In this document: piece by piece, positions 1 through 64,000 of the stretch
Position numbering within the stretch: the first letter of the stretch is position 1
How the letters are laid out: every line of letters begins with the position of its first letter
Assembly (NCBI GenBank): GCA_035913415.1
Contig: JAMIIV010000199.1
Coordinates: 6,229-70,228 of the forward strand
Length of the DNA stretch: 64,000 nucleotides
Source of the DNA: Fibrobacteria bacterium
GTDB lineage: Bacteria > Fibrobacterota > Fibrobacteria > UBA5070
Direction: 5' to 3'
Program-made: the position numbers and the translations under genes
Notes under the pieces: model-generated
What the model saw: the letters and a program-made list of their open reading frames with translations, nothing else
Databases searched by the model: none
What the model was told of the DNA's origin: nothing

Positions 1-474
1 CTTGGACAGGGTGGTGTAGGGGAGGGGGAATCCGGTGATGCCCCGGGCGAGGGAATCGCCGAAGGTCTGGAGGGAGCCTGGGGAACGGTGGGTCAGCCAG
101 GCGCGACCCACGGCGTCGGTGAACAGATTGATGCCGGCGCGCAAGGTGTCGCCGGGTTGGAAGCTGCCGGCGGGCACGATGGTGGTGAGCACGTCGCTGG
201 GAGAGACCAGGGAAAAGACCAGTTCGGAGGCCGACCAAGGGATGGAGGCCGCGAAGGCGCCGGAACTGTCCGTGATGCCGGAGGCCAGGACACGGGTGGA
301 GTCGGAAAGGGTCCAGCGGGCGGCGATCAGAGCCGTGGTGTCTTCGGCCGAGCCGATCACCACGGCGGTGAGTTCGTTTTCGACCTCGGTGCTGGCGGTA
401 CGGTCGCTGGCGCAACCGGCAAGGGAGAGAGCCACCCATGCGGTGGTCACCCCGATGGGGTGTGCGAGACTCAT
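1..474 (-). CDS. Putative lipoprotein; 3' end runs off the window (signal MSLAHPIGVTTAWVALSLAGC). ATG overlaps the stop of the upstream TIGR02147 gene (ATGA).
   Basis: Manual minus-strand translation from about 474 downward gives a lipobox-bearing N-terminus (LAGC) and a Ser/Thr-rich open frame to position 1. It is absent from the ORF track because no stop lies within the window. Confidence 0.5.
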   Translation of the reverse strand, partial: MSLAHPIGVTTAWVALSLAGCASDRTASTEVENELTAVVIGSAEDTTALIAARWTLSDSTRVLASGITDSSGAFAASIPWSASELVFSLVSPSDVLTTIVPAGSFQPGDTLRAGINLFTDAVGRAWLTHRSPGSLQTFGDSLARGITGFPLPYTTLSK

Positions 475-1340
475 GGCTCTTCCCGCGAGTTGCGGACCTG
501 CGAGACCGGGAAGACCTGCAGCAGCGACTGGTAGACGCGCCGGGAGTCGCCGGCGACGCCGGTCCAGAACTTCTTGTTCTCGGCTTCCGACAACTGGACC
601 ATGCGTGCGCGCAACTCCTTCAGCTCCTGGCGGAAGGTGCGGAAGCCCTCTTCGGAGAGCACCAGGGTGAGGGCGGAGACGTCGCGCTCCTCCTTGGGGA
701 TGCGCTCGACCGCGTCGAGTCCGAGTTCCATCTGGGCTCGAATGTAGCGATAGTAGTGTTCGGGCCCGAAATGCGGGACCTTCTTGACGTGCTCCACCGA
801 CGGACGCAACTCGCCCGAGGCGAAGCGCTTGACCATGCCCAGGCGCTCCAGGACGGCGATGCCCTCCTTGGCCTGGGCCGCGGTGATGGGGGGATTCAGG
901 GACTTCGCGAGTTTGGCGGGATCGCCTTTGTACGGTTCGATCAGAAGCCATTCCCGGATGGCTCCGTAGTACCACTTGCTGAAGTACTCGAAGCGGTCGG
1001 GGTCGATGAGGTCGCGCGGGACCTCGTGGAAGCTGGCCAGCTTTTCGAAGGCGCGGTTGCGGGTGGGCACCGTGGGGGCGTGGACGTAGTCGACCAACGT
1101 CTGGAAGTACAGCTCCTCGCGCGCCGACAGGTTCAGGATGCGCGAGAACGCTTCCATCTGGGGACGCCCCAGCTTGCGGCGTCCGGCCAACAGGTCGGCG
1201 AGCCATCCGGAGGTCTTGACGCCCAAGCGCGACTGGATCCAGCGCTGGCTGATCTTCGCGTCCTTTTCCTTGAGCCCTTGAAGTGCGTCCTTCAGGAAAG
1301 CCCGGTAGTCGGTGTAGTGGAAGATCGAGATCACGTCCAT
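471..1340 (-). CDS. TIGR02147/DUF4423-family protein (Fibrobacter succinogenes paralogous family).
   Basis: 289-aa ORF. From memory, its sequence character (e.g. MDVISIFHYTDYRAFLKDALQGLKEKDAKISQRWIQ..., LTLVLSEEGFRTFRQELKELRARM) resembles TIGR02147 members. It overlaps the downstream lipoprotein gene by 4 bp. Confidence 0.55.
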   Translation of the reverse strand: MDVISIFHYTDYRAFLKDALQGLKEKDAKISQRWIQSRLGVKTSGWLADLLAGRRKLGRPQMEAFSRILNLSAREELYFQTLVDYVHAPTVPTRNRAFEKLASFHEVPRDLIDPDRFEYFSKWYYGAIREWLLIEPYKGDPAKLAKSLNPPITAAQAKEGIAVLERLGMVKRFASGELRPSVEHVKKVPHFGPEHYYRYIRAQMELGLDAVERIPKEERDVSALTLVLSEEGFRTFRQELKELRARMVQLSEAENKKFWTGVAGDSRRVYQSLLQVFPVSQVRNSREEP

Positions 1341-1714
1341 GGTCCTGGGTAACAGGATACCTCTAATTCCCCGGTGGCGTCTCCTCCGAAGGAGCGTGCG
1401 GTGCCGCCCGTGGCCTTTCCTCGCTAGCCGGCCGCGGGCGGCGACCTCCTGTCCGGCTCGGGCCCGTGCGGTCCCAGGTCAGGCGTTGGGACCGTGTCGG
1501 GACCTCCTCGGACAGGACGTCTTTCGCACTCCCTGAAGATCGTCTCCAGTTCCCCCCGAGGGCATCAGGAGCCCCGGTATATCCGCTCCCGGATTGGGAG
1601 CGATTCTCTCCGCCCGCCCGTTCGAGACGCGCCTTCGGCGCTTCTCAAGCATGTCCCGAGCTTGTCAAAGGGACGCGCGGTGGTTTGGGCCGTTCCGAGG
1701 TTTTTCTCCCGCTC

Positions 1715-2128
1715 TCAGCCCGGGGCGCGGGCGGGGCGGATGGAGACGATCTTGCAGGGGATCAGGGCGTCTTCGTCGTAGTGGTACACCGAACACATGC
1801 GGTGGTAGCCGTCGGCCACCAGCACGCGCCCGCCGTTTCCCGTGCGCGCCAGCAGGATCGGTGACAGCGCCTTGCCGTCCTCGATCTTCTCGTGGTTGCG
1901 CTCCACGTGGCTGTTGGACACGCCCAGCAGGGACAGGCTCGAGGCCCGGAAGATGTCCTTGGCCTTGAAGGCGGTCATGGGGGCCTCGCGCAGGTCCTTC
2001 ACGACCCGCTTGGCCTCGTCTTCGGTGTAGTGCAGCGACAGGTACGACAGGGCGCCCGGATAATTGTGGTCCTCCGGCTCGGAAAGCCAGTGGATCTTCT
2101 CCTTGTCGTCCTTCTTGCCGTTGCCCAT
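1715..2128 (-). CDS. Hypothetical small protein, possibly of the ParB/sulfiredoxin-like fold (DGYHR motif).
   Basis: ORF 1715..2236; the likely start is MGNGKKDDKEK at 2128. The C-terminal motif LVADGYHRMC resembles the DGQHR/GERRxRA motif of the ParB/Srx superfamily. Confidence 0.4.
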   Translation of the reverse strand: MGNGKKDDKEKIHWLSEPEDHNYPGALSYLSLHYTEDEAKRVVKDLREAPMTAFKAKDIFRASSLSLLGVSNSHVERNHEKIEDGKALSPILLARTGNGGRVLVADGYHRMCSVYHYDEDALIPCKIVSIRPARAPG

Positions 2129-2249
2129 CGTCGCGGTCCTTGGAGGGTGTGCGTCCTTCCGTGACCGCGCGGGAAGCGGCGCGGACGGCTCATACCGTGC
2201 AGGGTAGAAATCCACCCCGCCAGAAGCTCCGTCCACGTGCCGCCTGGAA

Positions 2250-2930
2250 TCAGGTGTTGGTGTCGACCGCGGGCTTGCGCAGCGAATCGGGGCGGACCGG
2301 CCGCGCCTTCAGAGTATCGGGCAGGATCTTGGGGAGGGTGGGGCGCACCGAGCTGTCGGGACGGATGGGGCGCACCTTCAAGGAGTCCGGAAGACTGGGG
2401 TGCTTGAGGGAGTCGGGCAGGGCGGGGCGCACTTTGGTGGTGTCCGGGCCGACAGGGCGGACCTTGGATGTGTCGGGGCGGACCAGCGAGCCGGGGCCGG
2501 CCTTGGGGCCTTCCGGCCAGCGTGGAGCGCGCAGGGTGCGCAGGCTGTCCCAGGTGGCGGAATCGAGGGTGAGGACCGGGCGATGGGCCTGGCGGAGGGA
2601 GTCGAGGATGGCGTGGGTGGCCGAATCCACGTGGACGTGCCGACGACCGCGGGGCACGAAACCCAACAACCTGTGGCCGGCCGAGTCGCACCGCACGAAG
2701 GCGGGACGCGCCCCATCGGGAAGGCGGATGCGGAAGGAACCGTTCGAGTCGACGACGACTTCGCCGAGGAGGGCGGAGTCATCCCCGAGCGCCGCGGCGG
2801 TACCGGCACGGAACGCCGAGACACCGGTGAGCGAGTTGCCGTCCGATGCGGGTGCCGAAGAGGTGGAGTCGTTGCATCCGGCAAGGGTGGCGGCGAGGGC
2901 GAACCCGGCCGCGAGCGCGAGCTTCTTCAT
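2250..2930 (-). CDS. Lipoprotein with Pro-rich tandem repeats (PDSLK/PDTxKVRP units).
   Basis: Start MKKLALAAGFALAATLAGC (lipobox) at 2930. The C-terminal half has about 8 repeats of RPxxPD(S/T)xK, visible also as roughly 33-nt DNA repeats at 2280-2500. Confidence 0.55.
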   Translation of the reverse strand: MKKLALAAGFALAATLAGCNDSTSSAPASDGNSLTGVSAFRAGTAAALGDDSALLGEVVVDSNGSFRIRLPDGARPAFVRCDSAGHRLLGFVPRGRRHVHVDSATHAILDSLRQAHRPVLTLDSATWDSLRTLRAPRWPEGPKAGPGSLVRPDTSKVRPVGPDTTKVRPALPDSLKHPSLPDSLKVRPIRPDSSVRPTLPKILPDTLKARPVRPDSLRKPAVDTNT

Positions 2931-3184
2931 GAGTCTCTCCTGGTGTGGAACGGTGACGGGACGAGTTGGCCCCGGGCACATCAGGAAGATCGGTCCCCTG
3001 CGTTGTTGACGCTGGGGGGAGGGAAGGGAAAGCGCTCCTGGACTGGGAGCGGTCGATGGGGAGCGGGATCTGGGAAAGCAAGACGATGCCGGTTCCTTTC
3101 TACATTTCCCGCGATCGTGACGAGCGCCATCACCCGGGCGTTTGTCGATTCCCCCCAGAATTCCCCTCGCCAGGAGTTTCTCCC

Positions 3185-5077
3185 ATGCGTATCCCTCGCC
3201 TACTTGCCGCGATGCTCGCGACGGCAAGCATCGCTTCGGCACAGATGGTGGTCAGTCACCAGTCGGCCTCCGCGGCTTCGCCGACCAACCAGATCAAGCC
3301 CTACCTCCAGATCGAGAACAAGGGATCCACCGCGGTCGATCTTTCGAAGATCACGATCGACTACCTGATGTACGAGCAGAACCTCCTGCCCACGGCTCTG
3401 GTCGCCGACTGCTGGTGGACTTCGGTCGGGGCATGCGCCGATCTCATCGCCGAGTTCGCGTCCATCCCGCTGCAGCAGGACGGGACCCGCAAGGCGAACC
3501 TGCGCGCGCGCATCGGCTTCGCCAAGGGATCGCTCGCGGCAGGTCAGAAATTGACCATCGAGTGGGGGCTCCACGAGCAGGGGTACCAGCACGTGTTCGA
3601 CGAGGCCGATGACTGGTCGTTCACGTCGGCCAACGGTCAGTGGAACATCGATTCCCGCGTGGCGATCGGTTCCAGCGGAACGGGCTCGACCGGGACCGGC
3701 ATGGTGTGGAAAGGTCTGGTTCCAGGTCTTCCCGCCGCGGCCACGGCGGGTGACGTGGTGCGCAGCCAGGCGCAAGACGCCTCCTTCGTGTACGACGGCG
3801 CGAGCTGGGTGCTGCTGGCCGAAGCGGGCAAGGTCGGGCCGCAGGGCCCGGCCGGTCCTGCGGGGGCCACGGGTTTGCAAGGGCCGGTCGGTGTGATGGG
3901 TCCGCAAGGTGTGCAGGGACCTGCAGGCACTTCGGGCGGGAGCGTCGATGTCACCGCGTTGCAGGCGCAGCTCGCGGCGATGCAGACGAGTCTCGCCAGC
4001 CAGGCTGCGGCCATATCGGCACTGACCGTTCTTGTCGGGCAGGGAAGCGGAACTCAGGCACCCGCCGGGACGATTGCGGTCGCGGCGGGCGAGGCGCACA
4101 GCCTGTTCCTGAAGAACGATGGGACGGCGTGGGCGACGGGAAACAACGGGTTCGGTCAATTGGGCGACGGAACCACGATCAACCGCATCGAACCGGTGCA
4201 GATTTTGGCAGGGGTGAAGGCGATTGCGGCGGGCAAATCCTACAGCCTGTTCTTGAAGAGCGACGGAACGGTGTGGGCGACGGGATTCAACGAACGCGGC
4301 CAGCTGGGTGACGGAACCCTGGCGAACAAGTCGACTCCGGTGCAGATTTTGACCGGGGTGAAGGCGATGGCGCCCGGTGTTTATCACAGCCTGTTCTTGA
4401 AGACCGACGGGACGGTGTGGGCGACGGGATCCAACGGTCGTGGCCAGTATGGTGACGGAACCACTGTTGGCAAGCAAACCCCGGTGCAGGTTCAGAGCGG
4501 TGTCGAGTCCATTGCTGCCGGCATGTTCTTCAGCCTGTTCCTGAAGACGGACGGAACGGCATGGGCGGCGGGGATGAGCCCTTTCGGCCAGCTGGGAGCC
4601 GGGTCCTCCGAGGACAGGCCGACTGCGGTGCGGATTTTGACCGGCGTGAAGGCGATCTCTGCGGGCTATTCCCACAGTCTGTTCCTGAAGAGCGACGGGA
4701 CGGCGTTGGCGACGGGATGGAACGCCTACGGTCCGTTGGGTGACGGGACCACCGAGAACAAGTTCGCTCCGGTGCAGATCTTGACCGGCGTGAAGGCGAT
4801 CTCTGCGGGCTATTCCCACAGTCTGTTCCTGAAGAGCGACGGGACGGTGTGGGCTACGGGATTGAACTCCTACGGCCTGTTTGGCGATGGGACCGGCGTG
4901 GATGTGTTGACTCCCGTGCAGGTGGGGGGCGGAGTGAAGGCTCTTTCTGCGGGCTATAACCACAGTCTGTTCCTCAAGACCGACGGCTCGCTCCAGGCTG
5001 CGGGGTTGAATTCCGACGGCCAGCTCGGGGACGGAACGGTATCCGGAAAGTCCATTCCAGTCCAGATCAACTACTGA
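3185..5077 (+). CDS. Secreted CBM3 (cellulose-binding) - collagen-like triple-helix repeat - 7x RCC1-repeat protein.
   Basis: Signal peptide MRIPRLLAAMLATASIASAQ. NQIKPYLQIENKGSTAVDLSKITIDYLMYEQ...DCWW matches the CBM3 signature. GPQGPAGPAGATGLQGPVGVMGPQGVQGPAG is a Gly-X-Y collagen repeat. Seven repeats follow of the form HSLFLKxDGTxWATGxNxxGQLGDGT (RCC1/ATS1-type). Confidence 0.7.
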   Translation: MRIPRLLAAMLATASIASAQMVVSHQSASAASPTNQIKPYLQIENKGSTAVDLSKITIDYLMYEQNLLPTALVADCWWTSVGACADLIAEFASIPLQQDGTRKANLRARIGFAKGSLAAGQKLTIEWGLHEQGYQHVFDEADDWSFTSANGQWNIDSRVAIGSSGTGSTGTGMVWKGLVPGLPAAATAGDVVRSQAQDASFVYDGASWVLLAEAGKVGPQGPAGPAGATGLQGPVGVMGPQGVQGPAGTSGGSVDVTALQAQLAAMQTSLASQAAAISALTVLVGQGSGTQAPAGTIAVAAGEAHSLFLKNDGTAWATGNNGFGQLGDGTTINRIEPVQILAGVKAIAAGKSYSLFLKSDGTVWATGFNERGQLGDGTLANKSTPVQILTGVKAMAPGVYHSLFLKTDGTVWATGSNGRGQYGDGTTVGKQTPVQVQSGVESIAAGMFFSLFLKTDGTAWAAGMSPFGQLGAGSSEDRPTAVRILTGVKAISAGYSHSLFLKSDGTALATGWNAYGPLGDGTTENKFAPVQILTGVKAISAGYSHSLFLKSDGTVWATGLNSYGLFGDGTGVDVLTPVQVGGGVKALSAGYNHSLFLKTDGSLQAAGLNSDGQLGDGTVSGKSIPVQINY

Positions 5078-5088
5078 GTCTGGTTTCC

Positions 5089-5107
5089 GGCGCCGCGTAG
5101 CGGCGCC
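5089..5107. terminator. Putative bidirectional stem-loop between convergent genes (GGCGCCGC-gta-GCGGCGCC); a second stem lies near 5222-5240.
   Basis: Perfect 8-bp GC stem read directly from the sequence. There is no clear U-tract, so this is a weak intrinsic-terminator call. Confidence 0.25.
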
Positions 5108-5261
5108 GATGGCGCCAGGGATGCCGCCCTTCGGGCCGGGACCCCGCATGCCGAAGGCGCCGGAAGGCGCGTCGGCGAGGAGGCCCGGTAGCGAGGGATG
5201 TGTTCCCGAGCGGAGGCAGCCCGACCCCGGCGCGATGCCGGGGGGCGCCCCTACTGCGGGC

Positions 5262-6710
<1,449 letters not shown>

Positions 6711-6846
6711 CGGCCCCTCCCAGGGTGTCGTGTACGGGTTTAAAATAGTACCGGAATGGTTCGGTATCAATCGAGCGGGAGATCCGATGTCCAACGCGGC
6801 ATCGCGATGTTCTATGATTTGGGGCATCGGAGGCTCGCCCGGCCCT

Positions 6847-9324
6847 ATGCAACTCACCCCTCGCGTCCATCGGTCGCTTGCCGGATTCGGCTTTGTTGCG
6901 CTGCTGACAAGCGCGGTGTTGTCGTGCCATGACGGCGGCGGAGCCACGGGAGGCGGCAACAGCGCCCTCTTCGGCACCCTGTCGGTAGGATTGCCCGACG
7001 CATCGGGAATTCCCGATCCCGACTCGGTGCTTTGGCGCACCTCCTGGACAGGCGGCAAAACCGATGTTTCCATCGATTCCGCCACCCGGAGAACCCAGGT
7101 CTCGTTCGTGTCGCCGGGGCTGGATGGCTTCGATACCGTCGCGCTGTCCAGTTGGACCCTGGGACTGCGGACAGGAGTGGGGCAGGCCGTGCGCGAGGAA
7201 GGTTCGAGGCTGCGCCTTCTGGAAGACTCCTGGACCGTGGATTCGGCCGCCTGCGCGATCCTCCAGCGCCGGCCCGTGTTGGCGCGCTCCGATGCGCTCC
7301 GGTTTCCCGCCTCGCCGGCGGGTTTGGTGCAGACCTGCGCCGCGTTGGTGGTGGCGGGTGATTCCGCCGTGGCGGGAATCCCCCCCTTCGTCCCCGTGGG
7401 CATGGATTCCGTGGCGCTGATCGACGCCATCGCCCGGAGCCTGGCACGCGAGGGGCGGTCGCTCCACGACATCGCCGCCCAGGTTCCGCGATTCGATTCG
7501 GCCACCTGGGGCCCCATCCTGCGGGAGCGGGTGGCCGCCGGGATCCTGCAGCCGCAGGAGCTCGCGGTCTTGTTGCCACCGCCCACCGTGACCCCTCCCG
7601 ACACCACCGCTCCCCCAGACACTACCGTCCCCCCCGACACTGTGGCGCCCCCCGATACGACCACCCCTCCCGACACCACTGTGCCTCCCGACACCGCCTC
7701 GCCGGTGGACACCCTCGATCCCGTTCCCCCGGACACGCTCGCGCCCGAACTGGTCTTCCTGGAAGGCCCGGAATCCGTTCCGGAGGATTCGCTGGAGGCC
7801 CGATTGGTCTGGATGGTTCTGGACGACCGCGGCGTGGCCCGGGTGAAGGTCGACGGCATCGAGGTCCAGGTCCGGGAAGGCGTCTACGCTGTGCGACGGA
7901 AATTGACATTGGGGGCCAACGTCGCGCGGATCGTGGCCCAGGACAGCGCGGGCAACACCACCCGCGACAGCATCGTGGTGGTGCGCCGCGACCAGACCGC
8001 CCCGACCGTCGTGCTGGTGTCGCCCCACCGTGGGGCGTCCGTGCCCGACGCGACGGGAGTCATCATGTGCACATGGACGGTTTCCGACAATTCCGGGAAG
8101 GTGGTGGTGCGCGTGGGAGGCGAAGTGGTGGTCCCGGCAGCCGGCTTGCACAAGTCCGTCCGGCCCCTCGGGTACGGCCGCAACAACATCGTCCTGGAGG
8201 CCACCGACGCCTCCGGCAACCTCACTCGGGACACCTTGGACGTGTCGCGCCGCGACCAGACCCCACCGGGTCTGCAGGCGTGGGCCGGGACCGCCTCGGG
8301 CAAACTTCCGGAGGGCACCACGAACGCCTTCGTGTCGTGGGTGGCCACCGACAACCACAAGGTGGTCTCGTTCCGGATCGCGGGCACCGACGTGACGGCC
8401 CTGGGGCGGTTGGGATCGGCCAGTGCGGCCTTGCACAACGGGCGCAATTTCGTGGTGGCCGAAGCCGTCGACAGTTTCGGCAACCGCGCCCGTGATTCCA
8501 TCGAGCTGGTGGTGGGGCGGCGCGTGGTGTCGGTGTCCGCGGGAGGGTACCACTTCGTGGCCCTGGATTCGGACGGTGGAGTGGTTTCGTGGGGGCGCAC
8601 CGTGTCGCCGCCGCCGGTGGGAGAGCCGCTGCGGGCCGTGGCGGCCGGACGCGTCGGGGCCCTGGGAATCACCCTCGACGACCGGCTCGTGGCATGGGAT
8701 ACCTCGGGCGCCGTGTTGTCCTTTCCCGCGGCTGCCGCGCGGAACGTCGCCCAGGTGTTCGTCTCCGAGCAGAACTGCGCCGTGATCCTGCGGGATTCCA
8801 CGCTGGTGACCTGGCGCCACGGCGCCACCACCGCCGATGTTCCGCCCACTTCCAAAGCTCTATCGATCGTCTGGGGCAGCACCTTCGGATTGGTGCACCG
8901 GCTCGACAGCACTGTGGCGATGTGGGGTACGATGCCCGGAACCCAACCCCCGGCCGATCTGGGCAAGGTGCGGTCGCTCGGTGCCGGCGGTGGACACGCG
9001 GAGGTGGTGCGCGCCGACGGCGTGTTGCGCTGCTTCGGGTCGCCGATCTCCAACACCCCGGCCATTCCTTGCCCCGACGGCGCGAGGGGAATCCGCAGCC
9101 TGGTGTCGGGAACCTGGCAGGGGTTGCTGCAACGGGAAGACGGCGGCATGATGGCCTGGGGCTTCAATCCCGCCGATCTCCTGATCGGTCAGGTTCCGTC
9201 AGCGGCGCCGGTTCCGGCGCAGGCGATGGCCGTCGGGCTCCACGACAACCTCGTGGTGCGACCCGACGGTCGGGTCTTCCAATGGGGGTACATGAGGTAC
9301 CCTCCCCCGGCCTCGGTGCAATAG
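6847..9324 (+). CDS. Large lipoprotein with PT-rich linker, Ig-like (HYR-type) domains and C-terminal RCC1-like repeats.
   Basis: Signal/lipobox [27 protein letters not shown]. Linker [40 protein letters not shown]. Repeated roughly 90-aa segments ([41 protein letters not shown]...). C-terminal [23 protein letters not shown] / [21 protein letters not shown] repeats. Confidence 0.6.
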
Positions 9325-9340
9325 GGGCCGCGCCCCTGGG

Positions 9341-9793
9341 TCAGGTCTGGGGTGCGCGGACGCCCTGCGTGCGCGAGCCCAGGAAGGGGCGGATCATCTG
9401 CAGGAGGGTGATGCCCGAAAGGGAGTCGCGCAGGGCCTGGTTGATGATGCCCCAATTCAGCCGGGTGGGACATTGGGCGTGGATGCCGCAATCCTGGCCG
9501 CCGCCGTGTTCGTGGCATTCGGTGAGAGCGATGGGGCCGTCGACGGCCGCGATCACCTCTTCGAGGGTGATGGCTCCGGCGTCGCGGCTCATGTGGTACC
9601 CGCCGTTGACGCCGCGCTGGCTGAGCAGCAGTCCCGCACGGCACAACAGCTTGAGCGTCTTGTTGACCATGGGCAGACTGAGCCCCGATCGGTGGGCCAG
9701 ATCGGAGGAGGAATAGACCGTGTTGGCGCCGCCGCGCGCGAATTGGGTCATCAGCAAGATGCCGTAGTCGGCTTGTTTGGTGAGGCGGATCAT
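9341..9793 (-). CDS. Rrf2-family (IscR/NsrR-like) transcriptional regulator with 3 conserved Cys.
   Basis: 150 aa: MIRLTKQADYGILLMTQFARGG...SGLSLPMVNKTLKLLCRAGLLLSQRGVNGGY (Rrf2 wHTH), then ECHEHGGGQDCGIHAQC (Cys ligand triad). Divergent from the efflux operon. Confidence 0.8.
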   Translation of the reverse strand: MIRLTKQADYGILLMTQFARGGANTVYSSSDLAHRSGLSLPMVNKTLKLLCRAGLLLSQRGVNGGYHMSRDAGAITLEEVIAAVDGPIALTECHEHGGGQDCGIHAQCPTRLNWGIINQALRDSLSGITLLQMIRPFLGSRTQGVRAPQT

Positions 9794-9807
9794 CCTGGCA
9801 ACCAAAA

Positions 9808-9824
9808 TAGAACCATTATGGTTC
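9808..9824. promoter_or_regulatory. Perfect palindrome AGAACCAT-T-ATGGTTCT in the Rrf2/efflux divergent promoter region; candidate Rrf2 operator.
   Basis: Read directly from the sequence. The 17-bp dyad lies in the roughly 100-bp gap between the Rrf2 start (9793) and the TolC-like gene start (9893). Confidence 0.4.
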
Positions 9825-9892
9825 TGATTGCAGAGGAGAGATTCTCGGGAATCGATCCGCTTCCTGGCGCGTCTCGGGTTTGTACCGTGGGG

Positions 9893-11305
9893 ATGCGTTC
9901 CCCGATCCGTCCTTGGAGCACCGCCTTGATCCCAGTCCTGCTCACCTTGTCCTGCTTGATGTCCGGCCCTCTCGATCTGGCTGAGGAGGCCTATCTGCGC
10001 ACGGTGCTGCGCCGGAATCTTTCCCTTCGCATCGACAGCCTGGAACGCGAAGGGGTGCGTGAAGGCGTGGTCGGGGCGGCTTCGGCCCTGCGCCCCCAGG
10101 TCGGTCTGACCGGCGATGTGGCGGCCAGCCGAGGGGAAGGCGATCGCGTGGTCGAGCACCTCCAGGGATCGGCGGTGGCTCGCCAGTGGGTTCCCACCGG
10201 CGGTACGCTCGAAGGCGGACTCCTGGGAGGCGCCACCCGTGTGAGCGAGGACGGCCGGGACCGCGATGTGGACACCGCTGGTGTGGAGGTGTCGTTCACC
10301 CAGCCGTTGTTGCGCGGTCGGGGGGCCGGATCCGAGGTGGCCTTCGCGCACCGCCAGGCGGCGCTGGCCGTGAAGGTGAAGGTGCAGGGGTCGAGAGCCG
10401 TGGTGCATGCGCGCTTGCTGGAGGCGCGCTCGGCCTTCTGGAAACAATTGGCGCGCGCCCAGCTCGTGGCGGCCCGGGTCGAAGACAGTGCACGCACCGC
10501 CAAGCTGCTCGAGGCGGCTCGCACGCGCCTGGCCATCGGATCGGGCTCCGAACTGGACACCCTGCAAGCAGGTGCCGAGCACCTGAAGTCCATGTCCGAC
10601 CTGCTTTCGGCCCGATCCGACGAACGTGGCGGCTGGCGCGAGATCCTGGGGCTTTCGGACAGCTCGGGGGTGGAGCTTCCGCTGCCCCAGCGAGGAGCCT
10701 TGCCACCGCCGTTGGAAGGTCCTCTGCCCGACAGTCTCGCCCTGCTGGCCCTGGCCATGGAACGTTCGCCGGAGCTCGCCCAGGCGGCGGCCCTGCTGGA
10801 GAAGGCCGAGTCGGAGCGGGATCAGCGCGGACAGGCCCGTCTGCCGAAGATGGACGCCACGGCGCTGGCCCGCCACGATCTGCTCGACGGGGGCTGGGTC
10901 CTGGGCGCCAGGGCCCGCCTGGAATGGGACATCCCCGACGGTGCGGGGCGTTCTCGGTACCGCCAGGCCCTGCTGGACCTGCACGCGGCCGGCACGCGCC
11001 GCGAGGCCGCCAAGCAGGAATTGTCGCGGCAGATCGGGGCCCTGGTGGAGTCCGTCGCGGCCTCGCGGGCGCGTCTGGACATGGCGATCCGCCTGGCTCG
11101 CGCCCAGACGCGCCGGTTGGGCGCCTCCGAGGCGGGGTGGAACCTGGGGAAGATCCCCTGGACCGATCTCTCCGCCTCGCGGCGGGATGCCCTCGATGCC
11201 GAGGCCGCCGCCTGGCAGGCGCTGGCCTCGGCGAAGATGCTGGAAGCGGAACTGGAATCGCGCACGGGCACCGGCCCGGAGCGCCTCGGATGGAGCGCGG
11301 AATGA
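9893..11305 (+). CDS. TolC-like outer-membrane efflux protein (OMF family).
   Basis: Starts MRSPIRPWSTALIPVLLTLSCL (signal). Coiled-coil and beta-barrel repeat character typical of OEP/TolC. The stop overlaps the start of the downstream membrane-fusion gene (ATGA). Confidence 0.7.
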   Translation: MRSPIRPWSTALIPVLLTLSCLMSGPLDLAEEAYLRTVLRRNLSLRIDSLEREGVREGVVGAASALRPQVGLTGDVAASRGEGDRVVEHLQGSAVARQWVPTGGTLEGGLLGGATRVSEDGRDRDVDTAGVEVSFTQPLLRGRGAGSEVAFAHRQAALAVKVKVQGSRAVVHARLLEARSAFWKQLARAQLVAARVEDSARTAKLLEAARTRLAIGSGSELDTLQAGAEHLKSMSDLLSARSDERGGWREILGLSDSSGVELPLPQRGALPPPLEGPLPDSLALLALAMERSPELAQAAALLEKAESERDQRGQARLPKMDATALARHDLLDGGWVLGARARLEWDIPDGAGRSRYRQALLDLHAAGTRREAAKQELSRQIGALVESVAASRARLDMAIRLARAQTRRLGASEAGWNLGKIPWTDLSASRRDALDAEAAAWQALASAKMLEAELESRTGTGPERLGWSAE

Positions 11306-12573
11306 CGATACGACGGAATTTGACCAATCTCGGCATGGTGGCGTTGTGGGCCGCGCTGGCCTCCTGCAAGGGGGGCGTGCCGAAGGAAGAGGGCCGGATG
11401 GTGGTCGCTTCGGGCGCCACCCTGCGCGACGCGGTCCGGCTGTCGGGAACCGTCGAGCCGGTGGTTTCGGTGGACCTCAAGGCCGAGGTATCGGGGCGCA
11501 TCGTGTCGTTGCCGCGCGAGGAGGGGGCCCAGGTCGCCAAAGGCGATCTGCTCGTGCAGCTCGATCCGGAGCCCTTTCGTCTGAAGGTCGATCGGGCGCA
11601 ACTGGCCGTCGATCGCGCGCGCCTCTCGGTGGCCACGGCCAAACGGGAGCTTTCGCGCGGTAAGGCGCTGGTGGCCACCGGAACCTTGTCGGCGGATGCC
11701 TTGGAAGATCTGGAGACGGCTTCGCGGAAGGTCGAGCTGGACGAACGCGACGCCCTGCTGCAATTGCGCGAGGCGCGCAAGGATCTCGCGAACGCGTCGG
11801 TGCGCAGCCCCATGGCGGGTCGCCTCATCACCCTCAACGTCGAGGAGGGCGAGATGGCCTCGGCGGCGGTTTCCGCCAACGGCGGCACGGAACTGGGTGT
11901 GGTGGCCGATCCCTCGCGCATGAAAGTCACCGTGGAGGTGGGCGAGCTGGACTACGGGCGCCTGCGGCTGGGCATGCCCGTCGAGGTGGGTTCCGGAGCC
12001 GAAGGAGGAGGTTCCCGACGGGGCACGGTGAGTTTCATCTCCAGTTCGGCACGGGCGTCTTCGGGCAGTTCGGGAATCCAGGTGTTTCCGGTGGAGGTCA
12101 CGCTTTCCTCCGATTCCGCGGCCCCCCCGGGGGCCCGCGTCCGTCGCGCCCGCACCGAGGGGGCGGGTACAACGACGGAGGCCGTGCGAGGCCATGGGGA
12201 TTCCACTTCCCGCGGCCAGCGCGACACCGTCCTGGCCGGCGGAAACAAGTCGGGTTCACGACGCAAATCCGGAGGCGCCAACACGGCCGGGGAAGCTCTT
12301 GTGCTGGTGCCGGGAATGACCGTCGCCGTGGATTTCGTCTTCATGGAGCGGGAGGCCTCCGTCGCCGTCCCACCGGCGGCGGTGGTCCGCAAGGGCGGGG
12401 CCTCGTTCGTGAAGGTGCGCACCGCCCAGGGGGCGCTGGAGGAGCGCAAGGTCGTGACGGGTTCCACCGACTACCGGCGCATCGAGATCGTGGAAGGGCT
12501 GTCCGCGGGTGATTCCGTGTTCGTGGCCCAGACCGAGGCTTCGGCCAAACGCGGCCCTGGCGGACCTCCATGA
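11302..12573 (+). CDS. Efflux periplasmic adaptor (HlyD/MacA-type membrane fusion protein).
   Basis: MTIRRNLTNLGMVALWAALASC signal/lipobox. The motif GTVEPVVSVDLKAEVSGRIVSL...AKGDLLVQLDPEPF...ARKDLANASVRSPMAGRLI is typical of biotinyl-lipoyl plus beta-barrel membrane-fusion domains. It overlaps the ATPase start. Confidence 0.8.
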   Translation: MTIRRNLTNLGMVALWAALASCKGGVPKEEGRMVVASGATLRDAVRLSGTVEPVVSVDLKAEVSGRIVSLPREEGAQVAKGDLLVQLDPEPFRLKVDRAQLAVDRARLSVATAKRELSRGKALVATGTLSADALEDLETASRKVELDERDALLQLREARKDLANASVRSPMAGRLITLNVEEGEMASAAVSANGGTELGVVADPSRMKVTVEVGELDYGRLRLGMPVEVGSGAEGGGSRRGTVSFISSSARASSGSSGIQVFPVEVTLSSDSAAPPGARVRRARTEGAGTTTEAVRGHGDSTSRGQRDTVLAGGNKSGSRRKSGGANTAGEALVLVPGMTVAVDFVFMEREASVAVPPAAVVRKGGASFVKVRTAQGALEERKVVTGSTDYRRIEIVEGLSAGDSVFVAQTEASAKRGPGGPP

Positions 12574-13265
12574 GCGGCACGAGTGGCGCCGAGGCGGTGC
12601 TGGTCACCGAACAGCTCCGCAAGAGTTATTGGCTGGGGCGCGAGGAAGTCCCTGTACTGCACGGGATCGACTTCACCCTGGGCCGGGGTGAGTATGGCGC
12701 CATCATGGGACCGTCCGGATCGGGCAAGAGCACCCTCCTGAACATCCTGGGGTGCCTCGATCGACCCACCAGCGGCACCTATCGCATCCAGGACCGCGAG
12801 GTCTCGGGACTCAGCGAGAACCAGCTTGCCGATCTTCGTTCCGAGCACATCGGCTTCGTCTTCCAGAGCTTCCAGCTTCTGCCGCGCATGTCCATCGCGG
12901 AAAACGTCGACTTGCCGTTGCGGTACCTGGGGGTGCCACGCGCCGAGCGTCGCCGCCGCGTGACCGAGATGCTCGAGCGTCTGGGATTGGGGGGGCGTGG
13001 CAGGCACCTTCCCATGGAGGTTTCGGGAGGGCAACGGCAACGCGTGGCGATCGCGCGGGCGCTGGTCAAGAATCCCTCCATCCTGCTGGCCGACGAACCC
13101 ACGGGCAACCTGGACAGCACCACCACCGGCGAGGTCCTGGACCTGTTCGACCAGCTCCACGCCGAGGGCAACACCATTTTGGTGATCACCCACGAAGCCG
13201 AAGTGGCCCACCGCGCCGGGCGGCGCTGGAAGATCCTCGACGGTCGCATGGACGAGATCGCGTGA
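12570..13265 (+). CDS. ABC transporter ATP-binding protein, MacB/LolD-like.
   Basis: GPSGSGKST (Walker A), LSGGQRQRVAIARAL (signature), ILLADEPTGNLD (Walker B). Confidence 0.9.
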   Translation: MSGTSGAEAVLVTEQLRKSYWLGREEVPVLHGIDFTLGRGEYGAIMGPSGSGKSTLLNILGCLDRPTSGTYRIQDREVSGLSENQLADLRSEHIGFVFQSFQLLPRMSIAENVDLPLRYLGVPRAERRRRVTEMLERLGLGGRGRHLPMEVSGGQRQRVAIARALVKNPSILLADEPTGNLDSTTTGEVLDLFDQLHAEGNTILVITHEAEVAHRAGRRWKILDGRMDEIA

Positions 13266-14488
13266 ACGCGTCGGCGCGGGCCACCAAAGGCTGGGCGCTT
13301 CCCGTGCTTTTGGCCGTAGGCGAGGTGCGGGCCCACCTGCTGCGCTCGGCGGTGACGGCCGGAGCCGTGTTCCTGGGGGTGGGGGCCTTGCTGGTGCTCA
13401 ACTCGTTGTCGCGGGGCATGGAAGCGCAGAATCGCGAGATGTACCTGCGCATGGGCGGCGCCCAGATCCTGCAAGCCACCGCGGCCAAGGCGCTGGATGC
13501 CTTCCAGGACGCCCAGTTCGCGCGCTCGCGGGGGTTGCGTCTGTCCGACGTGGATGCTCTGCGCGACCGCATGCCGGAATTCGACGCCTGGGTGCCCGAG
13601 ATCGAACTCGATCGCGAGGCCATCGCCCTGCGCGGGGTGCGCCTGCGCGCCCGGGGTACGGCCTCCACCTGGGAACGATTCGAGGTCCTGGGCATGGCGA
13701 TCGATACCGCGGTGGACCTCTCGCAGGGGCGGTGGGAGAGCGGAGAGGCGGTGGCCGTGGTCGGGGCTGTCGTGGCCGAGCGCATGGGGGGCAGGGCCCG
13801 GGCCTTGGGCAAGGAAATCCTGATCCACGATCGTTCCGTGCGCGTGGCGGGGGTGTTCCGTTCGGAGGGCAAGTTCGATCGCCGCGCTCGCGAAGTGGCG
13901 GTTCCGCTGAACTGGCATGTGCGCGTGCGAGGCGAGGCGGATCCCGCTCTGGGAACCCTGCGCGCCCGGGTGGCCGACATCGGCGCGGTGGCGCAGGCCG
14001 CGTCGGACCTGAAGACGGAATTCCTGGCGCTGCATCGCGGCGTCCCCGACGTGGACGTCTCCGACAACAGCGACCTGCTGGAGAATTCCCGCAAGACCAT
14101 CCTGACGATGTCCGTCGTGACCTGGATGATCGCCGTGGTGTCGCTGCTGTCGGGCGGCATCGGCATCCTCAACGTGCAGTTGTCGTCGCTGGCCTCGCGC
14201 GTCCGCGACCTCGGCACCGCCCGGGCCTTGGGCGCCCCTTCGTCCCTGGTGTTCCGACAGGTGCTGCTGGAGAGCCTGCTGGTGGCGGCGGCGGGAGGGT
14301 TCCTGGGGTGCCTGGTCGGGCTCGTGCCGAGCCTGATCCCCTCGGGCACCCTGCCGTGGCAGCCGCAACTGGCCTTGGTGGATCTTCTCGTGGCCGTGGG
14401 GCTGGCCCTGGGGGTCGGGGTGGTGGCGGGCATCCTCCCCGCCTGGAAGGCCTCGCGACTGGATCCCGTGGAGGCCATGCGATCATGA
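13262..14488 (+). CDS. ABC transporter permease, FtsX-like (MacB permease type), copy 1.
   Basis: GTG start overlapping the ATPase stop (GTGA). N-terminal TM, a large periplasmic domain, then C-terminal 3-TM FtsX core (GIGILNVQLSSLASRVRDLGTARALGA). Confidence 0.75.
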   Translation: MNASARATKGWALPVLLAVGEVRAHLLRSAVTAGAVFLGVGALLVLNSLSRGMEAQNREMYLRMGGAQILQATAAKALDAFQDAQFARSRGLRLSDVDALRDRMPEFDAWVPEIELDREAIALRGVRLRARGTASTWERFEVLGMAIDTAVDLSQGRWESGEAVAVVGAVVAERMGGRARALGKEILIHDRSVRVAGVFRSEGKFDRRAREVAVPLNWHVRVRGEADPALGTLRARVADIGAVAQAASDLKTEFLALHRGVPDVDVSDNSDLLENSRKTILTMSVVTWMIAVVSLLSGGIGILNVQLSSLASRVRDLGTARALGAPSSLVFRQVLLESLLVAAAGGFLGCLVGLVPSLIPSGTLPWQPQLALVDLLVAVGLALGVGVVAGILPAWKASRLDPVEAMRS

Positions 14489-15729
14489 GACGTTTTCTGT
14501 CATCAGTGGCGCTGGGGATCCAGGCGGCCTTCCGCGAGATCCGGGCGAACCCGCTGCGCTCGGGGCTCTCCATCGCCGGGGTCGCCATGGCGGTGGGGGC
14601 GTTGTCGGCGATCCTGGCCTTCATCGGGGGGCTGACCGCCATGGTGCGCGAGTCGGTCGCCGACATGGGAGGGGCGGGCCGGATGATGGTGCGGGTGGAG
14701 GAACCCGAGGATCCGCTCCAGGCCCGGGCGTTCTCCCGGTCACCGGGATTGCGTGTTCAGGACGGCGACCTGCTGTCCGACTCGACGGCCGCGCGCGTGG
14801 TGCCGCTGCGCACCACCGGATCGCACGGTACCGCGATGTTCATGGGTTCCGGCGAACGCATCTTCCTGATGGGCTGCGATCGCGACTACCTGGTGAAGGA
14901 CGTCTCGGCCATCGTCTACCAGGGCGCCATGCCCGACTCCCAGGCCTGGGCTCGCGGCGAGCAGGTGGCCATGGTGGGCTGGACCCTGGCCGAGCGCTGG
15001 GATTCCACCGCCAGGGCTCGGGGGGCGGAACTTGTCGGATCGGTGCTGATGGTGGACGGGGTGTCGTACCGGATCACGGGGGCATTCCGCTTCAAGCGCA
15101 ACAACTGGGGGCGCAACGGCATCACCGTGGCCATTCCCTGGGAGGCCCACGCCGCCCGGCACCAGAGGCCCTTCGGGAGGGTGTCGAACCTCCAGATGCG
15201 CGTGGAGAATCCCGAGAGCACGCAGATCCTGTTGCCGCGACTGCAGGAGCTCCTGAAGCAGTCCCACCGCGGGGTGGAAGACATCTCCGTCGACCTGTTC
15301 CAGTTTTTGTCGGAGATCACCCGCATGGTGGGCAACATCTCGTTGCTTCTGGGTGTCGTGGCGATCCTGTCGCTTTCCGTGGGAGCGCTGGGGATCTTCA
15401 ACACGATGCTCGCCGGATACCACGACCAGGTGCGCGAGATCGGCGTGCGCAAGGCACTGGGGGCCAGACCGGCCCAGATCCTGGTGCAGTTTCTCGTGGA
15501 GTCCACCGTGCTGGCCTCGCTCGGGGGCGCCCTGGGGCTCTCCTTGGGATTGTTGCCACCCCTGTTCGGCGACGCCTTGCAGAGCGCGTTCTCCATCCGA
15601 CCCATCTTCGACGCGGCGGGGGCCTCGAAGGCCTTCGGGATTTCCGTCCTGGTGGGGGTGCTGGCGGGGCTCTGGCCGGCCATCCGCGCTTCCCGGCTGG
15701 ATCCGGTCAAGGCGTTGCACTACGAGTGA
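14485..15729 (+). CDS. ABC transporter permease, FtsX-like, copy 2.
   Basis: MRRFLSSVALGIQAAFREIRANPLRSGLSIAGVAMAV. The ATG overlaps the copy-1 stop (ATGA). C-terminal motif GALGIFNTMLAGYHDQVREIGVRKALGARP. Confidence 0.75.
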   Translation: MRRFLSSVALGIQAAFREIRANPLRSGLSIAGVAMAVGALSAILAFIGGLTAMVRESVADMGGAGRMMVRVEEPEDPLQARAFSRSPGLRVQDGDLLSDSTAARVVPLRTTGSHGTAMFMGSGERIFLMGCDRDYLVKDVSAIVYQGAMPDSQAWARGEQVAMVGWTLAERWDSTARARGAELVGSVLMVDGVSYRITGAFRFKRNNWGRNGITVAIPWEAHAARHQRPFGRVSNLQMRVENPESTQILLPRLQELLKQSHRGVEDISVDLFQFLSEITRMVGNISLLLGVVAILSLSVGALGIFNTMLAGYHDQVREIGVRKALGARPAQILVQFLVESTVLASLGGALGLSLGLLPPLFGDALQSAFSIRPIFDAAGASKAFGISVLVGVLAGLWPAIRASRLDPVKALHYE

Positions 15730-15746
15730 CGCGCACCGGGTCAGGG

Positions 15747-16883
15747 TTAGGGGGTGGGGAGCACCAGACCCCAGAGCACGCTGGGTTTGAGCGGATATTC
15801 CAGCTTGGGTGCGACGGCGGCGCCCTTGCAGGCGTAGCGTTCCACGGAGGTGTCGCGGGCCAGGGGCGCCCCCAAGGCCAGTCCGCGCGACATGAAACTC
15901 AGGACCATCGGTGTGCGCATGGTCTTGCCGCGACGGACCACCAGGGCGACTTCGCCGTTTTCGAGGTTCACCCAGGTTCCGGGGGTGAAGACCCCCAGGA
16001 TGCGGATCAGGATCTTGGCGAGGTCGGGATTGACGATGCCTTGGGCGTTGCGGATGATGTCGGCCAGGGTGGTGCCCGAGTGCTCGCGTGCTTTCCACGA
16101 GCGTTGCGAGGTGCGGGCCGTGTAGGTGTCGGCGATCTGGAGGATCTGGGCGCCCATCGGGATGCGGCTGCCGATGAGGCCGTTGGGGTAGCCGGAACCG
16201 TCGAGTAGTTCGTGGTGGTGGTGCACCGACGTCAACCACTCCTTGCTGCGGATGCCGATGTCCTTCAGCAGATTGGCGCTCTGGGTGGGGTGCAGGTTCA
16301 TGAGGATGCGGGTGCCGTCGCTCATGGGGGCGTTGTCGCGGTGCAGCGATTCGTGCATCTCGAGGGCGGCGATGTTCATGGTCAGCGCGGCGCACACGAT
16401 GTCCAGCGCCGTCTTCGGTTCGATCTCCAGGTGGCGCAGCAGCGCGGCGCTGACGATGGCGGTCTCGACCTGGTGGCGGATGCTGTAGCGGCCGTCTTCC
16501 ATGACCAGCAGCGAAGCCAGGGCCGCATCTTCATCGCGCTCGACGGCTCGCTGGATGGCGGCGGCGATGGCCTGGATCTCGGCGGCGAAGGTCGAAACTT
16601 CTGTGGGATTGTGCGAGACGTGTTCGAGGTGGCGGATGCACTTGTGATTGACGTCGAAGGCCGTGCCGATGTGCAGGCGCGAACGGTCGTCGGCGAAGGG
16701 GTCTTTGATTTCATCGGGAGCCATCACGCTGGGGCCGCGATGCAGAATGTCGCGCAATTGGTCCTGGTCGCGGATGTGGGCACCTTCCCGCAACAGAAGG
16801 TCGCCCCAGCGGTCGTAGAGGTTCCACGGCAACGGATCTCCCAGCGGGAGTTCCGATTCCGGCATGGAACGCAGGTGCGGCAT
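15747..16883 (-). CDS. HD-GYP domain c-di-GMP phosphodiesterase-like protein.
   Basis: HD domain with HHHELLDGSGYPNGL motif; start MPHLRSMPESE at 16883. Confidence 0.75.
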   Translation of the reverse strand: MPHLRSMPESELPLGDPLPWNLYDRWGDLLLREGAHIRDQDQLRDILHRGPSVMAPDEIKDPFADDRSRLHIGTAFDVNHKCIRHLEHVSHNPTEVSTFAAEIQAIAAAIQRAVERDEDAALASLLVMEDGRYSIRHQVETAIVSAALLRHLEIEPKTALDIVCAALTMNIAALEMHESLHRDNAPMSDGTRILMNLHPTQSANLLKDIGIRSKEWLTSVHHHHELLDGSGYPNGLIGSRIPMGAQILQIADTYTARTSQRSWKAREHSGTTLADIIRNAQGIVNPDLAKILIRILGVFTPGTWVNLENGEVALVVRRGKTMRTPMVLSFMSRGLALGAPLARDTSVERYACKGAAVAPKLEYPLKPSVLWGLVLPTP

Positions 16884-17273
16884 GGATTCTCGTCCTCGTG
16901 CTGGTGATGGTCGTCGCGCGTGCGCCTTGGGGGCAAGTCGCACCCACCAGAGGATACCTCTTCCCTTCGAGGCAGGGAAGGACAAACCTGCGTGGGGGTT
17001 TCCGGTGCTCGCGGGATGGATCTGGGCGGGCGGTGCAATCGTAGGGAGGAGGGGAGCTTGCGGGCAGAGAGGATCTGCGGTGCGCAGGGGGCGTGAGTCC
17101 ATGCCAGGATGGCCGCCGAGCAGAGGCTCCAATGAATCGTCCCGCTCTGCTCACGAGGGGGATGGACGTCCCCTGGATGTCGCTTCCAGGGTGGAAACGC
17201 GCCGAGGGGCTGGTCGGTTTCGGATTCATTTCCTACAATATGAGTCGGAATGAAAAACTGGCAGAGGCGGCTT

Positions 17274-17352
17274 GACAGCGTGCTTTTGCTAGGGTAGGTT
17301 CATTGCAACCTATTCAACATATAGGTTTACGAATTCCTCCACCAAGGAGATT
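17274..17352 (+). promoter_or_regulatory. Sigma70-like promoter (TTGACA ... TAGGGT) and strong RBS (AAGGAGA) upstream of metY.
   Basis: TTGACAgcgtgcttttgcTAGGGT, then AAGGAGAtttgagacATG. This is the AT-richest stretch in the region. Confidence 0.45.
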
Positions 17353-17358
17353 TGAGAC

Positions 17359-18657
17359 ATGGCTCAGGACGCAACCCTCGCCCTCCACGCTGGCACCCAG
17401 GCAGACCCCACCACGGGTGCTCGTGCTGTCCCGCTCTACCAGACCACCTCGTACGTGTTCAAGAACGCCGAACATGCCGCGAACCTCTTCGGTCTGAAGG
17501 AATTCGGCAACATCTACACGCGCCTGATGAATCCCACCACCGACGTGCTGGAGCAGCGCCTGGCGGCCCTCGAGGGTGGTGTGGGTGCGCTCGCGGTGGC
17601 TTCGGGCCAGGCCGCGATCACCTACAGCATCCTGAACATCGCCCGCGCCGGCGACAACATCGTGAGCACCTCGTACCTCTACGGAGGCACGTACAACCTG
17701 TTCCACCACACGTTGCCCAAGTACGGCATCACGGTGAAGTTCGTCGACACCAACGATCCCGCCGCCGTGGCCGCGGCGATCGACGACAAGACCCGCGCGG
17801 TCTACATGGAGTCGATCGGCAATCCCAAGAACAACGTCGACGACTTCGAAGGCGTGGCCAAGGCCGCCCACGACAAGGGCGTCGCGTTCATCGTCGACAA
17901 CACCGTTTCGCCGCTGACCTTCAAGCCCCTGAAGCACGGCGCCGACATCGTGGTCTATTCGCTGACCAAGTTCATCGGCGGCCACGGCACCTCCATCGGC
18001 GGCGCCATCGTCGACGGCGGCAAGTTCCCCTGGAACAACGGTCGCTACGACAAGGAATTCGTCGAGCCCGATCCCTCCTACCACGGACTGGTCTACTGGG
18101 ACGCCTTCGGACTGCATGACAAGGCCATCGTTCCCGGTGCCGGCTACATCTTCAAGATCCGCTTGCAGCTTCTGCGCGACATGGGCGCCTGCATCTCGCC
18201 GTTCAACGCCTGGCAGATCCTGCAAGGTGTCGAGACCCTGGCGCTGCGCATCAAGGGCCACAACGAGAACGCGCTCAAGGTGGCCCAGTACCTGGAGTCG
18301 CACCCCCTGGTCACCTGGGTCAACTACCCGGGCCTGGCCAGCCACCCGCAGCACGCCAACGCCAAGAAGTACCTGGAAGGCGGCTTCGGCGCCATCCTCG
18401 GCTTCGGAGTCAAGGGTGGACGCGACGCCGGCGTGAAGGTCATCGACGCCGTCAAGATCTTCAGCCACCTGGCCAACATCGGCGACGCCAAGTCCCTGAT
18501 CATCCATCCCGCCAGCACCACCCACAGCCAGCTCTCGGACGCCGAGCTTCCCGCCACCGGCGTGACGCCGGATTTTGTCCGCCTGTCCGTGGGCCTGGAG
18601 GCCGTGGAAGACCTGATCGCGGATCTGGACCAGGCATTGAAGGCCTCGCAGGCCTGA
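17359..18657 (+). CDS. metY: O-acetylhomoserine aminocarboxypropyltransferase / sulfhydrylase (PLP-dependent).
   Basis: 432 aa with full-length similarity to MetY/MET17 ([22 protein letters not shown]..., [15 protein letters not shown] with PLP lysine). Confidence 0.9.
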
Positions 18658-19086
18658 GCCGCGTCTCAGGGCGCATTCTTGCTCCAATCCCCCTCGGCGT
18701 CCCAAAGCGGACGCGGTCGGGGGCGTTGTCGCTTCGACTGCATCCCTGATCCACGTCTCAGGTGCCATTTTCCAAGCATTCGGACGGGCGTCTCCCTGGC
18801 AGACGGATTCCGTCCGCCAGGGATCGGATAGCCTGCCGGGCCCTTCGGCCGGCGTCCTTGGCGAGCCATGATCTACGGCCACGAAACGATCCCGTCCTCC
18901 GCAGGCCGGATTGCCGCCGCGGAATGCGGTCGCATCGCGCGCTACGTGGTCGAAAACGCATGGCATCCTGAATCGGCCTGACCGGTCTCCAAGTGGTCTG
19001 CCAGCAGGGTAGATCCAAATTCGGGATCTAAGTTTCGCGAGGTTGATTCGTGGGCTTTCGATCGAATCGTCAGCCTTCGGGCGTTT

Positions 19087-20802
19087 TTGCTCCATGTCAT
19101 GGGTTCACGCATGCTCGAATTCCCACATCTCCGGTTCCTTGCCATCTGTCTTGTTGTCGCGAGCACAGCCCCCGCGTTTCGGGATTGGCGAGGTTTTCGT
19201 TTCGGAAGCGCGGATTCGGATGTGTCGAAGAATGTTCCCTGGGCGGTTGCCCGCCTCGAGGATGGCCGTCTGGTGGTGGCGGGGCAAAGCGGCGATTCCA
19301 CCTGTTGTCGCTGGGATACGGCGGGGGTGTTCGGCGGAGCGCCAAAAACCGAATACGATATCGTGCCGTTCATCGGATTTCCCACTCCGCAGTCATCGAA
19401 CTGGAATCCCGCGATGCAATGGGGGGAAGGGTTCTGGAAAGCCAGTTGGTTCGACCTCAAACCTCGCGCGGGTGGGGGATTCCTGACGGTCGGCAGGATT
19501 GCCGATACCCTGTTGTTCACTGGGACGCGAAGGATCTGGCGCGGTGGGCAGATGCCGGATTCGACGGCGGGCGGGGACTGGAACGCGATCTTCGACGCCG
19601 GAGGAGGTGGTGGCATCGGTGTGGGGGAGTGGAGTGATTCAGGAATGCGCTTGCGGCTCCTCCGTGCCAAGGGTTCGATACTTGATGCATATGGATGGCA
19701 AATCTTGTCCGATTCCACGGGATTCACCATCGCTGGGCGCTATCATTCGACGTCCGGTGGTTGGGTCTTCGACGATCTGGATTCGTTCGCCATCGATGCG
19801 TACCATTCCTGCTTCGCCTACCATTCCGGGGGAACCCCACGAGACGCCTGGTGGGTGGCGCTGCCTTGCCCCATCATGATGCCCCCAGAAATCACTCGTA
19901 CACGACATGGCGTGTGGATGACGTTCAACGACACGTCCTCCTTGAGCATCAATCCTTCTGCCCATCCATGGTATCGCGAATTGCGTCCCGGATTGGCACG
20001 GATCGATCCATCGAACGGCCGTGTACTCGACAGCTTGCATCCGTTCGGCACCATGCAGGGCCTGTCTCGAGCCATCGCCAGCGACGAAGAAGGCAACATC
20101 CTGGTGCAGGGAGATCAAGCATCGGACTTCCATGGCCCAACCGGCGCGTATCCGTTGGTCTACGATACGCTCCACGGCGTCGGTGCGTTCAGTGGTCGTG
20201 GCTTGGTCTCTGCAGGTTGGTTGGCCCTGTTGGATTCTTCTGGAGCCGTGCGAAAATTCCGGCAGCTTCACGGGTTGGAAAACAGTGGGGGATGGAAACT
20301 GCTTCGTCATCCAAGCGGTGGATGGTTGGGGCTGTCGTGGGATGAAAAGGGTCTCGTTGGGTTTTCTCGTCTCTATCACTTCGGTGACTCGCTGGAATTG
20401 ATCGACTCTTCCGAGCGGCTTCCTGCAGCCGTCGATCTGGAGCTTGGCCCGGAGGGCGAAATTCTCCTTTCGGGTTGGAACCCCGCGCGAGTTCCTGTCG
20501 CCAGTTGGCTTGTCGGGTCGGGTTCCATGTGGGTCGCCTCCTGCCGTTCTGGATCCGAGGGGACGACACGGGTTCGCCATCCGGGAAGCGGAAGCCTGGG
20601 CATGCGGGTCCGTGGCAGAGTTCTTGAGATGACCTCAGCCTCCCCCGCATCGATTCGTTTGCGGGCCTACGATCCGGGTGGACGCCTTCTTCTGGATCGC
20701 AATGCCGAGCCTGGAGCACGGTTTGATCTGCCGCGGGGCCTTTCCTTGTGGATCGCGCATCAAGATGGTGCCATCCTCCGCAAGCCGATTCTGGTGCCGT
20801 AG
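19087..20802 (+). CDS. Hypothetical secreted protein with a C-terminal T9SS-CTD-like beta-sandwich tail.
   Basis: N-terminal hydrophobic segment (LRFLAICLVVASTAPA); no recognisable catalytic domain. The C-terminus ...SIRLRAYDPGGRLLLDRNAEPGARFDLPRGLSLWIAHQDGAILRKPILVP resembles Por/T9SS sorting domains. Confidence 0.45.
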   Translation: MLHVMGSRMLEFPHLRFLAICLVVASTAPAFRDWRGFRFGSADSDVSKNVPWAVARLEDGRLVVAGQSGDSTCCRWDTAGVFGGAPKTEYDIVPFIGFPTPQSSNWNPAMQWGEGFWKASWFDLKPRAGGGFLTVGRIADTLLFTGTRRIWRGGQMPDSTAGGDWNAIFDAGGGGGIGVGEWSDSGMRLRLLRAKGSILDAYGWQILSDSTGFTIAGRYHSTSGGWVFDDLDSFAIDAYHSCFAYHSGGTPRDAWWVALPCPIMMPPEITRTRHGVWMTFNDTSSLSINPSAHPWYRELRPGLARIDPSNGRVLDSLHPFGTMQGLSRAIASDEEGNILVQGDQASDFHGPTGAYPLVYDTLHGVGAFSGRGLVSAGWLALLDSSGAVRKFRQLHGLENSGGWKLLRHPSGGWLGLSWDEKGLVGFSRLYHFGDSLELIDSSERLPAAVDLELGPEGEILLSGWNPARVPVASWLVGSGSMWVASCRSGSEGTTRVRHPGSGSLGMRVRGRVLEMTSASPASIRLRAYDPGGRLLLDRNAEPGARFDLPRGLSLWIAHQDGAILRKPILVP

Positions 20803-20908
20803 TTCGATCTGGATGTCATTCGTGTCGGAGACGCCAAACACCTGAAACAATTGGCTGCCATCCGCGAGTCTACCTTGGATCGCTCACCGCTCGCGGAAGG
20901 ATCGCATC

Positions 20909-21364
20909 GTGTCCAGCGTTTTCGTTCCCGCCGATGTTCAGGCCCTCGAGGCCCGTATCGACGGGCTCAAACCCGATTCGGTTCGCCTGTGGGGTACGAT
21001 GGATTCCGCGCGCATGCTGGCGCACGTGAATGTCGCGTACGAGATGGTCTACGAGCCCGGTAAACACATACGCCCCAACGCCCTGGTCCGGTTTCTCCTC
21101 AAGGCATTCGTGAAGTCCGGTGTTGTTGGCGACAAGCCCTTCGGCCACAACGGGCAGACGGCGCCCGCGTTCGTGATTTCCGACGCCCGGGATTTCGAAG
21201 TCGAAAAGGCCCGGGTCAAGGCGTATCTGCGCCGCGTACTCGGTGAGGGCGAAGCCGCGTTCGAGGGGCGCGAGTCCCTGTCGTTCGGCAAGCTTTCGGC
21301 GCACGAGTGGAACAACCTCTTCCACAAGCACCTGGACCACCATCTGGCGCAGTTCGGGGTCTGA
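20909..21364 (+). CDS. DUF1569-family protein.
   Basis: About 150 aa with C-terminal ...LSAHEWNNLFHKHLDHHLAQFG, characteristic of DUF1569. Confidence 0.55.
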   Translation: MSSVFVPADVQALEARIDGLKPDSVRLWGTMDSARMLAHVNVAYEMVYEPGKHIRPNALVRFLLKAFVKSGVVGDKPFGHNGQTAPAFVISDARDFEVEKARVKAYLRRVLGEGEAAFEGRESLSFGKLSAHEWNNLFHKHLDHHLAQFGV

Positions 21365-21378
21365 TCCCCCCGAAGGAC

Positions 21379-22854
21379 CTAGCCGCGTGAATCCCGGGCA
21401 TTCGGCAGCGGGCATGCTGCGGAGAGGATGCCGCGGAGCATGCCCTCGAACACGAAATGGTGGAACGGAAGCACGGCGAACCAGTAGGCGCGCCCCAGCA
21501 GCCCCTTGGGGCGGAACGTGGCCTTCTGCTCGAGGCGCGCGCCGCCGGGACCTTGGGTTACGCGGAATTCCAGCCAGGCCTCGCCGGGGAGTTTCATTTC
21601 GGCGTACAACAAGAGCCTGCGGTTGGGGCGGTCGGCCGCCAGCACGCGCCAGAAATCCAGGGTGTCCCCGGTGCGCAGTCGGTGCGGATCGGTGCGACCA
21701 CGGCGCAGACCGACACCGCCGACGAACTTGTCCAGGATGCCGCGCAGGCGCCACAGCCAGTCGCCGTAGTACCATCCGGTCGCGCCGCCGATGCTCCATA
21801 CGGCCTCCACGACGGGCCCGGGATCGCCTGCGATGGGCTTCGAGCGGTGGTCGAAGTAGCAGCCGTTGGTGGGGACGTTCACGTGCTCGAGCAGGGAGTC
21901 GTGGAAGCCGCTGGAAACCAGCGAATCCTTCCAACTGGAAATCACGTTGTTCTGCTCGATCTTCTCGAAGGCCAGTTCCACGGCGCGACGATACGGCGTG
22001 GGGGTGATCCCCAGCATCGCCGCGAGGTCGTTGGGTCTGGCCACCACTTCGACCTTCATGCTGTTCACGAGATGCACGGCCAGCGTGTACGAGGTGGATG
22101 TCACGAAGTAGAGCCAGTACGACGAGAGTCGCGGCGTCATGACAGGAATCGTCCAGATTCGGCGCTTCAGGCCCCGCGCCTCGGCGAACTGCAGAAGCAT
22201 TCCCTTGTAGGTGAGCACGTCGGGGCCGGCGATGTCGTACGAGCCGTCGAAGGTGCGCGCATCGCCCAGGCAGCGCACCAGGAATTCCAGGACGTCGCGG
22301 ATGGCGATGGGCTGGATGCGCGTGTTGAGCCATTTCGGCGTGACCATCACGGGGAGCTTTTCCACCAGGTCGCGGATGATCTCGAAGGATGAACTCCCCG
22401 AGCCCACGACGATCCCGGCTTTGAGCGTGGTGACCGGGATGTCTCCCGAGCGGAGGATGGCATCGACGTTGCGCCGCGATTCGAGATGGCGCGACAACTC
22501 CGCCTCGTTGACGATCCCTCCCAGGTAGAGGATCTGACGTGCCTGGTATCGCTTGGCGACTTGGAGGAAGTTCAAGGCCGAGGCCGCTTCCAGCGCTCCG
22601 AAGTCCTGGGAGGCGTCGCTCATCGAATGGATGAGGTAGTAGGCTGCGTCCACAGGAGGCGTGTCTTCGGGGAGCGAAGGGGGTTTGAGGAAATCGATTT
22701 CCAGGACGCTGACCCGGGGGTGGCCGTAGATCCCTTCCGTGGGGAATCGTCGCCGGTCGCGCACGCAGCAGATCACCTCGTGGCCCGCCGCGATCAGCAG
22801 AGGGAGCAATCGCTTGCCGATGTACCCGTTCGCGCCCGTCAGCAGCACCCGCAT
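21379..22854 (-). CDS. NAD(P)-binding SDR/NmrA-like domain fused to DUF2867.
   Basis: MRVLLTGANGYIGKRLLPLLIAAGHEV (Rossmann GxxGxxG), then a C-terminal domain roughly 170 aa long (...DFWRVLAADRPNRRLLLYAEMKLPGEAWLEFRV...). Confidence 0.6.
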   Translation of the reverse strand: MRVLLTGANGYIGKRLLPLLIAAGHEVICCVRDRRRFPTEGIYGHPRVSVLEIDFLKPPSLPEDTPPVDAAYYLIHSMSDASQDFGALEAASALNFLQVAKRYQARQILYLGGIVNEAELSRHLESRRNVDAILRSGDIPVTTLKAGIVVGSGSSSFEIIRDLVEKLPVMVTPKWLNTRIQPIAIRDVLEFLVRCLGDARTFDGSYDIAGPDVLTYKGMLLQFAEARGLKRRIWTIPVMTPRLSSYWLYFVTSTSYTLAVHLVNSMKVEVVARPNDLAAMLGITPTPYRRAVELAFEKIEQNNVISSWKDSLVSSGFHDSLLEHVNVPTNGCYFDHRSKPIAGDPGPVVEAVWSIGGATGWYYGDWLWRLRGILDKFVGGVGLRRGRTDPHRLRTGDTLDFWRVLAADRPNRRLLLYAEMKLPGEAWLEFRVTQGPGGARLEQKATFRPKGLLGRAYWFAVLPFHHFVFEGMLRGILSAACPLPNARDSRG

Positions 22855-23009
22855 GATTCGCCTTCCCGTGCGCCCGCCACGTCCGGCCAGTCGCCCTCTC
22901 CAGGCTAAATAGGATTCCGGCAAGCTGGACGGTGCTGGTCGACACCAGAAAGGCTACGATTCAAGCCGTTCACCCGTCGTGTTCATCCGCCTGCAGGAGA
23001 GTCCGATCC

Positions 23010-23408
23010 ATGTCCGACAAGATCCAGAAACCGTCATCGGCCTTCGTCGCCGCCTCGTGGGTGTCCCTCGCGCTGGGCATGGGAAGTTATTGCCTGGGGC
23101 TGTGGAATGCCCAGATGATGCTCAACGAGAAGGGGTATTACTTCGTGTTGCTGCTGTACGGACTTTTCGCCGCGGTGTCGCTGCAGAAGTCGGTGCGCGA
23201 CCAGATCGACGGCATTCCTGTGACGGGCATCTACATGGGTCTGGCCTGGGTGTCCACGGGCGCCGCATTGTTGCTGCTGGCGGTGGGACTGTGGAACGCG
23301 ACGTTGACGTTCAGCGAGAAGGGGTTCTACGGGATGGCCTACATCCTGTGCCTGTTTTCGTCGGTGGCCATCCAGAAGAACATCCGGGATTCCGCCAACG
23401 CGGGTTGA
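23010..23408 (+). CDS. YiaA/YiaB-family inner-membrane protein (duplicated 2-TM unit).
   Basis: Two repeats of W..LGLWNA.M.L.EKG(Y/F)Y..L....F...S.QK.(V/I)RD. Confidence 0.6.
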   Translation: MSDKIQKPSSAFVAASWVSLALGMGSYCLGLWNAQMMLNEKGYYFVLLLYGLFAAVSLQKSVRDQIDGIPVTGIYMGLAWVSTGAALLLLAVGLWNATLTFSEKGFYGMAYILCLFSSVAIQKNIRDSANAG

Positions 23409-23562
23409 TTCGCCTTCCAAGATCGAGTTCTGCGAGGCGCTTCCAACCGGGAGCGCCTTTTTTCTGGACGACGGTCATTGCCCATCGACGGGGGGAGGGC
23501 ACAAAAAACGGGACCGGCCGAGTGGCCGATCCCGTCGAACGTCGATCCGCCGCAGCGGTCGA

Positions 23563-24351
23563 TCAGCCCTGGATAACGTTGCCCGAGTTGTCGTAGGCGG
23601 TGGCCTGGCCGTTGGCGTCGATCACCATCGTCCCGACCTTCGCGCCATCCTTCAGGAGATCCACGGTCTGGGGCGGGACGCCCGATTCGGTGAACTTGAG
23701 GTTCGAGATGGTGATGCCGTTGACCGACATGCTCAGCGATCCGACCAGGGTCGGTTCGGCGTCCTTCGATGCAGCCGACACCGTGGCGGTCATCGGAGAG
23801 ATCGACATGGAAATGCTCTGGCCCTGGCCGACCATCGTCATGCTCATGTCCATGCGCATCGAGATGGTGTAGCCTCCGGACGAGGTCACGGGCTTGAAGA
23901 CCAGCGCGTAGTTCATCTTCATGTTCATGGCCATGCCGTCTTCGTTGGACGTCATGGTCATGGTGATCTTCATCCCCAGACCGGTCGTGGCATAGGAGTT
24001 TCCGGCATCGGCGCACGACGCGAAGGGCGATCCATCGGCCTTGGTGACCTTGATCGAGTAGGACATTTCTCCTTGGGTGATGGACGTGTCGAAGGAGGGG
24101 CAGGTGGTCGCCTGCATGCGGCCCGGGAGGGGCGCGAAGGACGAGGCCAAGCCGGTCGCGATTCCCGTGATGCTCTCCGTCACGCCGTCGATCATGCCGT
24201 CTTCGCCGATGAACATGCCCATCATGCCAGTCGACTGGGCGATGGACTGCTTGTCCTGCGCGGACAGGGTCGGGGCTTCGGCCTCGTCGTCGCCACAGGC
24301 GGTGAAGAGGGGGAGAGTCAGGGCTGCCAGAAGGGCCAGACTGGATTTGCG
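23563..24351 (-). CDS. Met-rich lipoprotein (candidate periplasmic Cu(I)/metal-binding protein).
   Basis: Signal MRKSSLALLAALTLPLFTAC. The central region is MxM/MxxM dense: KITMTMTSNEDGMAMNMKMNYALVF...ISMRMDMSMTMVGQGQSISMSISPM. Confidence 0.55.
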   Translation of the reverse strand, partial: RKSSLALLAALTLPLFTACGDDEAEAPTLSAQDKQSIAQSTGMMGMFIGEDGMIDGVTESITGIATGLASSFAPLPGRMQATTCPSFDTSITQGEMSYSIKVTKADGSPFASCADAGNSYATTGLGMKITMTMTSNEDGMAMNMKMNYALVFKPVTSSGGYTISMRMDMSMTMVGQGQSISMSISPMTATVSAASKDAEPTLVGSLSMSVNGITISNLKFTESGVPPQTVDLLKDGAKVGTMVIDANGQATAYDNSGNVIQG

Positions 24352-24558
24352 CATGGATGGATCTCCAGGGAGATGGCGGAGGATTCGGTTGGGACCCCAA
24401 TGAGGGTTAGGCTTCATGCTAGCACAATTGCGGAATGAATTCCATGCCTGGGTACACAGGAATCCGCGCAAGTGGATTCTCGAGTCAATTACCGATTTGT
24501 TGATCCTGTTTTCTCATGAATTGATTCGGTGGCCAAAGGCTCCTGTACGATCGTCGAT

Positions 24559-25356
24559 TCAGACCTCGCGACCGGTATCCCGGGGGGCGGGAAGACGCCG
24601 GAGCAGTTCGTCCATGTCTCTGCGCAGGGCCTTGATTTCCGCTTCCATTCCGGTCTCGGCCTTGGTGGGTTCGGCGACCTCCTGGATGGCCGAGACGATC
24701 ACGCCGATGAACAGGTTCAGCACGGCGAAACTGGTGATCACGATGAACGGGACGAAGAACAGCCAAGCCCAGGGGTGGACGGCCATGATGGGACGGACCA
24801 GTCCATCCGACCAGCCTTCGAGGGTCATGATCTGGAAAAGGGTGAAGAACGAACGGGGAAGCGATCCGAACCATGCGTCGAAATCGGCGCCGAACAATTT
24901 GGTGGACAGCACCGCCGAGACGTAGAACAGGACCAGGAGCACCACGGCGATGGAGGCCATGCCGGGGATGGCCGCGGTCAGCGCGTTCACGACGCGTTTG
25001 AGCGAAGGGACGGTGGAGAACAGGCGCAACGCACGAAGGATGCGCAAGGCACGGAGGACCGATAGACCGCCGGAGTGGGGCAAAAGGGAGATGCCGACGA
25101 TGACGAAGTCGAAGAGGTTCCACCCCGAGCGGAAGAAACGGAAGCGGTAGGCGATCATCCGCAACGCGACTTCGATGGTGAAGTAGCCGAGAGCGAGTTT
25201 GTCGAGGAGGTGGAGCAGCGTCCCTGCGACGGACATCACGGCAGGGGAGGTCTCGAGGCCCAGGGTCAACGCATTGATCAGGATGACGATGGTCGTCGTG
25301 GTCTGGAAGCGAGGATGGTGGACGAATTTCTGCAGGGCTGAGAATTGCTGTTCCAT
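24559..25356 (-). CDS. Single-domain voltage-gated cation channel (BacNav/NaChBac family) with a CavMr-like selectivity filter.
   Basis: S4 segment RALRILRALRLFSTVPSLKR; pore FQIMTLEGWSDGLVRP; 6-TM layout; C-terminal coiled coil EAEIKALRRDMDELLRRL. Confidence 0.8.
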   Translation of the reverse strand: MEQQFSALQKFVHHPRFQTTTTIVILINALTLGLETSPAVMSVAGTLLHLLDKLALGYFTIEVALRMIAYRFRFFRSGWNLFDFVIVGISLLPHSGGLSVLRALRILRALRLFSTVPSLKRVVNALTAAIPGMASIAVVLLVLFYVSAVLSTKLFGADFDAWFGSLPRSFFTLFQIMTLEGWSDGLVRPIMAVHPWAWLFFVPFIVITSFAVLNLFIGVIVSAIQEVAEPTKAETGMEAEIKALRRDMDELLRRLPAPRDTGREV

Positions 25357-25534
25357 GGGCAGGCAAGGTACCCGCTAGGCGGTCGATGTCGCAAGGGTCG
25401 CTCCCGGACGGAAATCATTCCGGTTGGCGTGTGTCGTGTCTTCCGAGGTCGGAATCACGCAAGGCGACGGCGCCAACCGCCGGGTGCAAGTCGTTGCCTG
25501 GCGGCCGAAGAAGCCAGACCGATCGTGAACAGGA

Positions 25535-26296
25535 TCAGGTGCGAGGCGTGGAGTCCGCGATCGGACGTGGACGTGTCTCCCACAGAAACACCAGGAGGCA
25601 GGCGATCGCGGTGGCGCCGAGCACGGGCATGGTCAGAGGCGAAGTGCTACGCACGAACAAAATGACATCCTGTTCGATGGGAACGCCGTCCACGGCACGA
25701 AGACGAAACAACAGGGCCAGAGGGGTGACGACGACCAGGGCCATTCGGATCCAGGGGCCGGTGAGGAGGGCGCGCCATCCTTGGGCCGATCGCGCCATCA
25801 TTCGCGCGAACGCCCAGGCAAGGAGCAGGCATCCGAGGATCGAATGGAAAAGCCAAGCCATGTGGCGCAGGTGGATCGGGCCGGCTTTCGAATCCATCAG
25901 TTTGGTGTCCAGGAAGGACCAGTGGAGGATGGTGGGGCCGTCGTGGGTGAAAAGATCCCAGATCAGGTGGGTTCCCCCGCCGATGAGGGCTCCCAGAATC
26001 GTGAGGAGCCAGGGAAACGATGATGGCGCGGTGCGCGCAAGGGATTCGCATCCGGGAAGTCGAGCGAACCGAGGTACCAGCCAGCGGGAGACAATCGGGG
26101 TGAGAAGCATGGCGAAGGGGGCCGCCAGAAGGACGACGCCGGGGATGGAATGGCTGAACTGGCGGCCCACGCCGGGAAACGCGCGGATCAGGTCGGGGGT
26201 CAGCGCGCCCAGTACCAGAGCGGTCCTCCAGCCACGTGATCGACTGAAGGGGAAGAATGGCAGGGTCGCGGCGGGATGGATGGCAGTGAACGGCAT
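25535..26296 (-). CDS. Polytopic membrane protein, DUF4184/YdjM-like putative metal-dependent hydrolase.
   Basis: Hydrophobic helices with HxxxD-type motif (GGGTHLIWDLFTHDG). The overlapping + ORF 25386..26336 is Arg-rich antisense nonsense. Confidence 0.4.
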   Translation of the reverse strand: MPFTAIHPAATLPFFPFSRSRGWRTALVLGALTPDLIRAFPGVGRQFSHSIPGVVLLAAPFAMLLTPIVSRWLVPRFARLPGCESLARTAPSSFPWLLTILGALIGGGTHLIWDLFTHDGPTILHWSFLDTKLMDSKAGPIHLRHMAWLFHSILGCLLLAWAFARMMARSAQGWRALLTGPWIRMALVVVTPLALLFRLRAVDGVPIEQDVILFVRSTSPLTMPVLGATAIACLLVFLWETRPRPIADSTPRT

Positions 26297-26520
26297 GAGT
26301 GAAGACCAATCTACGGATTTCAGGAGGGACGGGTAGGGCGGAGGGGACGTCCAGATCGCCCGTCCGGGTGCTTCCCACGCATCGAGTGGTCGAGCCGATA
26401 TTCGGTGGTCGAGTCTGTCGAGACCCACCGCTCCGGTCTCGGCAGGCTAGACCACCGAGTGCCCCGCCTCCGGAAGCATCGACTCCGTGACGAATTCCGG
26501 CCGAGTGGACGGCACCGGGG

Positions 26521-28302
26521 CTATCGCCCGCAGGCCGCCCGCCACCCGCCGCACGAGGTGATGTCTTCCATGTCCTGCACGCCGTGTGGCTCGGCGAGAA
26601 AGCCCATGCACGTCGAGCCATCTTCCAGTTCCAGCGTTCCCAGGCACAGGGGCGGGCGAACGCAGGTGGCCAGGAAGGAACCGGCCCCTTGTGGGGGAAG
26701 ACTCCAGAGCTCGACCTCGAACGGGGAGCCCTCGGGGGAGCGTACAAGTCCCGGGAAGCGGCGTTCGCCGCGCACGATCCGGAATGCCCGGTACACCGAT
26801 GATGTGCGTGTGGTTCGCTCCAGTCGCCCACCTCGCTCGCGCAGTTCGTGGTTCAGCGGGAGCCCGTCCATGTGCAGTCCGGCCACGGCGATCACGACCC
26901 GGGGTGCCTCGGGCGCACCGGCCAGCGGCTCGCGCGGGGGCATGGGACCATCCACTCCGGATGCCAGATTCTGGTGGGCCTGGAAACGTGATCCCAGGGT
27001 CAGCAACGCATGGTCGTGGAAGGCCGGGGCGAAGAGGGTGATGCCGAAAGGCAGGCCCGACGGGTCGAAGCCGGCTGGAAGCGCCAGGGCGGAAAGGTCG
27101 AGAAGGTTGCAGAAGTTCGTGCCACGCCCCAGATGCGCATTGGGGCCGAACGGATCGGCCGCGACCTCGGCCAAGGTGGGGTGTGATCCCGCCGTGGGGA
27201 GGATCACGACATCGATCCCGCGCATCTGGCGGTCGACAGCGGCTCGCAAGGCCTCCAGACGGTCCTGGGCTCGGAACAATTCGGAGGCCAGGCGTTCGCG
27301 CCCCCCTTGGAGGATGCGCAACGTGGTAGGATGCACGGATGCGGGAAAGGCATCGGCGAAGGCACCCACGGCGGCCCAGCGCTCGGCGACCCAGGGGCCT
27401 TCGTAGAGCAGGGCGGCCGTCTCGGCCCAGAGGGTGAAGTCGAGGGGGACGCGGCGTCCGCCGAGCTCTTCGAGACGACGTATGGCGTGTTCCCAAAGAG
27501 GGTGCCAGGCGGCATGGGTGAGGTAGGGAACGTTGTAGGGGACGGCAAACACGAATCCCGCGGAGAGCCCCGCCGGCGGGAGCGAGGGCCACGAGCGACT
27601 GCGCGGATCGCGCGGATCGGGGCCGCGTGCGATGTCCCAGACCGCGTAGGCATCGTGGCAGGAATGGGCGAACACGCTCAGGCAATCCAGGCTCGCGCAG
27701 GCGGGAACCACCCCGGAAGCGGGCAGGACCCCGCGCGTGGGTTTAAGGCCCACGAGGTTCCCGAAGGCAGCCGGAATCCGTCCGGATCCGGCGGTGTCGG
27801 TGCCCAGGGCGAACGCGACCTGGTCGAGGGCCAGCGCCACCGCCGAGCCCGAAGAGCTGCCCCCGGAGATGCGATCGGGATCGAAGACGCTGCGGCACGC
27901 CCCGTAGGGGGTGCGTGTGCCCACTAGGCCCGTGGCAAACTGGTCGAGATTGGTCTTGCCGATCGGTACGGCCCCGGCCTCGCGCAGGCGGGCCACGACC
28001 ACGGCATCGGCCACCGGCGTGTGCGCGAAGTCCGGACAGGCCGCGGTGGTGGGCCAGCCCGCGACGTCGATGTTGTCCTTGACCGCGAAGGGGAGCCCGA
28101 AGAGCGGCAGGTGGTGTCCCGCCGACCGGGCCGCTTCGATACGGTCGGCTTCCGAGGCGATCTCGGCTTCGGTGGCCAGATGGATCCAGACAGCAGGGTC
28201 GCCCGACGCGCGGGCACGGCGCAGGCTCTCCAGCAGCAGGGAGCGGGTGTCGATGGCGCCGGATTCGAGCTGGTGGCGGATGCTGGTCGGATCGAGTCTC
28301 AT
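26521..28302 (-). CDS. atzF: Allophanate hydrolase (amidase-signature domain + AtzF C-terminal domain).
   Basis: C-terminal roughly 593 aa of ORF 26521..30936, starting MRLDPTSIRHQLESGAID. Amidase signature GGSSSGSAVALA...GTDTAGS; AtzF_C region after about residue 450. Confidence 0.85.
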   Translation of the reverse strand: MRLDPTSIRHQLESGAIDTRSLLLESLRRARASGDPAVWIHLATEAEIASEADRIEAARSAGHHLPLFGLPFAVKDNIDVAGWPTTAACPDFAHTPVADAVVVARLREAGAVPIGKTNLDQFATGLVGTRTPYGACRSVFDPDRISGGSSSGSAVALALDQVAFALGTDTAGSGRIPAAFGNLVGLKPTRGVLPASGVVPACASLDCLSVFAHSCHDAYAVWDIARGPDPRDPRSRSWPSLPPAGLSAGFVFAVPYNVPYLTHAAWHPLWEHAIRRLEELGGRRVPLDFTLWAETAALLYEGPWVAERWAAVGAFADAFPASVHPTTLRILQGGRERLASELFRAQDRLEALRAAVDRQMRGIDVVILPTAGSHPTLAEVAADPFGPNAHLGRGTNFCNLLDLSALALPAGFDPSGLPFGITLFAPAFHDHALLTLGSRFQAHQNLASGVDGPMPPREPLAGAPEAPRVVIAVAGLHMDGLPLNHELRERGGRLERTTRTSSVYRAFRIVRGERRFPGLVRSPEGSPFEVELWSLPPQGAGSFLATCVRPPLCLGTLELEDGSTCMGFLAEPHGVQDMEDITSCGGWRAACGR

Positions 28303-31300
28303 GGGGCCTCCAGCACGATCAGGACTTGGCCAGGGGCGGCGGCCGATCCCGCGGATGCCCGCACGTCGAGGACGGTGCCGGAACGCGGAGAACACACGGG
28401 AGCTTCCATCTTCATGCTTTCCAGCACCACGAGGGTTTCTCCTTCCAGGACCTGCTGGCCGGGCTCGACCAGCACCTTCCAGACGCTGCCCGGGAGGTCG
28501 GCGCACACCGCCTCCGCTCCTTCGGGAATGTCGGATTCCGTCTGCGCCGGGCCGGCATCCTGGGAGCCCACCACCGAGACGCCTTGGTCCTCCCAGCGCC
28601 GGCGCTCGGCGGCGAAGGCCTCGCGTTGCACGGTCTGGAACGCGTCGATGGAAGACGACTCGGCGGCGAGGAACCTCTTGTGGTCCTTCCAGCGGAAGGT
28701 CCCGGGTTCGATCTTCAGGTGCAGCCGCCCGCGGGGGAAGTCTTCGCGCAGACGCAGCAGTTCGTCGGCCGGGACTTCGTAGAACCGGATCCGGTCGAAG
28801 AATCGCAACAGCCACGGGCGGGCAAATTCCGTCGTGGTCAGCCACCGGTTCCACATCTGCACGGTGCGTCCGACGAACTGGTAGCCGCCCGGACCCTCCA
28901 TGCCGTACACGCACAGGTAGGCGCCGCCGATGCCCACGGCGTTCTCGGGAGTCCAGGTGCGGGCGGGGTTGTACTTGGTGGTCACGAGCCGGTGGCGCGG
29001 GTCCAGCGGCGTGGCCACCGGCGCCCCCAGGTACACGTCGCCCAGGCCCATCACCAGGTATTGCGCCTGGAACACGATGCGCTTGACGTCGTCGATGGAA
29101 TCCAGGCCGTTGACGCGACGGATGAACTCGATGTTGGAGGGGCACCATGGGGCGTCGGGGCGCACGGTGCTGGTGTACTTCCCGATGGCCACGCGGGTGG
29201 CGGGGTCGTCCCACGACAGGGGCAGCCACACGGTCCGGCTTTCGAATTCGATGTCCTCGGCGTCGGGCAGGGCGTTTTCCAGGTCGAGCAGCCGGGAAAG
29301 CAGGCGCGAACGCGACAGGATGCGTGGATCGAACCGCACCTGCAAACTGCGGATGCCGGGGGTCAGGTCGGTCACGCCTTCCAGCGATTCCGCCTGCAGC
29401 GCCTGGAGAAGCGCCTGGGCGCGCAGCCGCAGGGCGATGTCCAGGACCATCGGTCCGAATTCGACGAGGATGGCGTCGTCGCCGTCCTGACGCACGCACA
29501 GTTCGGGCAAAAGCTCGCGGCTTCCGGAGCGGTGGAGGACGATCTCGGTGGCCGCCTCGGCCCAGGGAACGGGAGCCGTCTTGACAATTTCCGCCAAGGC
29601 GCGTTCGGAGCCGCGGGCGTGGGCGTGCAGCACGGGCACGAACCGGATCGTGTCTCCGGCGCGCAATTGCCCGACCTTCCACAGTTCGGCCAGGGCGATG
29701 GTGACGGGGCAGGCGAATCCGCCCAGGGAAGGGCCGTCGGGGCCGAGGATCACGGGCATGTCGCCGGTGAAGTCGACGGTTCCCGGCACGTAGGCGTTGT
29801 CGTGCAGGTTGGAGGGATGCAGTCCAGCTTCGCCGCCATCGGCGCGCGCCCATCGGGGCGTCGGGCCGACCAGTCGCACGCCGGTGCGGTCGGAGTTGTA
29901 GTGGACGCTCCAGTCGGCGGCGAAGAAGTCGTCCATGTCTTCGGGCAGGAAATACTCGGGGGCCGCGTGGGGCCCCATCAGGACGCCGATCCGCCAGGCG
30001 CTCGACAGTTCGGGCCGGCTCTCGGACGGCACGGACTCGGCACGGGGACTGGAAGTCGCGATTCCCAACGGGATCTGGTCGCCGACCCGCAGGGCGCGTC
30101 CACCATGGCCGCCGAAGCCGCCCAGCGTGAACGTCGATCGCGACCCGAGATGCTCCGGCACGTCCAGGCCGCCGGCCACCAGCAGATAGCCGCGTGCACC
30201 GGGGCCGACCACCCGAGGGCACGACAGGATCTGACCCGCATGCCAGGGGAAAGGATCCCAGGTCGGAACCGGGGCGCCATCGAGAGTGGCCCCGAAATCG
30301 GCACCCGCGAGCACCGCCCAGGTGTCGGTGTGGGCCTTGAGGGTGGGCCCCTTGAGGACGAATTCGAGACCTGCCATGCCTTCGGGATTTCCCAGGGCGA
30401 GATTGCCCAGACGGAACGATCGGTCGTCCATCGGTCCGGACGGAGGGATGCCCACGTCCCACAGGCCCTGTCGACCGGGCCAGTCCTGCACCGTGGTCTG
30501 GGCACCCGCCGACAGCACTTCGAGGCTGCGGGGGGTGTCGGCGATGGTGCCCACCAGGCCGGTGTGCATGCGCGCTGCCGTGAAGTCGGGGTGCGCGAGG
30601 ATGCGGCGCACATGGCCGATGTTCGTGGCGATCCCGCCCAGGCGCGTGCTTGCCAGAGCGGTGTCCAGCAGGGCCAGCGCGTCTTCCCGCGTGGCGGCGT
30701 GCGCGATGATCTTGGCGACCATGGGGTCGTACCAGGGCGGGATCTCGGTGCCGGCCCGGACCCAGGTTTCGACGCGCACATCGGTGGGGAACACCGCCTC
30801 CGTGAGCAGTCCGCACGAGGGTGCGTGACCGCGCGCAGGATCTTCCGCGTACACGCGGGCCTGCACCGAATGGCCCGAGGGCGCAGGGATGGCATCCAGG
30901 AAGGATGTGTCGCCGGCACCGCAGCGGATCATCCATTCTACCAGGTCGATGCCGAAGATCTCCTCGGTGACGCCGTGCTCCACCTGCAGGCGGGTGTTCA
31001 CCTCCAGGAAGGCCGCATCACCGGTGTCGGCATCCAGCACGAACTCGACGGTGCCAGCCGAGCGGTACGAGACCGACCGTCCCAAGGCCGCGGCCGTGTG
31101 TTCCAGGCGTGCGCGCAAGTCGTCGGTGAGTCCTGGCGCGGGGGCTTCCTCGATCACCTTCTGGTTGCGCCGCTGCGCCGAGCAGTCGCGCGTGCCCAGG
31201 GCCTCCACGCGCCCCTTGCCATCGCCGAAGATCTGCACCTCCACGTGGCGAGCCCGCACCACCAGGCGCTCCAGGTAGAGTCCCGCATCCTTGAAGTTGG

Positions 31301-31865
31301 CGCGGGCCAGATCGGCCACGGCGTCCCAGGCGACGTCCAGTTCGGCTTCGGATGCCACGCGGCGCATGCCGATGCCCCCGCCGCCGGCGGTGCTCTTGAG
31401 CATCACGGGGTACCCGATGCGGGATGCCTCCATGCGGGCCTGGTCCAGGGAGTCCAGCAGGCCCGTGCCCGGAAGCAGGGGCACGCCGCTCTCGATGGCC
31501 TTGGCGCGCGCGCTGTGTTTGAGTCCGAACACGCGCATCTGCTCCGGGCTGGGTCCCAGGAAAACGATGCCGGCCGCCTCGCAGGCCTCGGCGAAGGCCG
31601 CGTTCTCCGAGAGGAACCCGTACCCGGGGTGGATGGCCTGGGCGCCGGTGCGGCGCGCGGCCTCCAGGATGGCTTCGGCGTTCAGGTAGCTGGCGGAGGC
31701 CTGCGCGGGGCCGATGCACACGGCCTCGTCGGCCATGTCGATGTGGAGGCTGTCGCGGTCGGCTTCGGAGTGCACGGCCACCGATGCCAGGCCCATGCGT
31801 CGCAACGTGCGGAGGATGCGGCAGGCGATGGCGCCGCGGTTGGCCACGAGAACTTTGTCGAACAT
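28299..31865 (-). CDS. uca: Urea carboxylase (biotin carboxylase + carboxyltransferase KipI/KipA-like domains + biotinyl carrier).
   Basis: 1188 aa: MFDKVLVANRGAIACRILRTL (BC domain), cyclophilin-like KipI/KipA domains, C-terminal EAPVCSP...LESMKMEAP biotinylation motif (AMKM variant). Confidence 0.9.
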   Translation of the reverse strand: MFDKVLVANRGAIACRILRTLRRMGLASVAVHSEADRDSLHIDMADEAVCIGPAQASASYLNAEAILEAARRTGAQAIHPGYGFLSENAAFAEACEAAGIVFLGPSPEQMRVFGLKHSARAKAIESGVPLLPGTGLLDSLDQARMEASRIGYPVMLKSTAGGGGIGMRRVASEAELDVAWDAVADLARANFKDAGLYLERLVVRARHVEVQIFGDGKGRVEALGTRDCSAQRRNQKVIEEAPAPGLTDDLRARLEHTAAALGRSVSYRSAGTVEFVLDADTGDAAFLEVNTRLQVEHGVTEEIFGIDLVEWMIRCGAGDTSFLDAIPAPSGHSVQARVYAEDPARGHAPSCGLLTEAVFPTDVRVETWVRAGTEIPPWYDPMVAKIIAHAATREDALALLDTALASTRLGGIATNIGHVRRILAHPDFTAARMHTGLVGTIADTPRSLEVLSAGAQTTVQDWPGRQGLWDVGIPPSGPMDDRSFRLGNLALGNPEGMAGLEFVLKGPTLKAHTDTWAVLAGADFGATLDGAPVPTWDPFPWHAGQILSCPRVVGPGARGYLLVAGGLDVPEHLGSRSTFTLGGFGGHGGRALRVGDQIPLGIATSSPRAESVPSESRPELSSAWRIGVLMGPHAAPEYFLPEDMDDFFAADWSVHYNSDRTGVRLVGPTPRWARADGGEAGLHPSNLHDNAYVPGTVDFTGDMPVILGPDGPSLGGFACPVTIALAELWKVGQLRAGDTIRFVPVLHAHARGSERALAEIVKTAPVPWAEAATEIVLHRSGSRELLPELCVRQDGDDAILVEFGPMVLDIALRLRAQALLQALQAESLEGVTDLTPGIRSLQVRFDPRILSRSRLLSRLLDLENALPDAEDIEFESRTVWLPLSWDDPATRVAIGKYTSTVRPDAPWCPSNIEFIRRVNGLDSIDDVKRIVFQAQYLVMGLGDVYLGAPVATPLDPRHRLVTTKYNPARTWTPENAVGIGGAYLCVYGMEGPGGYQFVGRTVQMWNRWLTTTEFARPWLLRFFDRIRFYEVPADELLRLREDFPRGRLHLKIEPGTFRWKDHKRFLAAESSSIDAFQTVQREAFAAERRRWEDQGVSVVGSQDAGPAQTESDIPEGAEAVCADLPGSVWKVLVEPGQQVLEGETLVVLESMKMEAPVCSPRSGTVLDVRASAGSAAAPGQVLIVLEAP

Positions 31866-32129
31866 GACGGAATCCGTCTTCAGCGGGCCGTCCCGCCTGT
31901 GTGGTGGTGCCGCGTGGGTCGTCCCGCGCGGCGGAAGGTGTGTCGGATCAGACCGAGGTTGCGGCGTTGCTGGTCGGGCCGGAGGTGCTGTGGTCGGGTG
32001 ATCCTCCGGTGGTCGAGTCTGTCGAGACCGGCGCGGTGGGTCTCGACAAGCTCGACCACCGAATCGCTGGACCCCGAACCGAGGAACGCTCGGCCACCGG
32101 ATGCTCGACCACCGAACCTCCGACCATCG

Positions 32130-32780
32130 TCATGGGTTCCACACGAGCATGCGCACCGGGGTGGGATTCCAGCCGTTGCACGGATTGTTGAGCTGCGGGC
32201 AGTTGGAGACCAGCACCAGGATGTCGGACAGGGCTTCCAGCTCCACGTATTTGCCCGCGTCGCTGATGCCGTCGGCGAAGCGCAGGCCCCCTTCGGCGGT
32301 GACCGGCACGTTCATGAAGAAGTTCACGTTGGCGCCGATGTCGCGTTTGTCCAGGGCGCGTCCCGAGCGCGCCATGGCCAGCAGGAAACTGTCGCGGCAG
32401 TTGTGCATGGGGCGTTTGTCGAGGGCGTAGCGCACCTGGTTCGATTCGGCGGCGCAGGCCCCGCCGACGGTGTCGTGGCGACCACAGGTGTCGGCGACGA
32501 TGCGCGCCATGGAACGGCCGCGGGTGGAGCGAAGCACCGAACCCGTGGTCAGGAACAGGTTGCCCTGCTCGCGGATGGTGTTTTCCGCGCTGTAGCGCTC
32601 GGAGGGGTCGCGCGCGTCCAGGAAGAACGTGTCGACGGCCTGGTTGCCTTCCAGGTCCACGATGCGCAGGATCTGTCCGGCGCGCAGTTCGTGCAGCCAG
32701 TGGTCGCCGGATTCGACGACATGGTCGACCGTGGCGCGGGCGGGATCGAGCCGGCTCTCGACGAGGTTGGAGGCGCTCAC
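32130..32780 (-). CDS. Urea carboxylase-associated protein 2 (DUF1989).
   Basis: GTG start VSASNLVESRLDPARATVDHVVESGDHWLHELRAGQILRIVDLEGNQAVD; typical TIGR03425-like sequence. Confidence 0.8.
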   Translation of the reverse strand: MSASNLVESRLDPARATVDHVVESGDHWLHELRAGQILRIVDLEGNQAVDTFFLDARDPSERYSAENTIREQGNLFLTTGSVLRSTRGRSMARIVADTCGRHDTVGGACAAESNQVRYALDKRPMHNCRDSFLLAMARSGRALDKRDIGANVNFFMNVPVTAEGGLRFADGISDAGKYVELEALSDILVLVSNCPQLNNPCNGWNPTPVRMLVWNP

Positions 32781-33493
32781 GGGAAGATCCTTTCGGTGAG
32801 GAGGAATCCGCGCCCGTTCTGTTCGCAACTGGTGCGCACGGGGTCGTCGACTCCGGGTGCCGGGCATCGCAGCACCTCGAGCTCCACGCCCGCGGGCGAC
32901 CAGGTCGGGGTGGGGTCCAGGGGGTGCGGGGTGGCCGACAGGGCCACCAGGACGTCCATCTCGAAGCGCAGCGCGACGTACCTGCCCGGGCCTCCGCGCG
33001 GAGCCCATTCCAGGGCACCGTCTTCGCCCACGGCGATGGAGGTGAACAGGTTCACGCACGAAGGGACGTCGCGTTCGCCCAGGCCGTATTTCCCCAGCTC
33101 TACCAGGAAATGGTCGCGGGCGTTGGTGAAGCGTTCGTTGCGCAGGCGCTGGTAGGTGCCCGCTCCGAAGCGTGCGGCGACCGACGCCGAATTGGAACAT
33201 CCCGTCACGGTGTCGTGCCACCCGGTGGAATCCTCGACCATCGAGGCCAGGACGTGTCCCATGTCGGAGTAGAGGGCGCAGGGCGCGGCAAGGCGGGCGA
33301 TGTGCTGGGCCTTGAGGGTGTCGGGCATGTTGTAGCGCTCGGTGGGGTCGTCGGAACGCAGCAGGATCATCGAGGCGTTGGCCCGTCCCGAGACGTCGCG
33401 CAGGCGCAGCCCCTGGCCGCGGCGCAGGCGGGCCGACCAGGAAGCACCGGCAGGGACGGACTCGGAATAGGAGACGGAATATGTCATGGTCAT
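32777..33493 (-). CDS. Urea carboxylase-associated protein 1 (DUF1989).
   Basis: MTMTYSVSYSESVPAGASWSARLRRGQGLRLRDVSGRANASMILL...; TIGR03424-like. Confidence 0.8.
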   Translation of the reverse strand: MTMTYSVSYSESVPAGASWSARLRRGQGLRLRDVSGRANASMILLRSDDPTERYNMPDTLKAQHIARLAAPCALYSDMGHVLASMVEDSTGWHDTVTGCSNSASVAARFGAGTYQRLRNERFTNARDHFLVELGKYGLGERDVPSCVNLFTSIAVGEDGALEWAPRGGPGRYVALRFEMDVLVALSATPHPLDPTPTWSPAGVELEVLRCPAPGVDDPVRTSCEQNGRGFLLTERIFP

Positions 33494-34389
33494 TCGACCT
33501 CGTCGCCCACCAGAGTGAAGCGCACCATGGGGATGCGTTCGACGACGGGGGCCGGCTGGGGTGGATGGATGAGATGGTCCAGGTGGGCGCGCGTGGCCTG
33601 GAATTCGGGCGAGGGCAACTGGTGGAAGTGGCGCGGACGCGGCACCGGCACCTCCAGGTGCTCGCGCACGCGGCCCGGGCGCGGATCGAGCACCAGGATG
33701 CGGTCGGCCAGGTACACGGCTTCGTCCAGGTCGTGGGTGATGAAGACGATGGTGATGTCGACGTTCTTCCAGATCTGCAGCAGATGCGCCTGCATCTGCG
33801 AGCGCGTTTGGGCATCCAGGGCCCCGAAGGGCTCGTCCATGAGAAGCACCCTGGGGCGGGCCGCCAGGCTGCGCGCGATGGCCACCCGCTGCTTCATCCC
33901 TCCGGACAACTGGTGCGGGTACTTGTCCTCGAAGCCCGAAAGCCCCACGAGTTCGATCCATTCCCGCGCTTCGGCGTCGGCGGTGGTGCGTCCGCTGCCG
34001 GTCATCTCCAGTCCGAATGCGACGTTGCGCGCCACGGTCAGCCACGGGAACAGGGTGTATCCCTGGAACACCATCCCGCGGTCGGGGCCTGGTCCGTCCA
34101 CCGGAGAGCCGTCGACCAGGATCTGTCCGGAGGTGGCGTCTTCCAGCCCGGCCAACAGGCGGACAAGGGTGGACTTGCCGCAACCAGAGGCGCCCACGAT
34201 GCACAGGAATTCGCGCCGATGGACGGAAAAGGACACGCCGCGCAAGGCCTCGACGGGCCCCTGGGCGCTGGGGTAGATCTTGCCGAGGTCCAGCACTTGC
34301 AGGACGGATTCCCGCCCCAGCATGCGGTCCAGTCGTGAACGCGAGGCCGGGTCCGGGGCGGGCAGGCGCGGGGCTTCGGAGGCGTTCAT
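33490..34389 (-). CDS. ABC transporter ATP-binding protein (NitT/TauT family).
   Basis: GASGCGKST, LSGGMKQRVAIARSL, LLMDEPFGALD; start MNASEAP at 34389. Confidence 0.85.
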   Translation of the reverse strand: MNASEAPRLPAPDPASRSRLDRMLGRESVLQVLDLGKIYPSAQGPVEALRGVSFSVHRREFLCIVGASGCGKSTLVRLLAGLEDATSGQILVDGSPVDGPGPDRGMVFQGYTLFPWLTVARNVAFGLEMTGSGRTTADAEAREWIELVGLSGFEDKYPHQLSGGMKQRVAIARSLAARPRVLLMDEPFGALDAQTRSQMQAHLLQIWKNVDITIVFITHDLDEAVYLADRILVLDPRPGRVREHLEVPVPRPRHFHQLPSPEFQATRAHLDHLIHPPQPAPVVERIPMVRFTLVGDEVE

Positions 34390-35423
34390 GGCGCGACCTC
34401 GGCGACGACGGGGGCGGGGCGACGGCGCAGCATGGCGCGCAGACCGGGTCTGGCGTCCTTGCGCCAGGGGAACAACCTGCGGCCGATCCATCCCAGAACC
34501 ATGTCGGTGCCCAGCCCCACCACGCCGATCAGCAGGATGGCGGCCATCACGTTGTCGTAGGCGCGGTACTTGGCCTGCAGGTTGATGAAATAGGTGATGC
34601 CGGAACTGGTGCCGATGAGCTCGGCCACGATCAGGTACGTCCAGGCCCAGCCCAGGAGCACGCGCTGGTCGGTGTAGAGGTCGGCGATGGAGGCGGAGAG
34701 GATCACGCGCAGCAGCAGTTGGCGGGGCTTGGCCCCCAAGGTTTGGGCCGCCTCGAGAAGGGATGGGTCCACGCGCCGCACCGTGTTGGAGACCACCAGG
34801 ACCTGCTGGAAGAACGTGCCGATGACGATGATGGCGATCTTGGGGGCGTCGTGGATGCCCAGGATGGCCACGCACAACGCGCCGAACGCCGGTGCGGGAA
34901 GATACCGGAAAAATTCCAGGAACGGTTCGGACAATCGCGCCATGGCGGGAATGGCCCCGCAGGCGATCCCCAGGGGGATTCCGACGAGTGAACTGAGGAA
35001 AAAACCCCAGACGATGATGCGGATGGAATGCAGCAGGTTCTGGTGCAGCCACTTCTCTTCCGACAGGCGCGGGGCGGCGCGGAAGGACGTGACCATCGCA
35101 CGCGCCACTTCGTGGGGCGCGGGCAGGAAGACCGGGTTGGCGGGACTGCCCGTGGCGACCTCGCCGCCGCGGGCGGCGACCACCGCGTTGGCCTTCTCGA
35201 AGCCGGCGCGTTCGACGCGCATGCCGGGTGTGAACCACGCCACGTCGCCGGTCGACTCGACTTCGATCTGCGGGTGCCAGATCCACGGCACGTAGCTGAC
35301 CGCGCTCCAGACCAGGAGAGGGGCCAGAAAGGAGATGAACCACATCAGAGTGCGCGCACGGCCGGAGAGTTCCCCATGGATGCGAAACAGGCTCCGACGG
35401 CGTTTGCTGGAGGCGATGGGCAT
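34386..35423 (-). CDS. ABC transporter permease (NitT/TauT family).
   Basis: EAAQTLGAKPRQLLLRVILSASIADLYTDQRVLLGWAWTYLIVAEL (EAA loop region) and 6 TM helices. Confidence 0.85.
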   Translation of the reverse strand: MPIASSKRRRSLFRIHGELSGRARTLMWFISFLAPLLVWSAVSYVPWIWHPQIEVESTGDVAWFTPGMRVERAGFEKANAVVAARGGEVATGSPANPVFLPAPHEVARAMVTSFRAAPRLSEEKWLHQNLLHSIRIIVWGFFLSSLVGIPLGIACGAIPAMARLSEPFLEFFRYLPAPAFGALCVAILGIHDAPKIAIIVIGTFFQQVLVVSNTVRRVDPSLLEAAQTLGAKPRQLLLRVILSASIADLYTDQRVLLGWAWTYLIVAELIGTSSGITYFINLQAKYRAYDNVMAAILLIGVVGLGTDMVLGWIGRRLFPWRKDARPGLRAMLRRRPAPVVAEVAP

Positions 35424-35524
35424 GGGCCGGGCTCCCGGACAGGGAGGTGGCGGGCCGTCCCGCCGTGGTTCGATGTCCCCCCGAGCCGTCCCGGGAGGAG
35501 GTGTGGACGTTGGGGCCGAATGAC

Positions 35525-36526
35525 TTACTTCAGGGCCTCGATGGTCAGCGTCGAGTCAAGGTAGGTAGGAATGGCTTGGGGTGCGGTATAGACCTTGTTG
35601 GCGACGTTGAAGGTGTCGGCGACGGCCAGGGAGAAGGGCAGGCTGGTCAGGTCCGATCCGGTCTGGAACCGGGGGCGACTTTCGGCCAGGGTCAAAAAGC
35701 GCGTGCCTTCGAGGAACTTGGCGTAGTCGGCGGCGGGTACACCCACCCGGGCGGCCATGATCGCGACACCGTCCATGCGCGTGGTCTAATCCGCGAGGTA
35801 GGCGACCACGCGATCCCACACCTTGACCACCTTCACCCAATCCCCACGGCGTTCGGCCAGGCTCTGCGGCGAAACCGAGAGGAAGTCGTAGATCAGTCCG
35901 GGAGCATCGGCGCTGGAGAACACCGCCTTCGATCCGGGCACGGACTTCAGGGCCTGTCCCGAATTCGGCTGCCAGGCGCCGATGGCGTCGACATCCTTGG
36001 TGGCCAGGACCTGAGCGGTCTGGTGGGTGGGTGTTCCCACGAGCTTGACGTCGGATTCCGTCATGCCGTTCATGGCCAGCCCCTTCAGCAGCAGCAGATG
36101 TTCCACGAACCCGATTTCGAGTCCCACCTTCTTGCCCTTGAGATCCTTCAAGGAGGCGATGCCCGGCTGGGCCACGATCATGTCGTTGCCGTTGGAAAAG
36201 TCGGTGACCAGGATGGCCACGTTCTTGCCGCCCTGGGCGCCGGTGACCAGCGCGTCTCCGGAGGCGATGGTGACGGCGTCGACCTTGCCCGCGGTGAAGG
36301 CTTCCATGGACGGGGCGTATTCGAACCACGAGAATTCGATATCGACCCCGGCTTCCTTGAACCATCCTTTCTGGATGGCGATCTCGAAGGCCGTCCAACC
36401 CGGCCAGTCGCTGTAGGCGACCTTCAAGGGGGGCAGCGCCGGCGTGGCGGCGGGCTCCTTCTCCTTGTTGCACGAGACGAACAGGGCCAGGGCACTGGCG
36501 GCAAGGATGGTACGGATCGGGCGCAT
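35525..36526 (-). pseudogene. NMT1/THI5-like substrate-binding lipoprotein of the urea-carboxylase ABC transporter, interrupted by an in-frame TAG near 35785-35787.
   Basis: ORF 35786..36526 ([22 protein letters not shown]...VVAYLAD*) and ORF 35525..35776 (MDGVAIMAARVGVPAADYAKFLEG...) are in the same frame, separated by a single TAG. Their combined length (about 333 aa) matches a full-length SBP. Confidence 0.6.
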
Positions 36527-36752
36527 GGAAACCTCCTGTGCGAAAACAAGAGGTCAATAACCGTGCCAGATCGAGAGCGAAAGGGATTGGTTTGCTCTGA
36601 CATTGACGAATCAAGTCAATGAGAGACAATTCCGAAACGATTGACGGTGTGGCTGGAACTGTCACATCCAGCCGCACCCGGGATTTTCGCCAACACGGAA
36701 ACAGCCGACACGAGGGAGTTTCCCGCCAGGAAAATCCTGGCGGGAAGGCGTA

Positions 36753-37664
36753 TCAGTGGTTTCGCACGCCCAGGCGTCGTACGGTTTCGAGTTCCTCACC
36801 GTTGGCTGCTTTCGCCACGATTCGCCAGAGATAGACGCCCGAAGGTACCGGTCGCCCGTCTGGGGTCTTGAGGTTCCACGTCACCGCGATGGGTTTGCGA
36901 CCATCGGATTCCGAAGCGATGCCGGCCAGCGCACGGGCGGAAATATCCTCCGACCACGACATCACGGGGACTCCCATGTTGTCGTAGATCGCGACCGAGA
37001 CCAAAGCGGGTCCCGGAAGGAGGATGTCGATCCCGAGCGATTGATCTTCATCAAGACGGGCACCGCGACCAAGGAACGCTGGCGACGAGCCGTTGGCGAC
37101 CTTGGCGAAGGCTCCGTGGACCCGAGCGTCGAGAACCGTGGTCGTCGACTTGGGAACGGAACGCCGTTCCACGGCCGTGCTGGGAATCACGTCGATCGTG
37201 AAACTGGTGCTGGCCGAATCGGATCCATCATAGGCCATGACGGATACCGTGGTGCTTCCGACGCTCCCCGGGACATTGCTCAGCACCAATGTGTCGTTGA
37301 CGATCTTGGCGCCGACGGACGAACCTGAAAGGGTTCGGCCGAAGCGCAAGGTGTCGCCATCGAGGTCGGCGAAGACGTCGCTCAAGGGGAAGCGCAGGGT
37401 GGGAAATCCTGCGAACTCCTTTCGATCCGCGATGTCAGCCATCACATACGGGGCGGTGATGCGGAAGAGCCGGTGGGCCAGGAAGCCGCTTTGCAAACGC
37501 AACCCGTCCGCCTGGGACGCCTTGGCTTCGTAGCCGGCTCCCACGTTGTCGGAATTCGTTGGTGTGCTAGTCAAGGCCGCACCGGATTGGTCCCACTGGG
37601 CGGAAGCGAACGATGCCGCGAAGGCAAGGGTCGCGAGGATGCGCATGGGGTTGTGGGGTCGCAT
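36753..37664 (-). CDS. Secreted protein with C-terminal T9SS-CTD / FlgD-Ig-like sorting domain.
   Basis: Signal MRILATLAFAASFASAQ. C-terminus VSVAIYDNMGVPVMSWSED...AVTWNLKTPDGRPVPSGVYLWRIVAKAANGEELETVRRLGV. The start abuts the stop of the upstream tail-fibre-like gene. Confidence 0.55.
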   Translation of the reverse strand: MRPHNPMRILATLAFAASFASAQWDQSGAALTSTPTNSDNVGAGYEAKASQADGLRLQSGFLAHRLFRITAPYVMADIADRKEFAGFPTLRFPLSDVFADLDGDTLRFGRTLSGSSVGAKIVNDTLVLSNVPGSVGSTTVSVMAYDGSDSASTSFTIDVIPSTAVERRSVPKSTTTVLDARVHGAFAKVANGSSPAFLGRGARLDEDQSLGIDILLPGPALVSVAIYDNMGVPVMSWSEDISARALAGIASESDGRKPIAVTWNLKTPDGRPVPSGVYLWRIVAKAANGEELETVRRLGVRNH

Positions 37665-39320
37665 TTACTTGAGCCGATCTTCCAGCGCCTGGATCCGCTT
37701 CTCCTGGGCGATGGCGTGCAGGGTGAGCTCTTCGACCTTCTTCAGGAGCAGCAGGTTCATCTGCGCCAGATCGACACCGCCCGCTTCGATTTCCTTGGCG
37801 CTGGGGATTTCCGGCAGGTGCTTGTTGGCCACGATATAGGACTCCACTTCGGCGAGCGGGGCGAGCTTGTAGTCGGGCTCGAAGACGTAGTCAGGGACAA
37901 CCACGGTTGCCTTGGCCTTCAAGCTTCCGGCGATGACCACGTTTCCGGAGAAATCCACGTTGTGGCCATCGGTCTTGAGAATGTCGTAGGCTCCGCCACG
38001 GTTGCTCACGTGGAGGGCAACACCGTAGGTGTCCGCGCTCTTGATCAAGGAGAAGGAGCCGTTGTCGCCACCCGAGTAGATGTGCAGACCGTCCGTCGAC
38101 ACCTCGGTTCCCCATCCGCTTTCGGCGTTGCGGTCGAATTGGATGGTGGACGTCGCGGGCAGCTTCACGCCGCCTGCGATCGCCATGTTTCCGGAGAAAT
38201 TCACGTCATGGCCATCGGTGTTGAAAATGTCGTAGGCTCCGCCACGGTTGCTCACGTGGAGGGCAACACCGTAGTTTTCCGCGCTCTTGACCAAGGAGAA
38301 GGAGCCGTTGTCGCCACCCGAGTAGAAGTGCAGGCCCGTGGCGGACAGTTCGGTACCCCATCCGGCATCGTCGCGGGGGAACTGGAAGGAGTTGGTGTCG
38401 GCCAATTTCACATCGCCATACGCGTTGAATCTGACGAGCCGGGTCGAATCCAGTTTGCCTGCGACGTCGGCAGCCAGTTTGGTGATGGTGGGGCTTGTCA
38501 GATTTCCGGCGATGGCCACATCGCCCGAGAAATTCACATCACGGCCATCGGTGGTGAAGATGTCGTAGGTTCCGCCACGGTTGCTCGCGTGCAGGGCGAC
38601 ACCGAAGGTTGCTGGGCTCTTCATCAAGGTGAAGGTGCCGTTGTCGCCGCCCGAGTAGAAGTGCAGACCCGTTGCGCCCAGTTCCGTGCCCCATCCGGAA
38701 TTGTCGCGGGGGAATTGGATCGACGATGTGTCGGCCAATTTCACGTCGCCATAGGCGTTGTAACGAACCACCTGGTTCGAATCCAGTTTGGCGCCAACGG
38801 ATTTTGCCACCGAATTCAATGCGGCGGTGGTGGCGTAGCCCGAGAGGGCCTCGGTCTTGGCGTAGGCGGCCAGGCTTGTCAGGGGGGCGTAGTTGGCCAG
38901 CTCGGTGACGTTGGCTTTCCCGTCGAGCCCGGCAACGGACCTTGCGAACTGGGCGGTGTCGGCTTTGCGGGCGTGGAATGCCCAGGGAGAAGCTCCGAGA
39001 GAGGTGCGTGGCAGGAGATCCTTCCCCGCGACGGTCACGTTGAGAAACAGGCTGTCACGGGCGAACAGGGCGTCCGGAAGCGAGGAGACCGTTCCGAGGG
39101 AGAGGGAAAAGAGGCCCTTGCGTGTGGTGACGGTACGCGCTTCCGACCACAGAGCCGTGCCACCAGCGGATTGTCCGTACACGGCGAAAGTGACCGCCTT
39201 GTCGCCATCGGGGACAGGGACGCCTTTGTCGTCGGTGAGGATTCCCTGGTAGGGAATGGATGCAGCCGAAGCGGTTGCCACGGCGGTCAAGAACAGGCCT
39301 AATAGGCAGCGAGGAGTCAT
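37665..39320 (-). CDS. Tail-fibre-domain-like secreted protein with 3 tandem repeats of about 95 aa and a C-terminal peptidase-S74-like intramolecular chaperone domain.
   Basis: Signal MTPRCLLGLFLTAVATASAAS. Three near-identical repeats (RxNAYGDVKLADTxSxQFPRDxxGWGTELxATGLHFYSGGDNGxFxLxKSxxxxGVALHxSNRGGxYDIFxTDGxxVNFSGxxAIAG). C-terminus VVVPDYVFEPDYKLAPLAEVESYIVANKHLPEIPSAKEIE...LEDRLK. Confidence 0.6.
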   Translation of the reverse strand: MTPRCLLGLFLTAVATASAASIPYQGILTDDKGVPVPDGDKAVTFAVYGQSAGGTALWSEARTVTTRKGLFSLSLGTVSSLPDALFARDSLFLNVTVAGKDLLPRTSLGASPWAFHARKADTAQFARSVAGLDGKANVTELANYAPLTSLAAYAKTEALSGYATTAALNSVAKSVGAKLDSNQVVRYNAYGDVKLADTSSIQFPRDNSGWGTELGATGLHFYSGGDNGTFTLMKSPATFGVALHASNRGGTYDIFTTDGRDVNFSGDVAIAGNLTSPTITKLAADVAGKLDSTRLVRFNAYGDVKLADTNSFQFPRDDAGWGTELSATGLHFYSGGDNGSFSLVKSAENYGVALHVSNRGGAYDIFNTDGHDVNFSGNMAIAGGVKLPATSTIQFDRNAESGWGTEVSTDGLHIYSGGDNGSFSLIKSADTYGVALHVSNRGGAYDILKTDGHNVDFSGNVVIAGSLKAKATVVVPDYVFEPDYKLAPLAEVESYIVANKHLPEIPSAKEIEAGGVDLAQMNLLLLKKVEELTLHAIAQEKRIQALEDRLK

Positions 39321-39441
39321 GTCTGAATCTTTCGGGGAGTGGTAGTGTCGACCCCTGGGTGAGTAGGGGATGAAGACATCTTAGTGCATATCGGACCGAT
39401 ACGGAAACTCGGGTGTGATCAGCCGACAGACGCGAACGAAT

Positions 39442-40248
39442 TCAGATGACAGACGCGTGGGTAGGGACGTACCACTCGAAGGAGGTCATCGAAAGCACGC
39501 CTCCATCGAGGCCTTCGACGGGGAGCCTGTGGGCGTCATCGGTGCGGGAAGCGCCGACGGCGACCAGGAGAGGACGCCAGTGGTCCGGACCCGGATGGGC
39601 GATTCGCCCATCCGGGGTGTCCTCCAGACCGATCAGCCGCCCGAGGTCGCGTTTGTCCACGGCATCGCGCGTGGTGGTCTCGAAGCGCTCAGCCCAGGAA
39701 CGATCGGACCGCGAGTCGGCTTGGAAGAATGCCCGCAGGTTGTGCGTGACATTTCCCGACGCCAGGATCAGGATGTCCAGGTCGCGCAGCGGCCGCAACG
39801 CCCGACCCAGCGCGAGGTGCTCGGCGGGAGATGCGCGGACATCCAGGGAGACTTGCACCACGGGGATGTCGGCATCGGGGAACAAGTGAACCAGCACCGA
39901 CCATGTGCCGTGGTCGAGGCCCCATTCGGTGGTGGTCCGGGCGCCCGGGACCGAAGCGGCGACCTCGGCGGCGACTTCCGGGGCCCCCGGTGCCGGGTAT
40001 TGCACGGCGAACAATCCTTGCGGAAATCCGCCGAAGTCGTGGATGGTCTGGGGTTTCGGTTGCGCGGTGACCAGGGTCCCTTCGGTCCACCAGTGCGCCG
40101 AAACGGCCACGATGGCGCGCGGACGGGGCAACCGCTCCCCCCAGGCTTTCCAGGCTCGCGACCAGATCGTGTCTTCGATGGCGTTCATGGGGTTGCCGTG
40201 GCCCATGAACAGGACCGGCATGCGGGTTGGGCGCGTTGTCTTGCTCAT
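39442..40248 (-). CDS. ygiD: 4,5-DOPA-dioxygenase-like extradiol ring-cleavage dioxygenase (LigB/YgiD family).
   Basis: MPVLFMGHGNPMNA...AHWW...HGTW motifs of class III extradiol dioxygenases. The start overlaps the stop of the upstream DUF2239 gene. Confidence 0.75.
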   Translation of the reverse strand: MSKTTRPTRMPVLFMGHGNPMNAIEDTIWSRAWKAWGERLPRPRAIVAVSAHWWTEGTLVTAQPKPQTIHDFGGFPQGLFAVQYPAPGAPEVAAEVAASVPGARTTTEWGLDHGTWSVLVHLFPDADIPVVQVSLDVRASPAEHLALGRALRPLRDLDILILASGNVTHNLRAFFQADSRSDRSWAERFETTTRDAVDKRDLGRLIGLEDTPDGRIAHPGPDHWRPLLVAVGASRTDDAHRLPVEGLDGGVLSMTSFEWYVPTHASVI

Positions 40249-40829
40249 GAGGGCAAGGTACAAGGCGCCTCCATCAGTTGCTCCATCGCCCAGGTTCCGA
40301 CAGATCCTGGCCAAGCGGCGACGAGGGAGTGGAAGGTGGCGAGATCACCCGACCACAGCGCTCGCGAGGCGTCTTCGAACCCTTGCTGGTTTCCTGCGAC
40401 GGCCAGCAGCACGCGATCGATGGCGGTTTTCTTCTGGAGGGGCAAGGCGAACGCCGGTTCGGCCTTCATGGCTGCCATCACGAGCCGCCGCAGGGCCGCG
40501 GATGGTCCGCCGCTCTGCTGCCCCAGCCAATCCCATTGTGATGGAAGCAGGCAGACCTCCTTGCAGGCAACCCCGAGTCTGGGGCGGCCCGGCCCTTTGG
40601 AGGGAGCAGGTTCCGGACGCAAGGCGGGGTGTTCATCCAATCGCGTCATGATCTGGGCAAGGCTGCCCCGCAGGTCGAAATCGATCTGCGCCCCGGTGCT
40701 TTCGTCGAAGAACAGGCACGCTTTGGCGGGTTTGGGGCCCAGCGAGTGGACTTGGGAAATCACGGACTCCAATGATCCGCGAGCGATCAGATCCGTGTGG
40801 CGGAAAGCGGCGAAGGTGCGTTCGGGCAT
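40245..40829 (-). CDS. DUF2239-like hypothetical protein, cotranscribed with ygiD.
   Basis: 194-aa ORF with 4-bp overlap to ygiD. The family assignment is from memory of DUF2239-like sequences and is uncertain. Confidence 0.4.
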   Translation of the reverse strand: MPERTFAAFRHTDLIARGSLESVISQVHSLGPKPAKACLFFDESTGAQIDFDLRGSLAQIMTRLDEHPALRPEPAPSKGPGRPRLGVACKEVCLLPSQWDWLGQQSGGPSAALRRLVMAAMKAEPAFALPLQKKTAIDRVLLAVAGNQQGFEDASRALWSGDLATFHSLVAAWPGSVGTWAMEQLMEAPCTLPS

Positions 40830-40867
40830 GGCGACTCCTGGGTTGCCATGAATTTACCAGGGATAAA

Positions 40868-40908
40868 TTGGGTTGGCAATAAGTTCCTGGTAAAAATGCG
40901 GCGTGGCA
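40868..40908. promoter_or_regulatory. Inverted repeat TTTACCAGG-N24-CCTGGTAAA in the AT-richer cas3 upstream region; candidate operator for cas operon control.
   Basis: Read from the sequence in the roughly 300-bp divergent intergenic region between the DUF2239 gene and cas3. Confidence 0.25.
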
Positions 40909-41131
40909 GGCGTGCAGTGCTTGCTTGTGCAGGGGAGGTGTCCTGCATTACGGAGTGCCCTTGCGGCGGGCGGGGTAGAGGCGCGAGATTTGTCTGTGTG
41001 AACCCGATTCCCACTTCCTCCGTCCAGCCATCTTTCAGTGCCTATCGTCCAGAGTCAAGGTCGCAGCGGTTGCTGAATCTGCTTCTTGAGCGAGGAGGTA
41101 GGCCGCTTACAGCCCGGAGTGATGCTACAGG

Positions 41132-43864
41132 ATGCATTACCCTGGAAGTGGAACTGAGTGCCGGAGTTTCGAGTCTATCTTCAAGTGCGCGGAGGCCCCA
41201 GCCGTGAGACGAAACCCGATCGCCCATCATTGGGCCAAAACAAATCAGTCGACCAATGCGTGGCATCCACTCGTTTTGCACATGCTGGATGTCGCGGTTT
41301 CGGTTGATGCCATTTTGGTCCGCGAACCAGAGTCTACACGCCAGAAACTTGCTTCATGCCTTGGGCTATCGTGGGAGCAGGCGCGCCCCTGGCTCCAAGT
41401 CGTGATAGCTTGTCACGACTTGGGCAAGGCATGCCCGGGGTTCCAACTCAAATGGGACGTAGCGCGATGCTTGATCGATGCGATGGGGCTGAAGCTGCGT
41501 CCCAACGTGGATACGGCGATCAATCACGCCTTCGTAAGCCAGCTTGTCCTTGCTGATCTGTTGATCGAACTCGGATGGGCGGAAGATCTTGCCGAACTTG
41601 TTGCCGATGCCGTAGGTTGCCACCACGGGGAGCGGGCCAGTCCCAGCAAACTTGAGGATCTCCGAGGCAACGGCAAGTCCTTGGGCGGAGATGATTGGCA
41701 AGAGGCTCGACATAGCCTTTTCGATGCCGTGAAAAATGCGCTTGATGCCGAGACGATTCCGACCAAGGCGACCTTGTCGGGGCCGGAGTTCATGCTGCTT
41801 GCCGGGCTTACGAGTTTTGCGGATTGGATCGGATCCAACGACGAATGGTTCCCATTCGGCACTCCGGAAGATTGCGAGGATCTAGCGGCGTGGATCGAGA
41901 TGCGCCGTGGAAACGCCGATCGGGCACTTGACGTAATCGGTTGGTCATACCGCGTTCCGTTGATGGAATCGGAGAAATCCTTTGCCGATGTCTTTGGTTT
42001 TGCGCCCCGACCGCTCCAAGATGCGGTGGCCAGTGCGGTATCCACAGCAACCGGGCCATGCATTCTGTTGGTCGAGGCCCCGATGGGTGAAGGGAAGACA
42101 GAAGCTGCTTTCTTTGCGCACCTGGAATTGCAGCGTCGCTTGGGCCATCGTGGCTTGTATGTCGCGCTTCCTACCAAGGCCACCGGAAATGCGATGTTCG
42201 CTCGTTCCTTGGAGTTCCTGAAGGGATTTCATGGCAATCGCCACTTGGATCTCCAGCTTCTCCACGGCGGCACGCTGTTGAATGATTCGTTTCAGGATCT
42301 GCGACTGCGAGGAATTCATGCCGAAGGTGGTGATGGCAGCATCCAAGCAGGGGAGTGGTTCACGCACAAGAAGCGGGCTCTGCTTTCAGAATATGGTGTC
42401 GGAACCATCGATCAGGCGCTTATGCCGATTCTGCCTGTGCGCCACAATTTCGTGAGGCTGTGGGGCTTGGCCAATCGCGTCGTGGTCTTCGATGAGATCC
42501 ATGCCTACGACGCCTACACAGGGACGCTCTTGGTCAACTTGCTGCGTTGGCTGCTGGCGCTGGACTCTTCGGTGATCCTGTTGTCGGCGACCTTGCCGCC
42601 TTCCTTCCGCGACAAGCTTGCAGAAATTGTCGGCTCGGAAATTCCCGTCCCTGAGGCCGCCTATCCTCGGCTATCCATCTTCAAGCCGGGTGCTGTCGAG
42701 CAGATTGCTTTCCAAGCCGATCCCGCTCGTAGGAGAGAGATCAAGCTCGAAGGGATCTCTCCGAACCTTGAACGGATCCGCGATGAATTGCTGCTTCGCA
42801 CAGCGAATGGCGGACTTGCTCTGGCTTTGGTCAACACCGTGCAGCGGGCGCAGGATCTCTATCGGTTGTTTCCATCCATTGAGACTATTTGCAACGGGGA
42901 CAATGCTGTCGGGTGCAAGCTGGAGGATGGTACCGAGGTCTATCTGTTCCATGCGAGATTCCCGGCAGACAAGCGTCAGGTGCGTGAAGACTTGGCTTTG
43001 GCGCTCTTCGGGAAGAACGGCTCGCGTGAAGGAAAGAAGATCCTGATCGCGACGCAGGTGGCGGAGCAAAGCCTTGACCTTGATTTCGATGTTCTGATCA
43101 CGGACCTTGCGCCGATCGATCTTGTCCTCCAGCGTGCCGGTCGGTTGTGGCGCCATGCGCGTCCTGCTCGTCCGATTTCAAGCCCGACCTTGCTGGTAGC
43201 TGGACTGGATGGCCAAGAGCCACCGGATTTGGGCAAACCTCTATGGTGGAATGCCGTCTACCGCGAGGATGTCCTGCTGCGGACTTGGGCACTTCTGAAA
43301 CAGCGAACCTCTCTGATTCTTCCTGACGACATCGATGGAATGGTGAAGGCGGTTTACGAGGATGGTGTCGAGTTGACGGAAGCATTGCGTGAGCGTGTCG
43401 ATGCTGCCATGATGGCGGAGGACGGAGAGGAATACGCGCACAAGGCTCTGGCCAATCAAGCGGTTTCGATCGGAGATCCGAAAACCAGCGAATGGAAGAG
43501 TCTTTCGCTGACCAAGTTCGACGAGGATGAGTTGGGTATCCATTCCTCACTCGTCGCCAAGACTCGCTTGAGCGATGCATCTGCGGTGGTGGTTCCACTG
43601 AGGGCCAAGGATGATTTTCAGCCGACCACTGAGCCGGATTTCCAGACGGCAAAGGCGTGGTCACTGCGGTCCCTCGGCGTTTCCCGAACAGGTGTGGTCA
43701 AGCGATTGCAGAAGCTTGGGGTGCCGGAAGGATGGGCGAAGTCTGCACTGCTGCGCAACTGCATTCCGCTGCAATTGAACGAGGACGGGGCCTGGATCGA
43801 AGACCCTTCCGTCATGCTCGATGAAGCGCTGGGACTGGTGTACACAACAAAGGAGAATGCGTGA
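41132..43864 (+). CDS. cas3: Cas3 (type I-E HD nuclease + DExH helicase).
   Basis: N-terminus IAHHWAKTNQSTNAWHPLVLHMLDVAVSVD aligns with the E. coli Cas3 HD motif. Walker A AxMGxGKT motif APMGEGKTEAA, DEAH-type VVFDEIHAYD, C-terminal domain. The true start may be the GTG near 41204. Confidence 0.9.
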   Translation: MHYPGSGTECRSFESIFKCAEAPAVRRNPIAHHWAKTNQSTNAWHPLVLHMLDVAVSVDAILVREPESTRQKLASCLGLSWEQARPWLQVVIACHDLGKACPGFQLKWDVARCLIDAMGLKLRPNVDTAINHAFVSQLVLADLLIELGWAEDLAELVADAVGCHHGERASPSKLEDLRGNGKSLGGDDWQEARHSLFDAVKNALDAETIPTKATLSGPEFMLLAGLTSFADWIGSNDEWFPFGTPEDCEDLAAWIEMRRGNADRALDVIGWSYRVPLMESEKSFADVFGFAPRPLQDAVASAVSTATGPCILLVEAPMGEGKTEAAFFAHLELQRRLGHRGLYVALPTKATGNAMFARSLEFLKGFHGNRHLDLQLLHGGTLLNDSFQDLRLRGIHAEGGDGSIQAGEWFTHKKRALLSEYGVGTIDQALMPILPVRHNFVRLWGLANRVVVFDEIHAYDAYTGTLLVNLLRWLLALDSSVILLSATLPPSFRDKLAEIVGSEIPVPEAAYPRLSIFKPGAVEQIAFQADPARRREIKLEGISPNLERIRDELLLRTANGGLALALVNTVQRAQDLYRLFPSIETICNGDNAVGCKLEDGTEVYLFHARFPADKRQVREDLALALFGKNGSREGKKILIATQVAEQSLDLDFDVLITDLAPIDLVLQRAGRLWRHARPARPISSPTLLVAGLDGQEPPDLGKPLWWNAVYREDVLLRTWALLKQRTSLILPDDIDGMVKAVYEDGVELTEALRERVDAAMMAEDGEEYAHKALANQAVSIGDPKTSEWKSLSLTKFDEDELGIHSSLVAKTRLSDASAVVVPLRAKDDFQPTTEPDFQTAKAWSLRSLGVSRTGVVKRLQKLGVPEGWAKSALLRNCIPLQLNEDGAWIEDPSVMLDEALGLVYTTKENA

Positions 43865-45381
43865 GTCGTTTCAATCTCATCGACGAACCTTGGATCCCGG
43901 TTCGGCGCAAGGATGGCTCCTTTGCGGAACTGGGCATCAAGGACGTTCTGCTCGCCGCCAAGGAGCTTTCCGGCATCGAAGATCCGTCGCCGCTTGTGGT
44001 GGCCTCGCTGTACCGTTTCCTGCTGGCGGTCCTGTATCGCGCCCTGGAGGGGCCGACGGACATCGATCAGGCCAAGGTTCTGTTCCGGGATGGATTGCCC
44101 ACGGACAAGATCGACGCCTACCTGGAAAAATGGCGAGACAGATTCTGGCTGTTCGATGCGAAGTATCCGTTCGGGCAGCATCCAAATGTCAAGGCTGACG
44201 AGATCGAGCCTTGGACCAAGTTGACTCCAGAGTATAACGCCAGATCAAACAAGGTTCTGTTTGATCACACGGACACGAGAAGTCCGGGAGTAATCTCACC
44301 GAGCAATGCTGCGCGCTGGCTTTTGACGACATCTCACTTCTCCATCTCCGGTGGCCGTGGCTATTATCCATCGCCATCACCGAATGCGATGATATGCATC
44401 CCGCTTGGACAAAAACTGTCAGAGACCTTTCTATTCAATTTGGTTCCATATGCAAATCGGGAGGTACAAAAGGTCGATCAAGCGCAATGGGAGCGGGAGC
44501 CACCAATTCTGCCGTTGGCGATAGCGAAGAGAGTTGCGCGAGGATATGCCGACCTTTTCACATGGCAATCCCGCTTCGTTCAGCTTGAAGCTGATGCGGA
44601 TGGGAATGTCTGTCGGCTTCGGTTCATTGCTGGGGAAGGCTTTGAAAATCCTACGCGTGATCCTGATCCCATGCAGCCCTCCAAACCTGACAAGGAGCAC
44701 GGATGGTTACCGGTTCAATTCCGGGGAGATAAAGCTACCTGGCGGGACTTTGATGCTCTCCTTCCTGGTCCTGAAGGACTTGAGCCAAAGACGATCCAGC
44801 ATAGCATGGCTTTGGTAGGTAGGAAGGGCGTTGCTCCGAAATCATTGCTGGTCCTTGGGCTCCGATACGAGCCGCCCAATGCCAATCTCGATTTCTGGCG
44901 GCAGGACCAGTTTGTCATGCCAGCGGCAATTGCAGGTGACCAGGCGGTGCGTAGCGATATCAAACGCTTGCTCAAAACCGCAGAGGAAACGCAGACAGCG
45001 CTTTGGAGCGCTTCAAGGAGCTTTGCACGGGATGTTGTAGGGCACGGGGACAGGGCTCCGGACAAAAAAGATCTCGCAGCTTTCGTGTCCCAACTGCCTG
45101 GGACGCCAGCCTATTGGTCGATTCTGGAAGCGCGATTTCAGGAAATTCTGAACGCCTACACCTTGGATGCCAATCCAGATGCCATTGAACACCAGTGGCT
45201 GCTGTGCGTTCGCAGTGCCCTGAAGGATGCTTGGCAACTGCAGAAGAACAGCGTGTCTGGTGGTGATGCATGGACTCTGCGCGCCTTGGTCAAGGCGGAA
45301 GCTCCGATCCTGCGGAAATTGGCCGAACTGAATTCGACGCTCAAGGAATACCAAACCCAGCAACCTGAGGAGAACGGATGA
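43861..45381 (+). CDS. cas8e: Cse1/CasA (Cas8e), Cascade large subunit.
   Basis: GTG start overlapping cas3 stop; NLIDEPWIPVRRKDGS... N-terminus typical of Cse1. Confidence 0.85.
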   Translation: MSRFNLIDEPWIPVRRKDGSFAELGIKDVLLAAKELSGIEDPSPLVVASLYRFLLAVLYRALEGPTDIDQAKVLFRDGLPTDKIDAYLEKWRDRFWLFDAKYPFGQHPNVKADEIEPWTKLTPEYNARSNKVLFDHTDTRSPGVISPSNAARWLLTTSHFSISGGRGYYPSPSPNAMICIPLGQKLSETFLFNLVPYANREVQKVDQAQWEREPPILPLAIAKRVARGYADLFTWQSRFVQLEADADGNVCRLRFIAGEGFENPTRDPDPMQPSKPDKEHGWLPVQFRGDKATWRDFDALLPGPEGLEPKTIQHSMALVGRKGVAPKSLLVLGLRYEPPNANLDFWRQDQFVMPAAIAGDQAVRSDIKRLLKTAEETQTALWSASRSFARDVVGHGDRAPDKKDLAAFVSQLPGTPAYWSILEARFQEILNAYTLDANPDAIEHQWLLCVRSALKDAWQLQKNSVSGGDAWTLRALVKAEAPILRKLAELNSTLKEYQTQQPEENG

Positions 45382-45911
45382 GCGGATTTGTCGCATGGCT
45401 GGAAAGCCTCAATCAGCGAGACACCAAGGTTCGCGCCGTTTTGCGGCGAAGCCTTGCCTTTGATCCGGGAACGCAACCAGCTGCTTACCCGTATGTCGAG
45501 CCGTTCCTTGCCGCAGAGGATAATTCATGGCGGCGTACAGTGCACTATCTGGTGGCTGGGCTGTGGGCGCAACACTGGCGTGAAGGGCGCACGGGTGTGG
45601 CATTGCCAATTGGTAAAGCCTTTGGTGAGTACGAATCCGAAAAACGCTCGAAACTGAAGGGTGAGGAGCGGAATAAGGTGACGAGTACTGAACAGCGCTT
45701 CGTCGCCTTGCTCGATTCCGACGAGGATCAACTTCCGTACCGGATGCGCCAGATGATCGCGCTGCTCAAGGATCAGAGCATCGACTTTGAGAGTGTCCTC
45801 AAGGGTCTGGTGTTCTGGAACAGCGAAACCAAACGGACTCAGACGGATTGGGCCAAAGACTTCTACCGCACTTTGAATCACGACAATTCCACCAACGAGG
45901 AGATTCCCTGA
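45378..45911 (+). CDS. cse2: Cse2/CasB (Cas11), Cascade small subunit.
   Basis: 177-aa helical protein in the canonical position; ATGA overlap with cse1. Confidence 0.8.
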
Positions 45912-47071
45912 TGAAGACCTTGATCGAAATCCACGCCCTCCAGAATTTTGCGCCTTCAAACTTGAATCGGGACGATACCGGTGCGCCCAAGGATGCCATC
46001 TTTGGCGGTGTGCGTCGTGCCCGTGTCTCGAGCCAGTGCTTGAAGCGTGCCGTACGCCAGCACTTTGCTGGTCTCGTCGAATCAGGTAAGCTTGAAGCTG
46101 CTGATCTTGCCAGCCGTACCAAGCGTGTTTTGGACGCCGTCGTGAAGGAGCTTGCGGCAAAAGGGCGTGCGGAAGCGGATGCCTCCGCGAAAGCCACGCT
46201 TGCCTTGGCGGCAATGGAGCTGACCATCAAAGAGGATGGCAAGAGCGAATATCTCCTGTTCCTGGGACAGCGCGAAATCTCCGAGGTGGCGCGCATCGTC
46301 GATGAGAAATGGGATTCCCTTGTGGCTGTCGAGTCGTCATCGACAGAAGGAAAGAAAGCTGGGAAAGCCAAGAAGGATGCGGCGAAGCAGGCAGACCCGG
46401 AACTGAAAAAGGCTCTTGAGAAGATCTTCAATGGGGGCAAAGCGTTGGATCTGGCTTTGTTCGGTCGCATGCTTGCCGACATGCCGGAGAAGAACCAGTA
46501 CGCCGCCTGCCAAGTGGCCCATGCGATCTCGACCCATGGTGTGGATCGCGAATTCGACTTCTACACGGCGGTGGACGATCTCAAGCCCGAGGATACGGCT
46601 GGTGCCGACATGATGGGAACGGTGGAATTCAATTCGGCTTGCTTCTACCGCTATGCGGTCGTGGACTGGGAGAAGCTCGTCGCCAATCTCCAAGGTGATG
46701 TCGAGCTTGCGGCGAAAGGCTTGCGGGCATTCCTTGATGGATTTGTGGTGGCCGAGCCGACAGGCAAGCAGAACACCTTCGCGGCTCACAATCCTCCGGA
46801 ATTCGTGGTGGTTTCGGTGCGGCACAATACGGCGCCACGTAATCTGGCCAACGCATTCGAAGTGCCGGTTCGAGTGACCAAGGGCCAGGCCTTGACCAAG
46901 ATCTCAGCAGAGAACCTTGCAAGCAAAGCGAAGATTCTTCAGGCAGCTTACGGTGGCGAAGGCAAGACTCTGGTACTCAATCTTGCCGGCGCTGATGCCG
47001 CAGGTTTTGGCGAGCCGGTCGATTCTCTGCAGGTTCTGCTGGACAGGACTGTTGCGCTTGCGAAGGAGTGA
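45911..47071 (+). CDS. cas7e: Cas7e/CasC (Cse4), Cascade backbone.
   Basis: [43 protein letters not shown] matches the CasC N-terminus; ATGA overlap with cse2. Confidence 0.9.
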
Positions 47072-47778
47072 GCATGCCCACCCTTCTTCTGAGGCTGGTG
47101 GGGCCGATGCAATCGTGGGGAACCATCAGCCGCTTTGATCAACGTGATACCGGCAAGGAGCCCAGCAAGTCCGGAGTGATCGGCTTGCTTGCCGCCGCCA
47201 TGGGCATCGATCGCGAAAACTGGGAGGACCTGGAGCCGTTGACGCACTTGCGCATGGGCGTGAGGCATGATCGGCCAGGAATACCGAAACGTGAATATCA
47301 GACGGCAGGATGCGCCAAAGGCGACAAGATCATGACGGCCGATGGGAAAGCAACAAAGGAAAATGATCCTGGTATTGTCTCGCATCGCGACTACCTCGCC
47401 GACGCGGCATTTCTTGTGGGTCTGGAAGGCGATGATCTCGCATTGCTGGAAAAGGCCGATGCCGCCTTGCGTGACCCCGTTTGGCCGCTGGCATTGGGGC
47501 GGAAGTCCTATGTGGCCACGGAGCCGATCTGGTGCGATGGTGGCATCCGTGGCATGGGACTCGTGGACGCTCTGAAGAATCATCCGTGGATCGGTTTTTT
47601 GCGGCGCTACGAGGATGTTCCTGCTTCCTTGAGACTTTCCCTTGAGTCGGAAGACGGGACGGGTTCCATGCGTATTGACCAGATTCTGTCATCTTTCGCG
47701 GAGCGCCGTTTCGGTTCCCGTTTCGTGCGAACCGAGATGATCCCCTTCCCGCAGGAGGTCGCCGATGCTGTTGCATAG
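47068..47778 (+). CDS. cas5e: Cas5e/CasD.
   Basis: [43 protein letters not shown], canonical Cas5e N-terminus. Confidence 0.9.
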
Positions 47779-48438
47779 GATCCTTCTCGATCCGCGCAGC
47801 AAGGAAGTGCGACGGGATCTGTCCAACCCGTATGAACTCCACTCGACTCTGTGCCGCGCCTTCAGCGCACCGGAATCGAAGTGCCCGGAAGGTTCCTTCC
47901 TGTGGCGGCTGGAGCCGGAAACTGGGGCCGAGTTGTTTCCCAAGCTATTGATCCAAAGTGTGGTCACTCCCGTTTGGGAACGGATTGGTGTTTCTGGCTG
48001 GTTTGGTGCAGTGCCTGATCCAGCAGTGGATCTGGTGGCTCGCTTGAGTCTCGATCAGCTCTGTGTCGGACAACGATTCCGTTTCCGCTTGAGGGCCAAT
48101 CCGTGCGTGGTGAGGGAGAAAAAACGGCAAGGACTCCTGCAGACCGAAGAACAGGAACAGTGGCTTGTCCGGAAAGCGCAAGCGCACGGCTTCAGTTTGC
48201 CGATCTTGGAATCGTTCGATCTCATGGATGATGGCGCTGCGCGACCGGATATCCGGATCACACAGGAGCAGATGCTCCGTGGAAAGCGGCGGGATGGGAC
48301 GCAGATCAGCATCTTTTCTGTGCTCATCGATGGCATCTTGGCTGTGGAAGATGTAGACAAGTTCCGTCTAAGCCTTGCGGGCGGCATCGGACACGGGAAA
48401 GCCATGGGGCTTGGTCTTTTGTCGGTGGTGCCTGTGGC

Positions 48439-48442
<4 letters not shown>
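47765..48442 (+). CDS. cas6e: Cas6e/CasE crRNA endoribonuclease.
   Basis: [29 protein letters not shown]...; C-terminal GGIGHGKAMGLGLLSV glycine-rich loop. Confidence 0.9.
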
Positions 48443-49633
<1,191 letters not shown>

Positions 49634-49714
49634 GCGGGTATCTTTGACACCTCGGGTTTGGTAGAATTTTGGCCGCTTTGTAAGTTGGCCTACTGCTTTG
49701 ACTTGCGTCGAAGC

Positions 49715-52700
49715 CTGTTCCCCGCACACGCGGGGATGAACCGTTGATGAAGAGGTGGTTTCCGTCAAAACGGGACTGTTCCCCGCACACGCGGGGATGA
49801 ACCGGAAGAGAGGGAGGATTGATCTTTAGGCAACCTCTGTTCCCCGCACACGCGGGGATGAACCGACGCCCTGGCGATAGGTGTCAACCTGTTGCCACTG
49901 TTCCCCGCACACGCGGGGATGAACCGGTTCTCTCTCCTGCGTCTGCAACCTCGCAAACCTGTTCCCCGCACACGCGGGGATGAACCGGTCGCGGTCAAGG
50001 GGCGCAACGGGCAGGTCTCCTGTTCCCCGCACACGCGGGGATGAACCGTCAGCGTAAAGCTCGGCAGCCCCCATGGCGGACTGTTCCCCGCACACGCGGG
50101 GATGAACCGCGCGGATTTCGAGGGTCTCGGTCGTGATCTCCCTGTTCCCCGCACACGCGGGGATGAACCGATCCCGCGCCCCGTGCTCGTCGCAGGGTGG
50201 GACTGTTCCCCGCACACGCGGGGATGAACCGCGGCCTCCCACCACGACAGCGGAGGAGCTTGCCTGTTCCCCGCACACGCGGGGATGAACCGATCAAGCG
50301 CGAGGCCATCGAAGAGAAGCTGGCCTGTTCCCCGCACACGCGGGGATGAACCGGATTCGACCTGCCGGAACTCCAGACGATCCAGCTGTTCCCCGCACAC
50401 GCGGGGATGAACCGGTTTCAGAGGATGGCGCTACCGATGGGCGCGGCTGTTCCCCGCACACGCGGGGATGAACCGGACAATCCCTGGTTTCTCAATTCTT
50501 CGATCCGCTGTTCCCCGCACACGCGGGGATGAACCGAACGAGGACAGGAACCGCTTCACGGGCAGGGCCTGTTCCCCGCACACGCGGGGATGAACCGACG
50601 AGTTCTGGAAATGGGTATGCTCATGGGCCCTGTTCCCCGCACACGCGGGGATGAACCGGTGGCGGACATGTTCGTGGGCTCCATCAAGGCCTGTTCCCCG
50701 CACACGCGGGGATGAACCGCTCTCAATGCGTCCGAAGAGGCGACTCTTGCGCTGTTCCCCGCACACGCGGGGATGAACCGCCGATGGCATACGACTCGTC
50801 AAAATCCGTCGCCTGTTCCCCGCACACGCGGGGATGAACCGCCCGCTGGATGGACGCCAACGGCTACGACCTGCTGTTCCCCGCACACGCGGGGATGAAC
50901 CGGGGCTACCTGCCGGGATCGAGTACTACGGTCGCTGTTCCCCGCACACGCGGGGATGAACCGGTGACCCAGCATAAGCCCCGGATGGCCGGCTCCTGTT
51001 CCCCGCACACGCGGGGATGAACCGAGGAGGGGCTCGACGATGCGATGTTCCCCGCCCTGTTCCCCGCACACGCGGGGATGAACCGGCGGCCTACGATTTC
51101 TCCGGCCAGGTCAAGGACTGTTCCCCGCACACGCGGGGATGAACCGAGTGACCAATTGTGTCACACCTGACGTTTGCACTGTTCCCCGCACACGCGGGGA
51201 TGAACCGTGTTACATCGACCAGGTGCTCTGACTGACTAGCTGTTCCCCGCACACGCGGGGATGAACCGGTCGGCCGATATACGGTACCCTTTCCGGGAGC
51301 CTGTTCCCCGCACACGCGGGGATGAACCGGTCATTTCGCGCCCTTAGCAGGAATGTGGCGACTGTTCCCCGCACACGCGGGGATGAACCGCATGAGCAAC
51401 CACGAAATGCCCCCGCAGGCCACTGTTCCCCGCACACGCGGGGATGAACCGGTCACCACGTCGAAAGAATGGTTCTCCATGCGCTGTTCCCCGCACACGC
51501 GGGGATGAACCGCCTGATCCCGTACCTGCAGAAAGCGGCGGACCCTGTTCCCCGCACACGCGGGGATGAACCGTCCCAGGACCCCGTCCTGGACCTCGTG
51601 TCCTGCTGTTCCCCGCACACGCGGGGATGAACCGACGCGGAGGTTATCACCGAGACGCAGGACGCCCTGTTCCCCGCACACGCGGGGATGAACCGAAGCA
51701 GCGCGATACCGTGGCCACCACGCGCCCCTGTTCCCCGCACACGCGGGGATGAACCGCTCGGGCGGTCGGTGGTGAGCCCGATGGCGGACTGTTCCCCGCA
51801 CACGCGGGGATGAACCGGCCAGCATAGCGTTGTTCGGAGTGTCACCAAACTGTTCCCCGCACACGCGGGGATGAACCGTCTCCGGTGATGGGGTCCGGGA
51901 ATACCGGGTTCTGTTCCCCGCACACGCGGGGATGAACCGCTGTCCCATGGCCTCGCGGATTCCGTCATCGCCTGTTCCCCGCACACGCGGGGATGAACCG
52001 GCGTAGGCGGACTGGATCGCGGCGTCCTTGGCCTGTTCCCCGCACACGCGGGGATGAACCGGTTGCCGAGGCCGGAGCCACCGATGGGCGCGGCTGTTCC
52101 CCGCACACGCGGGGATGAACCGAGGTTAAATGGATCATTGAGCACTGTTCCCCGCACACGCGGGGATGAACCGGCATGCCGTCCGTCGGAGACACCAGGG
52201 CGAAGCTGTTCCCCGCACACGCGGGGATGAACCGGTCGAACGGGAAACCAGGAATCACCCAATCGACTGTTCCCCGCACACGCGGGGATGAACCGGGGTG
52301 CTCACTCTTTGGGACGGGTGGTCCCTGCTGTTCCCCGCACACGCGGGGATGAACCGAGGGCGAGAGAGCATCTGCCGCTCTCGCCATCCTGTTCCCCGCA
52401 CACGCGGGGATGAACCGCTCGACCGGAGGGTAAACTTCCGAAGGAAGTGCTGTTCCCCGCACACGCGGGGATGAACCGATCAATTTCGAAAAGGTCTACC
52501 TGGACTGGGCCTGTTCCCCGCACACGCGGGGATGAACCGGCGAACGCCCCCGGCGGATGTTCGGCCGAGTACTGTTCCCCGCACACGCGGGGATGAACCG
52601 CGGAGGAAACCCACGGCCTTTCCCGCGAGGTCCTGTTCCCCGCACACGCGGGGATGAACCGGCTCGAGCCCTGCGCGTGCGCGACGACCTGCCCTGTTCC

Positions 52701-53210
52701 CCGCACACGCGGGGATGAACCGTGACCCTACCAGAGCCACCAAGGATAGTAGGGCTGTTCCCCGCACACGCGGGGATGAACCGAACAGGACCGTCACGCC
52801 GAGAATCACGGCGAACTGTTCCCCGCACACGCGGGGATGAACCGGGCCACCTCGGCGGGAGTCCCCACCATTGCAACTGTTCCCCGCACACGCGGGGATG
52901 AACCGAAGTAGCCAATCATGACGGAAACCATCCTTGACTGTTCCCCGCACACGCGGGGATGAACCGGAGGTCACCCCGGCCACGGATCTGGGCTACCTCT
53001 GTTCCCCGCACACGCGGGGATGAACCGTTCGGGAGGCGTGCGCGCTGGTCACGCAGGGACTGTTCCCCGCACACGCGGGGATGAGGAGCGACGTACTCAG
53101 TCCAAGTGATCGATGCAGGCCTGTTCCCCGCACACGCGGGGATGAACCGTTCTTCCCCAACGTTGCAGTCCGGAAGGTCGCCTGTTCCCCGCACACGCGG
53201 GGATCAACCG
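49715..53210 (+). CRISPR. Type I-E CRISPR array. 29-bp repeat CTGTTCCCCGCACACGCGGGGATGAACCG, about 58 repeats, mostly 32-bp spacers. Leader (about 80 bp, AT-richer) next to cas2; distal repeats degenerate.
   Basis: Read directly from the sequence: 61-bp period from 49715; one short (22-bp) spacer near 52122; degenerate repeats at about 53060 (..GATGAGGAGCG) and 53182 (..GGATCAACCG). Minus-strand ORFs across the array (SSPRVRGT.. peptides) are artefacts. Confidence 0.97.
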
Positions 53211-53249
53211 GTCACGGTGGAACGGCAATGGTACATGCGGCAATTTCGA

Positions 53250-53282
53250 GGTGATTCTCCAACAAGTTGTTGGAGAATCACC
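53250..53282. repeat. Perfect 16-bp-arm palindrome GGTGATTCTCCAACAA-G-TTGTTGGAGAATCACC, 40 bp downstream of the last repeat.
   Basis: Read directly from the sequence; no U-tract follows. Confidence 0.6.
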
Positions 53283-53883
53283 GTGAGGCAGGATTGTCGC
53301 CGGACACCCAAAGTGATTCGCCTCGGATGTTGATAAAGAAGCCTGTGGGCTGGTGGTAGCCACCCCATGCGAAGCCGCCTACGAATGGATAGGCAGGAGC
53401 AGTTGCGATCGATGCTGTCGACTGGATGGTCGGTTCGTTGGATCCGCGAAGCGCCCCCAATTCACTCCATGACGATACCCAGTTCCGGCGCGGCCGGCCC
53501 TGGCGCCGCAAAGTGATATGAATGCGTCCGCCGACGAATCCACGTCGGCGGACGCCACCTCCCTCCATGGTTTGCCGCGCGGTCCATCTCGCCCCGGTAG
53601 AAAGTGATCCAAATGTGCTCGCCTGGCCATCGTCGGATCCGCTGCGTCCCCGCACGCACAGCGAGCACCTCAATGAGACGGGGGGTATTGCCGCGTGGAG
53701 CGATCACAAGGAGAATTGGTCCCAATGGATATATCCCCGGGAGGCAAATCGAACCTCGGCGGTTGCCCCACCCCCGATTCGCATCCATGCCGGCCAGCAG
53801 TGGGCTCCGCCCCGACCTATCTTGCTCCCAGGCGACGGGCGGGCGGAAATCGACCGTGCCCTGTCGCATCCAGGAAGCGGATC

Positions 53884-54540
53884 ATGAAGCACGATACAAC
53901 GAATGCCCTGGCCGACACGGTCGTGGTTCTGGACTTCGAGACGACCGGCTTGTCGCCGGATCAAGGGGATCGCGCCATCGAGATCGGAGCGGTGAAGATC
54001 GTCGACGGAGTTTTTGTCGAGCGCTTCCAGAAGCTCATGAATCCCGGCTTCGCGATCAGCGGCTTCATCTCCCAGTATACGGGCATCACCAACGCGATGT
54101 TGAGGGGTGCTGCCCCGTGCCGCGAGGTCATGGCAGAATTCCACGAATTTCTGGGGGATCACAACGTGGTCGCCCACAACGCATCCTTCGATCGGAAGTT
54201 TCTGGATGCGGAATTCTCCAGGATTTCCAGATCGTATGCCGGGAAGTTTTCCTGCTCGATGCTGCTCGCGCGCCGCATGATCCAGGACGCGAGGAACCAC
54301 CAGCTCGAAACCTTGGTCCGGCACCTGAACATCGAAGCCGAAGGGGCTTTCCACCGCGCGCTGTACGATGCGGAAATGGCGGGCAAGATCTGGCTGGCCA
54401 TGCTCGAACGCATTGCCGCACACGCCGAACTCGATGCGGTCCCCTTCGATCTGGCGGAAAAGCTGTGCAAGGCGAGCAAGCCCAATGTGGGGACCCTGCT
54501 CAAGACCTGGGCCTGCTCCCGCAAGGCTGTGGTGGCCTGA
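53884..54540 (+). CDS. DnaQ-like DEDDh 3'-5' exonuclease (DNA pol III epsilon-like domain, standalone).
   Basis: VVLDFETTGL (Exo I), VVAHNASFDRKFL (Exo II), HRALYDAEMAGKIW (Exo III with His-Asp). Confidence 0.75.
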   Translation: MKHDTTNALADTVVVLDFETTGLSPDQGDRAIEIGAVKIVDGVFVERFQKLMNPGFAISGFISQYTGITNAMLRGAAPCREVMAEFHEFLGDHNVVAHNASFDRKFLDAEFSRISRSYAGKFSCSMLLARRMIQDARNHQLETLVRHLNIEAEGAFHRALYDAEMAGKIWLAMLERIAAHAELDAVPFDLAEKLCKASKPNVGTLLKTWACSRKAVVA

Positions 54541-54762
54541 ACCGCGAGCGCGGGGGCAGAAGGCAAAACGAGTCACGTCGATCGCCTCGACGAACCGAGC
54601 CTTCCGGTTCATGCCTCCATGTCACCCTGCACGTGGGGGGGGGAGATGGGGATCCTTCGCGCTGCGAACGAATGGGGAGGGATGGCCGCCCTCGCACCGC
54701 CACGAGGGATGGGAGCGAAGCTACTCTTCCTTTCCTTCCAAGTCGCCCAGTTCCCCACCACG

Positions 54763-55917
54763 ATGGAATTCCCCATGAATTTCCCCCTGCCCCGATGCTC
54801 CCTCTTGGCGCTGCTCGCGGGCTTGGTTTCCGTTCCCACCGATTCTGCCGACATCCAGTTGTCCGGGACGGTCACGGATCTGTCGGGGAGCGTCCTCCCC
54901 GGTGCCGGTGTCGTTCTGGTCGGGGCCGGCAATGCCACGAGCGCCGGCGCGATCGGACGCTGGAGCATCTCCGGAAAGCCGACAGGTATTGTCGCCCAGA
55001 CAAGGACGCCCGCGAGGAAGGTCGCGAGTCACCTCGAGTTGGTGGGAAGCCATCTGCGATTGCGCATGGACGGCGCGGACGCGCTGGGCCGGAAATCCCA
55101 GGGGTTGGTCGGGATGGAGAATGCCGCACCCAACCCCGGAGAAACGGTCGGAGCGCTCCGTGCGGCGGTGCCCGAGGTGCTGGATACCCTGTTGTACTCC
55201 TGGAAAGGAATCGTGCGTGCGCGAGTGGGAATCACATCGCTTGTTGCGGGCGACCTGGGAACGCAAGCGATAGACACTTCGACGGGCTCGTTCAGTCCGG
55301 GTTCCCTGAGTTATGAGGGACAGATCTACAGGACGGTGATGGTCGGGAGTCAGACCTGGATGGCGCAGAACCTGAACTTCAAACCCGCCGGCGCCGATTC
55401 GGGGTGGTGTCCCGGAGCGGAGGGGCAAAAGACGCCGGGAGAGGCCGCGAGTTGTGCCGAATTCGGTCGATTGTACACCTGGGCCACCCTGATGAAACTA
55501 TCCGACACATGCAATTTCAAGGTTTGCGCGAGTCAAGTCCAGGCAAGGCACCAGGGAATCTGTCCAAAGGGTTGGCGCGTGCCGAGTGACGCCGATTGGG
55601 CGATGCTCGTGGCCTTCGTGGAGCGGGATGTACGCGTGGGGAGCGACAACGGAGGGCTCGCGTTGAAATCCACGACAGGATGGATCGATGGCGGCGAAAA
55701 CGGTCTGGATTTCCACGACTTTGGCGGACTGCCAGCGGGCTACCGAGACTCGGACAGCTCATTCTCGAGTGCCGACAGTTACACCCGGTGGTGGAGCGCC
55801 ACCGAGGCCGGCGGCGGCTATGCGTGGCTTCGAGGCTTGAGGTTCTACAGTCCCTATGTCGAGACCGACTTCGTCTATAAAACAGGGGCGCTCTCGGCCC
55901 GTTGCCTGAAGGACTGA
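54763..55917 (+). CDS. Lipoprotein with N-terminal CarboxypepD_reg-like domain and C-terminal FISUMP domain (Fibrobacter succinogenes major paralogous domain, TIGR02145).
   Basis: MEFPMNFPLPRCSLLALLAGLVSV signal. DIQLSGTVTDLSGSVLPGAGVVLVGAGNATSAGAIGRWSISG is a CarboxypepD_reg-like sandwich. The FISUMP hallmarks GQIYRTVMVGSQTWMAQNLNF...GRLYTWA...CPKGWRVPSDADWAML...GYR are present. Confidence 0.7.
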   Translation: MEFPMNFPLPRCSLLALLAGLVSVPTDSADIQLSGTVTDLSGSVLPGAGVVLVGAGNATSAGAIGRWSISGKPTGIVAQTRTPARKVASHLELVGSHLRLRMDGADALGRKSQGLVGMENAAPNPGETVGALRAAVPEVLDTLLYSWKGIVRARVGITSLVAGDLGTQAIDTSTGSFSPGSLSYEGQIYRTVMVGSQTWMAQNLNFKPAGADSGWCPGAEGQKTPGEAASCAEFGRLYTWATLMKLSDTCNFKVCASQVQARHQGICPKGWRVPSDADWAMLVAFVERDVRVGSDNGGLALKSTTGWIDGGENGLDFHDFGGLPAGYRDSDSSFSSADSYTRWWSATEAGGGYAWLRGLRFYSPYVETDFVYKTGALSARCLKD

Positions 55918-56234
55918 GTGCGGCGACCTCCGGCCAGATGGGGGGCGTTTGTGCGATCCGGCAGAATCTCGAGGTGTCGCGGCGCTGCGCGTGCCTGCTT
56001 TGGGCATCGCGAATCCATCCGGCTCCTCCATTGGGGAGGGAATCACGACCCTCGATTCTTCGGAGTTGCGCGACTCGACCACCGGGATAGTCACCACGGC
56101 AATCCTACTGGCTCAACCCATCCTCGACGAATGTGCCAGGAAGGCCCGCCATGCCTGCAGTTCTCTGGGTAGATTGTCGAGCATATCCTCCACTTTCCCA
56201 GGGGTCTCCATTGTTCCACCGGAATCGAATCGCG

Positions 56235-56528
56235 ATGGTCCGCCAGGTCGAATCCTTCGTCCTGGCTCTGTTCGGCCTGCTGTGGGCCACCAACCTCGGT
56301 GGTTGCATGGCGGAGCCCGCGGCCAAATACGGGTGCCCCCCGACCGCCTGCAGTCCCGACGACACCATCGTCGTGAAATATGGCGCGCCCGAGCCTGTGG
56401 ATACCATCCTGGCCAAGTACGGAGCCCCCACGCCTCCCGATTCGATGATCGCGCGCTACGGGATCCCCATGCCGGTGGACACCATCACCGTCAGGTACGG
56501 CGTTCCCGGGACGGGCCCCTCCACTTGA
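56235..56528 (+). CDS. Small lipoprotein with 5 tandem [KR]-Y-G-x-P-x-(P/T)-x-D-(T/S)-(I/M)-x-(A/V) repeats; candidate substrate or precursor of the downstream radical SAM enzyme.
   Basis: MVRQVESFVLALFGLLWATNLGGC lipobox, then AKYGCPPTACSPDDTIVV / KYGAPEPVDTILA / KYGAPTPPDSMIA / RYGIPMPVDTITV / RYGVPGTGPST. The stop TGA overlaps the TTG start candidate of the next gene (TTGA). Confidence 0.5.
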   Translation: MVRQVESFVLALFGLLWATNLGGCMAEPAAKYGCPPTACSPDDTIVVKYGAPEPVDTILAKYGAPTPPDSMIARYGIPMPVDTITVRYGVPGTGPST

Positions 56529-57643
56529 GTTCGGGCGTGCTCGAGCCCTCGCTCGCGCAGAAGCTCGGGCTGGAAGTGTACCGGGCCCATCGCGCGCTCC
56601 AGACGCGTTCGCACCAGTTGCGCTACTTCTTCTGGGAATGCACCCTGCGGTGCAATCTTTCGTGCAGCCATTGCGGGAGCGAGTGCATCACGACAAGCCA
56701 GGTCCCCGACATGCCGCGGGAGGAGTTCCTGGCGGTCCTTGACAAGATCCGTCCCCACATCGATCCCGCGCGCACCCTGATCGTCGTGACGGGAGGCGAG
56801 CCCCTGGTGCGCACGGACCTCGAAGCCTGCGGCGCTGCCTTCCGCGACCGCGGCTTCCCCTGGGGGATGGTCACCAACGGCTGGGCCATGACCGAAGAGC
56901 GCTGGAAGGGACTGGTGGATTCCGGCCTGCGCTCCCTCACCGTGAGTCTCGACGGGCTTGAAGCGACGCACGACGCCTTTCGCCGCCGCAAGGGATCGTG
57001 GAGGCGCGCCGTGCAGGCGCTCTCGTACGCTGCCGCCACCACCGGGCTCACCTTCGACGCCATGACCACCACCACGCCGGCGAGTCTCCCCGAACTGTCC
57101 CGCATCCGTGACATGCTGGTCGAGATGGGCGTCAAAAACTGGCGCCTGGACATGGTCTTCCCCAAGGGACGGGCCGCCTCCGACCCCTCGTTGTTCCTCT
57201 CCGACGCGCAGTACCTGGAAATGCTGGAGTTCATCCGGGTCACGCGCGAGAGCGCCTCCATCCATGTGCAGTGCGGTTGCGACGGATATTTCGGCAAGCT
57301 CGAAGGCCAGGTGCGCGACACCCCGTTCTTCTGCCGGGCCGGCATCAACATCGGATCGGTGTTGTGCGACGGCTCCATCTCGGCGTGTCCCAGCCTGCGC
57401 GCCGATTACATCCAGGGCAACATTCGCACCGATGATTTCCTGGAGGTCTGGAACAACCGGTTCGGCGTGATGCGGGATCGCACCTGGGCCAAAACCGGGG
57501 TTTGCGCCGATTGCGGCGACTGGAAGTACTGCCACGGCAACGGACTCCATTTGCGCGACGAGACGACGGGCGAACTCGCCTTCTGCCACAAGAAGCGTGT
57601 CGAGGCCGCGATGACCTCGGAGGGATGCCCCTCCGGAAGCTGA
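56524..57643 (+). CDS. Radical SAM enzyme with C-terminal SPASM domain (anSME/peptide-maturase type).
   Basis: CNLSCSHCGSE (CxxxCxxC) and GGEPL. C-terminal SPASM cysteines (CGCDGYFG...FFCRAGINIGSVLCDGSISACPSL...CADCGDWKYCHGNGLHL). The start is TTG (about 56524) or GTG (about 56536). Confidence 0.8.
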
Positions 57644-57879
57644 ATTCCGGCCCTCCGCCAGCCGCGCCCCGCCGGTGGTGCGGGTCGCGCCGTTGCAACC
57701 GTTCCAACGGTGATTGGCGGGATCCACACGCCGGGCGCGGTTCCCGGCCCTATCCTGGATGACGTGCCTCCATTGCGGAATCGACCGGCTGCTCCCGCGT
57801 GTCTGTCCGCCCGCGGTGGAGGCTGCTCGCATCCTGCCGGGGGGGAGGAAGACTGGAGCGAGGGGAGGTCGCTTTGCGC

Positions 57880-59178
57880 ATGGCATCACCGAGACCCGGC
57901 CTGGATGGGATGGCGCAGGAGCAGGATGTTGCGGGCGCCGTCCGTGGAAAATGGCTTGCCGTCGCCGAGGAGATGCGGCGGCGCATCGAATCGGGGCGGT
58001 GGAAAAGCGGGTCCCGACTCCCTTCGGTGGGCGAACTCTGCAACGAACTCGCGGTCACGCATCCGACCCTCCGCAAGGCGATGGAACGGTTGGTCGCAGC
58101 CGGGTTGGTGGAGCCGCTGGCGAGGGGATGGCGGGTGGTGTCGCGGGGACGTGCGTCTTCGGGAATGGCGATCGGTCTGCTGCGCCGATGCCTGGACGAC
58201 GGTGTCCCGCTCGTCGAGGCGGATCGGGAAGCCTTCTTCCGGCGGGCCCTGGAGCTCGATGCCTCGCGTCGAGGATTGCGGGTGGAATCGTGGGGAATCG
58301 ACCAAGCCGGCAATCTCTTTCGGGGGCGGCAGCCGTGGACCGGCAGCCTCGGAAAAGCCGTTTCGGGCCTGGTGGTCTCGCTGTGGCACATGCCGGAGCC
58401 GTCCCGGGATCTGTCTTCGCTGCACGGCCTCTCCCTTCCCATGGCCGTATGGGACGAACGCTCCAACGAGGAGGCCCGGCCGGAATTTCCCCGGGTACGA
58501 TGGTTCCGTTCGGGGCTTTCGCAAAAGGCGGGGCTGATCGTCGGGAGGCATCTGATCGAGCAACGACATCGCGGCATCGCCTGGATCAGTCCGTTCCAGG
58601 GAAGCATCTGGTCGAGCCATCGCCAGGCGGGGTTGGCCCAGGCCTGCGCGCAGGCCGTCCCTTCGGTGGTCTTGCATTCCTTCGTGCGGGATGATCGCTG
58701 GGATCCGGTGCAGTACACGCCGGATCCGGAGGTGGCGAGGTTGCTGATGGAACCACTGGTGGCGGCGATCCCTGGTGCGTTGCGTCCCAGTCTGGATGCC
58801 GTGGTCGAGTCGGGTCAGGCCCTGTTGCGCGACCGCGAACTGCTGGGGGCTCTCGATGGACTCTTCGTGAAGGCCCTTCGAAGGCCCGGCCTCACGGCTT
58901 GGGTGTGCGCCAACGACGACATCGCCAGGATCGCATGGAACTGGCTGGACGGTCGCGGAATCGTGGTCGGGCGCGACCTGGCGCTTGTGGGATTCGACAA
59001 CACCCTATCGGCCCAGTGTGCGGGTCTCACCAGCATGAGCTTCCTCGAGGACGATCTCGCCTCGGGCATGGTGTCCTACCTGCTCGATCCTGGGCATTGG
59101 TGCTCCAACGGCGTGGTCTCGCTGATCGGTTCGCTGGTCGTGCGAGGCTCCACCTGGACTCCGCGCCCGGTCGGGTGA
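57880..59178 (+). CDS. GntR-family HTH regulator fused to a periplasmic-binding-protein-like (LacI-type sugar-binding) effector domain.
   Basis: KSGSRLPSVGELCNELAVTHPTLRKAMERLVAAGLVE is a GntR wHTH. A C-terminal PBP type-1 fold follows (VGFDNTLSAQCAGLTSMSF...). The start is MASPRPG or MAQEQD. Confidence 0.65.
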   Translation: MASPRPGLDGMAQEQDVAGAVRGKWLAVAEEMRRRIESGRWKSGSRLPSVGELCNELAVTHPTLRKAMERLVAAGLVEPLARGWRVVSRGRASSGMAIGLLRRCLDDGVPLVEADREAFFRRALELDASRRGLRVESWGIDQAGNLFRGRQPWTGSLGKAVSGLVVSLWHMPEPSRDLSSLHGLSLPMAVWDERSNEEARPEFPRVRWFRSGLSQKAGLIVGRHLIEQRHRGIAWISPFQGSIWSSHRQAGLAQACAQAVPSVVLHSFVRDDRWDPVQYTPDPEVARLLMEPLVAAIPGALRPSLDAVVESGQALLRDRELLGALDGLFVKALRRPGLTAWVCANDDIARIAWNWLDGRGIVVGRDLALVGFDNTLSAQCAGLTSMSFLEDDLASGMVSYLLDPGHWCSNGVVSLIGSLVVRGSTWTPRPVG

Positions 59179-59303
59179 GCCTCAGGTGGTCGAGCCTGTC
59201 CCGGTGGTCGAGCCTGTCGAGACCATTGCGGCGGGTCTCGACGAGCTCGACCACTGGATTCGCTTGGCGCCGGACGCTGACGGGCGCCAGCACGCAGGCT
59301 CGG

Positions 59304-60905
59304 TCAGAATCCGACAGGAACTCGGAGCGGGGCGGATCCGGGAATTTCCAGGATGGCGAATCCGGGATGGTCGGGGAGGGTGAAGCGCACTTGGCCCGAG
59401 TGAACCGGGCTCGAGGCGAGCAAGATTCCCGAGGGAGAGCGCAAGCGGGCCACACCTGGCCTAAGGCCCGACACGACCAACGTGCCGTTTGTGGTCATCC
59501 AGGTCGGTGCTGCCGGATTCCGGGGTGCGACGGCCAGAGGGATTCCTCTCACCGAGATGGCATCGATGTTGAACAGTCCGATTCCCGATCCGCTGAACTC
59601 CAGGCGCAGGGCGTGGGTGCCTGGGGTGATCGGGAAACGGATGCCCGCCTGGGTGGACCAATTGTCCCAACCCGAGGTTCCGCCGATGGACGACTTGCCG
59701 ATTTCCTTCTCGTCCAGGACCCAGCGGATGTCGCCTCCGGAATTCTGGCTGGCGGCGCTCACCTCGGCATCGAGGACAAGATCGGATGTGGCGCGAACCA
59801 TCCACGTCGCCGACGTCTTGTCGTCGATGAACGCAAGGTGCAGTCCCGATCCGTTCGCGTCGGGCTCCGTGCGCGCGCCGACCGTGCGGAAGGGTTTGCC
59901 TCCGTCGATGGTGCCGGGGAGAGGGAACGTGTCGACCTTGACCACGATGTCGTCGTACCATGCGTTGCGTTTGCGAAGCTCGTCCCGCAGCAGCGTGCCC
60001 GAGGCGCTCAGGTTGCCCGCAGCCCAAGCGCCCGAACTGGAGGCGCCTCCGTTGAGAGCCGAACAGGTCTCGGCCTTGTCGGCGATCGACCAGTTCGCCC
60101 ACGAGATGCCGCGCTGGTCCATCCACGCGAGCCAGTCGGCGGTTTCGGAGTAGCCGAGCCGACCGTCGCCGGTGGACTCGCAGGTTCCCCACTCGGTGGC
60201 GAACAGCGCGATGCCGTCGCGCATGGCGGCGTCGGCGCGGTCCCGGAGCCATTGTCCATGCGAGGCCGCGTAGAAGTGCAGCGTGTAGGCGATGTTGGTG
60301 CCGGGCACGGGATCTGCGGCGGGTTTGTCGACGGCCGACGACCAGTCGGGATTGCCCACGATGATCAGGTTGTCCGGGTCGACCTCGCGGATGGCGCGGG
60401 AGACGGCGGTGGCGTAGTCCTTGATGCGCCACCATTCCTGCTTGACGGGCTCGTTGTAGATCTCCCATATGACGTTGGGGTGGGAGCCGTAGTCGCGGGC
60501 CATGCGCTGGAAGAAGTCGACGGCCTGGGCCTGGTGGTCGACGGCATTGTGGTCGTGCCAATCGACGATCACGTAGATTCCCCGGGCGATGGCCGCGTCG
60601 ACCACCTTGCGGACCCGGGCTTCCTGCACGGCGCCCGTCTCGAGGTAGCCGCCCTCCTCGACCGCCATCGCGGCGCGTACCACCGAGACCTTCCAGTCGT
60701 CGGCCAGCCAGTCGATCACTTTCGCATTCCAGTACTTGCTGATCCACTGGCTCCAGAACAGGCTCATGCCCGACAGTTTGGCGGGTTCGCCGTTCTTGTT
60801 CACGACCTTGCTGCCCTGGACGGACAGTGAACCGTGGATGTCCACGGGGGTCGCCGCACTTGCGGCCGCAACCATCGTCGCCATTGCGATCCAGATCTTC
60901 TTCAT
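59304..60905 (-). CDS. GH5 glycoside hydrolase (endoglucanase-like) with CBM6/35-like beta-sandwich and T9SS-CTD-like tail.
   Basis: Signal MKKIWIAMATMVAAASA. GH5 catalytic motifs IWEIYNEP (acid/base) and FATEWGT (nucleophile). C-terminal ...LRSPSGILLASSPVHSGQVRFTLPDHPGFAILEIPGS. Confidence 0.8.
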   Translation of the reverse strand: MKKIWIAMATMVAAASAATPVDIHGSLSVQGSKVVNKNGEPAKLSGMSLFWSQWISKYWNAKVIDWLADDWKVSVVRAAMAVEEGGYLETGAVQEARVRKVVDAAIARGIYVIVDWHDHNAVDHQAQAVDFFQRMARDYGSHPNVIWEIYNEPVKQEWWRIKDYATAVSRAIREVDPDNLIIVGNPDWSSAVDKPAADPVPGTNIAYTLHFYAASHGQWLRDRADAAMRDGIALFATEWGTCESTGDGRLGYSETADWLAWMDQRGISWANWSIADKAETCSALNGGASSSGAWAAGNLSASGTLLRDELRKRNAWYDDIVVKVDTFPLPGTIDGGKPFRTVGARTEPDANGSGLHLAFIDDKTSATWMVRATSDLVLDAEVSAASQNSGGDIRWVLDEKEIGKSSIGGTSGWDNWSTQAGIRFPITPGTHALRLEFSGSGIGLFNIDAISVRGIPLAVAPRNPAAPTWMTTNGTLVVSGLRPGVARLRSPSGILLASSPVHSGQVRFTLPDHPGFAILEIPGSAPLRVPVGF

Positions 60906-61188
60906 CGGTGAGTCCTCCAGCAGTGGGTGCCTTCGCGGGAACCAACGCAGTGGGTTCCCTCGTGCAGAGTTTGTCGCCGAACGAACGCTGGAAGCGGATC
61001 GATTTGGAGCAAACGAGAAAGGCTCCGGCGAGGGTGGACGAGGCGGTTGGTACGGGAATGTGAAAACGAGAAAGGACGCCGCTGAGGCTTGTGGAACCGC
61101 CGTCGCGACGCGCACTTCGTCGATAGGTTCCCTCTTCGCTCCCGCGTCGTACGGACGACGGTGGGCATCGGACGAAAGGGGATTCGAG

Positions 61189-63153
61189 ATGGGCAGGACC
61201 GCAGTGATGCTGATGCTGGGACTGGGGCTCGTGGCCGGGCGGAAAGCCGACGCGGCCGGGTTCCTGCGGGCCCAGGGGAAGTTCATCGGAAACGACACGG
61301 GGCTGGTCCAGTTGCGGGGACTGGGGCTGGGCGGCTGGATGCTCCAGGAAGGCTACATGTTCGGTACCGCCGACTTCGCGGGGACCCAGCACGAGATCCG
61401 GGCGAAGATCGAGTCGGTGGTGGGCCTCGAGAAGACCGATGCGTTCTACCGCGCCTGGCGCAAGAACTTCGTCACGCGCCGGGACATCGACTCGCTGGCC
61501 TCGTGGGGCTTCAATGCGATCCGGCTTCCCATGCACTGGAACCTCTACATGGAGCCGGGAATGCCCGTGCGCTGGAAGGACGAGGGGTTCCAGATGACCG
61601 ACTCGCTCCTGGCCTGGTGCAAGGCCAACCGGATCTGGGTGATCCTCGACCTGCACGCCGCCCCGGGTGGGCAGGGGCACGATCGGAACATCAGCGACGG
61701 CAACCCCGCGGTGCCCTCGTTGTGGGACGACGCCGACAAACGCGCCATGGTCGTGGCGCTGTGGCGGAAACTGGCGGAGCGCTACGCGGGCGAGGAGTGG
61801 ATCGGTGGATACGACCTGCTCAACGAAACCAACTGGGGATTCGAGGGCAAGGCCGAGAACGGGTGCGATGATGTGGTCAATGCGCCCCTGCGCCAATTGC
61901 ACCTGGACATGACGAAGGCCATCCGCGAAGTGGATCGCAACCACCTCCTGTTCGTGGAAGGCAACTGCTGGGGCAACAACCATGCGGGCATGATGCCGCC
62001 GTGGGATTCCAATCTCGCGATCAGTTTTCACAAGTACTGGAACGGCACCGATGCGGGGACGGTGAATCCCTTGTTCCAGATCCGTGACACCTGGAACATT
62101 CCCCTCTGGTGCGGAGAATCGGGCGAGAACGGCAACGAGTGGTTCCGACAGACGATCCGGATGTTCGAAGCGGAGAAGATCGGGTGGTCATGGTGGCCGT
62201 TCAAGAAGATCGAAAGCGTGGTGGGGCCCTTGTCGGTTTCCACCACGGCCGGATGGGATGCGTTTGTTGCCTGGGGCAAAGGCGGACCCAAACCCGATCC
62301 GGACATTTTCGAGAAGGGGCTGATGGAGCTCGCGGACAATCTCCGACTCGAAAAGTGCCGCCGTCAGCCCGACGTGATCGACGCCATGTTCCGGCAGGTG
62401 CGCACTGACACGACCCGGCCCTGGCGGGAGATTCGCGTGCCGGGACAATGGGGCGCCGAGGAATACGATCTGGGTGCCGAAGGCAAGGCGTACCACGACG
62501 CCGCCTCGCTGAACGCCGGAGGAGTGGGCAGCACGAACTGGAACGAAGGGTGGTCGTTCCGCAACGACGGTGTCGACCTGCAGTGGTCGAAGGAGGAGGG
62601 TTCGTGGAACGTGGGTTGGACCGCCTCGGGTGAATGGATCCAATACACGGTCGACGTCGATTCCGCGGCTCGCTACCTGCTCTTGGCGCGCACCTCGGGT
62701 CCGGGCGGACGACTGGATCTCCAGTTGGACGGCAAGCCTCTGGTCGCCTTCCAGACGTCGCCGACCGTGGGCTGGTCGACCTGGTCCGATTCGCGCTCGC
62801 CGGACTTCGCCCTGCCGGCGGGGCGCCACGTCCTGCGGCTGGGATTCCCGGATGGCGGCTTCAATCTGGGGCGCATCGGAATGCCCTTGGCCACACAGGC
62901 GTGCCTGCTCTCCGGCGCCTGTCCCACCTCGATCGGTTCCCGGGATCGGGAACGGCTGGTCGCATGGACGCGCGAAGGTCTGGTCTATTCCGGATCGGGT
63001 TCCTCGGAGATCCTGGTCGTCGAGCCCGCGGGGCGCACCCTGTTTCGAGGACAGATTCCGTCAGGAGCTGTGGTGCCCGGGACGCGATCCTCGCGATCCA
63101 GGATTCTGTTCGTGTCGATCGACGGCCAGACGCGGAGCCTGGTCCGGCCTTGA
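61189..63153 (+). CDS. GH5 glycoside hydrolase (cellulase/mannanase-like) with CBM6/35-like domain and T9SS-CTD-like tail.
   Basis: MGRTAVMLMLGLGLVAGRKADA signal. LLNETNWG (acid/base) and WCGESGENGN (nucleophile). CBM-like SWNVGWTASGEWIQYTVDVDSAARYLLLARTSG. C-terminal EILVVEPAGRTLFRGQIPSGAVVPG...ILFVSIDGQTRSLVRP. Confidence 0.8.
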   Translation: MGRTAVMLMLGLGLVAGRKADAAGFLRAQGKFIGNDTGLVQLRGLGLGGWMLQEGYMFGTADFAGTQHEIRAKIESVVGLEKTDAFYRAWRKNFVTRRDIDSLASWGFNAIRLPMHWNLYMEPGMPVRWKDEGFQMTDSLLAWCKANRIWVILDLHAAPGGQGHDRNISDGNPAVPSLWDDADKRAMVVALWRKLAERYAGEEWIGGYDLLNETNWGFEGKAENGCDDVVNAPLRQLHLDMTKAIREVDRNHLLFVEGNCWGNNHAGMMPPWDSNLAISFHKYWNGTDAGTVNPLFQIRDTWNIPLWCGESGENGNEWFRQTIRMFEAEKIGWSWWPFKKIESVVGPLSVSTTAGWDAFVAWGKGGPKPDPDIFEKGLMELADNLRLEKCRRQPDVIDAMFRQVRTDTTRPWREIRVPGQWGAEEYDLGAEGKAYHDAASLNAGGVGSTNWNEGWSFRNDGVDLQWSKEEGSWNVGWTASGEWIQYTVDVDSAARYLLLARTSGPGGRLDLQLDGKPLVAFQTSPTVGWSTWSDSRSPDFALPAGRHVLRLGFPDGGFNLGRIGMPLATQACLLSGACPTSIGSRDRERLVAWTREGLVYSGSGSSEILVVEPAGRTLFRGQIPSGAVVPGTRSSRSRILFVSIDGQTRSLVRP

Positions 63154-63293
63154 TTTCGCCGCCGCTGCCGCCGTCCCGGGCGGCAGCAGGCGATCCCCCG
63201 GGCCATGGAGTTCAGGACGCGTCGACGACGAAACGCGATCGCGAACGATCTGCCGTTTCCAGGAGGCGCAAGACGACCCATGGCCTGGGGTGT

Positions 63294-63995
63294 TCACCAG
63301 ACTTCGGGCCAGATCCTTCGATAGGATGGCGGAAGGGGCAGGGAGCCAAAACCCAAGGTGTCGAAATACGCTGCCGATCCGCGGAGAAACGGGCCGGGGA
63401 AGGCGTGGATGCTGCTCGAGATCCCCAAGGCATGGAATAGGAATGGTTGGGCGTGAGTGGGGGGCGAGAGGGGACTGCCACAGTCCGAAGCGAGGCAGAG
63501 ACTCCAGGACTCCAGAAGCGCGAGCCACCTGGACAGGGAGGTGGCGAGTCTGGTTTCGGGGTGTTCGGAAACAACCCTGCGGTAGGCTGAAAAGATGTCT
63601 GGGCGTATCCGACCGCGTTCGTCGGCGAGGGGGCTGTTTTCCGATCCCATGAAGAGGATGGGGAGGTCGGTCGCCTGGACCCTTCCCATCCCGAACGGGT
63701 CAGGAAAATCGGGGTGTCGTGTTCGGAGCGCTTCCCATCGTGCGCACTTCCGCCCCAGCCAGAGGAATTCGCCGTGCGCTGTTGGTGGCGTGCTCGCCAA
63801 GCGCACGATCGCGAGGTATTCCTTGAGAGCGGGACTTCCGAAATCCCTGAACACGGAGTCGTACCACGTGGCGGGTGTGGAGATGAAAAATTCTCCCTGG
63901 TCGCCCCAGGTACCGGTGCCGAGTTGCCAAACGTCGCGGACTTCGAACCCGTGATCGCGCAGCCCGGTGAGGATGGCTGCGGTGCGCTGCTCCAT
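63294..63995 (-). CDS. Hypothetical protein; start lies very close to the window edge.
   Basis: 233-aa ORF with no recognisable motifs. Confidence 0.35.
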   Translation of the reverse strand: MEQRTAAILTGLRDHGFEVRDVWQLGTGTWGDQGEFFISTPATWYDSVFRDFGSPALKEYLAIVRLASTPPTAHGEFLWLGRKCARWEALRTRHPDFPDPFGMGRVQATDLPILFMGSENSPLADERGRIRPDIFSAYRRVVSEHPETRLATSLSRWLALLESWSLCLASDCGSPLSPPTHAQPFLFHALGISSSIHAFPGPFLRGSAAYFDTLGFGSLPLPPSYRRIWPEVW

Positions 63996-64000
63996 GTCGG

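Follow-up and report, generated by a model that had tools for sequence, protein, structure and literature searches.

Two exchangeable pore-loop cassettes, with Ser4/Met7 or Gly4/Asp7 selectivity filters, at one bacterial voltage-gated channel locus

An intact channel gene of the canonical BacNav type

The window analysed here, a stretch of 64,000 nucleotides, carries a voltage-gated channel gene on the reverse strand between two conserved neighbours, and no other Ion_trans gene was found in these 64 kb. The features of the locus are the following.

23563..24354, reverse strand: downstream neighbour, 263 aa, conserved, with a lipoprotein-like signal and without a Pfam family
24559..25356, reverse strand: BacNav channel gene, complete, 265 aa, with the G-type pore allele (from ORF, Ion_trans domain, PDB matches, AF2 and Foldseek)
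24595..24663, reverse strand: C-terminal cytoplasmic helix, aa 232-254 (AF2 helix)
24673..24774, reverse strand: S6 pore-lining helix, aa 195-228 (AF2 secondary structure)
24784..24885, reverse strand: pore-loop cassette or recombination tract, codons 158-191 (from the mismatch map of S and G alleles)
24805..24825, reverse strand: selectivity filter T178-L-E-G-W-S-D184, the Gly being filter position 4 and the Asp filter position 7
25012..25314, reverse strand: voltage-sensor domain S1-S4, aa 15-115 (from sequence, alignment and AF2 helices)
25535..26296, reverse strand: upstream neighbour, DUF4184 membrane protein, 253 aa as called (Pfam DUF4184, 4.2e-27)

The channel ORF starts with ATG, spans 798 nt including the stop codon and contains FQIMTLEGWSDG. 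Its product matches the Pfam family Ion_trans (PF00520) over residues 15-229 (E = 2.4e-48; 164.9 bits against a cut-off of 25), which bears out the sequence-only reading of a BacNav-type channel with a TLEGWSD filter. Sequence searches of the PDB returned NavMs (3e-74) and NavAb (about 1e-63). An AF2 model (mean pLDDT 90.3) gave NavMs, NavAb and CavAb as best Foldseek matches, and superposed on NavAb residues 1-226 with an RMSD of 2.2-2.8 Å.

Both functional modules of such channels could be recognized. S4 carries an arginine at every third position (R102, R105, R108 and R111), and these residues, together with the countercharge and gating-pore residues N28, E35, F59, E62 and D83, do not vary across an alignment of 64 sequences. 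We take them to correspond, with an offset of +3, to NavAb N25, E32, F56, E59, D80 and R99-R108. Between S5 (130-155 in the AF2 model) and S6 lies a re-entrant pore loop made of the P1 helix (166-177), the TLEGW filter core (178-182, with Gly4 being G181 and Ser6 being S183; the full filter is encoded at 24825-24805) and the P2 helix (182-193). The short P2-S6 linker motif GxVRPxxxxxPxAW is present as GLVRPIMAVHPWAW. Helix 232-254 likely forms the neck and the tetramerising coiled coil usual in BacNavs, an assignment made from the known architecture of NavMs and NavAe.

Three other assemblies, independent of this one (L004, L005 and L006), contain the same 798-nt allele without a single difference, and the gene is thus no assembly artefact. 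We predict that its product is an intact voltage-gated cation channel of the canonical NavAb/NavMs-like clade that assembles as a homotetramer and can carry current, in an uncultured freshwater Fibrobacterota-related bacterium whose habitat is taken from one MAG title. Both points belong to the overall explanation developed below, which we regard as probable.

Gene order with the DUF4184 neighbour is kept in all related lineages (L001-L007, L168-L172), and a terminator scan placed a terminator-like hairpin at 23536-23507, after the gene for the 263-aa protein. An operon with the upstream guanidine-degradation genes was considered and set aside: the strand is shared, yet there was no sign of co-regulation. 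In JGI metagenomes, searched for more strains, the best match had only 61% identity. A scan of genome contigs showed the species to be absent from GTDB representatives, the nearest being a Fibrobacterota river MAG at 78%.

The channel is NavAb-like and not a relative of CavMr

The sequence-only reading had likened the channel to CavMr of Meiothermus ruber, an AnclNav with the filter TLEGWVD and the one native prokaryotic Cav that has been characterised. The filters named in that comparison were right: CavMr has 183-TLEGWVD-189 (PMC7041947), and the sequences of NaChBac and NavAb have TLESWAS and TLESWSM. CavMr and the channel studied here are both of the single-domain voltage-gated type, and the likeness holds at filter positions 4 (Gly) and 7 (Asp). 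It does not extend to clade, overall identity, loop spacing or filter position 6, which is Val in CavMr and Ser in the channel studied here.

In a neighbour-joining tree, the channel grouped with NavAb, NavMs, NavSp and NavAe (bipartition with 87% bootstrap), apart from the Bacillus and AnclNav groups. BLASTP identities were 50-51% to NavMs and NavSp, 43% to NavAb and 36-37% to CavMr and NavPp (37% for CavMr), with scores of 263 bits for NavSp, 244 for NavMs and 125 for CavMr. Between the filter Trp and S6 the channel has a spacing of 31 residues, the value seen in every canonical BacNav reference, against 48 in CavMr, whose P2-S6 loop is 17 residues longer. The extended P2-S6 (L6) loop with its Cys pair, known in CavMr, NavPp, Moorea and Leptospira (PMC10120453), is missing here (spacing 31 versus 48-52, no loop Cys); it defines the CavMr subgroup only, since short-loop AnclNavs are without it. 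By its sequence and its place in the tree, the channel is a member of the canonical NavAb-like clade and no CavMr relative.

With NavMs (Magnetococcus marinus) and NavAb (Arcobacter butzleri), both TLESWSM, it shares the clade, six transmembrane helices, four S4 arginines, the short P2-S6 linker and the C-terminal helix. It differs from them in having Gly4/Asp7 for Ser4/Met7, and in two additional turret acids, D158 and D160. The canonical TLESWSM filter (Ser4, Met7), absent from this protein, is present exactly as in NavMs and NavAb in a second allele of the same species.

Two pore cassettes alternate at the same locus

That second allele, which we call S-type, occurs at the same locus in strains L001, L002 and L172. 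These align to the window without gaps at 98.6-99.2% identity, and strains with this filter at the locus are about 99.5% identical over 7.7 kb. Of the 59 mismatches, 29 fall within 99 bp (binomial tail 7e-39). The tract covers the end of the S5-P1 turret, the P1 helix, the selectivity filter and most of the P2 helix. Within it the window (G-type) allele and the S-type allele differ by 29 nt and 11 aa, through 10 synonymous and 11 nonsynonymous codon changes, whereas the flanks inside the gene show 0/471 and 1/225 mismatches. Synonymous divergence (pS) rises from 0.006 elsewhere in the gene to 0.535 inside the tract, the mark of short-tract recombination.

A second mosaic pair and one further switch were found in relatives. 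In a sister species, L007 (S-type) and L170/L171 (G-type) differ by 26 mismatches in gene nt 473-627, with 17 mismatches in 1398 bp upstream, and a third switch separates P0009/P0013 from P0014 in another clade. Two discrete cassettes thus exist at one locus and have been moved by homologous recombination of about 100-155 bp between near-identical genes. Both are under purifying selection: compared within each class, the tract has a dN/dS of 0.03-0.07 among G-type pairs and of 0.16 in the S-type pair. TLEGWSD is invariant in four G-type lineages whose tracts are up to 20% apart in nucleotides.

The two cassettes are either a long-lived polymorphism or the outcome of repeated transfers of the 102-nt tract. 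The G-type lineage L003 speaks for G as the resident cassette of the window species, and the S-type L007 is equally congruent with L001 (about 23 synonymous sites). Neighbouring run accession numbers hint that both alleles may occur in one population. A 43-aa query meant to find where the S-type tract came from, run against 5.8 billion proteins, returned only six short fragments, and among roughly 160 homologs no tract identical to either allele was seen outside the species cluster. Gene conversion from a paralog was discarded for the window, which has no other Ion_trans gene; a paralog elsewhere in the genome is conceivable. The substitution spectrum of the tract is not A-biased, a weak argument by itself against a diversity-generating retroelement.

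That the mosaic is a chimera created during metagenome assembly, or was produced by a diversity-generating retroelement, is hardly credible, even though metagenome assemblies are the source of every sequence and the differences lie close together. The G allele is identical in four assemblies (the window and three others) and the S allele across its three, with no hypervariation. Synonymous changes account for 10 of the altered codons, and the 64-kb window has no second copy of either tract. As a typical read is longer than the tract, single reads would be expected to cover it whole. That the G-type is instead a non-conducting or decaying variant, its polymorphism neutral or deleterious, is very improbable. 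In its favour, NavAb-Mr (NavAb with the CavMr filter), CavMr-Ab and several AnclNav homologs produced no detectable current in heterologous cells. Against decay stand the intact ORF, the invariant filter with its low tract dN/dS across four G-type lineages, and the frequency of G4 filters in the family.

Gly4 filters are common and, in close homologs, always paired with an acidic position 7 or 8

We tabulated filter positions in 318 close homologs. Ser4/Met7 was found in 265, Gly4/Asp7 in 29 and Gly4/Glu7 in 8; a further 12 combine Gly4 with Glu at position 8 (11 TLEGWSG-E and one TLEGWSQ-E), and 4 have Asn, Asp or Ala at position 4. Neither Ser4 with an acidic residue nor Gly4 with Met7 occurred among the 318. 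The string TLEGWSD was not found in the searched literature. The channel is not just a second sequence of its kind: about one in four single-domain NavAb-like homologs has a G4 filter, and several G4 sequences that our tree places in the NavAb-like clade were already in the sequence file of the 2020 paper. This corrects a claim in the literature that canonical BacNavs do not combine Gly4 with an acidic position 7, a combination present in about a quarter of the NavAb-like homologs sampled. A habitat split (G-type in fresh water, S-type marine) could be looked at in 80 genome loci, of which two have G4, too few to compare.

Published mutants and the predicted selectivity of the G-type channel

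In CavMr, the G4S mutation lowers PCa/PNa from 218 to 11.9 and V6T lowers it fivefold, from 218 to 40, while D7M has a PCa/PNa of 144; Val at position 6 supports high Ca2+ selectivity. Gly4 is thus essential and Asp7 dispensable there. CavMr also carries no Na+ current in Ca2+-free solution. Single mutants that were tested in canonical scaffolds show the opposite dependence on the two positions. NaChBac LEGWAS, with Gly4 alone, behaves like wild type, while S195D (LESWAD) has a PCa/PNa of 17 by reversal potential, compared with 0.15 for wild type, is blocked by external Ca2+ and activates at potentials shifted by +19 mV (PMC2229573). NavAb S178G ('LivAb') keeps a PCa/PNa below 0.05, as in wild type, with a wider vestibule and an exposed Glu177; M181A reaches 0.36 and S178G/M181A 0.47, and Na+/Li+ is still preferred by S178G and by the double mutant (PMC12919392). 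Taken together, these mutants indicate that Ca2+ permeability in canonical scaffolds is raised by changes at position 7, not by Gly4 alone. They also suggest that the D7 change would lower Na+ selectivity.

Several engineered channels bear directly on the G-type. NaChBac LESWAD, LEDWAD and LDDWAD (CaChBac) and NavAb TLDDWSD (CavAb) share with it a canonical scaffold and an acidic position 7. The engineered Ca2+-permeable channels have Asp at position 4, where the natural cassette has Gly together with nine other pore-loop changes; LESWAD is the one that represents D7 alone. The LivAb mutants (S178G and S178G/M181A; J Gen Physiol 2026) place the TLEGW core in a canonical scaffold, as in the window, and there Gly4 widens the vestibule while Met7 is needed for divalent exclusion. 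Their position 7 is Met or Ala, and that of the window channel is Asp. The closest tested canonical mutant, NavAb TLEGWSA, prefers Na+ (0.47), an observation that counts against Ca2+ conduction by the G-type; cells with current were scarce for it (PMC12919392). NavAb carrying the whole CavMr filter TLEGWVD (NavAb-Mr) gave no current, which likewise counts against a Ca2+-conducting G-type.

The explanation that we consider probable is that of a canonical BacNav with exchangeable cassettes, of which the G-type would conduct Ca2+ and the S-type would remain Na+-selective. Loss of Met7 in the G-type would remove the divalent-excluding element of canonical BacNavs, Gly4 would widen the vestibule and expose the Glu3 ring, and four added Asp7 carboxylates with the turret acids D158 and D160 could attract Ca2+. 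Ca2+ may then pass through the G-type no less readily than Na+ (PCa/PNa > 1), which would allow voltage-gated Ca2+ entry where fresh water is low in Na+. A shift toward Ca2+ is plausible, by a logic partly unlike that of CavMr, because position 7 and not Gly4 alone acts in canonical scaffolds.

The earlier proposal was that a channel with G4/D7 may be a second native prokaryotic Cav. A CavMr-like native Cav with a PCa/PNa of the order of 100 and the same Gly4-based mechanism is unlikely, although six of the seven filter positions match CavMr, Gly4 and Asp7 among them. Gly4 is indeed the key residue in CavMr, its effect is transferable to NavPp, and the 'beacon' rule, by which Gly at HFS+1 in one-domain channels accompanies Ca2+ selectivity (PMC10120453), predicts the same for this channel; the rule also speaks for the probable explanation given above. 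The clade and pore backbone differ, however, with 37% identity and neither L6 extension nor Cys pair, and position 6 is Ser, V6T lowering CavMr selectivity fivefold. On its own, Gly4 left the Ca2+ permeability of both NaChBac and NavAb unchanged, and from the silent NavAb-Mr swap its authors concluded that the two groups differ in backbones and mechanisms. To call the channel a second native Cav is unproven; to call it Ca2+-permeable is a reasonable prediction. The G-type could also be a Ca2+-blocked Na+ channel, because external Ca2+ blocks LESWAD and is not well conducted by it. That the G-type is mainly monovalent (Na+/Li+), with a cassette that tunes conductance, Ca2+ block or gating, is in our view improbable. 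This reading draws on the Na+/Li+ preference of the NavAb S178G mutants, on the block and shifted activation of LESWAD and on NavPp, which is Na+-permeable and Ca2+-blocked despite three acidic filter residues. It fits poorly with the PCa/PNa of 17 of LESWAD and with the strict pairing of Gly4 with an acidic residue and of Ser4 with Met7, which suggests two discrete functional states.

Discussion

There is still debate over the way in which channels of four-fold symmetry tell Ca2+ from Na+. The CavAb route uses many aspartates and the CavMr route one glycine, with the aspartate unneeded, and the CavMr filter fails in NavAb. The locus described here offers natural near-isogenic channel pairs only 11 pore-loop residues apart, with a classical Na+ filter in one and a Cav-like G4/D7 filter in the other, and the allele pair is thus a natural experiment on the choice between Na+ and Ca2+.

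More tentatively, the alleles may form an exchangeable 'selectivity cassette', in which co-adapted S4/M7 (Na+) and G4/D7 (Ca2+-permeable) haplotypes persist in several related freshwater Fibrobacterota-like species and are moved by short-tract recombination. If so, strains would switch the ion carried by their voltage-gated channel. Selection against S4/D7 and G4/M7 intermediates would account for the lack of exceptions to the pairing of positions 4 and 7. It would also account for the dependence on recombination, given that Met to Asp requires three nucleotide changes. In the searched literature, this is the first indication of bacteria exchanging ion-selectivity modules by short-tract recombination.

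A precedent for species-specific retuning of BacNav selectivity through the filter is NsvBa of Bacillus alkalophilus (TLDSWGS), a natural non-selective channel. It differs from the window locus in belonging to the Bacillus clade, in the filter positions changed and in that no within-species cassette exchange has been described for it. The scaffold of the pair reported here is close to that of the crystallisable NavMs and NavAb.

Channel architecture and placement among BacNavs

The channel gene is an intact ORF whose product contains FQIMTLEGWSDG. The sequence-only reading had described it as a BacNav-family channel with the filter TLEGWSD, and this was borne out, with residues 15-229 matching Pfam Ion_trans (E = 2.4e-48). 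The reference filters that it cited were also right: 183-TLEGWVD-189 in CavMr, the Meiothermus ruber Ca2+ channel (PMC7041947), TLESWAS in NaChBac and TLESWSM in NavAb. S4 has four arginines spaced three residues apart, from R102 to R111, and an alignment of 64 sequences shows no variation in the gating-pore acidic and aromatic residues (N28, E35, F59, E62, D83). The AlphaFold2 model (mean pLDDT 90.3) found NavMs, NavAb and CavAb as its best Foldseek matches.

Channel features (helix limits from the AlphaFold2 model)
24559-25356, minus strand, channel ORF, ATG start, 265 aa
24825-24805, minus strand, selectivity filter T178-D184, within the channel ORF
aa 130-155, S5
aa 166-177, P1
aa 178-181, filter, non-helical
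aa 182-193, P2
aa 195-228, S6
aa 232-254, C-terminal helix

No GTDB species representative corresponds to the window organism; a Fibrobacterota MAG from river water comes nearest (78% protein identity, likewise TLEGWSD), and the nearest named proteins come from Fibrobacterota and Fibrobacteria MAGs. BLASTP against the channels of the 2020 CavMr paper gave NavSp (51% identity, 263 bits), NavMs (50%, 244), NavAe (50%, 218), NaChBac (44%, 201), NavAb (43%, 220), CavMr (37%, 125) and NavPp (36%, 119). Neighbour joining put the channel within the NavAb-like clade, delimited by a bipartition with 87% bootstrap. The filter Trp lies 31 residues from the S6 N-L-F motif, as in every canonical BacNav, whereas CavMr, NavPp and their close relatives have 48-52 residues and a Cys-containing insertion (treated in PMC10120453). 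From clade placement, identities and spacing, the protein is therefore a BacNav of the canonical clade whose filter departs from the canonical form; these sequence comparisons place it outside CavMr's AnclNav group. The proposal that it may be a second native Cav resembling CavMr is only partly supported: the likeness at Gly4 and Asp7 (filter positions counted from Thr) stands, but clade, CavMr identity and spacing speak against kinship with CavMr.

A pore cassette exchanged between alleles

P0001, the nearest protein in the databases (96% identity), carries TLESWSM; all 11 differences fall in residues 158-191. The 7669 bp contig L001, from a related strain, aligned without gaps to window positions 31008-23340 at 99.23% identity. 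Of the 59 mismatches, 29 lie within 99 bp (24786-24884; binomial tail probability 7e-39), the remaining 30 being scattered across 7570 bp (0.4%), with 0/471 and 1/225 in the in-gene flanks of this tract. In the tract 10 codons differ synonymously and 11 nonsynonymously, and its Nei-Gojobori pS is 0.535, against 0.006 for the rest of the gene. This divergence and the clustering indicate imported DNA and argue against locally accelerated point mutation. Since the tract starts just past S5 and stops close to the end of P2, it takes in the complete re-entrant pore loop and no other part of the channel.

The mosaic is reproducible across assemblies. The TLESWSM (S-type) allele, with an identical tract, is present in three (L001, L002, L172), and the window's TLEGWSD (G-type) allele recurs without a single base change in three more (L004, L005, L006). 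All copies share the gene order allophanate hydrolase, DUF4184, channel, 263-aa lipoprotein-like gene, YiaAB, epimerase/DUF2867, and they and the window diverge by 0.04-0.7% outside the tract; S-type and G-type are therefore alleles of one locus. Neither a further Ion_trans gene nor a second copy of either tract was found within the 64-kb window. In the searched literature no case was found of a BacNav selectivity filter exchanged by recombination, although absence there is not proof. Natural retuning of a BacNav filter has a precedent in NsvBa, where it came about by substitution in a single species. The main interest lies in the natural near-isogenic pair of S-type and G-type alleles, which arose through recombination of a short tract spanning the pore loop and opens the selectivity question to direct test.

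Recurrence in related lineages

A sister-lineage cluster at 90% identity is also dimorphic, with TLESWSM in P0002 (contig L007) and TLEGWSD in P0124 and P0125 (L168-L171). L007 and L170 differ at 17/1398 bp upstream of the channel gene; within it they differ at 18 positions in the first 470 bp, at 26/155 bp over nt 473-627 and at just 4 positions beyond. The left border of the tract is codon 158, as in the window species.

Divergence of same-class pairs, tract and backbone (outside the tract)
Window vs L003, G vs G: tract 7.8%, backbone 10.6%
Window vs L170, G vs G: tract 15.7%, backbone 15.1%
L001 vs L007, S vs S: tract 14.7%, backbone 14.9%

In same-class pairs tract divergence follows that of the backbone, while S-type and G-type tracts are 15-30% diverged regardless of backbone. 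At about 23 synonymous sites, these divergences fit both a two-allele polymorphism of long standing that related species share and repeated cassette transfers. A third switch was seen among P0009 (TLEGWSD), P0013 (TLEGWSE) and P0014 (TLESWSM), which are 86-89% identical; P0009 and P0014 match across the pore region except at filter positions 4 and 7 and residues 192 and 195. Within classes, tract dN/dS was 0.03-0.07 among G-type pairs and 0.16 in the S-type pair, and the filter is invariant, so both cassettes are functional and constrained.

Coupling of filter positions 4 and 7

Residues at positions 4 and 7 in 318 close homologs (redundant, not independent)
Ser4, Met7: 265
Gly4, Asp7: 29
Gly4, Glu7: 8
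Gly4, Gly7, then Glu8: 11
Gly4, Gln7, then Glu8: 1
Asn, Asp or Ala at 4, various at 7/8: 4
Ser4, acidic 7: 0
Gly4, Met7: 0

Among 56 single-domain representatives of 50%-identity clusters, 15 have Gly4, none of them with Met7. On these sequences, Gly4 with an acidic position 7 is common in the NavAb-like clade; the sequence file of the 2020 CavMr paper already included Tabrizicola TLEGWAD and Desulfonatronospira TLEGWSE, which our tree places there. A third filter style, TLEGWSGE (P0029, P0036, P0041, P0042 and others), is common among alphaproteobacterial-type homologs (11/318) and has its acidic residue one position further along P2.

Two discrete states with the intermediates missing agree with mutagenesis, in which Gly4 alone gives a Li+-preferring oddity and Asp7 alone a Ca2+-blocked channel. 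Because Met (ATG) to Asp (GAY) takes three nucleotide changes, recombination offers an easy route between the states.

Predicted selectivity of the G4/D7 filter

Mutants of CavMr and of canonical scaffolds point in opposite directions on which positions matter. Wild-type CavMr has a PCa/PNa of 218, reduced to 11.9 by G4S, 40 by V6T and 144 by D7M, so that Gly4 and Val6 matter there and Asp7 does not. In NaChBac, S192G (LEGWAS) behaves as wild type (0.15), whereas S195D (LESWAD), which adds only Asp7, gives 17 with block by external Ca2+ (PMC2229573). NavAb S178G (TLEGWSM) stays below 0.05 and prefers Li+ (PLi/PNa 2.18), with 0.36 for M181A and 0.47 for S178G/M181A; its authors assign monovalent versus divalent sorting to Met181, and to Gly178 a widened vestibule and exposed Glu177 (PMC12919392). 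The CavMr filter placed in NavAb gave no current, and the authors of that swap concluded that the two groups differ in backbone and mechanism.

TLEGWSD or close variants were not found in the searched literature. By analogy with these mutants, we infer that the G-type filter would raise Ca2+ permeability to at least the Na+ level; the outcome could be either CavMr-like selectivity or a Ca2+-blocked cation channel. The window gene encodes a canonical BacNav whose G4/D7 filter probably shifts selectivity towards Ca2+.

Gene neighbourhood and other features of the window

The channel's neighbours are constant, and both flanking genes are kept even where the channel genes of different lineages have diverged by 10-15%. 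No terminator-like site was found between the channel and lipoprotein genes, and a functional link of the channel with its flanking genes is possible. Between species (L003, L007 and L168-L171 against window 21400-29400) the channel gene keeps 85-90% nucleotide identity versus 73-80% for its neighbours, with allophanate hydrolase reaching 83.5% in L168/L169; the excess could reflect very tight constraint or the passage of the entire channel gene between species.

Neighbouring features
23563-24354, minus strand, 263-aa lipoprotein-like protein, without Pfam family
25535-26296, minus strand, DUF4184 membrane protein, weak YdjM and Zn-dependent phospholipase C similarity
26521-28302, minus strand, allophanate hydrolase
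28299-31865, minus strand, urea/guanidine carboxylase, 1188 aa
35450-35497, minus strand, guanidine-II (mini-ykkC) riboswitch, 39.8 bits

Downstream of the riboswitch and on its strand, a gene set (whole region 26521-35497, minus strand) looks like a guanidine-degradation operon, with ABC-transporter genes, two DUF1989 genes (carboxyguanidine-deiminase type) and the two further enzymes listed; the channel gene is found two genes further downstream, also on the minus strand. A guanidine-II aptamer would control this putative operon, guanidine-I being usual. ARAGORN called an unusually long (100 nt) tRNA-Arg(gcg) at 35131-35230 (plus strand), overlapping an opposite-strand ABC-permease ORF; the call is probably either spurious or an odd tRNA gene with an intron. 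Positions 42000-50000 have a GC content of 0.55-0.58, versus 0.62-0.70 in the remaining window, and may be a horizontally acquired island.

Follow-up and report, generated by a model that had tools for sequence, protein, structure and literature searches.

Two overlapping genes on the forward strand of the window, which is the whole 64-kb stretch of DNA that was analysed, encode a small repeat lipoprotein and a radical SAM/SPASM enzyme. Their features are listed below.

56235..56528, +: small lipoprotein, putative substrate gene; 97 aa from ATG 56235, 105 aa if the start is TTG 56211
56235..56306, +: signal peptide with lipobox (...WATNLGG-C24), aa 1-24, read from the sequence
56325..56339, +: motif 1, KYGCP, aa 31-35
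56376..56390, +: motif 2, KYGAP, aa 48-52
56415..56429, +: motif 3, KYGAP, aa 61-65
56454..56468, +: motif 4, RYGIP, aa 74-78
56493..56507, +: motif 5, RYGVP, aa 87-91
56525..56528, +: TTGA stop/start overlap (translational coupling), from the sequence; the 4-bp overlap is conserved in relatives
56525..57643, +: radical SAM/SPASM enzyme, 372 aa, TIGR04133 family (NCBIfam, Pfam, AF2)
56651..56674, +: CX3CX2C radical SAM cluster motif (C43, C47, C50), in (nearly) invariant columns of the 37-sequence alignment A2
57278..57586, +: SPASM auxiliary-cluster region with seven conserved Cys, in invariant A2 columns; Pfam SPASM at aa 270-330

The small protein begins with a hydrophobic N-terminal helix, which is followed by the lipobox L-G-G-C (Cys24). 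Translation bears out the coordinates and frames that the original prediction gave for this 97-aa lipobox protein and its five [KR]YGxP cores. It had also described five consecutive 13-aa repeats. The five motifs are present, but the Tyr-to-Tyr spacing is 17, 13, 13, and 13 residues, which means that the 13-aa period fits four of the five repeat units and that the first unit is off-period. In the six-frame translation of the window (127,996 codons), [KR]YG.P occurs 5 times, always inside the small ORF, and YG.P occurs 7 times in total. Tandem Repeats Finder detects no DNA-level repeat between 56100 and 56700, and the motif is therefore maintained at the protein level.

The small ORF is conserved in relatives, as had been asked of it. 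Six close homologs keep its frame and motifs at a repeat number that varies from 5 to 7, and by this pattern of conservation the ORF is a real gene. The alternative start TTG 56211 aligns with Met1 of a 105-aa homolog (P0004), and may be the true start. The protein has no match in Pfam or NCBIfam, even at E 10. In its AF2 model the N-terminal helix alone is ordered and the remainder has a pLDDT of about 40; such predicted disorder of the repeat region is as expected for a substrate.

The stop codon TGA (56526-56528) overlaps a TTG codon (56525-56527) that is in frame with the radical SAM ORF, for which GTG at 56537 is an alternative start. Other Fibrobacterota genomes have the same 4-bp NTGA arrangement, as GTGA in L001 and as ATGA in L002 and L003, and gene calls place 4-bp overlaps in L071, L073, and L075 as well. 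Both the stop-start overlap of the pair and its preservation across relatives as a functional unit are thus confirmed, and the two ORFs form a conserved, translationally coupled two-gene cassette.

It had been proposed that the gene immediately downstream controls the pair. An ORF with GntR and Peripla_BP_3 domains does lie there (57799-59178), but it does not belong to the unit. L001-L004 and L075 lack it, and in L071, the closest relative, M66 peptidase and GH18 genes lie between the pair and the GntR-PBP gene. Its role as a cognate regulator is rejected on this synteny. A FISUMP neighbour is conserved with the pair in the closest relatives only. A promoter and terminator scan of 55800-58000 gave no promoter-like site, in a phylum that may use other promoter types, and one intragenic terminator-like match at chance level.

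The radical SAM/SPASM enzyme

The assignment of the second ORF to the radical SAM/SPASM enzymes is upheld by its CX3CX2C motif and by Pfam matches to Radical_SAM (PF04055, 63.5 bits) and SPASM (PF13186, 32.3 bits). In the 37-sequence alignment A2, the CX3CX2C motif is flanked by C39 and C54, which are conserved in the family. The conserved SPASM cysteines are C252, C270, C288, C327, C330, C336, and C354. The usual CX2CX5CX3C motif has Gly in place of its fourth Cys in this enzyme, and one auxiliary cluster would therefore have only three Cys ligands. According to Pfam and the AF2 model (pLDDT 89, pTM 0.89), only about 35 residues with one helix (aa 10-29) stand ahead of the radical SAM core. 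The enzyme has no signal peptide and no RRE-sized N-terminal domain, and is by its sequence cytoplasmic.

At the family level, the enzyme matches NCBIfam TIGR04133 ("rSAM_w_lipo") with 506.1 bits against a cutoff of 425, and its residues 11-360 cover profile positions 2-350 of 350. The next-best NCBIfam family reaches 144 bits. The name that JGI gives to homologs is 'radical SAM enzyme (rSAM/lipoprotein system)'. The original suggestion of an undescribed system consequently falls, as the enzyme is a full TIGR04133 member whose homologs already carry the name of such a system. The homologs number more than 5,400 clusters at 90% identity (E<=1e-20), and the family is abundant in rumen and gut Bacteroidales, Fibrobacterota, and spirochaetes. 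In Foldseek, the nearest solved folds are those of the RiPP maturases SkfB, SuiB, PqqE, and ChlB, plus BlsE, at 14-22% identity. These predicted structural neighbours, as peptide maturases, count in favour of a reading in which the enzyme modifies a substrate protein.

Partner proteins and the Tyr-Gly motif

An adjacent signal-peptide protein with YG was found at about 58 of the 66 evaluable homologous loci, in a scan whose peptide patterns came from the query, so that the count is not that of an unbiased survey. The partner-bearing loci belong to Fibrobacterota, Bacteroidales, Spirochaetota, Myxococcota, Gemmatimonadota, Proteobacteria MAGs, and one Micrarchaeota MAG, and the partner gene can be upstream of the enzyme gene, downstream of it, or divergent from it. 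Eight of the 66 loci have no adjacent partner within about 4 kb (L014, L040, L049, L052, L053, L060, L062, and L063); at L060, the homologous lipoprotein has KDG where others have KYG. Across phyla, no gene family other than the partner's is conserved in the neighbourhood of the enzyme. At several loci there are two partner genes per enzyme (L005, L009, L017, L039), and in genomes with two enzyme paralogs a distinct partner type lies beside each (L007/L022, L012/L024).

Within the 58 partners, Tyr and Gly are unvarying, the YG lies at most about 25 residues past the hydrophobic region, and Pro is found at +3 in 41. The residue before Tyr in the first motif is most often Cys (17) or Glu (15), followed by Met (8), Lys (6), and Leu (4). 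Cys, Glu, or Met occupies this position in most clades, including the canonical TIGR04134 partners, and Lys/Arg is confined to partners of the repeat type. All partners thus share no more than a secretion signal and an unvarying Tyr-Gly, usually with x-Pro after it, and the alignments indicate that Pro at +3 and Lys at -1 are preferences only. This result weakens the view that the [KR]-Y dipeptide is the reactive element, since the conserved part is Tyr-Gly. The expected co-occurrence of SPASM enzymes with ORFs carrying [KR]YG.P accordingly holds for an adjacent YG partner, but not for the basic residue, which is not general.

Partners differ widely in architecture. Canonical partners match TIGR04134 (90.7 bits for L007, 52.6 bits for L050). 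The partner can do without its globular domain: some partners are short with a single YG (L006, L045, L048, L054, L058), and L011, L061, L065, and the Fibrobacterota clade have each evolved multi-YG partners independently. Among partners of a Bacteroidales sister clade, identity is 78% in the signal region and 53% in the mature domain. On this ground the signal peptide possibly doubles as a recognition (leader) element for the enzyme.

In Fibrobacterota, an exhaustive HMM search yielded about 20 further cluster representatives of the small protein. Their signal peptides share the consensus lR...s.l.R.lE..vfaLFallWttsl.gGC, in which an acidic Glu (17/18) and an invariant Trp are unusual for signal peptides. 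The repeats follow the consensus D-[TS]-h-h-[AV]-[KR]-Y-G-x-P-x-P-x, with a 13-aa period in 55 of 84 repeat spacings and a repeat number of 2 to 8 among the relatives counted. At 105 sites, the residue before Tyr is Lys in 63, Arg in 24, Leu in 9, Trp in 7, and Glu in 2, which suggests that a basic residue is common here but replaceable. Repeats with Gly at +2 (KYGGP) occur in L003, P0127, P0133, P0134, and P0136. Repeat-HMM matches in large eukaryote-like proteins (P0128, P0137, and others) were rejected as low-complexity convergence.

The 97-aa and 131-aa translations of the window partner give no match to TIGR04134 even at E 10 (cutoff 39.8 bits). One trait of that family is nevertheless present, a lipoprotein signal peptide (C24) and then x-Y-G-x-P (KYGCP, aa 31-35). 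The Fibrobacterota partners consist of repeats only and have no globular domain, and for this reason they are missed by the TIGR04134 model. To judge from these sequences, the Fibrobacterota clade has lost the canonical partner's globular domain and multiplied the target motif.

Proteins of unrelated architecture, found by repeat similarity alone, adjoin rSAM/SPASM genes in all five cases with enough context (P0143, P0161, P0173, P0159, and P0154). The enzymes beside P0143, P0161, and P0173 carry TPR extensions and are distant homologs of the window enzyme; TIGR04133 is among the top four family matches for all three, and the two that were compared pairwise with the window enzyme are 28-31% identical to it (E 8e-47 and 3e-38). 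In three other KYGxP-repeat families beside rSAM/SPASM genes, Lys precedes Tyr at 50/70, 16/26, and 18/21 sites.

Candidate reaction and rival explanations

As the sequence features described above suggest, the most plausible substrate for the SPASM maturase is the small protein, although gene adjacency is not proof of an enzyme-substrate relation. The ORF pair is probably the Fibrobacterota form of the 'rSAM/lipoprotein system' (TIGR04133 + TIGR04134), in which the enzyme oxidatively modifies Tyr-Gly before export. In this process, the cytoplasmic SPASM radical SAM enzyme would bind the newly made pre-lipoprotein; as the enzyme is without an RRE domain, this contact may be made via the unusually conserved signal peptide. 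SAM would be cleaved to a 5'-deoxyadenosyl radical, and hydrogen would be abstracted within each x-Y-G-x-P unit. An oxidative modification with the Tyr-Gly dipeptide itself at its centre would next be completed by the auxiliary Fe-S clusters; a crosslink, desaturation, hydroxylation, epimerisation, or another change are candidate chemistries. The modified precursor would pass through Sec export, lipidation at Cys24, and cleavage. The product would be a proline-rich, disordered, membrane-tethered peptide of about 73 residues with up to five modified sites.

That each [KR]-Y unit is crosslinked as in ryptide, streptide, or darobactin, with a C-C bond from the basic side chain (Lys/Arg) to the ring of the Tyr next to it, is distinctly unlikely. 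Lys- or Arg-to-aromatic crosslinks are established for SPASM enzymes, and the basic residue at -1 is frequent both in the Fibrobacterota repeats (87 of the 105 sites being Lys or Arg) and in the three other KYGxP-repeat families. However, the first motifs of the 58 partners mostly have other residues there, and Leu, Trp, and Glu are tolerated within the Fibrobacterota repeats themselves. WgkB, the one such crosslinking family among the best 25 matches listed, scores 63.7 bits against a cutoff of 650. Neither the HMM comparison nor a conserved basic residue places the enzyme among crosslinkers of the StrB/RrrB/WgkB/DarE type. To our knowledge, the known Lys/Arg-aromatic crosslinks bridge intervening residues, not adjacent ones. 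The lipoprotein might also not be a substrate, but a carrier, receptor, or anchor beside an enzyme that acts on a small molecule, a cofactor, or another protein. The second-tier family matches include the tetrapyrrole enzymes NirJ2 and AhbD, the best PDB sequence match is the nucleoside decarboxylase BlsE, and both the missing RRE domain and the eight partnerless loci would fit such a role. This explanation is nonetheless unlikely: the NirJ2/AhbD-type matches are far under their cutoffs (127 vs 500 bits) and represent generic SPASM similarity, and a small-molecule pathway would have no conserved gene to draw on besides the pair. Moreover, a short motif in a disordered segment that has been tandem-multiplied in at least four lineages, and that also occurs in unrelated architectures beside related enzymes, is the signature of a modification site, not of a binding domain.

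If the repeats were instead cores of a precursor that is cut after each Lys/Arg following export, five diffusible modified peptides of about 13 residues would be released. Fungal dikaritin precursors, which are processed by Kex2, are an analogue. The regular 13-aa period, the basic residue immediately preceding each Tyr, the variable repeat number (2 to 8), and the M66 peptidase gene directly downstream of the pair in L071 agree with this scheme, but the pair has no conserved protease or transporter beside it, and sites with Leu or Trp at -1 would not be cut by a trypsin-like protease. Canonical partners combine one site with a folded domain and a lipid anchor, which favours protein modification, and a multi-core precursor is very unlikely. 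The suggested anSME-type role, in which the enzyme would mature a distant sulfatase and its coupling to the small gene would be incidental, draws on the shared SPASM architecture and the absent RRE, and is refuted at the level of orthology. In the comparison with TIGRFAM and Pfam subfamilies that had been advised, TIGR04133 takes the enzyme with 506 bits and no anSME family is among the best 25 NCBIfam matches listed. No anSME chain appears in the PDB sequence matches, even with the family profile at E<=1, or in the top 50 Foldseek matches; the C/S-x-P/A-x-R motif is absent from the partner, and the pairing with a YG protein is conserved across phyla. This alternative has almost no probability left.

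Two further chemistries were rejected. Four of the five window repeats contain no Cys, which excludes thioether formation (sacti-/ranthipeptide) as the general reaction. A reaction at the lipid anchor is excluded because the enzyme, by its sequence, is soluble and cytoplasmic, and the repeats are far from Cys24.

Oxidative modification of Tyr-Gly, the favoured reading, may have a wider counterpart. Tentatively, and with the odds somewhat against it, TIGR04133-like SPASM enzymes and their TPR-extended sister group could carry out a widespread uncharacterised modification of x-Tyr-Gly-x-Pro, on exported lipoproteins and on I42-domain repeat proteins, that is unlike any characterised radical SAM reaction. 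If this is true, the Fibrobacterota repeat lipoproteins would be surface-tethered polymers of the modified unit, and the product might be a crosslink, a dehydro- or hydroxy-tyrosine, or a chromophore- or adhesive-like group. Comparison of the repeat-only partner with its relatives narrows the problem to a defined site, the invariant Tyr-Gly in a disordered segment, and the window protein, with five sites per molecule, is a substrate candidate suited to mass spectrometry. If the enzyme modifies Tyr-Gly, radical SAM protein modification would gain a new reaction or substrate class, and the cell-envelope lipoproteins of major gut anaerobes would prove to carry a modification not seen before.

Comparison with known systems

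The rSAM/lipoprotein pairing is already defined in databases, and only its chemistry and the repeat-only form of the partner are undescribed. In the literature searched, no experimental paper on TIGR04133 or TIGR04134 was found, and the sole match for TIGR04134 is apparently a mis-citation for the T9SS type-B C-terminal domain. What is new here is the invariant Tyr-Gly across phyla, the limitation of Lys/Arg to repeats, the repeat-only Fibrobacterota partners, and the unrelated KYGxP proteins beside SPASM enzymes.

Precursors of triceptides, streptide, ryptide, tryglysin, and darobactin resemble the window protein in that a short aromatic motif is repeated in a disordered chain encoded beside a SPASM enzyme. 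The window enzyme is far from the enzymes of these multi-site RiPP systems (64 bits vs 650 for WgkB, and no 3-CyFE family among the best matches listed). Unlike these systems, the window pair has no RRE, protease, or exporter, and its 'leader' is a lipoprotein signal peptide. Across the homologous loci, no PqqD-like gene is conserved nearby, nor is a leader peptidase or transporter; the two-gene pair alone is conserved. The pair is therefore not a classical RiPP cluster. Triceptides contain 3-residue cyclophanes on aromatic-X-X motifs, in which the aromatic ring is joined to the C-beta of the third residue. Y-G-x formally fits this motif, but the residue at +2 is variable and in several repeats (KYGGP) is Gly, which has no C-beta, and this argues against a general Tyr-to-X3-C-beta cyclophane.

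A parallel in order of events is provided by anSME with its sulfatases and by QhpD with QhpC: a SPASM enzyme that has no RRE modifies a short motif in the cytoplasm, and export of the protein follows. By analogy, the same pre-export logic may apply to the window pair. These enzymes are not orthologous to the window enzyme, and their targets are C/S-x-P-x-R (anSME) and Cys-to-Asp/Glu thioethers (QhpD), versus Y-G-x-P in the window.

The rSAM/SPASM(+TPR) systems beside Inhibitor_I42 proteins share with the window pair a phi-phi-K-Y-G-x-P repeat, often with a 13-aa period, in which the repeats read KYGYPCGxQD or CxLKYGxP. Unlike the window lipoprotein, the I42-type substrates have no signal peptide or lipobox and start with an N-terminal I42-like domain, and their enzymes, unlike that of the window, have a C-terminal TPR extension and fall below every NCBIfam cutoff.

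The TIGR04133/TIGR04134 system itself is a bioinformatic definition. The window enzyme is a full-length member and adjoins a lipobox protein gene, as do its counterparts in L001-L003, L071, L073, and L075, and the partners have in common a signal peptide and Y-G-x-P past the lipobox. Unlike TIGR04134 proteins, the window partner is without the CarboxypepD_reg-like beta-sandwich domain and bears five copies of the motif in a chain that is disordered and rich in Pro, and the window genes differ in overlapping by 4 bp.

The gene pair and its neighbours

The lipoprotein and enzyme genes overlap, and they lie among the following elements of the window:

52033-53211, perhaps extending further upstream: CRISPR array in which the 29-nt repeat CTGTTCCCCGCACACGCGGGGATGAACCG occurs at least 20 times with a 61-nt period
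54619-55917: FISUMP-domain protein (TIGR02145, 126 bits)
56211-56213, + strand: alternative TTG start of the small ORF, giving 105 aa (MFHRNRIAMVRQ...) and two additional Arg in the signal-peptide n-region
56235-56528, + strand: small lipoprotein ORF, 97 aa, MVRQVESFVLALFGLLWATNLGGC-MAEPAAKYGCPPTACSPDDTIVVKYGAPEPVDTILAKYGAPTPPDSMIARYGIPMPVDTITVRYGVPGTGPST
56525-57643, + strand: radical SAM/SPASM ORF, 372 aa, with Pfam Radical_SAM and SPASM matches
57799-59178: GntR+Peripla_BP_3 regulator (Pfam)
59304-63153: two large ORFs, putative glycoside hydrolases by the look of their translations

The translation of the small ORF contains a signal-peptide-like helix, an L-G-G-C lipobox (Cys24) and five [KR]YGxP motifs. 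The original prediction described five consecutive 13-residue repeats; the five motifs are present, but the Tyr-to-Tyr distances are 17, 13, 13 and 13, and the 13-residue period fits only four of the five units. The motifs are real and highly non-random. The six-frame translation of the 64-kb window (127,996 codons) contains only five [KR]YG.P matches, all in this ORF. Tandem Repeats Finder detects no repeat in the ORF at the DNA level, which means that the periodicity is kept at the protein level. Six close homologs retain the frame, lipobox and motifs, with 5–7 repeats. In the homolog P0004, whose gene call gives 105 aa, Met1 lines up with TTG 56211, so the true start may lie 24 nt 5' of ATG 56235. 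The small protein has no match to TIGR04134, the usual partner lipoprotein family, or to any Pfam family, even at E 10. In its AlphaFold2 model only the signal helix is ordered, with pLDDT about 40 for the remainder.

The stop codon of the small ORF (TGA 56526-56528) overlaps the in-frame TTG (56525-56527) of the enzyme gene, as had been predicted. The pair is a conserved, translationally coupled two-gene cassette. The window and the Fibrobacterota loci L001-L004 have the pair alone in common. At L071, the closest relative, the order is FISUMP, aldo-keto reductase, lipoprotein, rSAM, M66 peptidase, GH18 and GntR/PBP, while at the homologous locus L075 every neighbour of the pair is different. 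On this gene order, the GntR-PBP gene is ruled out as a cassette member. Its proposed control of the pair thus falls away, and it belongs more plausibly with the glycoside hydrolase genes.

The window has a GC content of 64% and the closest enzyme homologs occur in Fibrobacterota MAGs; the genes around the pair point to a Fibrobacterota fibre degrader. The CRISPR repeat resembles type I-E repeats, and many short ORFs at 52900-53400 (FIPACAGN, HPRVCGEQ) are translations of the array.

The enzyme and its catalogued family

The HMM comparison proposed with the original prediction places the enzyme in NCBIfam TIGR04133 ('rSAM_w_lipo') over its full length, at 506.1 bits (cutoff 425); the second-best family, TIGR04103, reaches 144 bits where its cutoff is 725. 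At E<=1e-20 the homologs fill over 5,400 clusters (90% identity), and public sources annotate them as 'radical SAM enzyme (rSAM/lipoprotein system)' or 'TIGR04133 family radical SAM/SPASM protein'. TIGR04134, 'radical SAM-associated putative lipoprotein', is matched by the partners that accompany enzyme homologs from Bacteroidales, gammaproteobacteria and other groups, for example at loci L007 (90.7 bits) and L050 (52.6 bits; cutoff 39.8). Both families have the status of 'hypothetical equivalogs', and a literature search for TIGR04133 or TIGR04134 found no paper on either in the library searched. The system had been predicted to be undescribed; this is true of its chemistry, but the pairing of the genes was on record. 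Enzymes further removed score 286-394 bits, under the TIGR04133 cutoff, and retain a YG partner, so the association reaches past the curated family.

Canonical partners have 120-190 residues, with a lipoprotein signal peptide, a short x-Y-G-x-P linker and a CarboxypepD_reg-like beta-sandwich. The window partner shares the signal peptide and motif, but it lacks the domain and carries the motif five times. The window pair is a variant of a catalogued, uncharacterised rSAM/lipoprotein system, with a repeat-only, multi-site partner.

The radical SAM and SPASM features of the enzyme are complete. The CX3CX2C motif comprises C43, C47 and C50, and the other conserved cysteines are C39, C54, C252, C270, C288, C327, C330, C336 and C354. 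In the usual CX2CX5CX3C motif the fourth Cys is replaced by Gly, so that at one auxiliary cluster a ligand position may be free or filled by something other than Cys. AlphaFold2 models the enzyme with confidence (pLDDT 89, pTM 0.89). Among solved structures, the RiPP maturases SkfB, SuiB, PqqE, ChlB and EpeE/YydG match best, along with BlsE, DesII and MoaA, all at 14-22% identity, a superfamily-level similarity only. No anSME structure was among the matches, even with the family profile at E<=1, which argues against the suggested alternative of an anSME-type maturase. Ahead of the radical SAM core there are only about 35 residues, forming one helix, and the enzyme therefore lacks an RRE domain. 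It has neither a signal peptide nor a transmembrane segment and is accordingly cytoplasmic.

Partners across loci

One genome per species was taken, giving 70 loci, and both strands around each enzyme gene were inspected. Of the 66 loci that could be evaluated, about 58 encode, next to the enzyme, a signal-peptide protein in which YG comes at most about 25 residues past the hydrophobic region. This agrees with the original prediction of a functional pair, in which the enzyme probably acts as a maturase. When the neighbouring ORFs were clustered all against all, no family other than the lipoprotein proved to be conserved with the enzyme across phyla. The partner gene may precede the enzyme gene in the same orientation, follow it (L005, L010, L017, L061) or, in the second Bacteroidales paralog clade (L021-L037), be divergent from it. 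Several loci have two partner genes per enzyme, and in two-paralog genomes (for example L007 and L022, from one MAG) a different partner type lies beside each enzyme.

The first motif of the 58 partners contains Tyr and Gly without variation, the sole off-register row being a hand-entered offset error, and Pro follows at +3 in 41. Across the rSAM/lipoprotein family, the universal partner features are Tyr-Gly, usually then x-Pro, in a disordered segment, and a secretion signal. The globular domain is dispensable: several partners are short single-YG peptides (L006, L045, L048, L054, L058), and multi-YG partners occur on separate branches of the enzyme tree. The latter are seen throughout the Fibrobacterota clade (window, L001-L004); in L011, which lies within a Bacteroidales clade that otherwise has domain-type partners; in L061 (Anaeromyxobacteraceae), with five LYG units; and in L065 (Micrarchaeota MAG), whose partner has four YG units and, in place of the lipobox, a transmembrane anchor at the C-terminus.

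An exhaustive profile search over 1.84 billion representatives places the repeat-only lipoprotein type in about 20 clusters. These have 2-8 YG units per protein, the repeat consensus D-[TS]-h-h-[AV]-[KR]-Y-G-x-P-x-P-x and a common signal consensus, lR...s.l.R.lE..vfaLFallWttsl.gGC. Exactly 13-residue spacing accounts for 55 of 84 repeat spacings in the Fibrobacterota-type lipoproteins. Their signal peptides have a near-invariant Glu and an invariant Trp, which is unusual among signal peptides. In the divergent Bacteroidales clade, identity averages 78% across the signal peptide and pre-YG segment and 53% across the mature domain; the other tested clade of Bacteroidales shows about equal conservation of the signal region (45%) and mature domain (49%). 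A conserved signal peptide would fit a leader role in recognition by an RRE-less enzyme.

Several further arrangements were observed. At L060 (3739-3951), a homolog of the short partners of L048 and L054 has KDG for KYG, and the Tyr is lost; the same MAG holds another enzyme copy with an intact partner (L050). In a Gemmatimonadota/Krumholzibacteriia-type clade (L038, L041, L043, L067, L056), most partners have at least two YG sites: a second lies close to the C-terminus (VEYGP[QP]) in L038, L041 and L067, both are N-terminal in L043, and L056 retains the C-terminal site alone. In the divergent-partner clade (L021-L037, L055, L064), a gene of about 215 aa follows the lipoprotein gene at 19 loci (for example L022 2869-3516, minus strand). 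Its product has a signal peptide, is beta-barrel-like and could be a clade-specific third component.

Tyr-Gly as the candidate modification target

As an independent test, proteins of unrelated architecture were retrieved with the repeat profile and their neighbours checked where the contig was long enough. An rSAM/SPASM gene adjoins every such protein. P0143 and P0173 combine about 12 KYGYPCGxQD-type repeats with an I42-like domain at the N-terminus, and a 475-482-aa rSAM/SPASM+TPR gene comes after each of them. P0161 (Pfam Inhibitor_I42 domain, CxLKYGxP repeats) lies between a rSAM gene and a 494-aa rSAM/SPASM+TPR gene. P0159 (KYGIPEDP repeats) is divergent from a 342-aa rSAM/SPASM gene, and a 375-aa rSAM/SPASM gene precedes P0154 (VKYGPPTPIP repeats). 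The KYG-repeat lipoproteins P0175 and P0185 are on contigs too short for judgement. Two TPR-bearing enzymes share HCGSxC and other family motifs with the window enzyme, at 28-31% identity over about 330 residues (E 8e-47 and 3e-38). The four scanned enzymes, beside P0143, P0161, P0173 and P0154, fall under every NCBIfam cutoff, with TIGR04133 within the top four matches for each. The I42-type proteins have no signal peptide, so it is the YG repeat, and not export, that is the universal requirement.

The comparative work thereby adds a sister set of YG-repeat/SPASM systems. One apparently unnamed second system (L076 2171-4473, L078 2094-6326, L084 135-2576) pairs 475-494-aa rSAM/SPASM enzymes that have a TPR tail with adjoining cytoplasmic proteins, in which 9-14 KYGYPCGxQD or CxLKYGxP repeats accompany an Inhibitor_I42-like domain at the N-terminus; L078 has an additional rSAM gene upstream. 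L083 (1502-5791) encodes a 269-aa protein with VKYGPPTPIP and ARYAVPEP repeats. Its gene has a 375-aa rSAM/SPASM gene on one side and an ATP-grasp (RimK-like) gene on the other, a giant C39-peptidase-domain protein is encoded nearby, and the locus may be a hybrid RiPP-like cluster. The profile also retrieved P0137, which resembles arthropod cuticle proteins and contains about 20 EYGAP/EYGVP repeats; it was set aside as convergent low complexity and not as a homolog.

These comparisons sharpen the hypothesis to YG as the modification target. The original prediction took [KR]-Tyr as the conserved core, which the -1 residue of the 58 partners contradicts (C17, E15, M8, K6, L4). A Lys/Arg-Tyr link is possible in the repeat-type families, where Lys dominates at -1 (50/70, 16/26 and 18/21 sites in three KYG-repeat families, with Pro at +3 in 52/70, 24/26 and 18/21). 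Tyr and Gly are again invariant in the non-lipoprotein families. Since only these two residues are invariant, the +2 residue being variable and sometimes Gly and the -1 residue clade-dependent, chemistry on Tyr and/or Gly themselves is favoured over a crosslink to a neighbouring side chain.

The balance leans towards the small lipoprotein being the substrate of the enzyme, modified at Tyr-Gly. The enzyme would modify the Tyr-Gly unit in the cytoplasm, and the modified precursor would then undergo Sec export, lipidation and cleavage. Cytoplasmic modification followed by export is the same order as for anSME/sulfatase and QhpD/QhpC.
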